Below, one piece after another: positions 1 through 64,000 of a stretch of DNA of 64,000 nucleotides. The stretch covers positions 11,732-75,731 of the forward strand of contig CACADH010000005.1 in the NCBI GenBank assembly GCA_902531245.1. The letters run 5' to 3'. Origin of the DNA: an uncultured SAR86 cluster bacterium (GTDB taxonomy: Bacteria > Pseudomonadota > Gammaproteobacteria > Magnimaribacterales > D2472). The notes under the pieces are model-generated. The model worked only from the letters and a program-made list of their open reading frames with translations. It was not told where the DNA came from and made no database searches. Position 1 is the stretch's first letter, and every line of letters starts with the position of its first letter. The position numbers were made by a program, and so were the translations under genes.

Positions 1-27
1 GCTATACATATTGCTCATAATGATTAA
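1..27 (+). CDS. 3' end of an upstream ORF cut by the window edge (possibly UbiE C-terminus)
   Basis: Frame 1 is open from the window edge and ends ..AIHIAHND* at TAA 25-27. Its last 8 nt overlap the next ATG (ATGATTAA), a junction type reused elsewhere in this window. The ubiE identity is inferred only from the usual ubiE-ubiJ-ubiB order. Confidence 0.3.
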   Translation, partial: AIHIAHND

Positions 28-517
28 TTTAAATAAATTATTTGTACAATTTCTTAAAGACTTTAAAGAATCATCTCCTAATCTTAAAAAGTCTTTAGAA
101 GAAATTTCCCCAATAGAGTTCTGCATAAATATCAAAGGGCATAAAAAAATCTTCATCAAGATTGACGATGAAGATTCTGATATTTCTTTTTCAAAAAATA
201 ATTATCAATTTGAGGTAAAGGGATCTCTAATTGAATTATTGAGCCTATTAGCAACAAAAAAATTAAATAAAAATTTAATTTATGGGGATGCAGAACTAGC
301 TATCATTTTTGTTAATATTATTCTTAAATCAAATGTTGATGTTGTTTACTTGATTGATAAATATTTTGGAGACGTGCCAGCTGTTCTTGCATACAGTGTT
401 TTAAAGATATTTAATTCATCTGATGATGATTCAGATATCGAATATAAAAACATTAGAAAGCGACTTAGAGATATTTCAATTAGACTAGATAGACTCGAAG
501 CACTTAAGATAATATGA
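20..517 (+). CDS. ubiJ: ubiquinone biosynthesis accessory factor UbiJ (SCP2-like, YigP)
   Basis: ORF-track ORF is 11..517; ATG at 20 is preferred. It lies directly upstream of ubiB and overlaps it (ATGA at 514-517). It has a C-terminal amphipathic RKRLRDISIRLDRLEALK helix as in UbiJ. The call rests mainly on synteny. Confidence 0.55.
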   Translation: MINLNKLFVQFLKDFKESSPNLKKSLEEISPIEFCINIKGHKKIFIKIDDEDSDISFSKNNYQFEVKGSLIELLSLLATKKLNKNLIYGDAELAIIFVNIILKSNVDVVYLIDKYFGDVPAVLAYSVLKIFNSSDDDSDIEYKNIRKRLRDISIRLDRLEALKII

Positions 518-1995
518 ATTTTATAGTTATCATTTATGAATTATTGAGGATGTCTATCATTGGCGTCCAAAAAGGAATATTTTACAACCCTAATGGAAGT
601 AAGCTTGCCTCATATTTAGAGTCTTTAGGTCCAATATTTACAAAATTTGGACAACTGCTTTCTACTAGAACAGATATACTTGACGCAGAAACGGCAAAAG
701 AATTAGAAAGTTTAACAGATAGCTGTAAGCCATTTAATGTTGAAAAACTTGTAAATATAGTCGAGTCAGAACTTGGCGATTCAATTGAAAATATCTTTGA
801 GTCATTCGACAAAGAGCCCTTAGCAGCTGCGTCATTAGCACAAGTTCATGCTGCAAAACTTAAAAATGGTGACCAAGTTGTCATCAAAGTTCTTAGGCCA
901 AACATAGAAAAAAAGGTTAAAAAGAATCTCAGATTACTTAAAGCAGCTGCAAAAATATTTTCTTATGTTTATAAAGACAGTTATCGGTTAAAACCAAATG
1001 AGGTTGTTCTAGATTATGAATCTACGATAAGAAAAGAATTAGATTTAAAACTAGAAGCTTCTAATACAAATCTCACTAGAAAAAATTTTTTAAATTCGAG
1101 TGAATTATATATACCAGAAGTATATTGGGATCTAACAACTTCTAAAGTTATGGTTCTTGAAAAAATAGATGGCATTCCATGTACGGATATTCTGCAAATA
1201 GAAAAATATGGCATAAATAAAAAATTGCTCGCTGAAAATGGGGTAATGATATTTCTTAATCAAGTATTTAGAGATAACTTCTTTCATGCAGATATGCATC
1301 CTGGAAATATTTTTGTTTCAAAGACAAATGTTGAAAACCCAGGATATATTGCGGTCGATTGCGCAATAACAGGTTCCTTGTCAAATGAGGAAAGATATAT
1401 TCTGGCAAGGATGTTGCAGTCTGTCCTGAAACAGAACTACAAAACTCTAGCTAATTTATTTATAAGTTCAGGATGGGTTGATGTAAATACTAATAATATT
1501 GAACTTGAAAATACTTTAAGAGCTTGTTGTGAACCTATATTTGAAAAACCCTTATCAGAAATTGAGTTTGGTAAGTTGCTTTTATATCTCTTTCAAAGCA
1601 CAAGACAATATGGATTATCTCTACAGACTTCTCTTGTGTTATTGCAAAAAACACTAATTCATATCGAGGGCATGGGAAGGCAAATATATCCTGATCTTGA
1701 TTTTTGGGGTATTGCAGAGCCTTATCTTGATAATTGGTTAAATGAACAATTTAGTCCATTAAAATTGAAGGATTATATTATTGAAAATAAAGAAGATATT
1801 TTGCTTAAGGCATCAGAAATTCCAACTATTATTTTTGAAACTCTTGATGAGATAAGAAGCTATTCTAATAACAAGTATGTAAATAATGACAAAGTTAAAG
1901 ATTTGGAAAAGCAATTATCTAAACAAAAATATCTTAATAGAGTATTTGGTTTAGGTATAATTGTAGTTATAGCTATTATACTAATAGTTACTTAG
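514..1995 (+). CDS. ubiB: ubiquinone biosynthesis regulatory kinase-like protein UbiB (ABC1 family)
   Basis: 493 aa with ABC1/UbiB motifs [22 protein letters not shown] and [10 protein letters not shown], plus a C-terminal TM helix. It is followed by tatABC as in E. coli. Confidence 0.9.
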
Positions 1996-2003
1996 GAGTT
2001 TTT

Positions 2004-2168
2004 ATGGGTTTTGGCGGAATAAGTATATGGCAATTATTAATTATCTTACTTGTCGTGCTTCTTATATTTGGTAGTGGAAAACTTAAGTCTCTTGGATCAG
2101 ACTTGGGTTCTAGCATAAAAGGCTTTAAAAAAGCAGTAAAAGAAGATTCTAAAAAAGAAGAAGACTAA
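2004..2168 (+). CDS. tatA: twin-arginine translocase subunit TatA
   Basis: Absent from the ORF track (54 aa). Sequence [45 protein letters not shown].. shows a TM helix, FG hinge and amphipathic helix. A GGAG lies upstream of the ATG. Confidence 0.85.
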
Positions 2169-2170
2169 AA

Positions 2171-2416
2171 TTGTTTCAAATTGGCTTTCTTGAAATTCTA
2201 ATTATTTTTATATTAGGGCTCATAATTATTGGTCCTAAAAGATTGCCTGAGGTTATCAAAACACTAATTAAGTTTTATAAAAGAATTGAAAGTAAGCTAG
2301 TCGCCTTCAAAAAAGACATTGAAAAAGATATTGGAACTGATGAACTCAAAAAAGATGTTTTTAATGAATTAAGAATGGAAGAGCTTGAAAACAATAAAGA
2401 TTCAAAAAATGACTAA
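2171..2416 (+). CDS. tatB: twin-arginine translocase subunit TatB
   Basis: 81 aa with a TTG start 3 nt after the tatA stop. MFQIGFLEILIIFILGLIIIGPKRLPEV is a TatB-type TM helix plus GP-KRLP hinge. Confidence 0.8.
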   Translation: MFQIGFLEILIIFILGLIIIGPKRLPEVIKTLIKFYKRIESKLVAFKKDIEKDIGTDELKKDVFNELRMEELENNKDSKND

Positions 2417-3110
2417 AGAGTCTGTCTCAAATCACTTGCTTGAACTCAGGGCTCGATTGCTAAAATTTATAATCCTATTTGGTGTTTTTGTAATCATAGG
2501 TATTCCATTTGCGGCTGAAATATATTCATTTGTTGCAGCTCCTTTAATAAGCTTGCTCCCTGAGGGAAGCTCTATGATTGCAACTGAAGTTGCTTCACCT
2601 TTCATGGCACCAATTAAGTTGGTCATGTATGTGGCTCTTTTGTTTTCAATGCCATGGCTGTTTTACCAAATGTGGATGTTTATATCTCCTGGGTTGTATA
2701 AAAACGAAAAAAAATTTACTGCGCCATTAATGCTTTCAACTGTAATTTTATTTTTTAGTGGTGTTAGCTTTGCTTTTTTTATAGTTTGTCCAATTATCTT
2801 TAAATTCTTTATTGGGATGGCGCCAGATTCCATTCAAGTGATGACAGACATAAGTCAATATTTAAGCTTTATTTTTAAACTTGTTTTTGCTTTTGGCATA
2901 GCTTTTGAAATTCCAATAGCAACTATCCTTCTAGTAAATAGTGGTATAACTTCAAAAGCATCTTTAGTTAAAGCAAGGCCATATTTGATTGTACTTTTCT
3001 TGGTTATTGGAATGCTATTAACTCCACCTGACGTATTCTCACAATTATTTCTTGCAATTCCTATGTGGGCTTTATTTGAAATTGGAATTCTTTTCTCTAG
3101 AGAGAAATAA
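2409..3110 (+). CDS. tatC: twin-arginine translocase subunit TatC
   Basis: ORF track gives 2385..3110; ATG 2409 is preferred because of the ATGACTAA overlap with the tatB stop. The N-terminus MTKESVSNHLLELRARL fits the TatC HLxELRxRL start. The protein is polytopic. Confidence 0.9.
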   Translation: MTKESVSNHLLELRARLLKFIILFGVFVIIGIPFAAEIYSFVAAPLISLLPEGSSMIATEVASPFMAPIKLVMYVALLFSMPWLFYQMWMFISPGLYKNEKKFTAPLMLSTVILFFSGVSFAFFIVCPIIFKFFIGMAPDSIQVMTDISQYLSFIFKLVFAFGIAFEIPIATILLVNSGITSKASLVKARPYLIVLFLVIGMLLTPPDVFSQLFLAIPMWALFEIGILFSREK

Positions 3111-3701
3111 TTATTTATTAAGATTTATTAAAGTTCGGTAAAAAAACCATGGCAATATTAACCAAGGCATTTGAGATTGGAGCATGATTGTTCGATCGTT
3201 AAATTCAAAAAGTATGGGATTAAAGTATGGTCCAAGTGGTGATAGTGGAGCCCATGATAAAGGCTTACCATCTGCTAATTGATCATGATACAAAAACATC
3301 TCAACTAGAATATTTTGACCAACACACCAGAACATTAAAACACTGAAGGCACTCCATTTCCATTTCTTAAAAACTATTGAATCTTTTCTATGAGATATCC
3401 ACATAAGCCATGCACCGCCTAATAAAACAGTTCCAGCATCTCCCATAGAGTTCATTAACCAATTAGCATTCTTTGGTAACCACTTATTTAAAGCTTCGGA
3501 TCTTCTTATATCTACTGAATCTCCGTCTATCCAACCATAGGTAAACCAAAGTTCCCAACCTAGTGCACAAACTGCTACGCCAATAATATAAAAAGTTGGA
3601 ATCCAATATGGTAATTTAGTTTTATTTTTAAAAAAAATTATAAGTGGTAAAAAAACTGCTAAGTAAACAACAATTATTACTCTGATCTCTTCATGAGACA
3701 T
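3111..3701 (-). CDS. hypothetical Trp-rich integral membrane protein
   Basis: 196 aa with several hydrophobic segments and many Trp residues (GWELWFTYGWIDGD, AWLMWISH, KKWKWSAF). I recognise no family. Its stop abuts the tatC stop with 0 nt between them. Confidence 0.5.
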   Translation of the reverse strand: MSHEEIRVIIVVYLAVFLPLIIFFKNKTKLPYWIPTFYIIGVAVCALGWELWFTYGWIDGDSVDIRRSEALNKWLPKNANWLMNSMGDAGTVLLGGAWLMWISHRKDSIVFKKWKWSAFSVLMFWCVGQNILVEMFLYHDQLADGKPLSWAPLSPLGPYFNPILFEFNDRTIMLQSQMPWLILPWFFYRTLINLNK

Positions 3702-3704
3702 TAA

Positions 3705-4286
3705 TTATAAGCCAAGCCTTTTTGTCCAGTTGTCATCTGAAGGTTTCTGATGATTTACAACCATCTCTACTAACTCATCTGGACAGTCAGAAATTAATAA
3801 TTCTTTTAAATTTTCTGATGAAATAAATCCCTCATCAACTGCTTTATTAAACCATTTAATTAGATAATCATAATATCCATCAGTATTAAGAATACCAACA
3901 GGTTTATTTATGATTCCTAATTGGTTGCTTGCCATAATCTCTGCAAGCTCATCCAGTGATCCCACACCGCCAGGTAAAACAATAAATGCGTCTGATCTAG
4001 ACATAAACTCATGTTTTCTATCAAGTAAAGTCTTTGATACAACTATCTCGTTTAATCTCGGATTAGCAAGCTCTAACGCATGCAGTGATTCAAGAGATAT
4101 TCCTAAAACTTTAACTCCATTATCCAAAGCAGTATCAGAAATAATTTTCATGAGGCCAACATTACCTCCTCCAAAAACTACGTTGATTCCTTTTTTAGCA
4201 ATTAATTCTGCAATAGACTTAGCTGCTTTAGCATACTTTGGATTTTTGCCCTCATGCGCTCCACAAAAAATTGAAATATTCTTCAT
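3705..4286 (-). CDS. LOG family protein (TIGR00730; cytokinin riboside 5'-monophosphate phosphoribohydrolase-like)
   Basis: 193 aa with the GGGNVGLM and PGGVGSLDELAEI motifs typical of the LOG / lysine-decarboxylase-like family. Confidence 0.8.
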   Translation of the reverse strand: MKNISIFCGAHEGKNPKYAKAAKSIAELIAKKGINVVFGGGNVGLMKIISDTALDNGVKVLGISLESLHALELANPRLNEIVVSKTLLDRKHEFMSRSDAFIVLPGGVGSLDELAEIMASNQLGIINKPVGILNTDGYYDYLIKWFNKAVDEGFISSENLKELLISDCPDELVEMVVNHQKPSDDNWTKRLGL

Positions 4287-4293
4287 AAATTAT

Positions 4294-4731
4294 TTAAGTT
4301 TTAAAGTTAAAAGTTACTGGTCCTTTGTTGACCAAATTAATTTCCATAAATGCCCCAAACTTTCCTTCTTTAACTTTAGGAAATGAGTTTCTAAACTCTG
4401 TTAAAAATTTATCATACAATAATTTTGCCTCATCAGGTTTAGCGGCTTTGTGAAAACTTGGCTTGGTGCCTTTGTTAGTGATTGCAGCTAAAGTAAATTG
4501 GCTAACAATCAAAACCTCTTCATTAGAATCTTTTAAAGATTTTGATGATATGCCTTTTGGACCATCAAGCATTCTGAAATTTATTATCTTGTTAGTCATT
4601 TCTTTAACTTTCTCAAAAGAATCGCTTTCTTCAATACATACAAAGAGCAAGCAGCCACTTCCGATAGAAGAAAAAGTTTTATCATCAATGATAATTTCAG
4701 CACTTGAAACTATTTGAGCGGTGGCTAACAA
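4294..4731 (-). CDS. dtd: D-aminoacyl-tRNA deacylase
   Basis: 145 aa with the SQFTLAA, KPSFHKAA and NKGPVTF motifs of Dtd. TTG start 3 nt after the fba stop. Confidence 0.85.
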   Translation of the reverse strand: MLATAQIVSSAEIIIDDKTFSSIGSGCLLFVCIEESDSFEKVKEMTNKIINFRMLDGPKGISSKSLKDSNEEVLIVSQFTLAAITNKGTKPSFHKAAKPDEAKLLYDKFLTEFRNSFPKVKEGKFGAFMEINLVNKGPVTFNFKT

Positions 4732-4734
4732 ATT

Positions 4735-5751
4735 TTATCTGTCTTCAAGTTCTTCTTCCCATTGGCCAAGAGAAGCAAGTTTGTTCATCTCTGCCCTATG
4801 AGATAATTCATCTTGAGAAATGAATACATTTTCTGGTTTTCCACTCCAAGCTTTTAGGGCTGCCGCTTGAAGAGCTCTTCCATAAGAAAAACTTAACTTC
4901 CATGAAAAACCTCCAATTTTATTCATAGCATCTAGATGAGCTGTTGCAAGAACATCTGACTGACCCCCAGAAAGAAAAGTTATCCCTGGAAGTTCTGCAG
5001 GAACATTTTTAATTAGGCATTCCAAGGTTTTTGTTGCCACTTCATCAATCCCTGCTTGATCATTAGAATCTTTTCCAGAAGTAACCATATTAGGCTTTAA
5101 AAGTGTTCCTTTGATATTAACGTCATTTTTTTCTAAATGAGCAAATAGAGATTTTAATGATCGATCAGTTGCTGCAAAACAATCGTCGATAGAATGTTCT
5201 CCATCCATTAGCACTTCAGGCTCAACTATTGGAACCATTCCGTTATCTTGGACACATTTTGCATAATCAGCTAAGGCCTGCATATTTGCATCAATACATT
5301 TATCTGTTGGGATTCCATCACCAATATTGATAACAGCTCTCCATTTTGCGAATTTTGCTTCCATTGATGCATACTCTTTTAGTCTTTCGTCCAAGCCATC
5401 TAGTCCGATAGTTACCGTCTCGCCTGGGCAATCTTCAATTGGTTGCAATCCCTTATCGACTTTAATTCCTGGAAGGGCGCCTTGATTCAAAATTAAATCT
5501 CTAAGCAGCGTTCCATCTTCTGATGTCTGTCTTATGGTTTCATCGAAAAGTATTACGCCGCCAATATTGCCATTCATGCCTTTTGATCTAAAAAGCATTT
5601 CTCTATAGTCTCTTCTATTTTCTTCTGTTGATTCAACGCCTATAGAATCAAATCTTTTCCCACAGGTTGGATTGCTCTCATCCGCTGCAAGAATACCTTT
5701 TCCATCTTCAACTATAAAGCTAGCTATTTCTTCAATATTATTAAGTGTCAT
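4735..5751 (-). CDS. fba: fructose-bisphosphate aldolase, class I
   Basis: 338 aa with LAADESNPTCGKRF, GGVILFDET and LLKPNMV (Schiff-base Lys region), characteristic of class I (Glycolytic family) aldolases. Confidence 0.85.
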   Translation of the reverse strand: MTLNNIEEIASFIVEDGKGILAADESNPTCGKRFDSIGVESTEENRRDYREMLFRSKGMNGNIGGVILFDETIRQTSEDGTLLRDLILNQGALPGIKVDKGLQPIEDCPGETVTIGLDGLDERLKEYASMEAKFAKWRAVINIGDGIPTDKCIDANMQALADYAKCVQDNGMVPIVEPEVLMDGEHSIDDCFAATDRSLKSLFAHLEKNDVNIKGTLLKPNMVTSGKDSNDQAGIDEVATKTLECLIKNVPAELPGITFLSGGQSDVLATAHLDAMNKIGGFSWKLSFSYGRALQAAALKAWSGKPENVFISQDELSHRAEMNKLASLGQWEEELEDR

Positions 5752-5757
5752 TTTTAT

Positions 5758-6912
5758 TTAGCCCTCTGTAACCTTTGAATTCAAAACATCTATTGATGGT
5801 AATATCTTGCCTTCCATAAATTCTAAAAAGGCTCCTCCACCTGTTGAACAATATGATACATCATCTGATTTAATATATTTATTAATTGCCGACAACGTTT
5901 CACCTCCGCCTGCTAAAGAAAATGCTTTGGATTTTGCTATTGCTTCTGACAGATTCTTAGTACCTTTTGAAAAAGCTTCATTTTCAAACACGCCCATTGG
6001 ACCATTCCATAAAATGGTTTTAGCTTGATCTATTAAAGCAACTGTTTCGTCACTTAAATAAACATCTAAAATCATTTCTTCGTCTAAAACTTTATTAATA
6101 GGAATTTCTTTTATATCCTCGCCCTCAAATGTTTTAGATGTTATAACTGTGTTTGGTAAGACTATTTTTCCTTTACCAAGTAGTTCTTTTGCAATATCTA
6201 TCATCGAATCTTCAGCAAGAGATTTCCCAATATTTAAACCAGAAGCCTTCAAGAAAGTATTTGCAATGCCGCCTCCAACAATTATGTAATCAGCGACTGA
6301 ACTAATGTGTTTTATTAATTCAAGTTTGGTGGAAACTTTTGCTCCTCCAATTATTGCTACGTATGGACTTTCATAGTTATTTAACGTTTGAGATAAAAAT
6401 TCATTTTCTCTTTCTAAAAGAAGGCCTGCACATGCTATAGGCGCACTTTTAATTGCTGAGTGGGTTGAAGCCTGCTCTCTGTGAGCCGTCCCAAAAGCAT
6501 CAAAAACATATATATCTCCTAGACTAGCCAGTTTATTTCCTAGTTCTTGGCAATTTTCTTTTTCTCCTTTAAAAAATCTTATATTTTCTAAAAATTGAAT
6601 ATCTGTTTCACCATTAAAAATTTCATCAGATTCCAAGCTAGCAATTAACTCACAAGGCCTGTTAATAATTGTTCCTAAATATTCTGCAACTGGCTTTAAT
6701 GAAAATTTTTCATCAAAATTTCCTTCAATTGGTCTACCGAGATGACTTACCAATAAAACTTTTGCATTGTTTTCCAAAACATAATTAATTGTAGGTATAC
6801 AAGATTCTATTCTTGTAGCATCTAAAATATTGCCGTCTTTTATTGGCACATTCATATCAACTCGTATTACAAGATTTTTATTTGTTATATCTATGGAGGA
6901 TAGATTAATCAT
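5758..6912 (-). CDS. pgk: phosphoglycerate kinase
   Basis: 384 aa with an N-terminal VIRVDMNVP motif, a GGAKVSTK motif and a C-terminal STGGGAFLEF motif. Confidence 0.95.
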   Translation of the reverse strand: MINLSSIDITNKNLVIRVDMNVPIKDGNILDATRIESCIPTINYVLENNAKVLLVSHLGRPIEGNFDEKFSLKPVAEYLGTIINRPCELIASLESDEIFNGETDIQFLENIRFFKGEKENCQELGNKLASLGDIYVFDAFGTAHREQASTHSAIKSAPIACAGLLLERENEFLSQTLNNYESPYVAIIGGAKVSTKLELIKHISSVADYIIVGGGIANTFLKASGLNIGKSLAEDSMIDIAKELLGKGKIVLPNTVITSKTFEGEDIKEIPINKVLDEEMILDVYLSDETVALIDQAKTILWNGPMGVFENEAFSKGTKNLSEAIAKSKAFSLAGGGETLSAINKYIKSDDVSYCSTGGGAFLEFMEGKILPSIDVLNSKVTEG

Positions 6913-8893
6913 TGATTAGTGATTTTGCTGCCTGAATTACATTGTCTTTATTAAATCCAAAGTGTTCAAGCAATTCACTTCCTGGCGCAGATTCTCCAAA
7001 TGTTTCCATACCGATTACTTTATCGCTTCTATTTAAAATCTTATACCAAGAGTTAGGATGCGCACATTCTATAACAAGGACTGGTTTGTTAGGGTTAATA
7101 ACTTTATCGTGTAATTGATTGCTTTGTTTTAAAAAGACATCCAAACATGGCATTGAAACAACATTGGCATTAATTGATTCATTCTTTAACTCTTTCGCAG
7201 CATCTATAGCTAGCTGAACCTCACTTCCAGAAGCAACTATAGTTATATTTGGGTCTTCATGTTCTTCAAGAAGATATCCGCCTATATTAATAGAAGAAAG
7301 TTGTTCAGGCGTTCGCTCTATTGCAGAGGTTCCCTGTCTGCTAAAAATAAGACACGTAGGGGTTGTTGCTGAACTAACAGCATTATTCCAAGCAACAGCT
7401 GTCTCAACGAGATCAGCAGGTCTCCAACTATTCAAGTTAGGAGTTGATCTTAAAGTAACTAAATGTTCAATAGGTTGATGAGTTGGTCCATCTTCGCCCA
7501 AAGCTACTGAGTCATGTGTGTAAACAAATATGTTTGGCAAACCCATTAGCGCTGATAATCTGACTGCATTCCTTGCATAGTCAGTAAAAACTAAGAAAGT
7601 TGCCCCATAAGGCTTAATGCCTCCATGAAGAACCATGCCATTCATAATTGCTGACATTCCAAATTCTCTAACACCATAATTAATATGATTTCCTGATGGG
7701 TTCTCATTAGAAAATGTAGAACTTGAAGCTGAAAAGGTATTGTTAGAAGGAGTTAGATCAGCTGAACCGCCAACAAGCTCAGGCATCTCTTTTACAAAAA
7801 AATCTAAACAAGCTTTAGAAGCTTTTCTTGTTGCCATAGGTGAATTATTTGAGTTGCAATCATTAAGAAAATTAAGGAAGCTTTGTTGAAAGTTTTCTGG
7901 TAAATCACCTTTTATTCTTCTTTCTAATTCCAATGACTCATTAGGATATTTTTCTTTATAATTTTTTATTAAATCATCCCAAATAGAATTTATACCAGCT
8001 CCTGACTTTTTAGAGTCCCAAAAATCATATACCTCTTTTGGAACTTCAAAAGCCGAATAATTCCAACCTAGAGCCTCTCTTGTTTTTTCAATTTCTTCAT
8101 CCCCTAGAGGTGCTCCATGAACATCAGCTGTTCCAGATTTATTTGGCGAACCAAAACCAATTGTCGTCTTGCAAAAAATCATTGTTGGTTTATTAGGTTC
8201 TTCTTTTGCTTTAGAAATAGCATCGCTAATCTCATCAACATTATGACCATCTACGCAAATTGTTTGCCAACCATAACTATCAAACCTCTTAACAGAGTCA
8301 TCTGTGAACCAATTATCTATTTCTCCATCAATTGAAATTCCATTTTGATCATAAAAGCAAATCAATTTCCCAAGATTGTGAGTTGCTGCAAAAGAGCATG
8401 CTTCATGAGAAACACCTTCCATTAGACAACCATCTCCCAAAAAAACATATGTGTAATGATCAATGGGTTTTATGTCATCTTTATTAAACTCTGCTGCCAA
8501 GATCTTTTCTGAGATTGCCATACCAACAGCATTTGCAATCCCCTGACCTAGTGGACCTGTAGTTGTTTCAACACCAATATCTATATCGTATTCAGGATGT
8601 CCTGGTGTTTTTGATTTAAGCTGTCTAAAGTCTTTAATATCTTCAATTGAGAGATCATAACCAGTCAAATGCAATAAGCTATACAAAAGCATAGAGCCGT
8701 GACCATTTGAAAGCACAAATCTATCTCTATCAAACCAAGTTGGGTTTGAAGGGTTATGTTTTAAATGTTTGCTCCATAAAGCGGTAGCGATTTCTGCCAT
8801 CCCCATTGGCATTCCAGGGTGACCAGAATTTGCTTTTTGAACAGCATCAGCAGATAAAAATCTTAGAGCATTTATTGGTTCTGATTTTTGCAA
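6905..8893 (-). CDS. tkt: transketolase
   Basis: 662 aa with SGHPGMPMGMAE, the GDGCLMEG ThDP motif and EDGPTHQPIEH. There is an 8-nt ATGATTAA overlap with pgk. Confidence 0.95.
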   Translation of the reverse strand: MQKSEPINALRFLSADAVQKANSGHPGMPMGMAEIATALWSKHLKHNPSNPTWFDRDRFVLSNGHGSMLLYSLLHLTGYDLSIEDIKDFRQLKSKTPGHPEYDIDIGVETTTGPLGQGIANAVGMAISEKILAAEFNKDDIKPIDHYTYVFLGDGCLMEGVSHEACSFAATHNLGKLICFYDQNGISIDGEIDNWFTDDSVKRFDSYGWQTICVDGHNVDEISDAISKAKEEPNKPTMIFCKTTIGFGSPNKSGTADVHGAPLGDEEIEKTREALGWNYSAFEVPKEVYDFWDSKKSGAGINSIWDDLIKNYKEKYPNESLELERRIKGDLPENFQQSFLNFLNDCNSNNSPMATRKASKACLDFFVKEMPELVGGSADLTPSNNTFSASSSTFSNENPSGNHINYGVREFGMSAIMNGMVLHGGIKPYGATFLVFTDYARNAVRLSALMGLPNIFVYTHDSVALGEDGPTHQPIEHLVTLRSTPNLNSWRPADLVETAVAWNNAVSSATTPTCLIFSRQGTSAIERTPEQLSSINIGGYLLEEHEDPNITIVASGSEVQLAIDAAKELKNESINANVVSMPCLDVFLKQSNQLHDKVINPNKPVLVIECAHPNSWYKILNRSDKVIGMETFGESAPGSELLEHFGFNKDNVIQAAKSLIND

Positions 8894-8955
8894 ATTATTT
8901 TCCCCTTTTGCTTATTTGGATAATAATGTTTTTGAGATGAAATGCATAGATAAAA

Positions 8956-8984
8956 TTGAATTTTTTCATATAAAGTAGTTAAAT
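8956..8984 (+). promoter_or_regulatory. possible sigma70-type promoter for metK-ahcY
   Basis: TTGAAT (8956-8961), a 17-nt spacer, then TTAAAT (8979-8984), about 65 nt upstream of the metK ATG. Matches of this quality are common by chance in AT-rich DNA. Confidence 0.2.
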
Positions 8985-9047
8985 TGTATCTCGAATTCTT
9001 TTTTTTAAAGAGTATCGTCATATTCAAAAGTTTCAGGGAGAGCAAAT

Positions 9048-10202
9048 ATGAGTTATATTTTTACGTCGGAATCTGTTTCCGCAGGACACCCAGATAAAGT
9101 CTGTGATCAAATTTCAGATGCAGTTTTAGACGCATACCTAGCCGAAGATCCAAACAGTAGAGTTGCATGTGAAACAATGATCAAAAATAACATGGTTTAT
9201 ATTGCAGGTGAAATAACATCATTAGGCAGCCCAGATTTAGAGCCTGTTGTTAGAAAAACTATTAATGATATTGGTTATGACACTGATGAATATGGTTTTA
9301 ATGGCGATACTTGTGAATTTACTAATCTTGTTTTTGAACAATCACCAGATATATCTCAAGGTGTAACTGAGGGTGAAGGAGAAAATCTTGAGCAAGGAGC
9401 TGGAGATCAAGGATTAATGTTTGGCTATGCTTGTACTGAAACTGATTCATTAATGCCTCTTCCAATTGATCTTTCTCATAGACTAGTAAAAAAACAAGCT
9501 GATGTAATGAAAAGTAAAGAATTATCTTGGTTAAGACCAGATGCAAAAAGCCAAGTTAGTGCAATTTATTCAGATGATGGTAAATCAATTGAAGGTTTAT
9601 CAGCAATTGTACTTTCAACACAGCATGATGAAGATGTAACCCAAGAAGAAATTAAAGAAGGGGTTATGGAAAAAATTATCAAGCCTATAGTTCCTGAAGA
9701 GTGGATCTTAGATTCTACAAAAATCTATATTAACCCAACTGGTAAATTTGTGATTGGAGGACCTGTTGGAGATTGTGGACTAACTGGAAGAAAAATAATT
9801 GTAGATACATATGGCGGAATGGCTAGACATGGTGGAGGAGCCTTTTCTGGGAAAGATCCATCAAAAGTGGATCGTTCTGCTGCTTACGCTGCAAGATATG
9901 TTGCGAAGAATATTGTTGCTGCTGGCTTAGCCGATTATTGTGAAATACAAGTTTCTTACGCCATTGGTGTAGCAAAGCCTACATCGATAAATGTTAATAC
10001 TTTTAATAGCGAAAAGATATCTAAAGAAGCAATTGAAAAAATTGTTGAAGAGAAGTTTGATTTACGACCAAAGAGTCTTATCAACATGCTTGATCTAAAA
10101 AGACCTATTTATCTTCCAACAGCAGCATATGGACACTTTGGAAGAACAGATATTGATCTTTCATGGGAGAGAACTGATAAGGCTTCAGAAATTTCACAAT
10201 AA
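9048..10202 (+). CDS. metK: S-adenosylmethionine synthetase
   Basis: 384 aa with [32 protein letters not shown] and [16 protein letters not shown]. Confidence 0.97.
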
Positions 10203-10227
10203 ATATTAATTAAAATAAGGAAATAAA

Positions 10228-11622
10228 ATGGAAAATGACTATAAAGTAGCCGATATAAATCTTGCTGAATTTGGAAGAAGAGAAATCTCTCTTGCTGAGA
10301 ATGAAATGCCAGCATTAATGGCTTTAAGAGATAAATACAGAGCAGAACAGCCTCTTGCTGGAGCTAAAATCATGGGCTGCATTCACATGACAATCCAAAC
10401 TGCTGTTTTAATGGAAACATTAATAGATCTAGGAGCAGAATTGAGATGGTCTTCTTGTAATATTTTTTCAACCCAAGATCATGCTGCCGCAGCTATGGCG
10501 GCAAAAGGTATTCCTGTTTTTGCCTGGAAAGGTGAAACTGATGAAGAATATGAGTGGTGTATTGAACAAACAATATGCAAAGATGGAAGTCCATGGGATG
10601 CAAATATGATTCTTGATGATGGGAGTGATCTTACATCAATGGTTCATGCAAAATTTCCAGATATGTTAGAAACTATTCATGGTGTATCTGAAGAAACTAC
10701 CACAGGGGTCCATAGGTTAAAAGAAATGCTTGAGAAAGGTGAGCTAAAGGTTCCTGCGATTAATGTAAATGATTCAGTTACTAAAGCAAAAAATGATAAT
10801 AAGTATGGTTGTAGGCATAGTCTTAATGATGCGCTTAAAAGAGGAACTGACATGCTTCTTTCTGGAAAGAAAGGGCTTGTAATTGGTTATGGTGATGTTG
10901 GCAAAGGTTCTGCAGCGAGTTTAGCTCAAGAAGGAATGATCGTTAGTGTTGTTGAATCTGATCCCATCTGTGCGATGCAAGCTTGTATGGATGGTTTTTC
11001 AGTTGTTTCTTGCTATAAAGATGGGATTGTTACAAGAGACCCTAAAGACATAAATATGGCTGTTATGGGCGATACTGATCTAGTAGTAACAACAACTGGT
11101 AATGTGAATGTTTGTGATTCTGCAATGATTAGTACTCTTAAAAATACTGCGGTGGTATGTAATATTGGTCATTTTGATAATGAAATTGATACAGCCTTCA
11201 TGAGAGAGAATTACTATTGGGATGAAATTAAGCCACAAGTTCATAGAGTATTTAGAGATACTGCACCAGATGGAACTCCTGATCTTTCCAGTAAAAACTA
11301 CATAATCTTACTTGCTGAAGGAAGGCTGGTTAATTTAGGAAATGCAACAGGGCATCCAAGTAGAATTATGGATGGTTCTTTTGCCAATCAGGTTCTTGCA
11401 CAAATACATTTATATAAACAAGGCTTTGCTAATGTAAATGATGCGGATAAAAGAGCTGAAATGATAACTGTTGAAGTTCTTCCGAAAAAATTAGATGAAG
11501 AGGTTGCAAGTTTAATGGTTGAAGGTTTTGGTGGAACTGTAACAAAGCTTACTCAGGATCAAGCAGACTATATTAATGTTCCTCAAGATGGGCCTTTCAA
11601 AGAAGAAAGTTATAAATATTAA
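10228..11622 (+). CDS. ahcY: adenosylhomocysteinase
   Basis: 464 aa with [27 protein letters not shown], an NAD-binding GYGDVGKG motif and a C-terminal YKY. Confidence 0.95.
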
Positions 11623-11667
11623 AATATAAAGTTCAAATTATGGGCATTTATGCTCATAATATGGGCT

Positions 11668-11754
11668 GTGAATATCTATAAAAAAATCTTAGTCTTTTCT
11701 ATTTTGATTTTTCTCTATGGTTGTGGGGTTAAAGGACCCATAATCTTTTACTAG
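11668..11754 (+). CDS. lptM: small lipoprotein, LptM/YifL (LppL)-like
   Basis: Absent from the ORF track. GTG 11668 gives MNIYKKILVFSILIFLYGCGVKGPIIFY*. The lipobox LYGC followed by G-x-KGP resembles the YifL/LppL mini-lipoprotein that precedes lysA-dapF in gammaproteobacteria. An in-frame ATG at 11650 is an alternative start. Confidence 0.5.
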   Translation: MNIYKKILVFSILIFLYGCGVKGPIIFY

Positions 11755-11766
11755 TCTGAGATAAAA

Positions 11767-13005
11767 ATGGACTATTTTGCATATAAAAATAAGAATCTTT
11801 ATTGTGAGGACGTTAATCTTCAAGAAATAGTTGAAGAATATGGAACTCCAACTTATGTCTATTCAAAAAAAACTATAGAGAGGCATGTGGATGTATATAA
11901 AAAAGCTTTTAAACTGCATAAAAACCTTATTTGTTTTTCAGTTAAATCTTTAAGCAATATTTCAATACTTGATCTAATAAATAAAAATGGTTGTGGTTTT
12001 GATGTTGTTTCAGGAGGGGAGCTGAAAAGAGCGTTGCATGCTGGGGCTGATCCTAAAAAAATAATTTTTAGTGGAGTTGGTAAATCTCATGATGAAATTC
12101 GTTTGGGCATTAAATATGAAATTCTATCTTTTAACATTGAATCAGAATCTGAAATAAACAGAATTGAGGAAATAGCGTCATCTCAAAATAAAATTGCAAA
12201 TGTTGCCATAAGGTTTAATCCAGAAGTTGATTCTGGCGGTCATGAATATATAAAAACTGGAAGAAAAGGAGATAAGTTTGGAATATCCTCAGAAGAGTCT
12301 GTATTAAAAATAGCTGAATATATTTATAAATCAAATCATCTAAAGCTTGTTGGTATAGCATGTCATATTGGATCTCAAATATTAGATCTTCAGAGCTACA
12401 AACTAACAGCAAAAAATATTAAAGACCTCTCATTTAAAATTAAGGATTTAGGTAACGAATTAGATTTTCTAGATCTAGGTGGAGGACTTGGAATTCCATA
12501 TGAACAAGATGAGACTCCCTCACCTCAAGATTTAATTTCAATAATTCAAGAAGAATTAAAAGACATAGAAGAAAGAATTATCCTTGAACCAGGTAGAAGT
12601 ATTTCTGGAAATGCTGGAATATTACTTACAAAAGTTGAATACTTAAAAGATGACTTCCTTATAGTGGATGCTGCTATGAATGATCTTTTAAGGCCCGCAT
12701 TATATAAAGCCAAACATGATGTATGGAGTTTAAAAAAAGATGATGCTAACTCTAAAGCCATGACAATAGCTGGTCCAGTATGTGAATCATCAGATATTAT
12801 CGCAAAAGACATTCATACTAATGCTGGAGAGGGAGATATACTTGCAATTAAAACAGCTGGTGCATATGGATTTGTAATGTCTTCGAACTATAACTCTAGA
12901 ATGCGTTCAGCTGAGGTGCTCGTAGATGGAAAAGAATTTAATATAATACGAACAAGGGAAACATTTAAAGATCTGATTAAAAATGAGATAGGTCTAAATG
13001 ATTGA
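11767..13005 (+). CDS. lysA: diaminopimelate decarboxylase
   Basis: 412 aa with YGTPTYVYS, a PLP-Lys region (FSVKS), GGGLGIPY and a CESSD motif. Confidence 0.93.
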   Translation: MDYFAYKNKNLYCEDVNLQEIVEEYGTPTYVYSKKTIERHVDVYKKAFKLHKNLICFSVKSLSNISILDLINKNGCGFDVVSGGELKRALHAGADPKKIIFSGVGKSHDEIRLGIKYEILSFNIESESEINRIEEIASSQNKIANVAIRFNPEVDSGGHEYIKTGRKGDKFGISSEESVLKIAEYIYKSNHLKLVGIACHIGSQILDLQSYKLTAKNIKDLSFKIKDLGNELDFLDLGGGLGIPYEQDETPSPQDLISIIQEELKDIEERIILEPGRSISGNAGILLTKVEYLKDDFLIVDAAMNDLLRPALYKAKHDVWSLKKDDANSKAMTIAGPVCESSDIIAKDIHTNAGEGDILAIKTAGAYGFVMSSNYNSRMRSAEVLVDGKEFNIIRTRETFKDLIKNEIGLND

Positions 13006-13780
13006 TTTCGAAAAATGGCATGGCAATGGAAATGATTTTGTAATTATTAATTCAATTGAAGCCAAAACGAAGATAAGTAAAAACTTAATAACAAAAATAT
13101 CTGATCGAAATAAAGGAATTGGTTTTGACCAGCTTATAAATATCTGCCTTCCAACAAAGGATGATAAAGATTTTTTTATTAAATTTTTTAATGCTGATGG
13201 TTCGGAAGCCGGAATGTGTCTTAATGGTATTAGATGTGCATCAAGTTATATATGGAATAATGAATTTGCTCCAAAGAAAGCAATTAATATACAAACAAAA
13301 TCTAAAAATATTATTTGTACACCTGAAAAAAATAATATGGTCAGAGTTGCAATAGATTTTCCAGAAACTTTTGAAGGAAATAATCTTGATGCTAAAGTTA
13401 AAAATAAAATTAATGACGATTTTTTTATATTGAACGCAGGAAATAATCATCTTTGTATAAAAAAAGAATCTATAGAAAAAGTTAATTTAAATAAAATATA
13501 TAAAAAGCTAGAAGCCATCATTAAAAAATCAGAAATAAATTTATCAATTTTTAAAAAAAAAGATGGTCTGATTAATATAAGAACATATGAAAATGGTGTT
13601 GGAGAAACTTTATCATGTGGCTCAGCCTCATTATGTGTAGCTTCAAATTTCTTGTCTAAAGATGGTTTATCGGTGAAGACTAAGTCAATGGGTGGAGAAT
13701 TAGTCTTTAAAAAAACTGAAAATGTTATATTAATGTCAGGTCCAGCAAGTTATATATATAAGGGTTATATCAATGAGTAA
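12998..13780 (+). CDS. dapF: diaminopimelate epimerase
   Basis: 260 aa with KWHGNGNDF, NADGSEAGMCLNGIRC (first catalytic Cys) and GETLSCGSAS (second Cys). Confidence 0.9.
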   Translation: MIDFEKWHGNGNDFVIINSIEAKTKISKNLITKISDRNKGIGFDQLINICLPTKDDKDFFIKFFNADGSEAGMCLNGIRCASSYIWNNEFAPKKAINIQTKSKNIICTPEKNNMVRVAIDFPETFEGNNLDAKVKNKINDDFFILNAGNNHLCIKKESIEKVNLNKIYKKLEAIIKKSEINLSIFKKKDGLINIRTYENGVGETLSCGSASLCVASNFLSKDGLSVKTKSMGGELVFKKTENVILMSGPASYIYKGYINE

Positions 13781-14393
13781 AAAGTTAGATTCTAAAGAAG
13801 TAGAGCTATTCTTATTAGACAATCTAGATTTTTTTGAGGCTAGAGAGTCTTTAGTAAGTGAAATGAGTTTCAAACATTCATCAAGCTCCGCTTCATCTAT
13901 TCTTGAAAGACAGGTTAATAAATTAAGAGAAGATCATAAAAGTCTTATAAATATGCTTACTTCCTTTATGGAAACAGCATCTATTAATGAAGATCTTTTT
14001 AATAAGTCAAAAAATTTAACCCTTCAAATACTTGAATCAAGCACAAAAAAACAAATTATTGACAAGGTAGAAAACAGTTTTAATAAAGACTTTAAAGTAG
14101 ATAAGCCTTTGCTTAAATTTTATAAAAATAAAAAAATTGATGAGCTTGAAAAATCAACAGGGCTCTCTTTACATAAAGGGGCTATTTATTGTGGTTCTTT
14201 ATCATCTGAAAAGATGAATGTTCTTTTTAATGATAAGAAAATTGGATCAATGGTCGTTGCTGTTATAGTCGTGGGTGACGAAGTAGGCCTACTAATGCTT
14301 GGTAGTTTTGATAGATCAAAATATCTTGGAGATGAAGATACTACTTTTATTGAATATATTAGAGATGTTTTGGAGAAAAAATTAGCAAAATAA
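13773..14393 (+). CDS. DUF484 family protein (YigA-like)
   Basis: 206 aa. The N-terminal VELFLLDNLDFF resembles the YigA start. Its position between dapF and xerC is the conserved one. Confidence 0.7.
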   Translation: MSKKLDSKEVELFLLDNLDFFEARESLVSEMSFKHSSSSASSILERQVNKLREDHKSLINMLTSFMETASINEDLFNKSKNLTLQILESSTKKQIIDKVENSFNKDFKVDKPLLKFYKNKKIDELEKSTGLSLHKGAIYCGSLSSEKMNVLFNDKKIGSMVVAVIVVGDEVGLLMLGSFDRSKYLGDEDTTFIEYIRDVLEKKLAK

Positions 14394-14396
14394 TTT

Positions 14397-15293
14397 ATGA
14401 ACAATAATTCATTTATTCTTAACGATATAAAAGAATACTTGGTATTTGTGTCACAAGTTAAGAATCTTTCTGAAAATACTTCTAAGTCTTATGAAAGGGA
14501 CTTAAAAAAACTTGATTCATTTCTAAAAGATTTAAATATATCAAATTATTCACAAATTAATTCTGAAACTTGTTCTGCATGGATAGGAAGTCTATATTCT
14601 CAGAATAATAATCCTAGGAGCATCCAAAGACACTTATCATCAGCAAAAGGGTTTTTCAGATTTTTAAAAAAAAATAATCTAATAGATTCCTCACCTTTTG
14701 ATTTAGTTACAGCTCCTAAATCTTCTAGCAACTTACCAGAGGTTTTGTCACCAGAAGATGTTGAGCAACTCTTAAATTTTAAGCCAACAAATATGATAGA
14801 GATTAGGGACATGGCAATTGTAGAGCTTATGTATTCATCAGGATTAAGAGTTTCAGAAACAGTAAATATAAATATAAATGATTTTGAAGAGGATAAATCT
14901 TTCTTACGCGTTCTTGGAAAAGGTGCAAAAACTAGATTGGTTCCAATGGGTAGGTTTGCAATAAATGCAATTAATAATTGGTTAAAAGAAAGGGATAAGC
15001 TCCAAAGCAATACGGATGCTCTTTTTTTAAATGTTAAAGGAACAAGATTAACTGTAAGGAGTATTCAATTAAGGCTTAAAAAAATGGCTGTTAAACAAGG
15101 ACTTCCTCCGATTCATCCTCATATGCTAAGACATAGTTTTGCAACTCACATGCTTGAATCAAGTGGCGACCTCAGAACAATTCAAGAACTATTAGGTCAC
15201 AGCTCTTTATCCACAACACAAATTTATACTAAATTAGATTATCAACATCTTGCAAAGATTTATGATCAATCTCACCCTAGGGCTAAAAAATGA
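14397..15293 (+). CDS. xerC: site-specific tyrosine recombinase XerC
   Basis: 298 aa with an ARTR-type region, HPHMLRHSFATHML and LGHSSLSTTQIYT. The dapF-yigA-xerC-yigB synteny matches E. coli. Confidence 0.85.
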   Translation: MNNNSFILNDIKEYLVFVSQVKNLSENTSKSYERDLKKLDSFLKDLNISNYSQINSETCSAWIGSLYSQNNNPRSIQRHLSSAKGFFRFLKKNNLIDSSPFDLVTAPKSSSNLPEVLSPEDVEQLLNFKPTNMIEIRDMAIVELMYSSGLRVSETVNININDFEEDKSFLRVLGKGAKTRLVPMGRFAINAINNWLKERDKLQSNTDALFLNVKGTRLTVRSIQLRLKKMAVKQGLPPIHPHMLRHSFATHMLESSGDLRTIQELLGHSSLSTTQIYTKLDYQHLAKIYDQSHPRAKK

Positions 15294-15997
15294 TTAAGCA
15301 AATCAAAATGATAACTTTTGATCTTGATGATACCCTTTGGGACAACTATCCAACCATCATGAAAGCTGAAGTTGATACCAGAGAATGGATTGAAAATAAA
15401 GTTGGAGAAGTTGAATGGGGAGATTTTAATGACTTCATAAATCTTCGTGCTGATCTAATTAGAGAAGATGAAACTATAGAATGGGATATAAGTAAACTTA
15501 GAAAAGAGATTTTTAGAAAAAAACTTAGTCATGTCACTCCAGAGAATCTTAGAAACGAAATTGTAGATAAAGCTTTCGACATCTTCATTGAGAAAAGACA
15601 TGAAATCAAATTGTTTGATGGAGTTAAAGAGTCTATAAAGAACTTGTCAGAAAAATATATTTTAGGAATTCTAACTAATGGCAATGCAGATGTGTATAAG
15701 TTTGATATAGGTAAGTATTTTAAGTTTTCTATAAGTTCTCTTGAGGCAAAAGATAGCAAGCCAAATCGTGCTCACTTTGACATGGCAATTTCACGAGTCA
15801 ATAATATTTCATTCGATAATATTCTTCATATTGGCGACCATCAAATTAATGATATTTTTTGTGCATATAATCTTGGCATAGATACACTATGGTTTAATAA
15901 TAATAATGTTAGTTGGGCTCAAGATTTTAAAAAACCTGATGAATTTTCTTCTTGGCACGATTTGGAACAAATTATAAGAAATAAATATGAACGATAA
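15290..15997 (+). CDS. HAD-superfamily hydrolase, YigB-like
   Basis: 235 aa with HAD motif I ITFDLDDTLWDN and the later motifs LTNGN and IGDHQINDI. It follows xerC as yigB does in E. coli. Confidence 0.7.
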   Translation: MIKQIKMITFDLDDTLWDNYPTIMKAEVDTREWIENKVGEVEWGDFNDFINLRADLIREDETIEWDISKLRKEIFRKKLSHVTPENLRNEIVDKAFDIFIEKRHEIKLFDGVKESIKNLSEKYILGILTNGNADVYKFDIGKYFKFSISSLEAKDSKPNRAHFDMAISRVNNISFDNILHIGDHQINDIFCAYNLGIDTLWFNNNNVSWAQDFKKPDEFSSWHDLEQIIRNKYER

Positions 15998-16217
15998 AAA
16001 TCTTTCGGAAGCAATCAAAAATATTATTGAAAAAGAGCTTAAAGCTATTAGTAAATTATTACCTAAAGAAATTATTTCTAATATAGAAAGTAAAATATCC
16101 CCGCAAGTTGAAAAAATAATTGATCAAAGTGGGTATATAAAGAAGTCAAAATATAAAAACCTTGAGAAAATAATTAATGAGCTTGAGAATAGAATTTCTG
16201 AACTAGAAAAGAACTAA
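15987..16217 (+). CDS. ubiK: UbiK/YqiC-like coiled-coil accessory factor (putative)
   Basis: 76 aa. The C-terminal ..LEKIINELENRISELEKN resembles the UbiK ..LEQRISELENR coiled coil. The assignment is by eye only. Confidence 0.45.
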   Translation: MNDKNLSEAIKNIIEKELKAISKLLPKEIISNIESKISPQVEKIIDQSGYIKKSKYKNLEKIINELENRISELEKN

Positions 16218-16801
16218 AGTTGGCTTAAGTAAGTATCGATTCTTTCAGGGTTCATTACAAAACTTTGTTTAAGCTTAGTTGATGCTTCTTTAATTTCATC
16301 TAGGTTTACAGCTTCGCCAACCTGAATAACCCCAATCATCGCCATCATTACGTGAGGATCACATTGATAAACATATACGCCTTCTGTATCAAGGGTGACG
16401 CTAATATCCATATTCATTTGACCAGTCCAATCTTCAGCTCCTTCTGGAACCATTCCATCAATGGAAGCAGAATTATGAGACATATCTACAGCTTTAAAAT
16501 TAATTGTATCTCCTAAAGAAACTTTTATTACAGCTGGTTCAAATATCATTTGTCCGCCTTCACCTGAATTCAACATTTTTATAGTATGTTCAGAACCTTC
16601 AGATAACTCTACTTTTTTAACCTCAATCGAAGCTGAGGCCATAACTTGAGTCGCTTGAGAAGCACTTCCACAATCTTGTCCTTCCAAACATAGTTTTACA
16701 GGTACAGACAATCTATCTATAACTGCTTCTTCATACTTCTTTCCATTAAAAAGAACTAAGAACAATAAAGGAAGTATTAGTAAAAATTTTCTATCAATCA
16801 T
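16214..16801 (-). CDS. pseudoazurin-type blue copper protein with N-terminal extension
   Basis: 195 aa with a signal-like N-terminus. The cupredoxin ligand pattern is ..SHN.. plus YQCDPHVMMAMIGVIQVG (C-x2-H-x4-M). Confidence 0.7.
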   Translation of the reverse strand: MIDRKFLLILPLLFLVLFNGKKYEEAVIDRLSVPVKLCLEGQDCGSASQATQVMASASIEVKKVELSEGSEHTIKMLNSGEGGQMIFEPAVIKVSLGDTINFKAVDMSHNSASIDGMVPEGAEDWTGQMNMDISVTLDTEGVYVYQCDPHVMMAMIGVIQVGEAVNLDEIKEASTKLKQSFVMNPERIDTYLSQL

Positions 16802-16805
16802 ATTT

Positions 16806-17429
16806 TTAAGAATTAGGTCTTTGCAGCTCTACGACGTGATCTACAACTTTTAATAACTTTTCATAAGAACCTTTTGGTTCAATTATATATTTACCATCAA
16901 CAATTATCATTGGTACTGATGAAACTTTAAGCTGCCTTGCATGCTTGATTGCCCTATTAACTTGCTGTTTAACAGTAAAGGAATTTAGATATTGCGATGA
17001 AACCTCTGGAGCTACTCCAAATTTTTCTAAAAAATCTTGAATAGTATTTGGATTTTGTAAAAAATTACCTTCTTTATGAATAGTTACAAAAACAGCATTA
17101 TGTGTAGATGGGTCTAGTTTTAATGCCTCAATTGTGAAATACAAAGAAGCGTGGAGTTGATGAATACCTCCCCACGTAACAGGTATTTTGGATAGCTTTA
17201 CATCATCTGTTTGTCTTGATTCCCATGCGTTAATTACAGGATCAAATTGATAGCAAGCATTGCATCCATACCAAAACGTTTCAGAAACCTCAACAACACC
17301 ATCTCTTTTGACAGGCAAAGGATTGTCGACAATCCGATAATCTACGCCAAGCCTAAATTCAGCATTAGTGAGTGCTGTAAAAGATATGACAAATATGAAA
17401 ATTAAACTATTCTTTATGTATTTTTTCAT
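16806..17429 (-). CDS. dsbA: thiol:disulfide interchange protein DsbA
   Basis: 207 aa with a signal peptide. FWYGCNACYQF aligns with the DsbA FFCPHCYQF active site, and there is a VPMIIVDGKY cis-Pro region. Confidence 0.8.
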   Translation of the reverse strand: MKKYIKNSLIFIFVISFTALTNAEFRLGVDYRIVDNPLPVKRDGVVEVSETFWYGCNACYQFDPVINAWESRQTDDVKLSKIPVTWGGIHQLHASLYFTIEALKLDPSTHNAVFVTIHKEGNFLQNPNTIQDFLEKFGVAPEVSSQYLNSFTVKQQVNRAIKHARQLKVSSVPMIIVDGKYIIEPKGSYEKLLKVVDHVVELQRPNS

Positions 17430-18091
17430 TGATATAACCCATGCATATAATTGGCCAAAGCATCTATTTCATAATCAGAAAGGTTTTCAGCAATTGACTG
17501 CATAATCTCTGAAGATTCTCCAGCATTTCTTTCTTTAGATCTATAAGCTTTCAGCGTTGATGTTAAATACCCAACTTGTTGTCCTGCTATAGAAGGATAG
17601 CCAGCTAAACTATTCCCTTCTCCGTAGACAGAATGGCAGGATGTACAAGCAGGTATTTGTTTTTTTATATTTCCAAATCTATATAGCTGTGTACCTAGTG
17701 TTAATAGCTCCTCATCATTTTTTGCCTGGCCGACGGTTGAATTATATTGAGAATAAAAAGCAGCAATATCTTTTAAGTCATTATCACTTAATGTCTGAAG
17801 GTAAGGAGTAACTGACATCATAAGAACGTTCATCCTATCTCCATCTCTAAAATATTTTAGTTGCTCATAAAGATATCTTTGATTCTGGCCTGAAAGTTTT
17901 GGCCAATCAGTACTAATACTATTTCCATCTACTCCATGACATGCTGCGCATGTTTCAACCAACAAAGATCCTTTATTTGCATTACCTGAAATAAAAGACT
18001 CTGGCATTTCTATTTCTTTAGTTTTATCATCAGCAGCACTTAATGCGCCAGCAAAGCTAAAGAAAATATAGAATATTAGAAAATACTTCAT
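17426..18091 (-). CDS. dihaem cytochrome c4
   Basis: Two CxxCH sites (CAACHG and CTSCHS) with downstream Met ligands. The ORF track starts at 18133, but the signal peptide MKYFLIFYIFFSFAGALSA begins at the ATG at 18091. Confidence 0.85.
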   Translation of the reverse strand: MKYFLIFYIFFSFAGALSAADDKTKEIEMPESFISGNANKGSLLVETCAACHGVDGNSISTDWPKLSGQNQRYLYEQLKYFRDGDRMNVLMMSVTPYLQTLSDNDLKDIAAFYSQYNSTVGQAKNDEELLTLGTQLYRFGNIKKQIPACTSCHSVYGEGNSLAGYPSIAGQQVGYLTSTLKAYRSKERNAGESSEIMQSIAENLSDYEIDALANYMHGLYQ

Positions 18092-18158
18092 TGAATATAA
18101 ATTGTGTGTCTTGTTGGTGTGTATTATAAACATAGGTTGATATGATATAAACGGTTAA

Positions 18159-18740
18159 ATGAAAAACCTTTTTAAAAATACAGAGTTTGTTTTTGGCGTT
18201 ACAAGCTATAGAAATCTTCCAGAAGATATTGGAAGCGAGGTTTTGCTTGCTGGTAGATCTAATGCTGGTAAATCTAGTGCACTTAATATACTGACTGATA
18301 ATCCAAAGCTAGCAAGAATCAGTAAAACTCCAGGCAGGACAACAGAAATTAATTTCTTTAAGGTAAATGAAGAGCTTATGCTGTTAGACCTTCCTGGATA
18401 TGGCTTTGCAAAATCTAGTAAAGCAAAAAAGAAAGATTGGGGCCCATTATTAGGAGAATATTTTCAAAAAAGAAGAGCTTTAACTGCTGTGGTAATATTT
18501 ATGGATATTCGTCACCCGCTTAAAGAAAATGATTGGGAGATGATTCACCTTTGTAGGAATTTTAATGTTCCTTTTATACCGGCTCTTACAAAAAGCGACA
18601 AACTATCAAATAATAATATAAACAAGGCAATTACCTTCACTAAAGATAAAATTCCTGAATCAAATCCCATTGCTATATCTACTAAAGATAAAAATGGTTT
18701 TGACAAGCTTTCCAAAGAAATAATAAACTTTGTAAAGTAA
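18159..18740 (+). CDS. engB: ribosome biogenesis GTPase EngB/YihA
   Basis: 193 aa with a G1 motif GRSNAGKSS, DLPGYG and TKSDK. Confidence 0.9.
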   Translation: MKNLFKNTEFVFGVTSYRNLPEDIGSEVLLAGRSNAGKSSALNILTDNPKLARISKTPGRTTEINFFKVNEELMLLDLPGYGFAKSSKAKKKDWGPLLGEYFQKRRALTAVVIFMDIRHPLKENDWEMIHLCRNFNVPFIPALTKSDKLSNNNINKAITFTKDKIPESNPIAISTKDKNGFDKLSKEIINFVK

Positions 18741-19243
18741 TGCTTGAATATCAAAAACAAAACTGTGATCTTACCTTACAAGAAGGATTAGAGTGTTACT
18801 ACGACTCTTTTCCTGAGACCACAGAAATATTTGGAGATAATAATGAGTCTGGAACCCTTCTTAGAGACCATGACTGTACACATGTAATTTTTGGGCTAGA
18901 TATTTCTATTGAGCAAGAGTCTATTCTTGATAGTTGGGTATTATGGGGAAGCAAATGGGAATTAAAATATTTATTAGGCTATCAAAAACTTCCACAGATA
19001 AAAAAACTTTATAAAGACTTAGTAAATGAAATAGGATATTTTGGATTCATTAAAATTCTATGGAAGCTTAGTGGTATTAAAAGAAAGGTCATATTTAGAA
19101 CCTTTAAGATGAAAAAGAAATGGCCATTTAAAATGCCCGAAGAGTATCTCTCAATGAAAATTTCGGATCTAAGAGAAATGCATGGTATTAAAGTTCTTCT
19201 TCCTGAAGAAATGATGTACATTCCATTAGAGAGAGTTCATTAA
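18740..19243 (+). CDS. hypothetical protein with COQ4-type HDxxH-x11-E motif
   Basis: 167 aa. The ATG overlaps the engB stop (TAATG). The sequence RDHDCTHVIFGLDISIEQES fits HDxxH(x)11E, the putative metal-ligand motif of the COQ4 family. The protein is shorter than typical COQ4 proteins. Confidence 0.35.
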   Translation: MLEYQKQNCDLTLQEGLECYYDSFPETTEIFGDNNESGTLLRDHDCTHVIFGLDISIEQESILDSWVLWGSKWELKYLLGYQKLPQIKKLYKDLVNEIGYFGFIKILWKLSGIKRKVIFRTFKMKKKWPFKMPEEYLSMKISDLREMHGIKVLLPEEMMYIPLERVH

Positions 19244-20185
19244 TTGAAAAGGGTTCTCTTCCTTATCTCAATATTGATTGTTATTCCAGGTTGCTTATAT
19301 CTCGCTCTTAACAGAGAAAATATTGATATAAATGAATTTAGGTTAAATTCTGGATATGAAGAAGTTAAGTTAAGTGATGGTATAACTTCTTATAAAGATA
19401 TTGGAGATAAAAATAACAAAGTTATTGTTTTGGTTCATGGTGCCACTTTTGGATCACTTGCATATGAAGAATATGTAGATGTCTTTATCGAAAATAACTA
19501 TAGAGTAATAACCTATGATCAATATGGCAGAGGATATTCAGATAGAATACACAGTGACGTAAGTATTGAACTTATGGAAAAACAACTAAAAGAACTGATT
19601 GAGCATTGTGAAGTTGAAGATGTAATATTATATGGTGTATCTTTTGGTGCTGCAGTTGTAGCTAAATATGCCTCAAATAACCCAAAAAACATTAGTTTTA
19701 TAGGCTATCAAGTTCCAGTTATTAATTCTGCAAATGTTCCTCTATTATCAATAGTAAAAATCCCTTTATACGGTGACTTATTATCTAGAGGTTTTTTAGT
19801 TCCTGGTGTTTTAAAAAGAATAGAAGAATATGAGGATTTAATGAGTAAAAAGCTATTAGATCATTACATTGGGCAATTTGAGGTCAAAGGAACTGAAAAA
19901 TTTTTTAAAAAATTCTTTTTAGGAAATGCTATGGGGAATAGGCTTAAAGACCATAGCATTATCGGAAATAAATCTATACCAAGCTATTTTGCCTATGCAG
20001 AAGATGATATAGAAATAGATTCACAACTTGTTGATGAAACAATTAAAAAATACCATAACCCAATAGTTAAAAAATATTCTGGCGGTCATTTTTTTTCCAC
20101 TGGGATAGAAAGAGAAGTAGCTCAGGAATTCATTGATAGTATGAAAAATAAAATACCTCCGCCAATAGAAAGGCATATAAATTAA
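19244..20185 (+). CDS. alpha/beta-fold hydrolase, probable lipoprotein
   Basis: 313 aa with a TTG start directly after the preceding stop. N-terminal MKRVLFLISILIVIPGC is lipobox-like. It has an HG oxyanion motif (VLVHGATFGS) and a nucleophile elbow GVSFG. Confidence 0.7.
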   Translation: MKRVLFLISILIVIPGCLYLALNRENIDINEFRLNSGYEEVKLSDGITSYKDIGDKNNKVIVLVHGATFGSLAYEEYVDVFIENNYRVITYDQYGRGYSDRIHSDVSIELMEKQLKELIEHCEVEDVILYGVSFGAAVVAKYASNNPKNISFIGYQVPVINSANVPLLSIVKIPLYGDLLSRGFLVPGVLKRIEEYEDLMSKKLLDHYIGQFEVKGTEKFFKKFFLGNAMGNRLKDHSIIGNKSIPSYFAYAEDDIEIDSQLVDETIKKYHNPIVKKYSGGHFFSTGIEREVAQEFIDSMKNKIPPPIERHIN

Positions 20186-20188
20186 CTA

Positions 20189-21781
20189 GTGTATTCAAGA
20201 AGAACTTTCTTAAAAATTACAGCAGGAATAATTGGCTTGTTTGGTGGAGGCTTCATATTACAAAACTCTAATAATCAAAAGGTAAAACACATATTGGCCT
20301 CAGCTAGTCATGAGAAATTAGCGCTTAGTGTATCTTTGTCTAAAAAAACTTCGAGGTTAGAGTTGGTATTGGATGATAGGATTGTTATTAAAGGGATTCA
20401 AACAGATAGGATAGGAACAAACTGGAAATTCATATCGAACAAGCTTCTACCAAATAACTCATATAAACTTCGATTGATGTCAGAAGGTGAAGGTATTTAT
20501 AAGTCATGGAACCTTAAGACCTTCCCTAGTCCAGATGCTAAAGTTGAAAATGTTTCAATAATGTCTTTCACTTGTGCTGGTGGTCCGGAGGGATTTAAAA
20601 TCGCCGGTAAAGAGTTCTTTAAACCTTTTAGATTTCGACAAAAAGTCTTTGATGAAGGATTGTCTATGAGACCAGATTTTGCAATTTCTATAGGTGATCA
20701 CATTTACTGGGATCTTAGAGGTCAAAATGCTCCTCAGATTGGTCGTGGAAATAAGTTAATAAAATTTTTTTTAGGAAGTTATATTGGTCTTGTCTATGGT
20801 TCTTTTAATAGATCTGAAAAAGCGAATAGCTCAAAAAATGAAAAAGTTCTTAAGAATATTGGTAATGAACAAATAGCATCTCTTTATGGGACAAGATTTA
20901 AGAGTACGCCAATTTTCTTTATTCCTGATGATCATGATTATTTTGAAAATGACGATGCTGAAAAAGAACTTGTGACATTCCCTGCAGATAACTTCAGTAA
21001 AGATGTTTTTAAAAAGATGGCTGACTTATTTTATCCTCCTTTATTAGATACTCCAGATGGAAAGCCCGGTAGAAAAATTGGCAGGATTAGATATGGAAAT
21101 GTTTTTGAGGGTTTGATGGCAGATTGTGCAGGTGATATGACCTTAGGCGATAAAAACGCTGTATTAATTTCTAAGCAAAATGAAGAATGGCTCTTATCTA
21201 GAATAAAAGATTCTCAAGTCAAGCACTTAGCATTTATTCCCTCGCATCCTTTTGGATACACTGCCGGCAAATGGCGAGAGTGGTATCCGGATGTAGTAGC
21301 TGAAGAAGGAGCTACTGGAACTATATCTAATGAGCTGCTCTCTGAAGTAAAAGGATCTCTTACGACTGATGTAAGTAAATATCTTTGGCAGGAGGGATGG
21401 TTTCTTCAGCATCAAAGGTTGATCAAATCTATTTCTAAAAGAAAAGGCTCAAGATTTATATTTTCCGGAGATATACATGCAATTGGTGCTGCTTCAATAA
21501 TGCAATCAGGTGATATTAAATTAAAAAATGAAGTAAAAACTTTCTTAGTAGGGCCTGTCGGAAGCTCGAGTGCCGGGTGGCCATCCTTTGCAAGAGGCAT
21601 AACAGCAGACAATCCTAAATCCTTGATATGTAATCCGGTCTTCAAAACTATAGAAGAAAACGGGTTTACTTTTTTTAAATTTGGCAAGGAATCTTTAGCA
21701 GAGATTATATCCTGTGGAGGTCATGATTCAGAAAATGGAGATACTGGAGAGATAGTTTCTAATAACAAGGTTTATTTATAA
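20189..21781 (+). CDS. Tat-exported PhoD-like metallophosphatase (putative)
   Basis: 530 aa with a GTG start. The N-terminus MYSRRTFLKITAG carries an exact SRRxFLK twin-arginine motif. SIGDHIYWD, PDDHDYFEND and FSGDIHA resemble the PhoD GDxxY / DDHE / GDxH motifs. Confidence 0.55.
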   Translation: MYSRRTFLKITAGIIGLFGGGFILQNSNNQKVKHILASASHEKLALSVSLSKKTSRLELVLDDRIVIKGIQTDRIGTNWKFISNKLLPNNSYKLRLMSEGEGIYKSWNLKTFPSPDAKVENVSIMSFTCAGGPEGFKIAGKEFFKPFRFRQKVFDEGLSMRPDFAISIGDHIYWDLRGQNAPQIGRGNKLIKFFLGSYIGLVYGSFNRSEKANSSKNEKVLKNIGNEQIASLYGTRFKSTPIFFIPDDHDYFENDDAEKELVTFPADNFSKDVFKKMADLFYPPLLDTPDGKPGRKIGRIRYGNVFEGLMADCAGDMTLGDKNAVLISKQNEEWLLSRIKDSQVKHLAFIPSHPFGYTAGKWREWYPDVVAEEGATGTISNELLSEVKGSLTTDVSKYLWQEGWFLQHQRLIKSISKRKGSRFIFSGDIHAIGAASIMQSGDIKLKNEVKTFLVGPVGSSSAGWPSFARGITADNPKSLICNPVFKTIEENGFTFFKFGKESLAEIISCGGHDSENGDTGEIVSNNKVYL

Positions 21782-21821
21782 ATAATTTGAGGCATTATTT
21801 AATATGTTATTTATAGTGATC

Positions 21822-24494
21822 TTAGTGAGCTTCATTCCAATTATTTCCAATAGCAGCTTCTGCAATCAATGGAATATTTAATTCTACTGTTTGCTCCATA
21901 GTATCTTTCATCATTTTCATAACTTTATCAGCATTTTCCTTTGGGCATTCAAAAACTAATTCATCGTGGACCTGCATAATCATTTTTACTTCTTGCATTT
22001 CATTTAATAAAAGCTGATCAATGTCGAGCATAGCCTTCTTGATAATATCTGCTGCTGAACCCTGAAGCGGAGCATTAATGGCAGCTCTTTCCGCTGCTTG
22101 TCTTCTTAAACCATTGGCTGCGTTAATTTCATTAAGATAAAGTCGTCGACCCATAATCGTTTCAACAAACTTATCTTCTTTTGCCTTAGCTTTTATATTA
22201 TCCATATAGTCTTTAACGCCAGTGTATCTAGCAAAATAAGTGTCGAGGTATTCTTGTGCTTCTGCTCTAGGAATGCCAAGCTGCCTTGTTAAACCAAAAG
22301 CTGACATCCCATACATTAGACCAAAGTTAATTGCTTTTGCGCTTCTTCTTTGATCTTGACTTACATCGTCTATTGAAACACCAAAAACTTCTGCGGCAGT
22401 TGACGAGTGAACATCAATATTATTGTTGAAGGCATGAGTCAGATTTTTATCGTTAGATAAATGCGCCATAATTCTTAATTCAATTTGAGAATAATCTGCT
22501 GATATAAGAGTATTGCCTTTCTCTGGAACAAAAGCCTCTCTAATTCTTCTACCTTCTGCAGTCTTAATTGGAATATTTTGAAGATTGGGTTCGGTGGATG
22601 AAAGCCTTCCAGTTGAAGTTACAGCCTGCTGATAAGAGGTATGAATTCTTTCTGTTTTTGGATTCTCTATATTTATAAGGCTATCGGTATAAGTAGATTT
22701 TAGTTTTGCTAACGTTCTATATTGCAAAATAATCTTTGGTAGCTCATATTCTTCTGAAAGCCTTTTAAGAGTATCTTCATTTGTTGAGGGTTGTCCTTTT
22801 GGAGTCTTTTTTAGAACAGGAAGTTTTTGTTTCTCATATAAAATTTCTAGTAATTGCTTTGGAGAATCTAAATTAAACTCTTCGCCAGCAATCTTATATG
22901 CTTGAGACGAAAGGTCGTCTATTTTTAAACCAAGTTCTTTCGAATGTTTGGCTAATTTTTTCTTATCTATCTTTGCTCCATTTTGTTCTACTCTAGATAA
23001 CACATGTACAAGAGGATATTCAATGTCATGTAATAGCTTTTCTTGATTTGGCTTTTCTTTGAGCATTGGTGCTAAAACGTTATAAAGTCTCAAGGTTATA
23101 TCAGCATCTTCAGCAGCATAATCAGATGCAACATCTAGTTTAACTTCTGAAAAGCTTATTTGTTTTGATGCTGTTCCAGTCACATCAGTATATTTGGTAG
23201 TTGTATAATTTAAATAATAGTCTGCAAGCCTATCCATTCCATGACGAGTTGCTGTGCTATTTAATACATATGACATAAGCATAGTGTCAGCAAGAAATTT
23301 TGTGATTTTAATTCCATATCTAGCTAAGATAGGTATATCAAATTTTAAATTTTGTCCTATTGCCTTATCCTGATTTTTTTCTATTATTGGTCCTAGGTTA
23401 TCTACCACATAATCCATACTCAATTGTTTTGGACAATCTTCATAAGAGTGAGCTATTGGGATATAGCATGCCTCGTTCTCAGAAATAGAAAGAGATATTC
23501 CTATTAAGTTGGCCGACACTGTATCTAAAGAATCGGTCTCTGTATCAATTGCAAAAGCTTTAGACTTATTAATCTTTGTAATCCAGTCTTTTAGACTTTT
23601 TTCATCCAGAACTGTTTCATAATTTGAATACTTCTTAGTATTTTCTTTTTGTTTGCCTTTATTAACTGATTTAAATTCCAAGTCTGAAAAAATTTTATCT
23701 AATTCTTCATCATTCGGATTAAAAACCAAAAGATCTTCAAATTTTTGATTCAAATCAACATTGGTTTTTAATGAAACCAATTCAATGTTCCTATCAATGT
23801 CATCAAGTGCATTTCTGAGATTTTCTCCAACAACGCCTGTTATTGAATCAGCGTTATCTTTAATACTTTGTATATCACCATATTCATTTAACCATTTGGC
23901 TGCTGTTTTTTGTCCAACTTTTGGAACTCCAGGAATATTATCTGAGGCATCACCTACTAGTGCGAGCATATCTCTTATTTGGTTGGGCTTTACGCCAAAC
24001 TTTTCAAATACGCTCTCTTCATTGAAGATTTTATGCTTCATAGTGTCCATGACTGTTGTATGTGGATCTTCAACAAGCTGCATCAAATCTTTATCTAATG
24101 AAGATATAACACATTTATATTTTGCATCTTTTGCCATCTGTGAAATGGTTGCTATAACATCATCAGCTTCAACTCCTTCAATTTCAATTAAAGGAAATCC
24201 GATTGCACGGCATATTGATTTAACAGGAATAAGTTGATCTCTTAATTCGTCTGGCATAGGTGGTCTGTTAGCTTTATATTCTGAATAAATATCGCTTCTA
24301 AAAGTTTTACCTTTTGCATCAAACACAACAATTATTGGAGAGCCTTCGCTATCCTTTTTAAGGTTCATTAGCATATTTGTTACTCCCTTTACTGCACCTG
24401 TAGGTTTACCAGAGGAAGTGCTCAGGGGTGGCATTGCATGGAATGCCCTATATAAATATGAGGACCCATCTATTACAAAAATTCTATCTTTCAT
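21822..24494 (-). CDS. polA: DNA polymerase I
   Basis: 890 aa with a 5'-nuclease N-terminus, a 3'-5' exonuclease region (FAIDTETDSL) and polymerase motifs RRSAKAINFGLMYGMS and QVHDELVFE. Confidence 0.97.
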   Translation of the reverse strand: MKDRIFVIDGSSYLYRAFHAMPPLSTSSGKPTGAVKGVTNMLMNLKKDSEGSPIIVVFDAKGKTFRSDIYSEYKANRPPMPDELRDQLIPVKSICRAIGFPLIEIEGVEADDVIATISQMAKDAKYKCVISSLDKDLMQLVEDPHTTVMDTMKHKIFNEESVFEKFGVKPNQIRDMLALVGDASDNIPGVPKVGQKTAAKWLNEYGDIQSIKDNADSITGVVGENLRNALDDIDRNIELVSLKTNVDLNQKFEDLLVFNPNDEELDKIFSDLEFKSVNKGKQKENTKKYSNYETVLDEKSLKDWITKINKSKAFAIDTETDSLDTVSANLIGISLSISENEACYIPIAHSYEDCPKQLSMDYVVDNLGPIIEKNQDKAIGQNLKFDIPILARYGIKITKFLADTMLMSYVLNSTATRHGMDRLADYYLNYTTTKYTDVTGTASKQISFSEVKLDVASDYAAEDADITLRLYNVLAPMLKEKPNQEKLLHDIEYPLVHVLSRVEQNGAKIDKKKLAKHSKELGLKIDDLSSQAYKIAGEEFNLDSPKQLLEILYEKQKLPVLKKTPKGQPSTNEDTLKRLSEEYELPKIILQYRTLAKLKSTYTDSLINIENPKTERIHTSYQQAVTSTGRLSSTEPNLQNIPIKTAEGRRIREAFVPEKGNTLISADYSQIELRIMAHLSNDKNLTHAFNNNIDVHSSTAAEVFGVSIDDVSQDQRRSAKAINFGLMYGMSAFGLTRQLGIPRAEAQEYLDTYFARYTGVKDYMDNIKAKAKEDKFVETIMGRRLYLNEINAANGLRRQAAERAAINAPLQGSAADIIKKAMLDIDQLLLNEMQEVKMIMQVHDELVFECPKENADKVMKMMKDTMEQTVELNIPLIAEAAIGNNWNEAH

Positions 24495-24557
24495 GTTTGT
24501 CTTTTATATAATGTATTATGACTCCTGTTTTTCTATAATGGAAAAAATTAAATAAAA

Positions 24558-25067
24558 ATGTATAAAACAATTTCAGGCTTAGTAAAAAAGATTTTCCAAG
24601 ATTATTTTGAATGGGCTATAGCAATTTCAGCTATTTTAATAATCTTGTTAGCTGTTGTAATGGATAAGTTTTTATATTTACAGGCTTGTCCGTTATGCAT
24701 ACTAACAAGATACGTTTTTGGGCTAATTGGTATCTCGGCACTAATTGGCATTTTGTTTAAGAAAAAGCTTGTCGGCGGAATTTTGATTGTGCTATCGTCA
24801 GTAATTGGTTTGTTCGTTACCTCAAGGCAGATATATATTCAAAATATGTCAATTGATGAAATTGCTCAGCTTTCAGGATGCAGTATGCCTTTTAACACTC
24901 AAGTAGAATATTTTGGTCTTATCGAAGCAATAAATAGGACTCTTGCAGGCGGACCTAGTTGTGCAGAGGACGGATGGAGATTTGTATTCAATTTTGCAGA
25001 ATGGGGTTTCCTATTTTTTGCTATATATCTGATTAGTAGTATATATAAGTATAGAAAATCGAATTGA
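24558..25067 (+). CDS. dsbB: disulfide bond formation protein DsbB
   Basis: 169 aa with four TM segments, a first Cys pair ACPLCILTRY and a second periplasmic-loop Cys pair (CSMPF...PSCAEDGW). Confidence 0.8.
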   Translation: MYKTISGLVKKIFQDYFEWAIAISAILIILLAVVMDKFLYLQACPLCILTRYVFGLIGISALIGILFKKKLVGGILIVLSSVIGLFVTSRQIYIQNMSIDEIAQLSGCSMPFNTQVEYFGLIEAINRTLAGGPSCAEDGWRFVFNFAEWGFLFFAIYLISSIYKYRKSN

Positions 25068-25191
25068 TTCATTAAATATGTAGTAAAACTACAGATAAAA
25101 TCTCTTTAAAGTACTATATCTAAAGTATTTATATAATTTATTGACTTTTACATACATATATTTTTTAATTCACTACATAATAACTCACTTT

Positions 25192-25282
25192 ATTAATAAC
25201 AAAGAAAATATTATAGGTACATAATTATTTCCTCTACATATATAATTATTCCCCCCAAGTACCTATAATATTTGTTATTAAT
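25192..25282. repeat. imperfect inverted repeat spanning the pckA leader up to 2 nt before the ATG
   Basis: The left arm is 25192-25220 (attaataacaaagaaaatattataggtac). The right arm is 25259-25282 (gtacctataatatttgttattaat). Together they give 12+12 complementary nt, with a 5-nt bulge in the left arm. The 38-nt loop holds a direct repeat ataattatt(t)cc. Confidence 0.7.
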
Positions 25283-25283
25283 C

Positions 25284-26828
25284 ATGAGTAATCAACCACA
25301 AGAACCTATTCGTATGAGCACTGATCAATTAATTGATGCTGCTGTTGCAAATAAAGAAGGTATTATTGCAAGTAATGGTGCGTTTTCTACAACCACTGGT
25401 GAGAGGAGTTCAAGAAGCCCTGAAGATAGATTTATTGTGCAAGAAGCACACACAGAGGATTTAATTGAATGGGGTGAAGTAAATAGGCCTTTTGACAGAG
25501 AAAAATTTAATAGTTTGTGGGATAAAGTTGAATCTTATTTGGCCAAAAAAAGTAGTTATATTTCAGATGTTCACGTAGGGGCGCATCCAGAATATTATTT
25601 ACCTGTTCAGGTTACTACCGAAACGGCGTGGCATTCATTGTTTGCTAGATTAATTTTTATAAGTCCAGATAATTTTAATCCACTTAATAAAATAAAGTGG
25701 GAAATTTTAAGCGCTGCAAACTATGAATGTATTCCTGAAGAAGATGGGACTAATTCAGAAAGTTGTATAGTGATTAACTTTTCTGAAAGAAAGGTCTTAA
25801 TCGCAGGCATGAAATATGCAGGCGAGTTAAAAAAATCGATGTTCTCTGTTCAAAATTTTTTATTAACTGACGACGACGTATTGCCAATGCACTGCTCAGC
25901 AAATATAAATAAAAATAGTAACGTAACTCTATTTTTTGGTTTGTCAGGAACTGGGAAAACAACGCTTTCAGCAGATCTTAACTGTTCACTCATAGGCGAT
26001 GACGAACATGGTTGGAGTAAAGGGGCTGTTTTTAATTTTGAGGGTGGTTGTTATGCAAAAACTGTTAATTTGTCAAAAGAAAACGAGCCGGTAATTTACA
26101 ACGCTATAAAGCATGGTAGTGTAATTGAGAATGTTTACATAGATGATGATAATGAGCCTGATTACTCTAATATTTCGATTTCAGAGAACGGAAGATGTTG
26201 TTACCCAAGATCACACATCGAGAATGCAGTCAAAGAAAATGCAGCAGGAGAACCAAAGACCATTATTTTCTTAACATGTGATCTTACTGGTGTAATGCCT
26301 CCAGTCTCAATATTATCCAGAGAAAGTGCAGCCTATCATTTCTTAAGTGGCTATACTGCAAAGCTTGGCTCGACAGAAAGAGGTGCTGGTGCTCCTATTC
26401 AATCTACTTTTTCTACATGTTTTGGGGCTCCTTTTTTTCCAAGGCCAGCAAGCGTTTATGCAGATCTTTTAATGAAGCGTGTTGAAGAATTTGATTCTAA
26501 GGTGTTTCTTGTAAATACTGGGTGGACAGGCGGTCCTTATGGAGTCGGATCTAGGTTTGATATTCCAATCACTAGAAGAATAGTAAATGCAATTCAGGAT
26601 GGAGAGTTAAATAACGTAGAAACATTAAAAATTCCTGGTTTAAACTTGAGCATACCCAAGTCTGTAAATGGGGTGGACACAAAATTATTAAATCCAATTG
26701 AAAATTGGGATGATAAAGATAAATATCAAAAACAGTTAGAAGACTTAGTCTCACAATTCCAAGAAAATTTTAAAAAATATGATGTAAATCAAGAAATAGT
26801 GTCAGCCGGCCCAGGATTTGATGGCTAA
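25284..26828 (+). CDS. pckA: phosphoenolpyruvate carboxykinase (ATP)
   Basis: ORF track gives 25272..26828; ATG 25284 (MSNQPQEP..) is preferred. It has the kinase-1a motif [11 protein letters not shown] and the IGDDEHGW motif. Confidence 0.95.
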
Positions 26829-28326
26829 TGTATTGTTAAAAAGCAAACTAAGTAAATTAAAGGACAATGGGTTTTTTAATAATTTAGTTATAAAAAGAGG
26901 TATTGAAAAAGAATTCTTTAGAGTAAGCAATAATGGATATTTATCAAAAAAACCTCATCCGGAGTCTCTTGGTTCTGCCTTAACAAATAAGTATATAACG
27001 ACAGACTTTGCTGAAGCTCAACTAGAGCTTGTTACCCCAGTCTTTGAAGATGTAAATGATCTTTATGATTTTCTCTACTCTCTTCATTTATTTGTTGCTC
27101 AAAATATAGACAAAAATGAAGTATTGTGGCCATTTTCAATGCCTCCTAGAATTAAAAAAGAGTCTGATATACATCTTGGTTATTATCATCAAAGTAATAT
27201 TGGTTTACTTAAACATGTTTATAGAAGGGGTTTAAAGGTAAGGTATGGTCCAACAATGCAATGTGTTTCTGGCATGCATTATAACTTTTCAATAAAGCCA
27301 AGTTCATTGGCTATATTTACTGAATCAAATGATCAAAAAGATATTGATAACGCATATCTTGGACTAATAAGAAACTTTAAAAGATTGTTTTGGTTCGTTT
27401 TAACAGAATTTGGACAAACAAATGTTGTTGACAAAACATTTGTAAAAAACAGAGATCATATTCTTAAAGAGTTAAATGATGAAGATATGTATCTTAAGAA
27501 TGCTACATCTCTAAGAATGAGTGAGATAGGTTATCAAAGCAAGGCACAAAAAGATTTAGGTATTAAATATAACTCTCTACCCAGTTTTCTTAAGAAAATT
27601 AAGGATGCAATCACCATACCCTACCCAGAGTTTGAAAAAAAAGGACTTAGAAAGTCTAACGGAGATTTACATCAAATCTCTAATGGAATAATTCAAATTG
27701 AAAACGAATATTATGATTCCATAAGACCAAAAAGGTCCTCGTCTAATAATATGAGGCCCTATGAGCTTCTAAAGAATTTTGGTATCGAATATGTGGAAAT
27801 ACGAGGCATTGATATTTCACCATATGATTTAACAGGTATGTCGATTCATCAAATACATTTTTTAGATTTGATTCTTCTTTATTGTTTAATAAATCCAAGC
27901 CCAGAAATATCAAATGGTGAAAAGAATGAAATTGATTCAAATGACTTCAAAGCCATATATGGAGGTAGAGACAAAAGCACAGAAATATCTATAAATGGTA
28001 TTAAAACCGATATTGGAAGTGCTAGAGAAAAGGTTATAAAAGATCTAAAGCTTATTGCAGAGCACCTTAAAGAAAATGATAAAGCTCAAGATTCAATAGA
28101 ACATACTTTAAAAACAAAAAAAGGGATCATTTTAGATAATGCTTTTCATGATGAAGGTTTGGAAAAAGCAAAAAATAATACTAAAACTTTAAGATCAGAT
28201 GATTCAAAAAATATTGATGGTATAAAAAAAGAAGCAGAGTTATCATTAGAAGAACTTAGCAAAATCCAGAAAAATTCTAATGAAGAAATGGATAAATATG
28301 TCAAAAGTTACAATTTAAACTTATAG
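26821..28326 (+). CDS. gshA: glutamate--cysteine ligase (gammaproteobacterial GshA type)
   Basis: About 501 aa with GIEKEFFRV and [13 protein letters not shown] motifs. The ATG at 26821 overlaps the pckA stop (ATGGCTAA). Confidence 0.85.
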
Positions 28327-28335
28327 GGGGACATT

Positions 28336-29334
28336 ATGAAAGCTTTACAATGTGTTGAACTTGGCATGCCAGATAAATTGCAGGTTAATGAAATACCTGA
28401 TCCTGAGCTTCTTCCTGGACATGTTTTGATTGATAACAAAGCAGCTAGTGTTAATTTTCCTGATGTCTTAATGATTCAAGGCTTATATCAATTTCAACCG
28501 GAGCTGCCTTTTTCACCAGGAGGTGAATCTGCTGGAATTGTTTCTTCTGTTGGAGAGGGAGTGGAAAATATCGCTGTTGGAGATAGAGTATTTGCAATGA
28601 CAGGGCTAGGAGCTTTTGCTGAAAAAATAGTTGCTCCGGAACATGCTGTTGTAAAAATTCCTGAAATCATGGATTTTGAGACTGCAGCAGCGCTTCCAAT
28701 GACCTATGGAACATCTTTATATGCTCTTAAACAAAGAGCTGAATTGAAAGAAGGAGAAACGCTTCTTGTTTTAGGTGCTGCGGGTGGTGTTGGGCTGGCA
28801 ACAGTTGAGCTTGGAAAAGCAATGGGTGCAAAAGTTATAGCAGCAGCATCAACTCAAGAAAAAGTAGATTTATGCATACAGCATGGTGCTGATGAAGGCT
28901 TTATATACCCTACTGGCAAACTTGATAGAGATCAGCAAAAAGAACTCTCTTCAAAGATTAAAGAATTAACTGGGGGAATGGGAGCAAATGTTGTTTATGA
29001 TCCTGTTGGAGATGACTATTCTGAACCATGCATTAGGGCAACAGCATGGGATGGAAGATATTTAGTAATTGGCTTTGCAGCAGGTGAAATCCCAAAAATA
29101 CCCATTAATCTTGCCCTGTTAAAAGGAATGAAGATTGTAGGCGTGTTTTGGGGTGCTTGGGTTGGTATGTTTCCTGAAGAAAATAAAAAAAATTTCCAGA
29201 AACTTTTTCAGCTTCACTCTGATGGTAAAATTAATCCAGAAGTTTCTGATTCATTCTCTTTAGATAAAGGCGCTCAAGCAATTGCTCATTTAAAAGATAG
29301 AAAGGCTAAAGGTAAAGTAATCATCAAAATATAA
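28336..29334 (+). CDS. NADPH:quinone oxidoreductase / zeta-crystallin-type MDR family oxidoreductase
   Basis: 332 aa with an MDR fold pattern, the nucleotide-binding motif GAAGGVGLATVELGKAMGAKV and a C-terminal KGKVIIKI. Confidence 0.75.
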   Translation: MKALQCVELGMPDKLQVNEIPDPELLPGHVLIDNKAASVNFPDVLMIQGLYQFQPELPFSPGGESAGIVSSVGEGVENIAVGDRVFAMTGLGAFAEKIVAPEHAVVKIPEIMDFETAAALPMTYGTSLYALKQRAELKEGETLLVLGAAGGVGLATVELGKAMGAKVIAAASTQEKVDLCIQHGADEGFIYPTGKLDRDQQKELSSKIKELTGGMGANVVYDPVGDDYSEPCIRATAWDGRYLVIGFAAGEIPKIPINLALLKGMKIVGVFWGAWVGMFPEENKKNFQKLFQLHSDGKINPEVSDSFSLDKGAQAIAHLKDRKAKGKVIIKI

Positions 29335-29336
29335 AT

Positions 29337-29972
29337 TTAGTCTTGAGTTACTGATTGATAAGTTAATGATAATCTTGAAATATCAAATGGCGGTCTAAAA
29401 AAACCTGCAAACTCGCCATCAGGGTTTAATAAAATAATATTATTAACATGATTATCTAGGTGAGAATGATCTGTATTGTCATTGCTTGGCATAACATTAT
29501 TAACAGATAATTGTGTTGCAAGGCTTAAAAGCATTGGCCTTGTATTAGATATTCCAATAAAAGATGTATCAAATCCTTTGGCATATTTATTTATATCTTC
29601 AGGTGAATCTCTTTCAGGGTCTATAGAGACTAAAACCCATTGTTTATTATCTAAAGGAAATTCCTTTTCTTTCAATACTTTTATAAGCTTAGAAAGTTGA
29701 TACATGGTGGTTGGACATTCATCTGGACATCTTGTAAATCCAAAATACATTAGTGTCCATTTTCCCATAAGATTTGATTTATTAAATTCGCTGCCATCAG
29801 CAGTAAAAAAACTAAAATCAGAAATCTTTTTGGGAGCTTCAAACAAGAAGAGTCCATTGATTAAAAGCTCATTCGTGCTAAGAGTTCTTGGGGTTGTTAA
29901 TTTGTTTATAAAAAGGACTAGAACGGTCAGAATGAAAATTGCAATTATTAATAAATTCTTCTTTATTGTCAT
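29337..29972 (-). CDS. SCO1/SenC copper chaperone for cytochrome oxidase
   Basis: About 211 aa with an N-terminal TM anchor, FGFTRCPDECPTT (CxxxC) and a downstream conserved His. It is the last gene of the cox assembly cluster. Confidence 0.8.
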   Translation of the reverse strand: MTIKKNLLIIAIFILTVLVLFINKLTTPRTLSTNELLINGLFLFEAPKKISDFSFFTADGSEFNKSNLMGKWTLMYFGFTRCPDECPTTMYQLSKLIKVLKEKEFPLDNKQWVLVSIDPERDSPEDINKYAKGFDTSFIGISNTRPMLLSLATQLSVNNVMPSNDNTDHSHLDNHVNNIILLNPDGEFAGFFRPPFDISRLSLTYQSVTQD

Positions 29973-30838
29973 CAACTAGTAATTATAAAGTGGTCTAGCA
30001 ACAAAGCTAAAAAAATTAAGAAAATATAATAGATGGAAAACTGGAAAGTTTTCATAGCATCTTCATCATCATTACTGTAATAAAGATTTATTGAGTAGTA
30101 TAAAAATACTGTGCTTAAGGCCAATGCAGAAAATAAATATATCTCTCCAGACATTAGAACAACATATGGCAAGAGGCTTACTATAAAAAGAATAATTGTA
30201 TATAAGACTATCTGTAATTTAGTAAAAATAACTCCATGGGTTACAGGTAACATAGGGATAGATTCTTTTGCATATTCATCTTTTCGATAAATTGCTAAGG
30301 CCCAAAAATGTGGTGGCGTCCATACAAAAATTATTAAAACTAACAACAAAGCATAAGGCTCGATGGTATTTGATACAGATGCCCAGCCCAATAAAGGCGG
30401 TGCAGCACCTGCCAGTCCACCTATTACTATATTTTGTGGCGTAGCTCTTTTTAAATAAACGGTGTATATAAATGCATACCCTATTAAAGATGCTAAAGTG
30501 AGAATCATTGTGAGAGTATTAACGTATAGGTATAAAATTAATGCTCCTAGAATTCCTATCACTAGTGCAAAGATTGAGGCATGAGTAGCTGAAAGCTCTC
30601 CTTGTGGCAGAGGTCTTTGATCAGTCCTTGTCATAGATGCGTCAGTATTCCTATCAATTACTTGATTAATTGCTGCCGCAGATGCAGCACAAAATGCTAT
30701 ACCAGATAAAGATACAAACAGATACCAAAATGAACTTACTGATTCCTCCGCTAATAACATTCCTACAAAAGCACAAATTAGCATCATGTAAACAACATTT
30801 GGTTTACAAAGCTCATAATAGCTTTTAAGAAGTGTCAT
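29972..30838 (-). CDS. ctaB: protohaem IX farnesyltransferase (haem O synthase)
   Basis: A polytopic UbiA-family protein with a TDQRPL motif. ATG 30838 is preferred (ATGA overlap with the ctaA stop); the ORF track starts at 30847. Confidence 0.9.
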   Translation of the reverse strand: MTLLKSYYELCKPNVVYMMLICAFVGMLLAEESVSSFWYLFVSLSGIAFCAASAAAINQVIDRNTDASMTRTDQRPLPQGELSATHASIFALVIGILGALILYLYVNTLTMILTLASLIGYAFIYTVYLKRATPQNIVIGGLAGAAPPLLGWASVSNTIEPYALLLVLIIFVWTPPHFWALAIYRKDEYAKESIPMLPVTHGVIFTKLQIVLYTIILFIVSLLPYVVLMSGEIYLFSALALSTVFLYYSINLYYSNDDEDAMKTFQFSIYYIFLIFLALLLDHFIITS

Positions 30839-31809
30839 TTTTTCCAAGCGAGATAATTAACAGTAAATGTTGCTAAGAGTAAGCAAGCTGCAACTAGATT
30901 ATGCGCAATAGCAACATATAAAGGCAGAACATACACAACATTAATAATTCCTAGTGTGATCTGAGTTAATAATAATATTCCAAGAGTTGAAGCAAGAGGG
31001 GCTGCTTCTGAAAACCATAGCCTAGACATAAGTATCAAGAATATAAAAGTTACAAGAAGAGCTGATATTCTATGAGAGTAATGAATTGCAACTCGAGCAG
31101 GATTATCTAATAACCCATATAAGTAATTTGGGCCAACTTCTTGATTTAAATTAAACCCATTTTTAAAATCCATGTCGGGCAAATATGAGCCTTGGCATGT
31201 TGGAAAGTCAGCACATGCCAGAGAAGCATAATTAGTGCTAGTCCATACACCCAAAAAAATTTGGAATATTAAAACAGCTAAAGCAATGCCTGAAATTACT
31301 TTTAAATTAGAGATATTTATTTGATTAAATATTTCAAAATTACGGGATTTTAAATAAATAAAGTAAAGCAATAATAGAGTCGTGAAACCACCAAATAAAT
31401 GAATCGTAACAATTATTGGTAATAACTTTAAACTAACTGTTAAATATCCAAAAGTGCCTTGAAGACAAATAAAAATTAATAAAAAACAAGACCAGCCTTG
31501 AATAGATTTATCATTTGTCTTTCTAAATGATAGGTAAACTAAAAAAATTGCTAGAAGCCCTAGAGCAGCAGCAAAGTATCTATGAACAACTTCAGGTATT
31601 GCTTTATTTATATCATAAGGAAAGGTTGGATATCTGCTTTCAGCAATAGCAATTTCAGCTTCATTTATTGGGAAAACAACAAAACCATAACATCCTGGCC
31701 AATCTGGACAACCAAGACCGGCATCAACAAGACGAGTCCATGCCCCTAATGCAATTACAACAAATGCCATGCATATTCCAAATAGAGATAAGTTTTTAAT
31801 TTGGTTCAT
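30835..31809 (-). CDS. ctaA: haem A synthase (COX15/CtaA)
   Basis: 324 aa and polytopic, with GAWTRLVDAGLGCPDWPGCYG, conserved His-containing helices (HRYFA, HYSHR) and its position next to ctaB. Confidence 0.8.
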   Translation of the reverse strand: MNQIKNLSLFGICMAFVVIALGAWTRLVDAGLGCPDWPGCYGFVVFPINEAEIAIAESRYPTFPYDINKAIPEVVHRYFAAALGLLAIFLVYLSFRKTNDKSIQGWSCFLLIFICLQGTFGYLTVSLKLLPIIVTIHLFGGFTTLLLLYFIYLKSRNFEIFNQINISNLKVISGIALAVLIFQIFLGVWTSTNYASLACADFPTCQGSYLPDMDFKNGFNLNQEVGPNYLYGLLDNPARVAIHYSHRISALLVTFIFLILMSRLWFSEAAPLASTLGILLLTQITLGIINVVYVLPLYVAIAHNLVAACLLLATFTVNYLAWKK

Positions 31810-32360
31810 TAAATTAATACCTTTAAGTCTTTTAAAATTAATTTAGGGTCTGTGTCTGGTAAAAAATACATAACCGCCCTTCCATATGGATCTATCACAA
31901 AAATTGGATTCTCCGCATTAAAGTCCAGTAATGAGTTTCTTTGTAAGACATTTAACAACACTCCATTTTTGTCTTCAACAACCTCAATTCGTGGATACTG
32001 CAATTTGATATCCTTTAAATTAGGTTCGAGCAATTTATTTGAATAAAATAAAACTCGTTTTAATTTATTTATGTCTCTGTTTAAAGCAACGTTTAATTGT
32101 CTTGCTAAGTAAATCGATTGTTCGCTAGTTTCGATGTTTGTAACATATACAGACAAAACCCATTTTCCATCTTCAAAACTTATTAAATCTTGTTTTCCTT
32201 CACCATTTTTAAAGTCATTTAAATCGAAATAACTTTTAAAAAAAACTCCATTGTTTTTTGTTCCCTCTGGTGACATTCCTTTTAGAAAATAAAGAGTTGA
32301 AAATGTAACAACCAGTATTGGCGTAAGTAGTAATACCGCTAAAAAAAATTTATTTCTCAT
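31809..32360 (-). CDS. conserved hypothetical membrane-anchored protein of the cox assembly cluster
   Basis: ORF track gives 31809..32393. ATG 32360 (MRNKFFLAVLLL..) gives a signal-anchor start and only an 11-nt overlap with SURF1. The C-terminal FVIDPYGRAVMYF resembles a thioredoxin/SCO-like fold segment. Function is unknown. Confidence 0.45.
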   Translation of the reverse strand: MRNKFFLAVLLLTPILVVTFSTLYFLKGMSPEGTKNNGVFFKSYFDLNDFKNGEGKQDLISFEDGKWVLSVYVTNIETSEQSIYLARQLNVALNRDINKLKRVLFYSNKLLEPNLKDIKLQYPRIEVVEDKNGVLLNVLQRNSLLDFNAENPIFVIDPYGRAVMYFLPDTDPKLILKDLKVLI

Positions 32361-33051
32361 TTCTTTTGAATCCATACCAAATATACATGACACATAAAAC
32401 TATAAACATTAAAAACCATTGTGCAGAATAACCATAATGTTTTATTGGTGTCATATTTGTTGGGTTAATTTTAATATATTCAAGACTATTTCTGCTTGTT
32501 GGATCTGCTAATAGAATAAATGGATATATTAGATCACTATATTCTTTTGAAATTACTTCTAAATTTTTGGTTTGTGAAACTTTTGGCCATACATCTGTAA
32601 CAAGTTCATCTGAAAGGGTGAGACCTAGCTCAGGTGACTCTAAGATTCCACTAACTCTTTCATTTGAATTTATTAGATCAATATTTGGAAGGACTTCTAT
32701 GTTTCTATTTCTTGGTATCCAGCCCCTGTCGATAAGAATAATCTCATTAGTATTTATTAGTTTAAAGGGTGTTAAAACTTTGTATCCGGCAATGCCTTTT
32801 CTAATAACATTATCGATTAATAATTGATTAGAGCCGTCCCATGATCCTTCAACATAAACTCTGTCCCATTTTTTAGAATCTTTACTTATATATCCTGGGC
32901 TTTTAAGTGAATTTTTTTCAAACTCATCTAATAAGACTGTCTTTGCTTGCCCTCTATCAATCTGCCATAGTCCTAAAGAAAAAAATAATACGGCAAAAAA
33001 AACAAAAAATATTGTGATTTTTATTCCAGGATTAAATTTATTTTTTTTCAT
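32350..33051 (-). CDS. SURF1 family cytochrome oxidase biogenesis protein
   Basis: 233 aa with N- and C-terminal TM helices, the GLWQIDRGQAK motif (SURF1 LGxWQxxR) and IDRGWIP. Confidence 0.75.
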   Translation of the reverse strand: MKKNKFNPGIKITIFFVFFAVLFFSLGLWQIDRGQAKTVLLDEFEKNSLKSPGYISKDSKKWDRVYVEGSWDGSNQLLIDNVIRKGIAGYKVLTPFKLINTNEIILIDRGWIPRNRNIEVLPNIDLINSNERVSGILESPELGLTLSDELVTDVWPKVSQTKNLEVISKEYSDLIYPFILLADPTSRNSLEYIKINPTNMTPIKHYGYSAQWFLMFIVLCVMYIWYGFKRNEK

Positions 33052-33085
33052 ATCTATTGAAGTATATATGCTTTAAAATTTTAAT

Positions 33086-33304
33086 ATGATTACTACTTTA
33101 ATTTATATCGTTTTACCATTATTGCTTCTTTCTCTTGCTGGCGGTCTTTTCTTTTTGCTTGTTGATAAAGGCGATACTGGAAGAAAAAGAACGGTTTACT
33201 TGCTTGGCCTTAGAGTTTTCTTTGCTGCAGTTTTAATCATATTAATTGCTATAGGGCTTTACACTGGTGAACTTGGAAATAGTGTTCCCTGGGAAGCTTC
33301 GTAA
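33086..33304 (+). CDS. small two-TM protein (DUF2909-like) embedded in the cox cluster
   Basis: 72 aa with two hydrophobic helices separated by DKGDTGRKRTV. It is the only plus-strand gene inside the minus-strand cox cluster, as in Pseudomonas-type clusters. Confidence 0.4.
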   Translation: MITTLIYIVLPLLLLSLAGGLFFLLVDKGDTGRKRTVYLLGLRVFFAAVLIILIAIGLYTGELGNSVPWEAS

Positions 33305-34219
33305 TTAAAGAATATATACAAACAAAAAAAGCATAACCCATACAACATCAACAAAATGCCAATACCATGAGGCTGCCTCAAATCCAAAGTGGTCATGTTC
33401 TTCAAAATGGCCTGCAAAAACAGACCTGCCAAGCATAATTGCCAACATGAAACCTCCCATCATTACATGGAAGCCGTGAAAACCTGTTAACATGAAAAAA
33501 GTTGACCCATATATTCCAGAGTTTAACGTTAGACCATAATGAGCGTAAGCTTCGTAATATTCTGCAGCTTGTAATCCAACAAAAATTAAAGCTAAGAATA
33601 CTGTTATTCCTAAAAAAGTGTTAAATCTTTTCCTATTGCCTTTTTTTAGTCCGAGATGAGCTATGTGGACTGTTACAGATGAGCTTAAGAGCACAATCGT
33701 ATTCCAAAGAGGTAACCACTTTAGAGCATGGTCCCATCCTGGCCATGCCATACTCTTATCAGCCAAATCATACTCAGTTCCTTGATCTGGAGTTGTCATA
33801 ACAGGCCATGAAGACTCAAAAGCAGGCCATAGCTCAATAGCAGAAATATAAGCACCTTTTGAACCTTCACCTGCTAACCACGGAACGGCTAAGGTTCTTA
33901 CATAAAATAAAGCTCCAAAAAATGCAGCGAAAAACATGACTTCAGAAAAAATGAACCAAGCCATGCCATAAACATAAGATTGTTTTAATTGATTTGAATC
34001 TAAGCCTGCCAGGTGCTCTTTAATAACCTGTCTAAACCAAAAAAACATTGTTAAAAAAAGACATCCAAAACCAAAATACAATATGTAAACTGAGTTACTA
34101 GAAGGATCGTCTAAGTTATTTATTGTGCTAGAGGCACCCATTACGAGCAGAAATAAGGAGACCGCCATAAATATAGGAAACCTGCTTTGATCAGGTACGT
34201 AGTAACTTCCTCCACTCAT
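33305..34219 (-). CDS. coxC: cytochrome c oxidase subunit III
   Basis: 304 aa with FFAAFFGALFYVR, GFHGFHVMMG and YWHFVDVVW. Confidence 0.9.
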   Translation of the reverse strand: MSGGSYYVPDQSRFPIFMAVSLFLLVMGASSTINNLDDPSSNSVYILYFGFGCLFLTMFFWFRQVIKEHLAGLDSNQLKQSYVYGMAWFIFSEVMFFAAFFGALFYVRTLAVPWLAGEGSKGAYISAIELWPAFESSWPVMTTPDQGTEYDLADKSMAWPGWDHALKWLPLWNTIVLLSSSVTVHIAHLGLKKGNRKRFNTFLGITVFLALIFVGLQAAEYYEAYAHYGLTLNSGIYGSTFFMLTGFHGFHVMMGGFMLAIMLGRSVFAGHFEEHDHFGFEAASWYWHFVDVVWVMLFLFVYIL

Positions 34220-34226
34220 TTCCTGC

Positions 34227-34784
34227 TTACTCCGCTGCCATTTGGTGATGTGCTAAAACTTCATCATTATAGTCAGTAATATCAAAAATTGTGTATGACA
34301 AAATTATATTTTTTATGTTCGATGGAAGTTCATTTGAAACTAATAATTTAACCGGGAGAAGAGCTTCTTCACCAGGCATTAGTTCTTGTTGCTCGAAACA
34401 AAAACATTCTAGCTTTTTTAAATGTGCTGCAGCGTTTGATGGGGCAACACTTGGAACTGCCTGAGCAGTCATTTTTCTATTTGTTGTATTTTTTACATAG
34501 AAAGTAGCGCCATGGTATTTACCGGTTTCAATTTTCATCACTTGTTCTGAAGGTTTAAAAGTCCATGGCATATTTTCGTTATTAGTAGATATAAACTGAA
34601 TAGCAATAGTTCTTCCATCATCCGTGATCAGGTCTTCTGAATACTCTGATTGAAAAACTTTTCCGTTAATGCCAGTTACTTCACAAAAGACATCATACAA
34701 AGGCACAAGCGCAAAACCAAAAGCAAACATTAATGGAACAGCAACTACTAATTTAATTAATGTTTTCTTAGCATCTTTTTTCAT
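34227..34784 (-). CDS. ctaG: cytochrome c oxidase assembly protein CtaG/Cox11
   Basis: 185 aa with VPLYDVFCEVTGINGK and a CFCF copper-binding motif. Confidence 0.85.
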   Translation of the reverse strand: MKKDAKKTLIKLVVAVPLMFAFGFALVPLYDVFCEVTGINGKVFQSEYSEDLITDDGRTIAIQFISTNNENMPWTFKPSEQVMKIETGKYHGATFYVKNTTNRKMTAQAVPSVAPSNAAAHLKKLECFCFEQQELMPGEEALLPVKLLVSNELPSNIKNIILSYTIFDITDYNDEVLAHHQMAAE

Positions 34785-36367
34785 TAATCAACCTTCGGTG
34801 GTGTTGAGAAAGTGTGATAAGGAGCTGGAGAGGCTACTGTCCACTCAAGACCTTTTGCGCCTTCCCAAACTTGATCAGTTGCTTTTTTGCCACCCATCAC
34901 AGTTTTAATAACAATAAATAAAAACAGCAATTGTGAGAAACCAAATAAAAATGCTCCAACGCTCGAAACCATATTCCAATCAGCAAATATTAAAGAATAA
35001 TCAGGATATCTTCTTGGCATTCCTGCTAAGCCAATAAAGTGTTGAGGAAAAAAGGTTACATTAACTCCGATAAATGACAACCAAAAGTGTAGTTTTCCCA
35101 ATCTTTCGTCATACATATTGCCACACCATTTTGGAATCCAATAATAAACAGCAGCCATAATAGAGAATATTGCTCCTGGTACAAGAACATAATGAAAATG
35201 CGCAACAACAAAGTAAGTATCGTGATATTGAAAATCAGCCGGAACAATTGCAAGCATTAAGCCAGACAGTCCACCTATTGTGAAAAGAACAACAAAAGAA
35301 ATGGCAAATAACATGGGTGTTTCAAAGGTAAGTGAGCCTCTAAACATCGTTGCTACCCAATTAAAAACTTTTACACCTGTTGGAACAGCTATCAACATAG
35401 TTGCCCACATAAAGAATATTTCTGCAGCTAAAGGCAGTCCAACTGTAAACATATGATGTGCCCAAACTACAAAAGAGAGTATGGCAATTGAAAGCATTGC
35501 CCAGACCATTGATGAATATCCAAAGAGCTGTTTCCTAGAAAATGTTTCAATAATATGTGAAACAATACCAAAGGCGGGCAAAATCATTATATATACTTCT
35601 GGGTGACCAAAGAACCAAAATATATGCTGAAATAAAACTGGATCTCCACCCCCAGCAGCGTTGAAGAAACTTGTTCCAAAATGAATATCCATTAACATCA
35701 TTGTTACAGCACCAGCAAGAACTGGCATCACTGCAATTAATAAATATGCGGTAATTAGCCATGACCATACGAACAAAGGCATTTTCATTAAGTCTACGCC
35801 TGGTGCTCTCATATTCATAATAGTGACCACGACATTAATTGAGCCCATTATTGAAGATGCTCCCATTATGTGAACAGAAAATATAAAAAAAGTAACACTT
35901 GGAGGAGCATAAGTTGTTGAAAGCGGAGCATAAAACGTCCATCCAAAGTTTGGAGCTCCACCCTCCATAAATAATGATGATAATAAAATAAAGAATGCAA
36001 AAGGTAGTATCCAGAAGCTCAAATTATTCATTCTTGGTAAAGCCATATCGGGCGCTCCAATCATCATTGGTACTAACCAGTTTGCTAATCCAACAAAAGC
36101 AGGCATTACCCCTCCAAAAATCATTATCAATCCATGCAGCGTAATCATTTGGTTATAAAATTCAGGTTCAACTATTTGCATTCCAGGCTGGAAAAGCTCT
36201 GCTCTTATAACCATTGCCATTGCACCGCCAATTAAGAACATAGCAAAACTAAACCATAAATAAAGAGTTCCTATATCCTTATGATTTGTTGTATACAACC
36301 ATCTTGTTATGCCTTTAGCAGGCCCATGATGATGGTCGTCATGATGATTTTCTATTACTGCGCTCAT
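34784..36367 (-). CDS. coxA: cytochrome c oxidase subunit I (aa3 type)
   Basis: 527 aa with WFFGHPEVYI, HHMFTVG and HFHYVL haem/CuB ligand regions. Confidence 0.97.
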   Translation of the reverse strand: MSAVIENHHDDHHHGPAKGITRWLYTTNHKDIGTLYLWFSFAMFLIGGAMAMVIRAELFQPGMQIVEPEFYNQMITLHGLIMIFGGVMPAFVGLANWLVPMMIGAPDMALPRMNNLSFWILPFAFFILLSSLFMEGGAPNFGWTFYAPLSTTYAPPSVTFFIFSVHIMGASSIMGSINVVVTIMNMRAPGVDLMKMPLFVWSWLITAYLLIAVMPVLAGAVTMMLMDIHFGTSFFNAAGGGDPVLFQHIFWFFGHPEVYIMILPAFGIVSHIIETFSRKQLFGYSSMVWAMLSIAILSFVVWAHHMFTVGLPLAAEIFFMWATMLIAVPTGVKVFNWVATMFRGSLTFETPMLFAISFVVLFTIGGLSGLMLAIVPADFQYHDTYFVVAHFHYVLVPGAIFSIMAAVYYWIPKWCGNMYDERLGKLHFWLSFIGVNVTFFPQHFIGLAGMPRRYPDYSLIFADWNMVSSVGAFLFGFSQLLFLFIVIKTVMGGKKATDQVWEGAKGLEWTVASPAPYHTFSTPPKVD

Positions 36368-36381
36368 ACTATTTTCCTATC

Positions 36382-37530
36382 TTAAATCTTTGGTTCTTTA
36401 TAATCTACAATGTCTTTTGGAATTACTATTTCTCCATCCCCTTTTTCTGCATTACCCCATGATTGTCTTGTGTATGTAATCACTGCTGCCAATTCAACTT
36501 CTGATAGGTAACTAAAAGAATTCATAGCTGCGCCTTGAACTCCTTCCATTAGGATTTCAATATTCCTATCCTTATTATTCATAACAACATCGCTACCGGC
36601 TAAAGCAGGAAATATTCCTGTGATTCCTTCTCCTGAGGTTTGATGACATGCAACACAGTTAACTTGATAGATGCCTTCGCCTCGTTCCATTAATTCTCCG
36701 GTTGTCCATTCTTTGGTGGTTAACTCAGCAAGTTTTATTGATTCTTGTTTTTTACCATAGACCCAATCGTCATACTCAGATTGCTCAACTACTTTTACAA
36801 CAATAGGCATAAACCCATGATTTTTGCCACATAATTCGGTGCATTTACCTCTGTAGATTCCAGGCTTATCCACTATCGTCCATGCTGTATTTACAAATCC
36901 AGGTATGGCATCTTGCTTAATAGCAAATGCTGGCAACCACCATGAATGAATAACATCATTTGCTGTAATTAAGAATCTGACTTTTTTACCAGCAGGGATA
37001 ACAACCATTTCGTCAACTTCTTGTAAATAATTTTCACCTTTTGGAACTAGGTTGTAAATTTCATCGAGATCTGTGGAAAGATTAGAGAAAAAACTAACGT
37101 CATCTTCCAGGTAATTGTACTGCCATTTCCATTGATATCCTGTAACTTGAATATTTATATCTCCCGCTTCATCATCGTAAATCTTTACTAGTGTTTTAGA
37201 AGCTGGAACTGCCATCGCTATAAGAATAAGAAATGGTATTATGGTCCAAGCTATTTCAAGCTTGTGATTTTCATGAAATTTCGCAGGGACTGGATTTTTT
37301 TTCTTTGTATGTGCCCACATTGAATAAAACATTACGCCAAAAACAAGAACACCGATTACAACACATATCCAAAAAATTAACATATGTAATTCAAAAACTT
37401 CGTTACTAATATCGGTGCTTCCTCTAGTCATATTTAGAGCAAACCAATCAGCTTTAATTAGTGGTGAAGCAATAAAAAATAGAAATATAGATATATTCTT
37501 CTTAGATAGATTAAAAAATTTATAAATCAT
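36382..37530 (-). CDS. coxB: cytochrome c oxidase subunit II with C-terminal cytochrome c domain
   Basis: 382 aa with CuA site HSWWLPAF...CTELCGKNHGFM and a C-terminal CVACHQ haem c motif. Confidence 0.93.
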   Translation of the reverse strand: MIYKFFNLSKKNISIFLFFIASPLIKADWFALNMTRGSTDISNEVFELHMLIFWICVVIGVLVFGVMFYSMWAHTKKKNPVPAKFHENHKLEIAWTIIPFLILIAMAVPASKTLVKIYDDEAGDINIQVTGYQWKWQYNYLEDDVSFFSNLSTDLDEIYNLVPKGENYLQEVDEMVVIPAGKKVRFLITANDVIHSWWLPAFAIKQDAIPGFVNTAWTIVDKPGIYRGKCTELCGKNHGFMPIVVKVVEQSEYDDWVYGKKQESIKLAELTTKEWTTGELMERGEGIYQVNCVACHQTSGEGITGIFPALAGSDVVMNNKDRNIEILMEGVQGAAMNSFSYLSEVELAAVITYTRQSWGNAEKGDGEIVIPKDIVDYKEPKI

Positions 37531-37581
37531 TATCCGCCCAAAAGTAAGTGTGCCTTTTATAATAAAAAATAGTTATATTAC

Positions 37582-37610
37582 ATTATAAGCTATTTATATA
37601 AATACAACAA
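37582..37610 (-). promoter_or_regulatory. possible promoter of the cox operon
   Basis: On the minus strand there is TTGTTG (37610-37605), a 17-nt spacer and a perfect TATAAT (37587-37582), about 50 nt upstream of the coxB ATG. This is a sequence match only. Confidence 0.25.
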
Positions 37611-37668
37611 AGCAAAAATACACATTTTTTATGCTAGGTATGATATATGTTTGGAACTTTAATTTCTA

Positions 37669-37878
37669 TTAGTTTTTGCTTCTGTTTTTCTTGAAATCAT
37701 CTAAGTTAATAACCTTAATTTCTTCATTATCAAGAGTGTTTTTTTCTTTAGGTCTTTTTTCAACAAAATCGCATTTTACACAATATATTTCGTCATCAGA
37801 AGGATTCAATGCGATAGTGTCTTGAGATTTACAATTTGGACAAACTGCTCCTGCAATAAATTGAACAAATTTCTTCAT
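37669..37878 (-). CDS. yheV: YheV family putative zinc-ribbon protein
   Basis: 69 aa. FIAGAVCPNCKSQDTIAL...YCVKCDF has two CxxC pairs aligned with the YheV pattern. Confidence 0.6.
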   Translation of the reverse strand: MKKFVQFIAGAVCPNCKSQDTIALNPSDDEIYCVKCDFVEKRPKEKNTLDNEEIKVINLDDFKKNRSKN

Positions 37879-38690
37879 TCTCTTAGCTCTTCTAAATCTT
37901 TAATAACTTTTAAAGCTTCAGGAAAAACATTAAACCATTTTTCAAATGAATGTGCAGCCTGGTAAACCAACATGCCAGTTCCATCAAAAACATTATCTGA
38001 TGTTTCTTTTGCCCACTTACAAAAAGGAGTAACAGTTAAAGAGTAATTTAAGTCATAAAAATAAGTTTTTGAGTTTACAGGTAAGTCTTCTATTGGCTCA
38101 AAATTACCAGTCAATCCAGCCGAAGATCCATTTATCACCAAATCATATTTATCATCACCGCTAAGGCCATCTTTTATTGGGGCCATATTTGAAAATTTTC
38201 GTATTAACCTATTTGCCTTTTCTTGAGTTCTATTTATTAGAGAGATTTCTTTCGGGCTACTCTTTGCAACTCTATATAAAATGCTTTCTATTGCAGCTCC
38301 AGCACCAATTATTAAGATATTTTTATCTTCTAATTTAAAACCCTTGTTATCTATATCATTTATAAAGCCTATGCCGTCAGTGGAAGATAAAGAAAGTAAG
38401 TTTCCATCTTTATAAATAGTATTCACAGCATTGATGTATTTTGCTTCTCTAGAAATATTGCCTTCGATCTTTGCAGCTCTTTTCTTATGAGGCAATGTTA
38501 TATTCAACCCTTTGGCGAGTTTGTCAGAAAAAAACTCTATTATGAATTTATCAAAATCGACTTCTTTTACTCTATAAGGAAGATATTCAATATTAATGTT
38601 TTCATTTCTTGCAAACCTAGAATGTATAAAAGGAGATAGTGAGTGTTCTATTGGATCACCTAAAACTCCTAATCTATATTTTTTAGACAT
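37875..38690 (-). CDS. aroE: shikimate dehydrogenase
   Basis: 271 aa with GVLGDPIEHSLSPFIHS, NITLPHK and GAGAA nucleotide-binding motifs. Confidence 0.9.
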   Translation of the reverse strand: MSKKYRLGVLGDPIEHSLSPFIHSRFARNENINIEYLPYRVKEVDFDKFIIEFFSDKLAKGLNITLPHKKRAAKIEGNISREAKYINAVNTIYKDGNLLSLSSTDGIGFINDIDNKGFKLEDKNILIIGAGAAIESILYRVAKSSPKEISLINRTQEKANRLIRKFSNMAPIKDGLSGDDKYDLVINGSSAGLTGNFEPIEDLPVNSKTYFYDLNYSLTVTPFCKWAKETSDNVFDGTGMLVYQAAHSFEKWFNVFPEALKVIKDLEELRE

Positions 38691-39588
38691 TCCAATCTCT
38701 ATTAATGACTCTCAATAACTTTTTTTCTAGGTCTCTATATTTTGGGCTCTTTTTGTAAGACCATTTTACATGTGATGGCAAAGAAGCCAATATTGATTCA
38801 ATCCTTCCATTAGATTTTAGACCAAACGCTGTGCCTCTGTCATAGATTAGATTAAATTCAGCATATCTTCCCCTTCTAATGAGCTGGAATTCTTTTTCTT
38901 CTTTGGTAAATTTAATTGATTTTCTTTTGTTTAATATGCTTATATATGAATTGATATAAGAAGAAGCAACTGATTCAAGCATTTTTAAGCTGTTTTCGAG
39001 GCTCAAATCTGATAAATTGTCAAAAAATATCCCGCCAACACCCCTTCTTTCATTTCTATGCGGTATGAAAAAATATTCGTTGCAGTTTTCAGAGAACTGC
39101 TTATAAAAACTACTGCTAAATGGCTCTAATGAAGCTTTCGCTTCTTTGTGCCAATTAACGATATCTTTTTCAAAGGGTATATATGGTGTTAAATCATATC
39201 CTCCACCTATCCACCAGTTATCAATTTCGCCTTTTTTATCCAAAATAGCAAATAGACGAACATTCATATGGCTTGAAGGTATATTAGGGTTTTTTGGATG
39301 AGATATTACAGAAATGCCCATTGCATGATAACCGTTTTTAATAGTTTTCTTTAGAGAGCTTGGAAGAGCTGAAACTGGCAATTGATTTCCATATATTGAA
39401 GAAAAATTGACCGCACAATTATCAAACAAGATTCCGTTTGCAATAATAAAAGTTTTACCGCCTCCGCCTTCATCTCTTTTCCATGAGTCATAACTTATTT
39501 CTGAGTTTTTTGATGACTCTAAATTTTCAAATTCCTTACGTATTCGAGATTGAATATTCTTAAATGTATGTTCTAATTCTTTTATCAT
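38683..39588 (-). CDS. hemF: oxygen-dependent coproporphyrinogen III oxidase
   Basis: 301 aa with EGGGGKT, WWIGGGYDLTP, RRGVGGIFFD, RRGRYAEFNL and DRGTAFGL. Confidence 0.93.
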   Translation of the reverse strand: MIKELEHTFKNIQSRIRKEFENLESSKNSEISYDSWKRDEGGGGKTFIIANGILFDNCAVNFSSIYGNQLPVSALPSSLKKTIKNGYHAMGISVISHPKNPNIPSSHMNVRLFAILDKKGEIDNWWIGGGYDLTPYIPFEKDIVNWHKEAKASLEPFSSSFYKQFSENCNEYFFIPHRNERRGVGGIFFDNLSDLSLENSLKMLESVASSYINSYISILNKRKSIKFTKEEKEFQLIRRGRYAEFNLIYDRGTAFGLKSNGRIESILASLPSHVKWSYKKSPKYRDLEKKLLRVINRDWNV

Positions 39589-39589
39589 T

Positions 39590-40150
39590 CTATTCTCTAA
39601 TAATGGCTTTTGTTTCTAAATCAATTATCTTTGATGGTAAGGTGTTTTTACCAAGAGGCTCATCATAGTATGCCAATTCTTCATATTCAAAAAAATTAAT
39701 TATATCAATAGGATTATTAATATTTTTTTCTCCAGAGATATTTGCTGATGTGGAAACCATGAAACCTGAAAATGCTTTTATTAATGATCTTATAGGTAAG
39801 TGATTACTTACTCTTATAGCTATTTTTCCACTTTCATTATGTAAATGTATAGGCAGTTTATTATTATATTTAATTAAAAAAGTGTATGCACCTGGCCAGT
39901 ATTTCATCAGATAATTTTGATCATCTATATTAATTTTTTGCAAATACTTTTCAATTGCTTCTAGTGAATCTACTAATAAAATAAAGCTCTTATTTTTATG
40001 TCTTTTTTTTAATTTAAAAATTTTTTCAACAGCATCTTTATTAAAAGCATCACAACCTATTCCCCAAATTGATTCTGTAGGATGAATTAAAGTCTTTCCG
40101 GAATTAAGCCACTCTATAGCTGAGTCAAGATTTAATGAAATTTTATTCAA
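39590..40150 (-). CDS. tsaC: L-threonylcarbamoyladenylate synthase TsaC (YrdC/RimN)
   Basis: 186 aa with IHPTESIWGIGCDAFN and STSANISGE motifs. It is adjacent to aroE as in E. coli. Confidence 0.8.
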   Translation of the reverse strand: MNKISLNLDSAIEWLNSGKTLIHPTESIWGIGCDAFNKDAVEKIFKLKKRHKNKSFILLVDSLEAIEKYLQKINIDDQNYLMKYWPGAYTFLIKYNNKLPIHLHNESGKIAIRVSNHLPIRSLIKAFSGFMVSTSANISGEKNINNPIDIINFFEYEELAYYDEPLGKNTLPSKIIDLETKAIIRE

Positions 40151-40651
40151 TTATGAGTTAAGTTTTTTATCTTTATCTAAAACTTCTTTCCTCATATTTT
40201 CTTTGTACTCAAGTAATTTTTTAGCTAAGTCTTCATTTCCTGTTGCTAGAATTTGAACTGCTAGAATTGCGCTATTTTTAGCACCGCTTTTTCCTACAGC
40301 AACAGTAGCGACTGGAACGCCAGGTGGCATCATAGCCGTTGAGAGCAAAGAATCTATTCCACCCATACCTCCTGACTCAATTGGGATGCCAATAACAGGC
40401 TTTGTTGAGTGCGCTGCTACTGCTCCAGCAAGGTGGGCTGCCATGCCTGCTGCAGCAATAAATACTTTACAGCCATTTTTTTCGGAATCTGAGATCAATT
40501 TCATAACATCATGCGGAGTTCTATGTGCAGACATAACATTTTTAGTAAATTTAACTCCAAATGACTCTAAAATAGGGAAAATTGCCTCTACTACAGGCAA
40601 ATCTGAGTCAGAACCCATTATTATTGCTACTTGAACTGTTTCGTTTGTCAT
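40151..40651 (-). CDS. purE: N5-carboxyaminoimidazole ribonucleotide mutase
   Basis: 166 aa with IIMGSDSDLPV, SAHRTP and AGMAAHLAG. Confidence 0.93.
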   Translation of the reverse strand: MTNETVQVAIIMGSDSDLPVVEAIFPILESFGVKFTKNVMSAHRTPHDVMKLISDSEKNGCKVFIAAAGMAAHLAGAVAAHSTKPVIGIPIESGGMGGIDSLLSTAMMPPGVPVATVAVGKSGAKNSAILAVQILATGNEDLAKKLLEYKENMRKEVLDKDKKLNS

Positions 40652-40714
40652 TTTATATACTCTTAAATTGTTAACTGGATTATAATCTCGGAATTATAAT
40701 AAAAAATACCAAAA

Positions 40715-41224
40715 ATGGCTAAAAAATTGAAAATTTTAATATTCCCTGACCCTAGATTAAGAAAAGTTGCGAAAAAAGTAACAAAATTCGACAAAAGTCT
40801 AGAAAATCTAGCAAATGATATGCTAGAAACAATGTATATTGCTAATGGAATTGGTCTTGCTGCAACTCAAGTTGATCGTCATATTAGGCTAATTGTGATG
40901 GATTTATCAGAAGAACGAGATGATCCTAGAATTTTTATCAATCCAACCTTCAAAATACTTAAAAATCATAAATTATTTGAGTTTGAAGAGGGTTGTCTTT
41001 CAATTCCTGGCTTTAATGAAACCATTGCTCGTCCTGATAAAATAGAGCTGAAATGGCAAGATATTAAGGGCAATGAGCATATAGACAAGCCTGAGGGGCT
41101 ATTAACTGTATGTATTCAACACGAAATAGATCATTTAGATGGAAAATTAATGGTTGACTATATAAGCTCACTTAAAAGAGATCGAATAAGAAGTAAGCTT
41201 TTAAAAGAAAATAAACAAAAATAA
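40715..41224 (+). CDS. def: peptide deformylase
   Basis: 169 aa with GIGLAATQV, EGCLSIPG and QHEIDHLDG. Confidence 0.95.
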   Translation: MAKKLKILIFPDPRLRKVAKKVTKFDKSLENLANDMLETMYIANGIGLAATQVDRHIRLIVMDLSEERDDPRIFINPTFKILKNHKLFEFEEGCLSIPGFNETIARPDKIELKWQDIKGNEHIDKPEGLLTVCIQHEIDHLDGKLMVDYISSLKRDRIRSKLLKENKQK

Positions 41225-41242
41225 CGGTAATTAAAAGAATTT

Positions 41243-42163
41243 ATGAATATCTTATATGCTGGAACACCATCTAACTCAGCCAAAATACTCAGTTATCTTG
41301 CCAAAATTGAGCTTTTTAATATTAAAGGTGTTTTAACGCAACCTGATAAAAAAGGTAAAAGAGGTAATAATCTATTAGAGTCTCCTGTTGCTATTGTGGC
41401 TAAAGATTTAAAATTGGAAGTTTTCAAACCTGAAAATCTTAATTCAAATGAAATCATCAGTAATATAGGTTTATTAGATATTGATTTCCTTGTTGTGATT
41501 GCATACGGAAAAATTATTCCGCCTTGGCTTCTTGAATTACCGGGCGTGTCATCAATAAATGTACATTTCTCAATATTGCCTAAATATAGAGGAGCGTCTC
41601 CAATTCAGTCAGCTTTATTAAATGGTGACGATATTAGTGGGATATCAATTATCGAGATGTCAGAAGCTTTAGATGCTGGAGATGTGTTTTCATCATTCAT
41701 TGAAAAGATTAATCCAGAGGATAATAAATCAACACTTGAAAATAAATTAACCAACAAATGCATTACTGAGTTGCCAAGAACATTAGATTTAGTTAAAGCC
41801 AATAAGATCAAAGCAAAAAAACAAGATCATTCCAGCGCTTCTTATTGTAAAAAAATTACAAAGTCTGACTCTATTATTAATTTTAATGAAACAACTAGAA
41901 ATATTATTAACAAATTTCGAGCATTTTATGGATGGCCTGGAACATCTTTTATCTACAAAGATATACAAATTAAAATACACAATATGTTGGAAACCAAAAT
42001 AATTAATGGGGGTAAACCAGGTACAATTTATAAGTTAGACAATGATGGTTTATATATAAATACAATTGATTCAACGATAGTAATCACTCACTTACAGTTT
42101 CCAAACAAGAATATAATCTCATCTAATGACGTGTACAACTCATATAAAGAGTTTTTTTCATAA
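41243..42163 (+). CDS. fmt: methionyl-tRNA formyltransferase
   Basis: 306 aa with INVHFSILPKYRGASPIQ. It follows def. Confidence 0.93.
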   Translation: MNILYAGTPSNSAKILSYLAKIELFNIKGVLTQPDKKGKRGNNLLESPVAIVAKDLKLEVFKPENLNSNEIISNIGLLDIDFLVVIAYGKIIPPWLLELPGVSSINVHFSILPKYRGASPIQSALLNGDDISGISIIEMSEALDAGDVFSSFIEKINPEDNKSTLENKLTNKCITELPRTLDLVKANKIKAKKQDHSSASYCKKITKSDSIINFNETTRNIINKFRAFYGWPGTSFIYKDIQIKIHNMLETKIINGGKPGTIYKLDNDGLYINTIDSTIVITHLQFPNKNIISSNDVYNSYKEFFS

Positions 42164-42220
42164 AGATAAATTTTTACAATAAGTCTTGCTTTATTTAAAA
42201 AGAGGTTTAATTTACACAAT

Positions 42221-43576
42221 ATGAAAGTGCTAATTTTAGGTGCTGGTCGTGTTGGTGGAAGTCTTGCCAGGGCTTTGGTTAATAATAACTATGATGTATC
42301 TATCATAGATCTTAACAAAAGTGTCCTTGAATCCTTGGAAGATAAGTTAGATATATTAACTGTGGAAGGTCATGCTTCTCATCCTATTTCTATAAAAAAA
42401 GCTGGTGCTGATAATGAAACAACTGTAATAGCTGTAACATCTGATGATGAGGTAAATTTAATTGCTTGCCAGATTGCAAAGAAACAATTTGAAGTAAAAA
42501 AGACAATTTGCAGACTTTCAGAGAAATCATATACAAAAAATCTTAATGTTTTTGGAGAAAATATTATTGATATTGTTATAAATCCTGAAAAAGAAGTTAT
42601 GAACCATCTTAAACAGTTGATTATCCATCCAGGGGCAGAGCAAATTGAGCAGTTTGCTGAGGGGAAAGTAAATCTAGTTAGTGTTAAAGCTAAGAAGAAA
42701 GCAAAGCTTGTAGGAAGAGAATTAAAAGGCATTAAAGATGATATGCCAGAGACAGATGCCTTTGTCGCATCAATTTATAGAAAAGGAAAGCCTTTTATTC
42801 CTTCTGGGGATACAGTTATAAAAGAATCAGATGAAATATATTTCATTTCTTCAGCTTCAAACATCGATCAAATTGTAAATGAGTTCAGAGATCAGGATGA
42901 TATTTACTCAAGAGTAATGATTGTTGGCGGTGGTAAAATTGGTTATTCCTTGGCAAAAGAGCTTGAAGATGATTACAAAATCAAGTTAATTGATTCAAAC
43001 AAAGATAAATGCAAGAAATTATCTAAAAATTTAGATAAAACAATAGTGCTTCATGGTTCAGCTACAGATGAGGATCTCTTAAAGAGTGAAAATATTTCTA
43101 ATATAGATATTTTTTGTGCATTGACCGACGACGATGAAACAAACTTGATGTCTTCCTTGCTTGCAAAAAAAATGGGAGCAAAGAAAACTATGATAATTTT
43201 AAATAACCCTTCTTACTTGGGATTGGTTCCTGGCTTTATTGATACTTATATAGCTCCCTATAGATTAACAGTCTCTTCTGTTCTGCAGGATCTTAGAGAA
43301 AGTGATGTTACACAAGATGTATTACTAAAAATGGATACTGGGGCTGAGGCGATTGAGGGAGTTGTTCATGCTAATGAATTTACATCTAATTTGTTTGGAA
43401 AGTCATTAAAAGAAATTCCATTGCCTGAAGGTGCTTCTATCGGGGCTGTGGTTAGACATGGAGATCTATTAATGCCAAATTCTGATGTAGAGCTCTCTTT
43501 AAATGATCGTCTAATTATATTTTTAGCAGATAAAAAAATGGTTTCAGAAGTCGAGGTTCTTTTTAAAACAAACTGA
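42221..43576 (+). CDS. trkA: Trk potassium uptake system NAD-binding subunit TrkA
   Basis: 451 aa with two RCK/KTN repeats (MKVLILGAGRVGGSLA and VMIVGGGKIGYSLA). Confidence 0.9.
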   Translation: MKVLILGAGRVGGSLARALVNNNYDVSIIDLNKSVLESLEDKLDILTVEGHASHPISIKKAGADNETTVIAVTSDDEVNLIACQIAKKQFEVKKTICRLSEKSYTKNLNVFGENIIDIVINPEKEVMNHLKQLIIHPGAEQIEQFAEGKVNLVSVKAKKKAKLVGRELKGIKDDMPETDAFVASIYRKGKPFIPSGDTVIKESDEIYFISSASNIDQIVNEFRDQDDIYSRVMIVGGGKIGYSLAKELEDDYKIKLIDSNKDKCKKLSKNLDKTIVLHGSATDEDLLKSENISNIDIFCALTDDDETNLMSSLLAKKMGAKKTMIILNNPSYLGLVPGFIDTYIAPYRLTVSSVLQDLRESDVTQDVLLKMDTGAEAIEGVVHANEFTSNLFGKSLKEIPLPEGASIGAVVRHGDLLMPNSDVELSLNDRLIIFLADKKMVSEVEVLFKTN

Positions 43577-45012
43577 TGAACCCAAAATCAATAGTAAATC
43601 TATTTAGCATATTAGTTTTATTCTTTAGCTTTTCTTATGTATTTCCTATTATTGTCTCAATAATATTCGAAGACGGTGCTCTTGATATATTCATAAAAAC
43701 TCTAATTGGTGTTAGCTCTTTAGGGGTGTTGGGGTTGGTTTTAACAAGAAATATTGAAAATGATCTTTCTCAAAAAGATGGGTTTGTAATAATTGTAATG
43801 TTTTGGATAGTATTATCCATTGCTGGATCAGTTCCGTTTTATATGAGTGGAATGAGCGTGATTGATTCTTTTTTTGAGTCCATGTCAGGCATCACTACAA
43901 CAGGGGCTTCTGTAATTTCGAATATTGATGTCTTGCCTGAGTCTTTGTTATTTTACAGACAGTTACTACAGTGGATGGGAGGAATGGGTTTAATAGTTCT
44001 AGCGATTGCCGTAATGCCTTTATTAGGAATTGGTGGGGGTCAAATATATAAAACTGAAATTCCTGGTGCAATGGGTGAACAAAAACTTACACCCAGGATA
44101 AAAGAAACTGCTCAAGCTTTGTGGTCAATATACTTAGGTTTAACTGTTATTTGCGCTTTGTTGTATTACATCAGTGGTATGTCTATGTTTGATGCTATAT
44201 CACATTCAATGTCTACAGTTGCTATTGGTGGCTTCTCAACCCACAACGAAAGCATTGGATTCTTTAACAGCTTTTCTATTGAGCTTATCTGTATGGTCTT
44301 TATGCTTTTGTCTGCTTTTAGCTTCACACTTCATTACTTTGCTTTATATAAAAGAAAGCCTCTTAAATATTTATATGATCCTGAATTAAGGTTTTTTGTT
44401 GGAATAATTTTTATTATTTTTACTATAGCAGTAATTATTAGTGTGGTATCAAATAATATAACTGCAAATAATATAAAAAATATTGCATTTCATACTGTTT
44501 CCATGGTCACCACTACAGGCTTTACTGTTTCAAATTCTTCAGATTGGCCTTTTTCGTTATCTTTTTTGTTATTAGTGGGTGCTTTCATTGGAGCTTGTTC
44601 TGGATCTGTTGGGGGAGGTATTAAATCTTGGAGGGTTATGATTATGATTAATCATGCCTATTTAAATATAATGAAAATAATACATCCTAACTCAATAGTA
44701 TCATTAAAAATTGGAACAAGAAGTGTTGATGATCAAGCAGCTACATCCGTGTGGGGATTTTTTTCTATTTATGTAATTTCTTTCATGGTGCTGCTGCTGG
44801 CTATATTGGTCTCTGGATTAGATCTGGAATCAGCATTCTCAGCAGTTGGAGCATGTTTAAATAATTTGGGCCCAGGCTTAGGAATTGTTTCTGAAAATTA
44901 CTCAAGTATAAGTTCATACTCAAAAGGAATTTTAGCATTTGCAATGTTGTTAGGAAGGTTAGAAATTTTCACTTTGCTTGTAATACTAACTCCAATGTTT
45001 TGGGCTAAATAA
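43576..45012 (+). CDS. trkH: Trk potassium uptake system membrane subunit TrkH
   Basis: 478 aa and polytopic, with repeated selectivity-filter-like segments (SGITTTGAS, TVAIGGFST, VTTTGFT, LNNLGPGLG). Confidence 0.9.
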   Translation: MNPKSIVNLFSILVLFFSFSYVFPIIVSIIFEDGALDIFIKTLIGVSSLGVLGLVLTRNIENDLSQKDGFVIIVMFWIVLSIAGSVPFYMSGMSVIDSFFESMSGITTTGASVISNIDVLPESLLFYRQLLQWMGGMGLIVLAIAVMPLLGIGGGQIYKTEIPGAMGEQKLTPRIKETAQALWSIYLGLTVICALLYYISGMSMFDAISHSMSTVAIGGFSTHNESIGFFNSFSIELICMVFMLLSAFSFTLHYFALYKRKPLKYLYDPELRFFVGIIFIIFTIAVIISVVSNNITANNIKNIAFHTVSMVTTTGFTVSNSSDWPFSLSFLLLVGAFIGACSGSVGGGIKSWRVMIMINHAYLNIMKIIHPNSIVSLKIGTRSVDDQAATSVWGFFSIYVISFMVLLLAILVSGLDLESAFSAVGACLNNLGPGLGIVSENYSSISSYSKGILAFAMLLGRLEIFTLLVILTPMFWAK

Positions 45013-45882
45013 TTAAATTCCTAAATATGGATCTTGTTGATCAGGTTTGCTTTTTTTGAACCTTTTATATTCCCATGAATAATCTATCGGTCTTTTATTA
45101 ATAATATTTTCAATCCCTTGGTTAATAATTTGTGAGCGCTTACTATCACTATAAATACTTTTATTAATGACTTCTAACGTAACAGTTAAATAATTACCTT
45201 TATTTGAGTTAATATAAAAATAAGCTAAAGGGCATCCTGTTTTTAAAGCTAGGCTTTGAACTAGAGTTGTAGAATAAGCATCCCTATTAAAAAACTTAAT
45301 GTATTCTCCCATTCCTTTTTGTGGAACTTGGTCTGCTGCAAAACATATAACCTTATTTTGTTTTAATGCTTTATATATTTTCCTTACGCCTGTGATAGAA
45401 GTTTCTACACAAATAGAGCCATCTGATTCTCTTTTATTTTTAACAAACAAATCAAGAGCTTTATTTTTTATTTTTTTATATAAACTTACGGTTGCTGTTT
45501 GAGAGCAAATCCAGGCAAGCAACATATCAACACTTCTATTGTGGAGTGCTACTAAAATCATGCCCTTTCCTTGAAGTTTATAATTGTTTAATAGAAAATT
45601 GTTTTCGATTCTAAAGATCATTTCATTTGAATCGTGAGTATTGCTTCCCCAAGTGTAAATAGTTTCATATCCAGAAATTAAAAATTCACGAATACTTAGC
45701 TTCGCTAATAATTCAATATTTAAATTATTTAGATCAGGATAGGCGATTTTAAGGTTAATTTTTGTGATTTTATATGAAACGAATAGCTTGTATATACGTG
45801 AATACAGATATATATCAATTAAGATTATAAAAAATGCTCTTGGTAGCCTAGAAAGTATGTAAAATAATGCTTTTATCATCAA
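45013..45882 (-). CDS. lpxL: lipid A biosynthesis (Kdo)2-lipid IVA acyltransferase family protein (LpxL/HtrB-like)
   Basis: 289 aa with an N-terminal TM helix and the HX4D acyltransferase motif ALHNRSVD. Length and architecture fit the LpxL/M/P family. Confidence 0.65.
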   Translation of the reverse strand: MMIKALFYILSRLPRAFFIILIDIYLYSRIYKLFVSYKITKINLKIAYPDLNNLNIELLAKLSIREFLISGYETIYTWGSNTHDSNEMIFRIENNFLLNNYKLQGKGMILVALHNRSVDMLLAWICSQTATVSLYKKIKNKALDLFVKNKRESDGSICVETSITGVRKIYKALKQNKVICFAADQVPQKGMGEYIKFFNRDAYSTTLVQSLALKTGCPLAYFYINSNKGNYLTVTLEVINKSIYSDSKRSQIINQGIENIINKRPIDYSWEYKRFKKSKPDQQDPYLGI

Positions 45883-45995
45883 CTTTATGATTTAGCATGA
45901 TATATAATCATAAATAGATAAAATATACAAAAATTATTAGTTTAATTTAATAATTATAAATAGTAGACATTTGTTGATAAAAGGAGTTAAACAAA

Positions 45996-47344
45996 ATGCC
46001 AGCTAAAAACATGGATGAAATTGTTGCTTTATGTAAAAGAAGAGGCTTTATATTTCAATCAAGCGAAATATATGGTGGCCTTCAAGGAACATATGATTTT
46101 GGCCCCCTTGGTGTTGAGTTAAAAAATAATCTTAAGAATGCATGGTGGGAGGCAATGGTCTATGAAAATGACGATATTGAAGGCCTAGATTCATCAATTT
46201 TAACAAATCCATTAGTCTTAAAGTATTCGGGCCACGAAGAAACCTTCTCTGATCCTATGGTTGACTGCAAATCATGCAATTTAAGGTTTAGAGAGGATCA
46301 AGTTCCAGATCATTGCAAAAAAGAGGATTTAACTGAACCTAGACAATTTAATCTTATGTTTAAAACAAGTGTTGGGCCATTGGAAGATGGCTCTAATTAT
46401 GCATATCTAAGACCAGAAACAGCGCAACAAATATTTACAAATTTTAAAAATGTATTAGATTCTACATCTAAACCAATACCATTTGGCATAGCTCAAATTG
46501 GTAAAGCATTTAGAAATGAAATAACTCCAAGAAATTTTATATTTAGAGTTAGAGAGTTTGAACAAATGGAATTAGAATACTTTGTAATGCCAGGTAAAGA
46601 TGAAGATGCTCATAATTCATGGGTACAAAAAAGAGTAGACTGGTGGAGTAACCAAGGTGTACCCATGTCAAGTATTGAGTTGTACGATGTACCCACTGAT
46701 GAATTAGCACATTATTCAAAAAAGACTGTTGATTTAATGTATAAATTTCCTCATGGGTTAGAAGAACTAGAGGGTATAGCTAACAGAGCTGATTTTGATC
46801 TAGGTTCACACTCTAAAAAACAGGATGAACTTAAAATATCTTCAAATGTAATGAAAAACAAACACTCTAATAGCAAGATGGCTGTTCAAAATGATTTAGG
46901 TGATTGGATTGTACCTTATGTTATTGAGCCATCTGCAGGTGTTGAAAGGGGGTTTCTAGCAATTTTAAATGAAGCATATACAAATGAGGAATTGGAGGAT
47001 GGAAAAAATAGGATAGTATTAAAGCTTAAACCCCATCTGTCTCCTGTGAAAGCAGCAGTTATGCCTTTAAAGAAAAACAATAAAGATATTGTCAATACTG
47101 CTAAGAAAATAAAAAATGATCTTCAAAAAAAGGGTTTGGGAAGGATAATTCTTGAAAATACAGGAAACATAGGAAAAAGTTATAGAAAACATGATGAAAT
47201 AGGTACGCCCTTATGCATAACTGTTGACTTTGATACTCTCGAGGATAATTCAGTGACCATAAGAGATAGAGACACAATGAAACAAACAAGGCTTCAAGTT
47301 AGCGACTTAGCCGTGTATCTAACGGATTTGGTTAAGAAACAATA

Positions 47345-47348
<4 letters not shown>
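45996..47348 (+). CDS. glycine--tRNA ligase, single-chain alpha2 (homodimeric) type
   Basis: 450 aa. The N-terminus ..[42 protein letters not shown] is the hallmark of alpha2-type GlyRS. There are class II motifs ([13 protein letters not shown]). A strong AAGGAG lies upstream. Confidence 0.9.
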
Positions 47349-51061
<3,713 letters not shown>

Positions 51062-51062
51062 T

Positions 51063-52166
51063 TTAAATAAGAAGTGGCATTACAACATATTTTAAGTCAC
51101 TAGAATTGGGATCAGTAATTAGGCAGCTTTTTTCTGAACCAAAGAAATTAATCTCAATTTTCTCGGAATCTAATGTGGATAAAATTTCTTGTAAATAATT
51201 AACATTGAAAGCTATATCGATTTCTTCTCCCTGATATTCACATTCAACATTTTCTTCGCCCTGTTCTTTTTCTGGATTATTTGCAGAAATGTTTAAAGAG
51301 TTTTCTTTTGTTAAAATTCTCACCCCTTTGTATTTTTCACTCGATAACACACTAACCCTACTTAAACTTTCAGAGAAATTTTTTCTATCCACAACCAATA
51401 AAGAACTTTCACCCGACGGAATGACTTGTTCGTAATCAGGAAATTTACCTTCTATTAATTTGCTAACAAATGTGGTGCCAGAAACATTTGCTGCGATAGA
51501 CGTCTGTCCAAGTTTAATAACAACATTTTCGGAACCTTCTCCAACTAATTTTCCTATTTCATTGATTGACTTCCTGGGAACAATTCCATTCGTTGACTCA
51601 GAAACAGCTTCATTTAAAGAGGAGTGTGCTAAAGCTAATCTATGTGCATCTGTTGCAACAGTTGTTATAGTTTTGTCATCTATTAATAAAAAAAGTCCGT
51701 TTAAATAATGTCTCCAATCCTGATTTCCCATAGCAAATGCTGTTTTTGAGATTAAAGTCTTAAGATTTTGTGATGAAATGTTGATTTGAGATTGAGTTTC
51801 TTCTATTTCAAATACAGGAAAGTCCTCACTTGGTAGTGTTGAAAGGTTATATTTTCCCGATTCTGTTTCAATTCTGAGATTGTCTCCATCCAAAAAAAAG
51901 TGTATTTCAGTCATATCTGGTAATAATCTACATAAATCACTCAGTTTTCTTGCAGGAGCTGTTGTTTTTCCACCACTTTTAAAGTTAGATATGGTTGATG
52001 TTGTTGAAATTTCACTTTCTAGGTCTGTTGCGGTTAACTTTAAGGATGATTCATCCACCTCAAATAAAACGTTTGATAAAATTGGTAATGTTTGTCTTTT
52101 TTCAACAACTCCCAGGGTTTGATTTAAAGACTTAACAACCTCTTCTTTTGTGATATAAAAATCCAT
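51063..52166 (-). CDS. dnaN: DNA polymerase III beta sliding clamp
   Basis: 367 aa. N-terminal ..RQTLPILSNVLFEV and a C-terminal ..YVVMPLLI are typical of DnaN. It lies between dnaA and recF. Confidence 0.93.
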   Translation of the reverse strand: MDFYITKEEVVKSLNQTLGVVEKRQTLPILSNVLFEVDESSLKLTATDLESEISTTSTISNFKSGGKTTAPARKLSDLCRLLPDMTEIHFFLDGDNLRIETESGKYNLSTLPSEDFPVFEIEETQSQINISSQNLKTLISKTAFAMGNQDWRHYLNGLFLLIDDKTITTVATDAHRLALAHSSLNEAVSESTNGIVPRKSINEIGKLVGEGSENVVIKLGQTSIAANVSGTTFVSKLIEGKFPDYEQVIPSGESSLLVVDRKNFSESLSRVSVLSSEKYKGVRILTKENSLNISANNPEKEQGEENVECEYQGEEIDIAFNVNYLQEILSTLDSEKIEINFFGSEKSCLITDPNSSDLKYVVMPLLI

Positions 52167-53458
52167 TAGTTTGTTAGTGCTCTATTTAGATTTCTGTAAT
52201 CTTCTTCGTGGGATGGGTTCTCTTTTCTAAGTTCTTTAATTTTTTTACATGCGTGCAAAACTGTTGTGTGATCCCTTCCATTATAAGCCTCGCCAATTTC
52301 TGGTAAGCTATGATTTGTAAGCTCTTTTGTTAGCGCCATTGCCATTTGTCTTGGTCTTGTTATGGATCTGCTTCTACGTTTAGATAACAAATCTGATAAC
52401 TTAATGTTGTAATATTCTGCTACTGTTTTTTGGATGTTTTCTACGCTTACCATTTTTGCAGAAATTACAAAAAGATCTTTAAGTGCATCCTTAACAAGAG
52501 CTAAATCAACCTCTTGGTTTGTAAACCTTGCATTGGCAACAACCCTTTTAAGGGCTCCTTCTAATTCTCTAATGTTCGATCTGATTCTTTGTGCAATATA
52601 AATCGCGCAGTCATTAGGAAGAGAGACTCCCATTGAAGAAGCCTTTTTTAATAAAACTGCAGCTCTAGTCTCAAGCTCTGGGGGATCAATGACAACCGGG
52701 AGGCCCCAACCAAGTCTTGATTTTAATCTTTCCTCTAATCCATCAATTTCTTTTGGGTATTTGTCGCAAGTCAATATCATTTGATTGTTTCTATCTAATA
52801 ATGCATTAAATGTGTGAAAAAACTCTTCTTGGGATTGTTCTTTTCCAGCAAAAAACTGTATGTCATCAATTAAAAGAGCATCGGCATTTCTATAAAAAGA
52901 TTTAAACTCACTCATCGCTCCAAGCTGCAGAGCTTTTACCATATCTGAAACAAACTTTTCTGAGTGAACGTAAACGATTCTTTTTTTGGGTTCGTTCTTT
53001 AAGATTTGATTTCCAACTGCGTGCATAAGGTGGGTTTTTCCCAAGCCTACGCCCCCATAAATAAACAACGGGTTATAGTCTCCCTTTGGGTTCGCAGCAA
53101 CCTGTTTTGCTGCAGCTAAAGCTAAGTGGTTGGATTTGCCCTCAACAAAACTTGAAAATGTATAACCTTCAACAAGCTTAGCTCCAGAGCTTTGTTTGTT
53201 TTTGTATTTATCAACAAATGTTTCTTTTGTGTGAGTTTTAAAAACTAAATTTATGTTTATTTTAGATTCGGTTTTTAAAATAGACTTTATATCTTTTGCA
53301 TAATTTTTTTCTATGTAATCTAATATAAAATCGTTTGGGGCGACTAACTCCAAAGTATTTTTATCAATGCTTGCCTTAAGAGGCCTAATCCAGGTATTGA
53401 AATCTTCTTGCGACAGTTTATTTTCAAGCTTTTCTGAGCACTTATTCCAAAGTTCCAA
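52166..53458 (-). CDS. dnaA: chromosomal replication initiator protein DnaA
   Basis: 430 aa with Walker [22 protein letters not shown] and a C-terminal DNA-binding region [14 protein letters not shown]. The apparent TTG start is preceded by AGGAGAAAGAA. Confidence 0.95.
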
Positions 53459-53531
53459 TTCTTTCTCCTATTAGACTGATAGTCTATTAAAAAACTCACA
53501 AGATATCTACAGAATAAATATACGAATTTTC

Positions 53532-53540
53532 TGTGGATAA
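53532..53540 (-). promoter_or_regulatory. DnaA box (perfect TTATCCACA on the minus strand)
   Basis: The + strand reads TGTGGATAA, the reverse complement of consensus TTATCCACA. It lies 74 nt upstream of the dnaA start. Confidence 0.65.
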
Positions 53541-53601
53541 GTTGTATATAAAAAAAATTATTTTTTATAGTCTATTTTCTGGCTTTCAAAAATTAATGCG
53601 C

Positions 53602-53607
53602 TATAAT
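53602..53607 (+). promoter_or_regulatory. possible -10 element for rpmH-rnpA
   Basis: A perfect TATAAT sits 30 nt upstream of the rpmH ATG. I see no convincing -35 at 16-18 nt spacing. Confidence 0.25.
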
Positions 53608-53636
53608 TCTCATCACTTTTTGACCTTAATTTTATT

Positions 53637-53771
53637 ATGAAAAGAACTTTTCAACCAAGCAACCTTAAAAGAAAAAGAACACATGGGTTTCGAGCAAGAA
53701 TGGCCACCAAGGCAGGAAGGGCTATTTTGTCTAATAGAAGAAAAAAAGGTAGGAAAGTTCTTAGCGCATAA
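53637..53771 (+). CDS. rpmH: 50S ribosomal protein L34
   Basis: Absent from the ORF track (44 aa). [44 protein letters not shown] is a near-canonical L34 sequence. Confidence 0.95.
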
Positions 53772-53772
53772 T

Positions 53773-54090
53773 TTGTCTGGTTCAAGTAAAAAATTTAATT
53801 CTTTTAATTGTATTTATTCAAGTAAAAATTTCAGGCTTTTTTATAAACCATCATCAAAAAGCGGTTTAGAGATTTCAATATCAAAAAAATATTTTAGGTT
53901 GGCTGTAAAAAGAAATAAAATAAAAAGACAGGTAAAAGAAATTTTTAGGTCTCTTAATATTGTTATTCCAAGTGATGGGGTTGTTATTTTTTCTGTATTT
54001 AGGCCTTTTGGGGAGTTATCATATGAAAAAGCTTTGTTAGAGGTTGATGAGGCGGTAAAGTCATTGTCGGGTGATTTAAGTTTAAAATGA
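53773..54090 (+). CDS. rnpA: ribonuclease P protein component
   Basis: It carries the RNR motif region LAVKRNKIKRQVKEIFRS. The TTG at 53773, 1 nt after the rpmH stop, gives 105 aa with N-terminal spacing similar to E. coli RnpA. The ORF-track ATG at 53683 lies inside rpmH in another frame. Confidence 0.8.
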   Translation: MSGSSKKFNSFNCIYSSKNFRLFYKPSSKSGLEISISKKYFRLAVKRNKIKRQVKEIFRSLNIVIPSDGVVIFSVFRPFGELSYEKALLEVDEAVKSLSGDLSLK

Positions 54091-55631
54091 ATATTAGAAG
54101 CATTTATTTAATTGTTATTGTTTTGTCGTCGCTTGGTCTTTTGTATGAGTGGAACTCTGATCAAAAAAACCAGTCTATTGAAAATCATTTGTCATCTGTT
54201 AAATCGTCTGAATATCTACAAAATCCTGATTATGTTTCAATAGAAAATGATTTGCTTTCGTTGGTTGTTTCTGTTTCTGGTGGGTCTATTGTTGAATCGA
54301 GATTGAAGGAATATCCTGTAGAAAATGTTGATGGTTCTGTCGGTTTTAGGGTGTTTGGTTCTTCTGAAAGCTCTTCTTTTAAGTATTATTTTAAAAGTGG
54401 TTTTACTGGGGTTGTTCCAGAATATCGGCTTTATGATCTAGGGGATGGGTATGTTGAGTTAGTAGATGAAGGTCTGGGTGTTTCAAAAAGAATATCTTTT
54501 TCAGCCGTGCCTTATGAGGTTTCTGTTTATGATTCCTCGTCTTCAGGAATAAAAGGCAAATCTTATGCTGGTCTTTACAGGTCAGATGGTAAGGCCCTTG
54601 ATTTAAAAAGAGGTGCTCTAGAGGGTGGGATGATGAACAATAGCTCCTACGAAGGTGTTGCTATCAGCTCTGAGTCAGACCCCTACACAACATCAAGATT
54701 AAGTAGAATAGATGAGCCTGTCGAGGTGTTATCAAGGTCGGGGTGGATTGGTTTTGTTCAAAAATATTTCTTCGCTGCTCTTTTGGGTTCGGATGAGCAT
54801 ATATACAACTATTATGTTTTACCAAAAGAATCTGGGTTTTTTAGAATGGGCTACACTGTTGAGGGGTCGTCCGCCTCTAATGTGGTTTATGGTCATGAGC
54901 ACAGACTTTTTGTTGGGCCTAAAATAAGGAAAGATTTGATGCAACGGGCGGATAATTTGGAGCTTGCTATTGATATGGGTTGGTTTTGGTTTTTAGCACA
55001 ACCAATGGTTTTTGTGATGGATTTTATAAATGGTTATGTTAATAGTTGGGGCCTAACAATTATTATTTTTACTCTTTTTATTAAGCTTTTGTTTTGGCCT
55101 GTGACCGCAAAAAGCTTTAAGTCTATGGCCGCTCTGAGAAAAATAACGCCGGAATTGAACGAAATAAAAGAAAGATTTAAAAACGATCGCCAAAGCCAGG
55201 GCACTGAAACCATGAGGTTGATGAAGAAACACGGAGCAAATCCTTTGGGTGGCTGTTTGCCGTTGTTAATTCAAATGCCATTTTTTATTGGTTTCTTTTT
55301 TGCATTGAGGGAGATGGTAGAGCTTAGGTTTAGCACCTTGGGTTTTTGGGCGGATCTTTCAGCACCAGACCCATATTTTATTTTACCTGCCGCCTTTGGT
55401 TTGTTAATGGTTTTAACTCAAAGGTTAAATCCGCAGCCAGCTGGTATGGATCCGACTCAGGCCCAGGTTATGAAATATATGCCTGTTATGTTTTCTGTTT
55501 TCTTTTTGTTTTTTCCAGCCGCTCTTTGTTTGTATACGGTTGTAAACACCGGAGTACAACTTGCGCAGCAGAGTTACTTATACAAAAAACATGGTGCTTT
55601 AGGAATGGGTCACGGGCCTAGTGCGGGTTAG
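54087..55631 (+). CDS. yidC: membrane protein insertase YidC
   Basis: 514 aa with an N-terminal TM helix plus periplasmic domain. The conserved C-terminal core includes NPLGGCLPLLIQMPFF and DPYFILP. There is an ATGA overlap with rnpA. Confidence 0.93.
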   Translation: MNIRSIYLIVIVLSSLGLLYEWNSDQKNQSIENHLSSVKSSEYLQNPDYVSIENDLLSLVVSVSGGSIVESRLKEYPVENVDGSVGFRVFGSSESSSFKYYFKSGFTGVVPEYRLYDLGDGYVELVDEGLGVSKRISFSAVPYEVSVYDSSSSGIKGKSYAGLYRSDGKALDLKRGALEGGMMNNSSYEGVAISSESDPYTTSRLSRIDEPVEVLSRSGWIGFVQKYFFAALLGSDEHIYNYYVLPKESGFFRMGYTVEGSSASNVVYGHEHRLFVGPKIRKDLMQRADNLELAIDMGWFWFLAQPMVFVMDFINGYVNSWGLTIIIFTLFIKLLFWPVTAKSFKSMAALRKITPELNEIKERFKNDRQSQGTETMRLMKKHGANPLGGCLPLLIQMPFFIGFFFALREMVELRFSTLGFWADLSAPDPYFILPAAFGLLMVLTQRLNPQPAGMDPTQAQVMKYMPVMFSVFFLFFPAALCLYTVVNTGVQLAQQSYLYKKHGALGMGHGPSAG

Positions 55632-55633
55632 TT

Positions 55634-56950
55634 GTGTCAACGGTATTTGCTTTAGCTACTCCGCCAGCTAAATCAGCAATATGTGTTTTTAGGGTTTCGG
55701 GTCCTGGATGTCACAAACACCTTAAAAAGTTAATTAAAAATAAAAATTTCGATATTGGTCAATTTCATGTCAGGGGTTTTTTTTATAACGATGTTTTGAT
55801 TGATAAGGCCGGTCTTGTGGTTTTTAAAGGGCCTAACAGCTATACAGGTGAAGATTCTTTTGAGGTCTATGCTCATGGAAGTTTGGGGGTTATGTCTTCT
55901 TTTATTAAGTCTTTCAAGGGTGTGGGTTTTGAAGAGGCGGTTGGTGGAGAGTTTACCAAGCGTGCTTTTTTAAACAATAAAATTAGTTTAAATGAGGCTG
56001 AATCTGTTGCAGATTTGATTGATTCCGTGGATGAGGTTGGTGTCACTTTGTCTGGCGGTTCTCTGTTTGGTGAGATGTCTAAAAATATTGTTGTTTTTGC
56101 TGATGAGTTGGATCAGATAAGAGTAAGGGTTGAGGTGGAAATAGATTTTTCTGATGAAGGCCTTGAGTATATGGATGAGTCTATTGTTAATGATATAAGC
56201 AAATTAAAAAATAGATTTGATCTTTTTGTGGGTGGTTGTGTAAATAAAAAAGTTTGTTCACAAAAAAACAATGTTTTGTTGGTTGGCCCTGTTAATTCTG
56301 GTAAATCGTCTGTTTTTAATCGCTTGCTTGGTTTTGAAAGGGCGTTGGTTTCCAGTGTTCCTGGAACGACTAGGGATATTGTCAGTAGTGAGTTGTTTTA
56401 TGAGTCTTCTTCATTTTCTATTTTTGACTCTGCTGGTTTGAGGGACACCTCAGATGTTGTTGAAAAAGCTGGTATAGAGCTTTCTTTGTCTGAAATTAAT
56501 CAGGCCGATTTGGTGGTTGGGGTTTTTGAAGAAAATGATATTGCGTTGATAAAAAGATTTAAAGGTTTGTGTGGTGATGTGCCTTTTGTTTCTGTTCAAA
56601 ATAAAATAGATATTAATCCTTTGTTTGATAATAATGTTTTTGATTGTTGTGTTTCTGCAAAGACTGGTGAGGGTTTTGATGTTTTAAAGGGTTTGGTTGT
56701 TTCTAGGTTTAAAAAGGGAATTAAAAAAGAAGATTATAAATACATAGTAAGAGATAGGCATGAAAATTTGTTTAAATCTGTTGTTGATGCTTTAGACCAA
56801 GTTTTAAATAATTTAAATAATGGTGAGTCTTTAGAGCTTGTTGCAGAAGATCTTAAGATTGCTAGGGGTTTTTTGGATGAGTTAGTGGGTAGGAAGTTTT
56901 CCGATTCTTTGCTTGGGGATATATTTAATAATTATTGTATTGGTAAGTAG
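55634..56950 (+). CDS. mnmE: tRNA uridine-5-carboxymethylaminomethyl modification GTPase MnmE
   Basis: 438 aa with a GTG start, ALATPPAKSAICVFRVSG, a G domain GPVNSGKSS / DSAG / NKID and the C-terminal CIGK motif. Confidence 0.93.
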   Translation: MSTVFALATPPAKSAICVFRVSGPGCHKHLKKLIKNKNFDIGQFHVRGFFYNDVLIDKAGLVVFKGPNSYTGEDSFEVYAHGSLGVMSSFIKSFKGVGFEEAVGGEFTKRAFLNNKISLNEAESVADLIDSVDEVGVTLSGGSLFGEMSKNIVVFADELDQIRVRVEVEIDFSDEGLEYMDESIVNDISKLKNRFDLFVGGCVNKKVCSQKNNVLLVGPVNSGKSSVFNRLLGFERALVSSVPGTTRDIVSSELFYESSSFSIFDSAGLRDTSDVVEKAGIELSLSEINQADLVVGVFEENDIALIKRFKGLCGDVPFVSVQNKIDINPLFDNNVFDCCVSAKTGEGFDVLKGLVVSRFKKGIKKEDYKYIVRDRHENLFKSVVDALDQVLNNLNNGESLELVAEDLKIARGFLDELVGRKFSDSLLGDIFNNYCIGK

Positions 56951-57164
56951 ATAACCTGTTAGTTTTTTGTTGTTTTTTTTATGGTTTTTTTTTAGTTAAC
57001 AGTTTGTTAACTGTTATTTAAAGTGAGTCAATTATAGTTATACAGCTTTTATAATCAGCAGAATTCCTTAATGGGAGAGGAAAATAAACACTTATAAACA
57101 AAAAAATCAAACCTAATAGAAATAACAAAAAGTATATAATATAGATATTATTGTTTAATTATTT

Positions 57165-59012
57165 ATGTATAAATTCGATGTAATTGTTGTGGGCGCTGGT
57201 CATGCAGGTGTTGAGGCTGCTTATGCTGTAGACAGAATGGGACTCTCATGCGCCCTAGTTACCTTTGATCTAAAAACAATAGGTCAAATGTCGTGCAACC
57301 CAGCAATAGGAGGACTAGGTAAATCACATATTGTAAGAGAGATCGAAGCAATGGGAGGTTTGATGCCCATCGCAACAGATATGTCAGGCATTCAATATAG
57401 AACACTTAACACAAGAAAGGGAGATGCAGTTCAAGCTTTGAGGGTTCAATGTGACAGAGATCTTTATAAAAAAGCTGTTCAAAAAATTCTTAAAAAAACA
57501 AACATAGAAATTATCGAGGATGAGGTAATTGACCTTATAACAAACAAAAAAACAGTTAAAGGCGTTATTACAAACAAGTATAAAATATCAGCAAAAAGAA
57601 CAATCTTAACAACCGGAACTTTTTTAAACGGTAAGATGTATACAGGAGATGAGGTAACGCCTGGGGGGAGAGCTGGTGACGGTTCTGCAATACCGCTTTC
57701 AGAAAAACTCTATAGTTTAAATATCCCAATGGGAAGATTGAAAACAGGAACACCAGCAAGAATAAAACTATCAAGCATCAATTTAAACAAAATGGAAGAA
57801 CAACCCGGCGAAAAACCAACCCCCTGGATGTCTCTTTACAACAGACCCAAAAAACACCAAAAACAACTATCTTGTTTCATAACAAGAACCAACAAAAAAA
57901 CCCATCAAATAATAGAAAAAAACACACACCTTTCCGCAATGTATTCGGGAAACATAGTTGGAATTGGTCCTAGGTATTGCCCCTCAATTGAAGACAAAGT
58001 AAATAAATTTAAAAATAAAGAAAGCCACCAGATATTTATTGAACCAGAAGGAATCAACAAAGACCTCGTTTACCCAAACGGAATATCAACAAGCCTCCCA
58101 AAAAAAGCACAAGAGAGTTTTGTTTATTCAATAAAAGGACTAGAGAATGCCAATATCACCGAGTATGGCTATGCTGTTGAGTACGACTTCATAGACCCAA
58201 GAAACATAAAACAAACCCTAGAAACAAAATTTTTCAAAAATTTTTACTTAGCTGGACAAATTAACGGGACCACCGGCTATGAAGAAGCGGCGGCACAGGG
58301 GCTCATGGCAGGAGTTAACGCAACAAGGTCGATACAAAAAAAAACAGAGGTTGTTTTAGAGAGAAGCGAAGCTTATATAGGAGTATTAATAGACGATCTC
58401 ACAAACCACGGAATAACCGAACCATATAGAATGTTTACAAGCAGAGCAGAACACAGACTCCTTTTATCACAAAACAACGCCGAACAAAGATTACTGCTTA
58501 AAGCTTTTGACCTAGGCCTGATTGAAAAAAACAGAAAAACAGAATACGTAAAAAAAGAACACGAATACAAAGAGTTTGTAAAAAACACCCTGAAAAAAAC
58601 AAAAATTAAGTCTTTTATAAACAACAAAAATGAGAAAATTGATTTACCAGAGAAAAAAGACATCACCGAATTGCTTAAGAGAACAGATATAAACAACAAA
58701 AAAATCTATAAAACAAAAACAAACGAAAAAAAGTTTTTTGAAAGAGCAGCAAGGGAAGCAAAATACGAAGGATATATTGAAAAACAACTAAGAGAAATCA
58801 AAAAAACAAAAAAACAAAACAAGAAAAAAATACCACCAAACCTTAACTACTCAAACATAGCCGGGCTTTCTAATGAAGTAAAAGAAAAACTCACAAATCA
58901 CAAACCAGAAACAATTGGTATGGCCTCAAGACTTGAGGGCGTAACCCCAGCAGCGGTTAATCTAATACTAATACAATTGAAAAAAAACGAGCTGCAAAAA
59001 CAAAATGCATAA
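57165..59012 (+). CDS. mnmG: tRNA uridine 5-carboxymethylaminomethyl modification enzyme MnmG (GidA)
   Basis: 615 aa with an FAD motif [33 protein letters not shown] and [17 protein letters not shown]. Confidence 0.95.
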
Positions 59013-59592
59013 CCTGTTCACAAAAGAACAAAATGAAAAAATATCCACATTTATAGATCTCGCACTAGAATTTAACAAAACACACAATATTTTTTCGAGA
59101 ACAGACAACCAAGAGGTTTTTTATAAAGACATTCTTGATTGCCACCCAATAATCCAATATTTAAAAAAGGAAAAAACGGCCCTAGACCTTGGGTCTGGAG
59201 GGGGTTTCCCAGGCATTCTTTTATCAATAACAAAACCAAAAAACAAAATATATTTAATAGAAAGCAGTGCTAAAAAATGCTATTTCTTGAGGTCCGCTGT
59301 CGACAAACTTTCTTTAAGCAACACAACCATAATTAATAAAAAGATAACCACAAACAACACCCTTGGCACATTCGACATCATTACTGCAAGAGCCTTTGCA
59401 AGCATAAAAAACATAATAGACCTAACTCAAAACAATACAAACAACAAATCCAAATATGTTTTACTAAAAGGTAAAAAGAAAACCATAAAACAAGAATTAA
59501 AAGACATAAACAAAAACACTCACATATATGAAATAATTAAACAAGAGCTTGGTCCTGAAGAAAGGCATGTGGTTTTGATAAGAGAAAAATGA
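59005..59592 (+). CDS. rsmG: 16S rRNA (guanine527-N7)-methyltransferase RsmG (GidB)
   Basis: 195 aa with a SAM motif [16 protein letters not shown] and ITARAFA. It follows mnmG. Confidence 0.85.
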
Positions 59593-60350
59593 ATAAAATA
59601 ATAGCAATTGCAAACCAAAAAGGAGGAGTTGGCAAAACAACAACAGCAGTTAACCTTTCAGCAAGCCTTGCAGCAACAAAAAGAAAGGTTCTCTTAATTG
59701 ATATGGACCCCCAAGGAAATGCTAGCACTGCAGCAGGCATTCTAACAGAGGACCCAAATACGCTTTACAGCCATTATTTTGATGCCACCCCAATCGAAGA
59801 TTGCACATACTCAAGCAAAGACGGATACGACATCATCCCTGGGGGTGAAGAGTTAATTGCGCTTGAGGTTTCAATTAGAAACGACAACAAACAAGGGTTT
59901 CTTTTGAAAAGCTTAGAAGGAGTTTCTAATAAATATGACTACACAATTATTGATACACCCCCAACATTAAATCAACTAACAATAGAGGGTCTTTTTTGTG
60001 CGTCTGGAACGCTAATACCACTCCAGTGTGAGTATTATTCATTGGAAGGGGTTACTGGTCTTATGACAACCATTCAAACACTTTCAGACAAAAACATGTC
60101 ATCTAACAGGGTTATTGGTATTGTAAGAACAATGGTTGATATGAGAAACAACCTAGCAAAAGAGGTTTCTGATGAGCTGGAAAAGCACTTTAAGAATTTA
60201 GTTTTTAATACACTAATACCAAGAAATGTAAAACTGGCGGAGGCCCCCAGCCATGGAATATCTGGTATAAAATATATGCCAAACTCTTACGGTGCTAAGG
60301 CTTATTTAGCCCTGGCTGGTGAGGTAATTAGAAAGGTGGAGTATGCCTGA
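59589..60350 (+). CDS. parA: chromosome partitioning ATPase ParA (Soj)
   Basis: 253 aa with the deviant Walker A IANQKGGVGKTTTAVNL, DMDPQGNAS and IIDTPP. Confidence 0.9.
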   Translation: MNKIIAIANQKGGVGKTTTAVNLSASLAATKRKVLLIDMDPQGNASTAAGILTEDPNTLYSHYFDATPIEDCTYSSKDGYDIIPGGEELIALEVSIRNDNKQGFLLKSLEGVSNKYDYTIIDTPPTLNQLTIEGLFCASGTLIPLQCEYYSLEGVTGLMTTIQTLSDKNMSSNRVIGIVRTMVDMRNNLAKEVSDELEKHFKNLVFNTLIPRNVKLAEAPSHGISGIKYMPNSYGAKAYLALAGEVIRKVEYA

Positions 60351-61182
60351 AGACAAAAAAACATTAAACAAAGGACTAGATGCTTTGTTGGGTCAATCAA
60401 ATACAAACCAAAGAGCGGTAAAAGAAATTGACCTAAACAAAATAAAACCAGGAAGATTCCAACCAAGATCAAATTTTGATAAAGAAAAACTGGAAGAACT
60501 AACAGCTTCGATAAAAAACCAAGGAGTGTTATCTCCAATCTTAGTAAGAGAGCTCGGCTTAAATGAATATGAGGTTATTGCAGGAGAAAGAAGATTAAGG
60601 GCCTCAAAAATGGCTAAACTAAAAACAATCCCATGTTTGGTCGACCAAAAACAAGACCAAGATGCGTTGGTATCCGCCCTTATAGAAAACTTACAAAGAG
60701 AAGATCTTAACCCTGTAGAGGAGGCAAGAGGCCTAGACAGATTAAAAAGAGAGTTTGGTCTAACCCAAGAAGAGGTTGCTATTTCTACAGGAAAGGCTAG
60801 AAGCACTATAGCAAATTCCTTGAGGTTATTATCTCTTCCACCCAGGGTTCTGGATATGCTTTCGGCTGGGCAAATTGAAAAAGGGCACGCCAAACTCCTT
60901 GCATCCCTTGATCCAGAAGAGGCGGAAAAAGCAGCCGAAAATATTATAAAAAACAAACTTAGCGTAAAAGATCTAAACAAACTATCAAACCATAAAAAAA
61001 CATCTAAAAGTGCTAATAAAAACAACAAAGACACAGATATTTTAAATATAGAGCAAGAGATGTCTGGAGATTTTGGGCATAAGATAGAAATAGAATCAAA
61101 AAATAAAAAAAGCGGCAAAGTAAGTATTTTTTATAAGACCCTAGATGAGCTTGATATTATTATTTCAAAACTAAAAAAGTAA
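60343..61182 (+). CDS. parB: chromosome partitioning protein ParB (Spo0J)
   Basis: 279 aa with QPRSNFD, GVLSPILVR, VIAGERRLRAS (ParB box) and an HTH region LTQEEVAISTGKARSTIANSLRLL. Confidence 0.9.
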   Translation: MPEDKKTLNKGLDALLGQSNTNQRAVKEIDLNKIKPGRFQPRSNFDKEKLEELTASIKNQGVLSPILVRELGLNEYEVIAGERRLRASKMAKLKTIPCLVDQKQDQDALVSALIENLQREDLNPVEEARGLDRLKREFGLTQEEVAISTGKARSTIANSLRLLSLPPRVLDMLSAGQIEKGHAKLLASLDPEEAEKAAENIIKNKLSVKDLNKLSNHKKTSKSANKNNKDTDILNIEQEMSGDFGHKIEIESKNKKSGKVSIFYKTLDELDIIISKLKK

Positions 61183-61211
61183 TTAAGGTTTAAAATTAAG
61201 ATAAAAACAAC

Positions 61212-62509
<1,298 letters not shown>

Positions 62510-62523
62510 TCCTCAACTTATAG

Positions 62524-62754
<231 letters not shown>

Positions 62755-62775
62755 AGTAAAGATAAATATTAAGAT

Positions 62776-63246
62776 ATGAATATTAACGCAACCTTACTTG
62801 CCCAAGCAGTTGTAATGATTGTGTTTGTGGCGATATGTTGGAGATATATTTACCCTCCAATACTTTCGGTTATGCAAGAAAGAGAAAAAAAGATTTCTGA
62901 TGGATTAGAGGCAGCCAAAAAAGCAGACGATTCTCTAGAGGAGGCCAAATTAGCTTTTGATAAGGAGCTAAATCAAGCAAAGAGTGAGGCTGCCGAAATT
63001 CTTGAGAAGGCAAACACTAGAGCGTCTCAGATTGTTGGAGATGCATCAAAGAAAGCAGAGTCTGAAGCAGAGAAAATAATGGCGTCAGCATCAACGGCCA
63101 TTGAGAATGAAACCAATAAAGCCAAAGAAGAACTGAGAGAACAAATGTCAGACATCATTATTGATACAACCCAAAAAATTCTAGGCGATGAGATCTCAAA
63201 AGAAAAACACGAAGCTATTCTCAAAAAAGCAGCAGAGGAATTATAG
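62776..63246 (+). CDS. atpF: F0F1 ATP synthase subunit b
   Basis: 156 aa with MNINATLLAQAVVMIVFV, one TM helix and a long charged coiled coil. Confidence 0.85.
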   Translation: MNINATLLAQAVVMIVFVAICWRYIYPPILSVMQEREKKISDGLEAAKKADDSLEEAKLAFDKELNQAKSEAAEILEKANTRASQIVGDASKKAESEAEKIMASASTAIENETNKAKEELREQMSDIIIDTTQKILGDEISKEKHEAILKKAAEEL

Positions 63247-63249
63247 ATA

Positions 63250-63786
63250 ATGATTGAATTAACGCCTTTAGCTAGACCATATGCAAAAGCTCTTTTTGCC
63301 GCAGCTGTAGAGTCGAAAAATATTGATGAAATGGCAGAAGAACTTAAGATAATGGCTGCTGCTTCACAAACAAAAGGCGTTAAAAATACTATAGAAAATC
63401 CTTCTTTATCAAGAAAAGAGGTTGTAGAAATTCTTGTTAAATTATTTGAAGAAAGCACTTCTGATACCCTAAGAAAACTTATTGAAATATTGGCTGAAAA
63501 CAAGCGTTTAAATTTACTTGAGCCTATATATTTTATTTACCAAAGCCTTCTAGAGAAACATAAAGAGCAAAATTCAATTCAGGTTTATGTTGCTGTTGAA
63601 CCTGGAGAGGAAGCTAAAAATAACATAGAAAAAAAACTAAGATCAACATATGGCAAAGATGCCAACATTTATTTTTCAAAAGACCCAAAAATGATGGGCG
63701 GCCTATCAATTAAGATAGGCGACGAAACACTTGACCTCTCTATTAGAGGAAAGGTCAACAAACTTGTAAACCAATTAAATTTTTAA
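63250..63786 (+). CDS. atpH: F0F1 ATP synthase subunit delta
   Basis: 178 aa with LARPYAKALF and a C-terminal GGLSIKIGDETLDLSIRGKVNKL. Confidence 0.85.
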   Translation: MIELTPLARPYAKALFAAAVESKNIDEMAEELKIMAAASQTKGVKNTIENPSLSRKEVVEILVKLFEESTSDTLRKLIEILAENKRLNLLEPIYFIYQSLLEKHKEQNSIQVYVAVEPGEEAKNNIEKKLRSTYGKDANIYFSKDPKMMGGLSIKIGDETLDLSIRGKVNKLVNQLNF

Positions 63787-63795
63787 GGTGAAAAA

Positions 63796-64000
63796 ATGAG
63801 TCAATTAAATCCATCAGAAATATCTAGCGTTTTAAAAGAGAAAATTGCTGGTTTGGATCTTTCTGCAGAAAGAAAAAATGAAGGTATTGTTGTTAGTGTG
63901 TCTGATGGCATTGTAAGAATACATGGCATGGGAGATGTAATGTATGGTGAGGTTATAGAGTTTGAAAATGGCACTAAGGGCATGGCCCTAAACCTAGAGC
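63796..64000 (+). CDS. atpA: F0F1 ATP synthase subunit alpha (5' part, truncated by the window end)
   Basis: Absent from the ORF track because there is no stop in the window. [68 protein letters not shown] is a canonical AtpA N-terminus. Confidence 0.9.

Follow-up and report, generated by a model that had tools for sequence, protein, structure and literature searches.

Results

Mirror-image composition blocks on either side of the mnmE–mnmG spacer

What makes the composition of one strand flip twice across a run of genes that all lie on that strand? The question is raised by a locus within a 64,000-nucleotide stretch of DNA (hereafter, the window) from a SAR86 gammaproteobacterium. We calculated keto skew, defined as (G+T−A−C)/N on the + strand, in 1-kb windows and found that it peaks at +0.306 (56,001–57,000) in a left block and at −0.334 (58,501–59,500) in a right block. 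The 217 windows outside 53.4–61.3 kb have a mean of 0.006, a standard deviation of 0.060, and a range of −0.166 to +0.148, placing the peaks at z = +5.0 and −5.6, ≈5 standard deviations outside the rest of the 64-kb window. This sliding-window check, proposed in the original prediction, confirms the observation of two mirror-image strand-composition blocks, and the seven 60-nt base counts reported there were all reproduced exactly. The predicted polarity, G+T-rich on the left and A+C-rich on the right, was also correct; it is convergence-like under the usual rule, which has G and T enriched on the leading strand, where an excess of G over C is near-universal.

The left block (53,637..57,050, + strand) comprises rpmH (53,637–53,771), rnpA (to 54,090), yidC (54,087–55,631), mnmE (55,634–56,950), and the left part of the mnmE–mnmG spacer, and its + strand is G+T-rich. 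The spacer itself (56,951..57,164, no strand assigned) measures 214 bp. The core of the right block (57,300..59,950, + strand), with an A+C-rich + strand, includes mnmG (57,165–59,012) after its first ≈150 nt, rsmG (59,005–59,592), and the first ≈0.4 kb of parA. It is followed by a tail (59,951..61,182, + strand) containing the remainder of parA, weakly skewed here, and parB; the mnmG-rsmG-parA-parB operon has overlapping stop and start codons.

Keto skew at third codon positions reaches +0.34 in yidC, +0.49 in mnmE, −0.35 in mnmG, −0.37 in rsmG, and −0.25 in parB, compared with a mean of 0.037 (standard deviation, 0.074) for 56 other genes of the window. Fourfold sites give +0.59 for mnmE, −0.34 for mnmG, and −0.24 for parB, with parA hardly skewed (−0.08 to −0.11). 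The composition of these sites is A.40, C.10, G.07, T.43 in a typical window gene, A.12, C.09, G.13, T.67 in mnmE, and A.50, C.17, G.08, T.25 in mnmG; the G+T-rich strand carries half the usual A and about twice the usual G. At dnaA (52,166..53,458, − strand), which opens the left flank, + strand fourfold keto skew is just +0.07, and the flanks are weakly skewed overall, at +0.045 ± 0.015 on the left (1–48 kb) and about −0.07 on the right. Within ≈3–4 kb of the switch, block skew (0.35–0.5) is ≈5–8 times flank skew (0.05–0.1).

The shift reaches codons and amino acids, as predicted, with first and second codon positions and amino acid content dragged along with the fourfold skew. Residues G, V, F, C, and W make up 0.26 to 0.30 of MnmE, versus 0.19 to 0.21 in outgroups, and K, N, T, P, Q, and H make up 0.38 to 0.39 of RsmG, versus 0.265. 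The listed shadow ORFs exist, none has a Pfam match, and they are, as predicted, a by-product of the composition.

Conservation and extent of the blocks

Comparison with related genomes, another suggested check, revealed both blocks in every SAR86 species with a DnaA 75 to 95% identical to that of the window, and in at least 57 SAR86 species, making them lineage-wide. The samples comprise single-cell genomes, short-read and long-read metagenome-assembled genomes, and independent metagenome contigs, including L089, L091, and L092, which also show the profile. Gene order is colinear throughout. On deeper SAR86 branches, the blocks are weaker and graded, and the left skew fades ahead of the operon start; locus L072 lacks them. 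Other SAR86 lineages have skews of −0.27 to −0.32 in parA and −0.24 to −0.41 in parB. None of 25 other gammaproteobacteria sharing the mnmG-rsmG-parA-parB-atp order has the blocks; their mnmG and rsmG skews fall around 0 to +0.1, and genes farther downstream give +0.05 to +0.2. Escherichia coli lacks the blocks as well, its mnmG standing at +0.32. Unlike SAR86, these organisms show the ordinary sign without a local zone. MnmE is just 40% identical between groups and synonymous sites are saturated between clades, yet the skew persists. It differs little between conserved and variable codons, and no polar k-mer or motif accounts for it. The skew acts on DNA in general and is not a property of these genes.

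To define the block edges, we pooled the fourfold sites of 57 species by position relative to the mnmE–mnmG spacer. Skew rises at about −3.3 kb, the position of the rnpA start and the dnaA–rpmH spacer. The abrupt edge inside rnpA at 53,940 in the original prediction therefore did not hold up; it appears abrupt because a Lys/Arg-rich RnpA motif (AAA/AGA codons) lies just before it. From +0.3 at −3.2 kb, the left block climbs to between +0.45 and +0.59 adjoining the spacer. The right core ranges from −0.15 to −0.43 and ends at about +2.9 kb, and beyond it a weak tail of −0.05 to −0.1 continues to at least +20 kb. The right block had been drawn to ≈61.04 kb in parB; parB is indeed skewed again in the pooled profile (−0.2 to −0.33 at its 3′ end), but parA in the window barely is. 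The blocks had also been said to meet in the mnmE–mnmG spacer, which is where the substitution pattern flips (see below), but fourfold sites change sign ≈250 nt right of the spacer center, or ≈150 nt into mnmG, with the change building over ≈700 nt. In noncoding DNA, the sign changes ≈70% of the way through the spacer, the left half of which is more G+T-rich than the right half in 64 of 64 species.

Recent substitutions are strand-asymmetric about the spacer

We counted recent changes among close SAR86 species by parsimony, which gives approximate numbers. A>G and T>C substitutions show a twofold asymmetry that flips at the mnmE–mnmG spacer only, with ln(A>G/T>C) between +0.3 and +0.7 in each of the 13 one-kb bins left of it and between −0.3 and −0.8 in each of the six to its right. 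This asymmetry is independent of gene orientation, and the A>G excess lies on the strand that runs 5′ to 3′ toward the spacer. Because the excess runs through both flanks, it belongs to each chromosome half and not to the blocks.

What changes at the left block is the C>T component: ln(C>T/G>A) is negative in 10 of 10 left-flank bins and positive in three of three left-block bins. In the left flank, this asymmetry opposes and nearly cancels the A>G excess, for a net skew of ≈0.05 to 0.1. In the left block, it changes sign along with A>T versus T>A, and all asymmetries then push together: the G+T-rich strand shows an excess of A>G, C>T, and A>T (with A>G and C>T raised and G>A and T>A lowered), which drives fourfold sites to about +0.4. 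On the right side, where the block stands at about −0.35, the C>T/G>A ratio on this scale is near zero and does not tell block and flank apart; their substitution ratios are statistically equal, though their compositions differ. The deamination-like amino-to-keto change proposed in the original prediction thus agrees with the A>G excess on the G+T-rich strand, and its C>T part with the left block only.

The equilibrium keto skew implied by these counts is +0.22 ± 0.04 for the left block, −0.21 ± 0.05 for the right block, and +0.05 for the near left flank, indicating that the skew-producing process is ongoing. Observed composition is more extreme than this equilibrium, a gap of the kind expected from parsimony bias. 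The synonymous substitution rate is 0.06 to 0.10 everywhere and is not raised in the blocks, so any extra damage would be a redistribution rather than a large addition. These data show that a strand-asymmetric substitution process, mirror-symmetric about the spacer, is operating now in all these lineages; they cannot separate mutation bias from selection.

Origin-like features of the mnmE–mnmG spacer

The gene context around the spacer (dnaA-dnaN-recF-gyrB, rpmH through parAB, atp, and glmUS) is one that we take to match Vibrio cholerae chromosome 1. The left flank includes the origin-proximal genes xerC-dapF, engB, and cytochrome c4-dsbA, and ≈95% of genes on the right side are codirectional over 20 kb. 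A parS-like palindrome, TGTTCCACGTGGAACT (49,995..50,010, no strand assigned), tags the region as origin-proximal, and the same site (≤2 mismatches) occurs at about −7 kb from the mnmE–mnmG spacer in nearly all of 65 SAR86 loci.

The original prediction placed the origin in the dnaA–rpmH spacer (53,459..53,636, no strand assigned), which carries the dnaA and rpmH promoters and forms the left boundary of the left block. This spacer contains a perfect DnaA box, TTATCCACA (53,532–53,540, − strand), and exact TTATNCACA occurs 75 times in 65 such spacers versus 0.9 expected. It is not the point of the replication-polarity switch, however, because the A>G/T>C asymmetry has one sign on both sides of it.

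The sign flip and oriC features coincide instead at the mnmE–mnmG spacer, which on its sequence is most probably an oriC of the E. coli/Vibrio type, beside mnmG (gidA). Spacer length is kept at 200 to 240 bp in ≈60 species, and the minimal E. coli oriC is 245 bp. A reverse DnaA box position at 56,957–56,965 reads TGTTAGTTT in the window and TGTGGGTAA or TGTGAATAA in relatives; a forward position at 56,993–57,001, after a T-run, reads TAGTTAACA in the window and TTATCCACA in loci L044 and L046; and a further forward box, TTATAAACA, lies at 57,092–57,100. A conserved 82% A+T stretch with TATAAT (57,113–57,164) adjoins mnmG. Exact DnaA boxes number 27 across the spacers versus 1.2 expected, and 157 versus 28 with ≤1 mismatch. 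Their positions are conserved in the alignment, with opposite orientations at the two ends. As in E. coli and Vibrio, then, the candidate origin lies between an mnmE-side operon and mnmG, with opposed end boxes and an AT-rich mnmG side that abuts the mnmG promoter. It differs in lacking mioC and a GATC cluster (two GATC in 64 spacers), in its relaxed boxes (TTATNAACA is common), and in the opposite sign of its skew switch. Under these assignments, the blocks most probably extend ≈3.3 kb left and 3 to 4 kb right of the origin. The interpretation offered in the original prediction is, overall, partly supported.

Discussion

We propose that the blocks are zones adjoining the chromosomal replication origin, most probably the mnmE–mnmG spacer, and we favor exposure or error-prone copying of the leading-strand template as their cause, a reading to which we give about an even chance. 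An origin at the spacer would make the G+T-rich strand the template of the leading strand to either side, reversing the usual bacterial rule. We infer that the excess exposure or error-prone copying would occur during fork establishment. Over the first few kilobases, the leading-strand template may remain single-stranded longer than the lagging-strand template, if the helicase gains a lead that the leading strand, whose primer comes from the opposite fork, closes only later. Or the same template might be copied or recopied near the origin by less accurate synthesis. Either route would produce deamination-type amino-to-keto changes on the leading-strand template that decay with distance from the origin. 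An abundant marine lineage would then carry, beside its probable origin, an extreme mirror-image bias of sign opposite to the bacterial rule that reshapes the encoded proteins.

Several observations run against this proposal. The sign contradicts the rule that G exceeds C on the leading strand, and the weak skew of the flanks is signed in the same unusual way, leaving two options: an exception to the rule at this locus or an origin located elsewhere. Simple symmetric initiation would expose both templates about equally, and the extra leading-strand delay must be assumed. The blocks also roughly coincide with the operons rpmH–mnmE and mnmG–parB, so transcription may contribute.

Replication-associated asymmetry (GC and AT skew, Lobry's rule) is strong in, for example, Borrelia, where it shapes codon and amino acid usage. 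The SAR86 pattern is likewise mirror-symmetric about a replication switch point at neutral sites and arises from asymmetric substitution rates that spill into codon and amino acid usage, but its sign is reversed if the spacer is oriC, with G and T enriched on the leading-strand template. In vertebrate mitochondria, A>G and C>T changes accumulate on the heavy strand, which is single-stranded during strand-displacement replication, in a gradient set by exposure time. SAR86 similarly shows amino-to-keto change on one strand, with A depleted, G and T enriched, proteins affected, and a gradient that depends on position relative to the origin. Unlike mitochondria, it has two mirror zones of just ≈3 kb on a bacterial chromosome, its total synonymous rate is not raised, and its single-strandedness is inferred. 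Eukaryotes establish the leading strand near the origin by having Pol delta extend the opposite fork's first lagging-strand primer until synthesis catches up with the helicase (PMC6344338, PMC6728351), which may offer, by analogy, a precedent for an origin-flanking zone where treatment of the leading-strand template departs from that in the bulk. The eukaryotic replisome is different, and no compositional footprint on such a scale is known for this process.

Selection on base composition, rather than mutation bias, could in principle maintain the blocks, but we consider this unlikely. It might keep origin-side single strands or mRNAs structure-free, or preserve a polar protein–DNA or Rho–RNA interaction; neither an A+C-rich strand nor its G+T-rich complement can self-pair. 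SAR86 population size is very large, so weak selection could act, and some left-block changes resemble a fixation bias to G and T. Composition beyond the implied equilibrium and the unraised synonymous rate also fit selection. However, the first of these is expected from parsimony bias, mirror polarity is not needed to avoid secondary structure, and the altered amino acids of core proteins would be costly. The lack of a polar motif that explains the skew and its similarity at conserved and variable codons argue further against selection.

Transcription favors G+T excess on the coding strand, and positive GC skew is linked to R-loops. We see a slim chance that exposure of the nontemplate strand, for example in R-loops, formed the blocks through transcripts running toward the origin on both sides, namely rpmH–mnmE mRNA in the left block and, in the right block, RNA antisense to parB–mnmG. 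The left block, with its coding-strand G+T excess from the rpmH promoter region to the operon end, is as transcription-associated asymmetry predicts, and the right block approximates the mnmG-rsmG-parA-parB operon. The right block, however, has the opposite sign with the same direction of transcription, and every annotated gene there is transcribed from the G+T-rich strand. No support emerged for the earlier suggestion of a second initiation zone or antisense promoter near 61 kb: promoter-like matches number 29 versus 28.5 in shuffled sequence, and the sequence considered as an antisense promoter at the edge of the block consists of synonymous sites that vary freely. Among highly expressed genes, those of atp and ahcY lack comparable skew, our estimate of the coding-strand effect within the window is near 0, and the A>G/T>C asymmetry ignores gene orientation.

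We find it very doubtful that the spacer is instead a terminus-like site of fork convergence with ordinary polarity, its leading strand G+T-rich and its ≈3-kb zones representing the last Okazaki-length of lagging-strand template, which would stay single-stranded until the second fork arrived. Both GC and keto skew, in blocks and flanks, would then have the sign of the standard rule, and the A>G excess would fall on the lagging-strand template, where Lee and colleagues reportedly observed such an excess in 2012 in mismatch-repair-deficient E. coli lines. The 1- to 3-kb scale and the shape, with a central maximum and an abrupt end, suit an Okazaki-sized gap. The surroundings are nonetheless those of a canonical origin, from the flanking genes and parS to the DnaA boxes and AT-rich element, and we know of no bacterium with a terminus beside dnaA and parAB. 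Moreover, the atp operon, glmUS, and ≈95% of right-side genes would be head-on to replication, the left-flank C>T asymmetry is signed as for forks leaving the spacer, and a search for a dif-like site found none.

A protein or codon requirement, such as the hydrophobicity of YidC or a codon preference linked to tRNA modification by MnmE and MnmG, is scarcely credible. YidC is a membrane protein, which favors T at second codon positions, and other membrane-protein genes in the window reach ±0.14 to 0.17, but the effect is strongest at fourfold sites, extends to rnpA, rsmG, parB, and noncoding spacer DNA, and is missing from orthologs in other gammaproteobacteria and E. coli; the fourfold sites and the outside orthologs refute this explanation. 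Least probable of all, to the point of being negligible, is an artifact or leftover (an assembly chimera, import by recombination from a skewed relative, or an old inversion not yet equilibrated), for which solely the abruptness of the blocks in one window viewed alone would speak, and which is refuted by their spread over species and sequencing technologies in colinear loci, their persistence despite synonymous saturation, and their regeneration by recent substitutions.

Strand composition around the mnmE-mnmG spacer

The original prediction held that the window contains two abutting, mirror-image composition blocks, the left one (from within rnpA through yidC and mnmE) rich in G+T on the + strand and the right one (mnmG, rsmG, parA and parB) rich in A+C. 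Its seven 60-nt base counts were all reproduced exactly, and in 1-kb windows the block peaks of keto skew, (G+T-A-C)/N, lie outside the normal spread of the rest of the window. On the + strand, the skew peaks at +0.306 at 56.0-57.0 kb and reaches a trough of -0.334 at 58.5-59.5 kb, whereas the 217 windows outside 53.4-61.3 kb have a mean of 0.006 and an sd of 0.060 and all fall within -0.166 to +0.148, with their extremes in membrane-protein genes whose second codon positions are T-rich. Pfam searches confirmed the gene identities.

Third-position keto skew, scored against the 56 other genes of the window (mean 0.037, sd 0.074), is +0.34 in yidC (z = +4.1), +0.49 in mnmE (z = +6.1), -0.35 in mnmG (z = -5.2), -0.37 in rsmG (z = -5.5) and -0.25 in parB (z = -3.9), with parA at -0.08 (z = -1.6). 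Fourfold-degenerate sites have a composition of A.40 C.10 G.07 T.43 in an ordinary window gene, A.18 C.11 G.18 T.53 in yidC, A.12 C.09 G.13 T.67 in mnmE and A.50 C.17 G.08 T.25 in mnmG. On the G+T-rich strand, the main effect is that A falls by half and G doubles, with T also up, and fourfold GC content rises from 0.18 to 0.26-0.31 in the blocks. Across the left 48 kb of the window, the + strand carries a G+T excess of 0.045 ± 0.015 that is independent of gene strand, so the weak flank skew shares the sign of the adjacent block; the coding-strand term of keto skew in the window is approximately 0. Outside the blocks, the most extreme gene is one at 32350-33051 (- strand), with a coding-strand fourfold keto skew of -0.34 over 82 sites, few enough that this value may be sampling noise.

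We pooled fourfold sites from 57 species, with zero at the center of the mnmE-mnmG spacer (56951..57164, 214 bp; center at window position 57058). From dnaA through gyrB and further out (left of -3.5 kb), + strand keto skew is about +0.05 to +0.1; at ≈-3.2 kb, at the rnpA start just right of the dnaA-rpmH spacer (53459..53636), it jumps to +0.3, and it rises to +0.45 to +0.59 adjoining the mnmE-mnmG spacer. The first ≈200 nt of mnmG remain at +0.12 to +0.16, the zero crossing lies at ≈+250, and values of -0.15 to -0.43 follow from +0.3 to +2.9 kb (mnmG, rsmG, and the first 0.4 kb of parA). The skew is then about -0.1 from +3.0 to +3.7 kb, -0.2 to -0.33 at the parB 3' end, and about -0.05 to -0.1 beyond parB to at least +20 kb, a distance reached by only about 10 SAR86 contigs from a metagenome scan with AtpD. 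Over the range -57 to +20 kb, the amplitude is therefore not constant within a chromosome half, being 0.35-0.5 within 3 kb and 0.05-0.1 beyond. Within the non-coding spacer itself, all 64 species have a left half richer in G+T than the right, with the skew changing at ≈70% of the spacer length. The sharp left edge originally placed within rnpA proved to be a Lys/Arg-rich RnpA motif preceding a block that begins at the operon start.

The shadow open reading frames (ORFs) that had been attributed to the composition exist and match no Pfam family. They arise because T depletion of the + strand takes stop codons off the opposite strand, and they could be mis-annotated by gene callers; one antisense example within parB (60393-61118, - strand; no Pfam match) spans 241 aa. 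At the left end, rpmH is a 44-codon gene (53637-53771), and the listed rnpA ORF (53683-54090) starts within it in another frame. Its RNase P Pfam match begins only at residue 45, and the real rnpA start probably lies further downstream than 53683.

Conservation of the blocks among SAR86 species

A DnaA-based scan with one genome per species yielded 80 loci whose DnaA proteins are 95% down to 57% identical to that of the window, nearly all labeled SAR86 or unclassified Gammaproteobacteria, plus two short contigs with Flavobacteria labels. After reorientation to match the window, both blocks were found in identical genes in every species with DnaA identity of 75-95%, making them lineage-wide over that range. 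Among the sources are single-cell genomes, metagenome-assembled genomes from both short and long reads, and metagenome contigs obtained independently. In deeper SAR86 branches (≈60% DnaA identity), the blocks are weaker and fade with distance, and they are absent from a non-SAR86 gammaproteobacterium (L072). Gene order is colinear across ≈65 loci from independent assemblies. The suggestion that the blocks reflect an assembly chimera or recombinational import does not survive this comparison: they are not confined to one assembly, no gene-order breaks occur in the ≈65 loci, and the recurrence of the same blocks across species with colinear gene order removes both a chimera and recent import as explanations. 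Exact-protein look-ups aimed at sequence beyond the window returned no record for DnaA, MnmG, ParA or DnaN, and AtpH on short contigs only.

The AtpD scan recovered mostly non-SAR86 gammaproteobacteria, which we used as controls. In 25 such contigs carrying mnmG-rsmG-parA-parB-atp, coding-strand fourfold keto skew of mnmG and rsmG is near 0 to +0.1, and the genes downstream are at +0.05 to +0.2, the ordinary sign. Beside the annotated oriC of E. coli K-12, mnmG (+0.32) and rsmG (+0.20) resemble neighboring genes. The fourfold sites, together with these gammaproteobacterial and E. coli controls, refute a cause in protein sequence or codon usage.

Ongoing substitution asymmetry

We aligned eight groups of close species (84-97% identical within a group) and scored singleton differences with the majority base as the original state and the singleton base as the derived one. 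The fourfold synonymous rate is equal inside and outside the blocks (0.06-0.10 per site and lineage), and the blocks are not hypermutated. At third positions on the + strand, ln(A>G/T>C) is +0.3 to +0.7 left of zero in 13 of 13 one-kb bins (out to -13 kb) and -0.3 to -0.8 right of zero in 6 of 6 bins (out to +6 kb). The sign flips exactly at the mnmE-mnmG spacer, not at the dnaA-rpmH spacer, and is shared by genes on either strand. This asymmetry is of the replication type and is a property of each chromosome half rather than of the blocks; composition and A>G/T>C both switch strand at the putative origin.

In other substitutions the left block differs from its flank. The ln(C>T/G>A) values are -0.01 to -0.4 in 10 of 10 left-flank bins, opposing the A>G asymmetry, and +0.1 to +0.3 in 3 of 3 left-block bins; on the right they are near zero, compatible with a mirror image and individually not significant. 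For A>T/T>A, the left block has a ratio of 1.58 and the right block one of 0.67, as against ≈1 in the left flank. Equilibrium keto skews implied by these substitutions, which parsimony pulls toward zero, are +0.22 ± 0.04 in the left block (observed, +0.39), -0.21 ± 0.05 in the right block (observed, -0.34), -0.17 ± 0.04 in the right flank (observed, -0.11) and +0.05 in the near left flank (observed, +0.06). The blocks are therefore being maintained at present, and the lineages concerned have replaced their synonymous sites many times over. Multi-species occurrence and recent substitutions together refute an artefact, an import or an old inversion.

The mnmE-mnmG spacer as a candidate oriC

From its sequence and context, the mnmE-mnmG spacer is very probably the replication origin. 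It is intergenic, adjoins mnmG, and lies within the conserved order dnaA ... rpmH-rnpA-yidC-mnmE, then mnmG-rsmG-parAB-atp, which matches the order around V. cholerae oriC1, minus mioC. Its length is 200-240 bp in about 60 species, in streamlined SAR86 genomes where most genes abut. Alignment reveals conserved elements at fixed positions, with boxes oppositely oriented at the two ends. Directly after the mnmE stop codon is a reverse DnaA box (TGTGGGTAA, TGTGAATAA, TGTTATTAA), followed by a T-run and then a forward box (TTATCCACA in loci L044 and L046, TTATTCACA, TTATCAACA; TAGTTAACA in the window), a forward box (TTATNAACAGAA; TTATAAACA at 57092 in the window), and a conserved 82% A+T stretch with TATAAT adjoining mnmG. 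This mnmG-side stretch of 70 nt, a possible DNA-unwinding element, also resembles an mnmG promoter, and no 13-mer repeats were identified in it. Across 64 spacers, exact TTATNCACA occurs 27 times versus 1.2 expected, and with at most one mismatch 157 times versus 28.4 expected; the window spacer has only one box at this threshold (57092-57100). A short inverted repeat in the window spacer (56995-57014; TAACAGTT-tgtt-AACTGTTA), overlapping the second DnaA-box position, may act as the mnmE terminator or belong to the origin.

The 64 spacers contain only 2 GATC sites and hence no Dam-site cluster; such clusters at origins are specific to Dam-containing lineages. The dnaA-rpmH spacer (160-187 bp) has one or two boxes (75 exact versus 0.9 expected), and DnaA boxes are common in dnaA promoters. 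Between -13 and +6.5 kb, the only conserved DnaA-box clusters are those of the two spacers; as for a third cluster at the right edge, the peaks in question (+1.0, +2.8 and +5.2 kb) are conserved coding motifs. A parS-like palindrome, TGTTCCACGTGGAACT, at the recF 3' end (49995-50010) is conserved ≈7 kb to the left of the spacer in almost all of 65 SAR86 loci. The left flank carries genes found near the origin in other gammaproteobacteria (dapF-DUF484-xerC, engB, and cytochrome c4-dsbA), and nearly all genes in the right 20 kb, including atp and glmUS, are directed away from the spacer. The cluster of dapF, DUF484, xerC and a HAD hydrolase gene (12998-15997) resembles E. coli dapF-yigA-xerC-yigB. 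Because XerC is encoded, a dif site should lie elsewhere in the genome; the window holds one chance-level dif-like match only, distant at 19326. Transfer RNA and Rfam scans of the window gave no matches.

Discussion

We class the SAR86 zones, which are real and conserved, as a replication-associated strand asymmetry of unexpected sign and scale, whose mechanism we can only infer. In the blocks and the flanks on either side, the strand that runs 5' to 3' outward from the spacer is A+C-rich, the reverse of the standard sign seen in the controls. With the spacer as origin, the leading-strand template on either side would be the G+T-rich strand, whose 3' end faces the origin, and the classical rule would be reversed. 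The best-supported description is that SAR86 has two replication-linked asymmetries that nearly cancel in the left flank, the side that could be resolved, and reinforce each other over the ≈3-4 kb next to the origin. In this description, the reinforcement comes from a change of side by the C>T asymmetry, along with A>T, and this change is significant only on the left.

Both C>T and A>G are typical of DNA that is single-stranded, which suggests that close to the origin the leading-strand template is more exposed, or less accurately copied, than the other strand. We tentatively suggest, as a possibility rather than a probability, that the zones are a footprint of fork set-up, in which the leading- and not the lagging-strand template is chronically exposed or poorly copied for ≈3-4 kb each side of oriC. 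The helicase would move ahead of the leading strand, itself primed from the opposite fork, and its lead would leave a footprint decaying with distance from the origin; such decay is clearest in the deep SAR86 branches. Under a simple symmetric model of initiation, the two templates would be exposed to nearly the same degree; the proposal therefore has to assume an added delay at the start of the leading strand, and the unchanged synonymous rate limits the amount of extra damage.

Selection on base composition is an unlikely source of the blocks. No motif was found: among polar oligomers of k = 4-6, none exceeds the prediction from base composition save for Lys-codon and Shine-Dalgarno effects, and a secondary-structure argument does not demand mirror polarity. 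The skew is present in conserved and variable codons alike, with no consistent difference. Transcription or R-loops, which would fit the left operon, are quite improbable, since the right block would require strong antisense transcription and has the sign opposite to the G+T-rich coding strand expected, and since the atp genes and ahcY display no comparable effect and the coding-strand term is negligible. The promoter scan offers no evidence of such transcription, promoter and terminator matches over 53-62 kb being at chance level. One - strand promoter-like match exactly at the right-block edge (59975-59946) consists of codons for Ile-Ile and Asn-Gln, and the synonymous positions of these codons differ freely from species to species. 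Fork convergence at a terminus-like spacer would render the sign ordinary and account neatly for an Okazaki-sized zone, but it is very improbable, being at odds with the DnaA boxes, parS, synteny and gene orientation.

A fork-set-up footprint, if true, would mean that the classical skew rule is reversed locally, and perhaps more widely, and that the composition of core proteins (YidC, MnmE, MnmG, RsmG and ParB) has been rewritten; the zone width would give the distance over which the leading-strand polymerase catches the helicase, in a hard-to-culture organism. If mutational, the asymmetry is a natural record of strand-specific events at initiation, a step that is difficult to follow in vivo and, to our knowledge, has so far been out of reach in uncultured oligotrophs. 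Strand skew is a textbook mutational asymmetry and the standard computational marker of bacterial origins. Throughout this abundant marine order, the strongest skew signal coincides with the probable origin and has the wrong sign. Cumulative GC skew would give a local maximum where a minimum is expected, and skew-based origin finders and analyses that read fork direction from skew would be misled in SAR86. Our full-text literature search found no description of the feature in SAR86, nor of origin-flanking reversed-skew zones in bacteria.

The block proteins depart from their outgroup counterparts in the directions expected. Between the window and the representatives of its nearest species (L001-L006 and L063), DnaA is 94-95% identical, MnmE 67-71%, MnmG 76-77%, RsmG 59-61% and RnpA 54-60%, with nucleotide identity over 19 kb of only about 75%. 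The block proteins are thus much more diverged than DnaA, yet the synonymous rate within other clades is not raised, and the extra divergence may be a product of compositional drag. A force acting locally on the DNA is able to alter the amino-acid make-up of highly conserved housekeeping proteins, which is relevant to marker-gene phylogenies built on block genes. The skew may also extend past the core SAR86 set: a 405-kb metagenome contig (L116; ERZ651776 NODE-2, GC 0.40), whose MnmG is only 50% identical to that of the window, has weaker negative fourfold skews of -0.15 in mnmG, -0.24 in rsmG and -0.27 in parA, versus -0.01 downstream.
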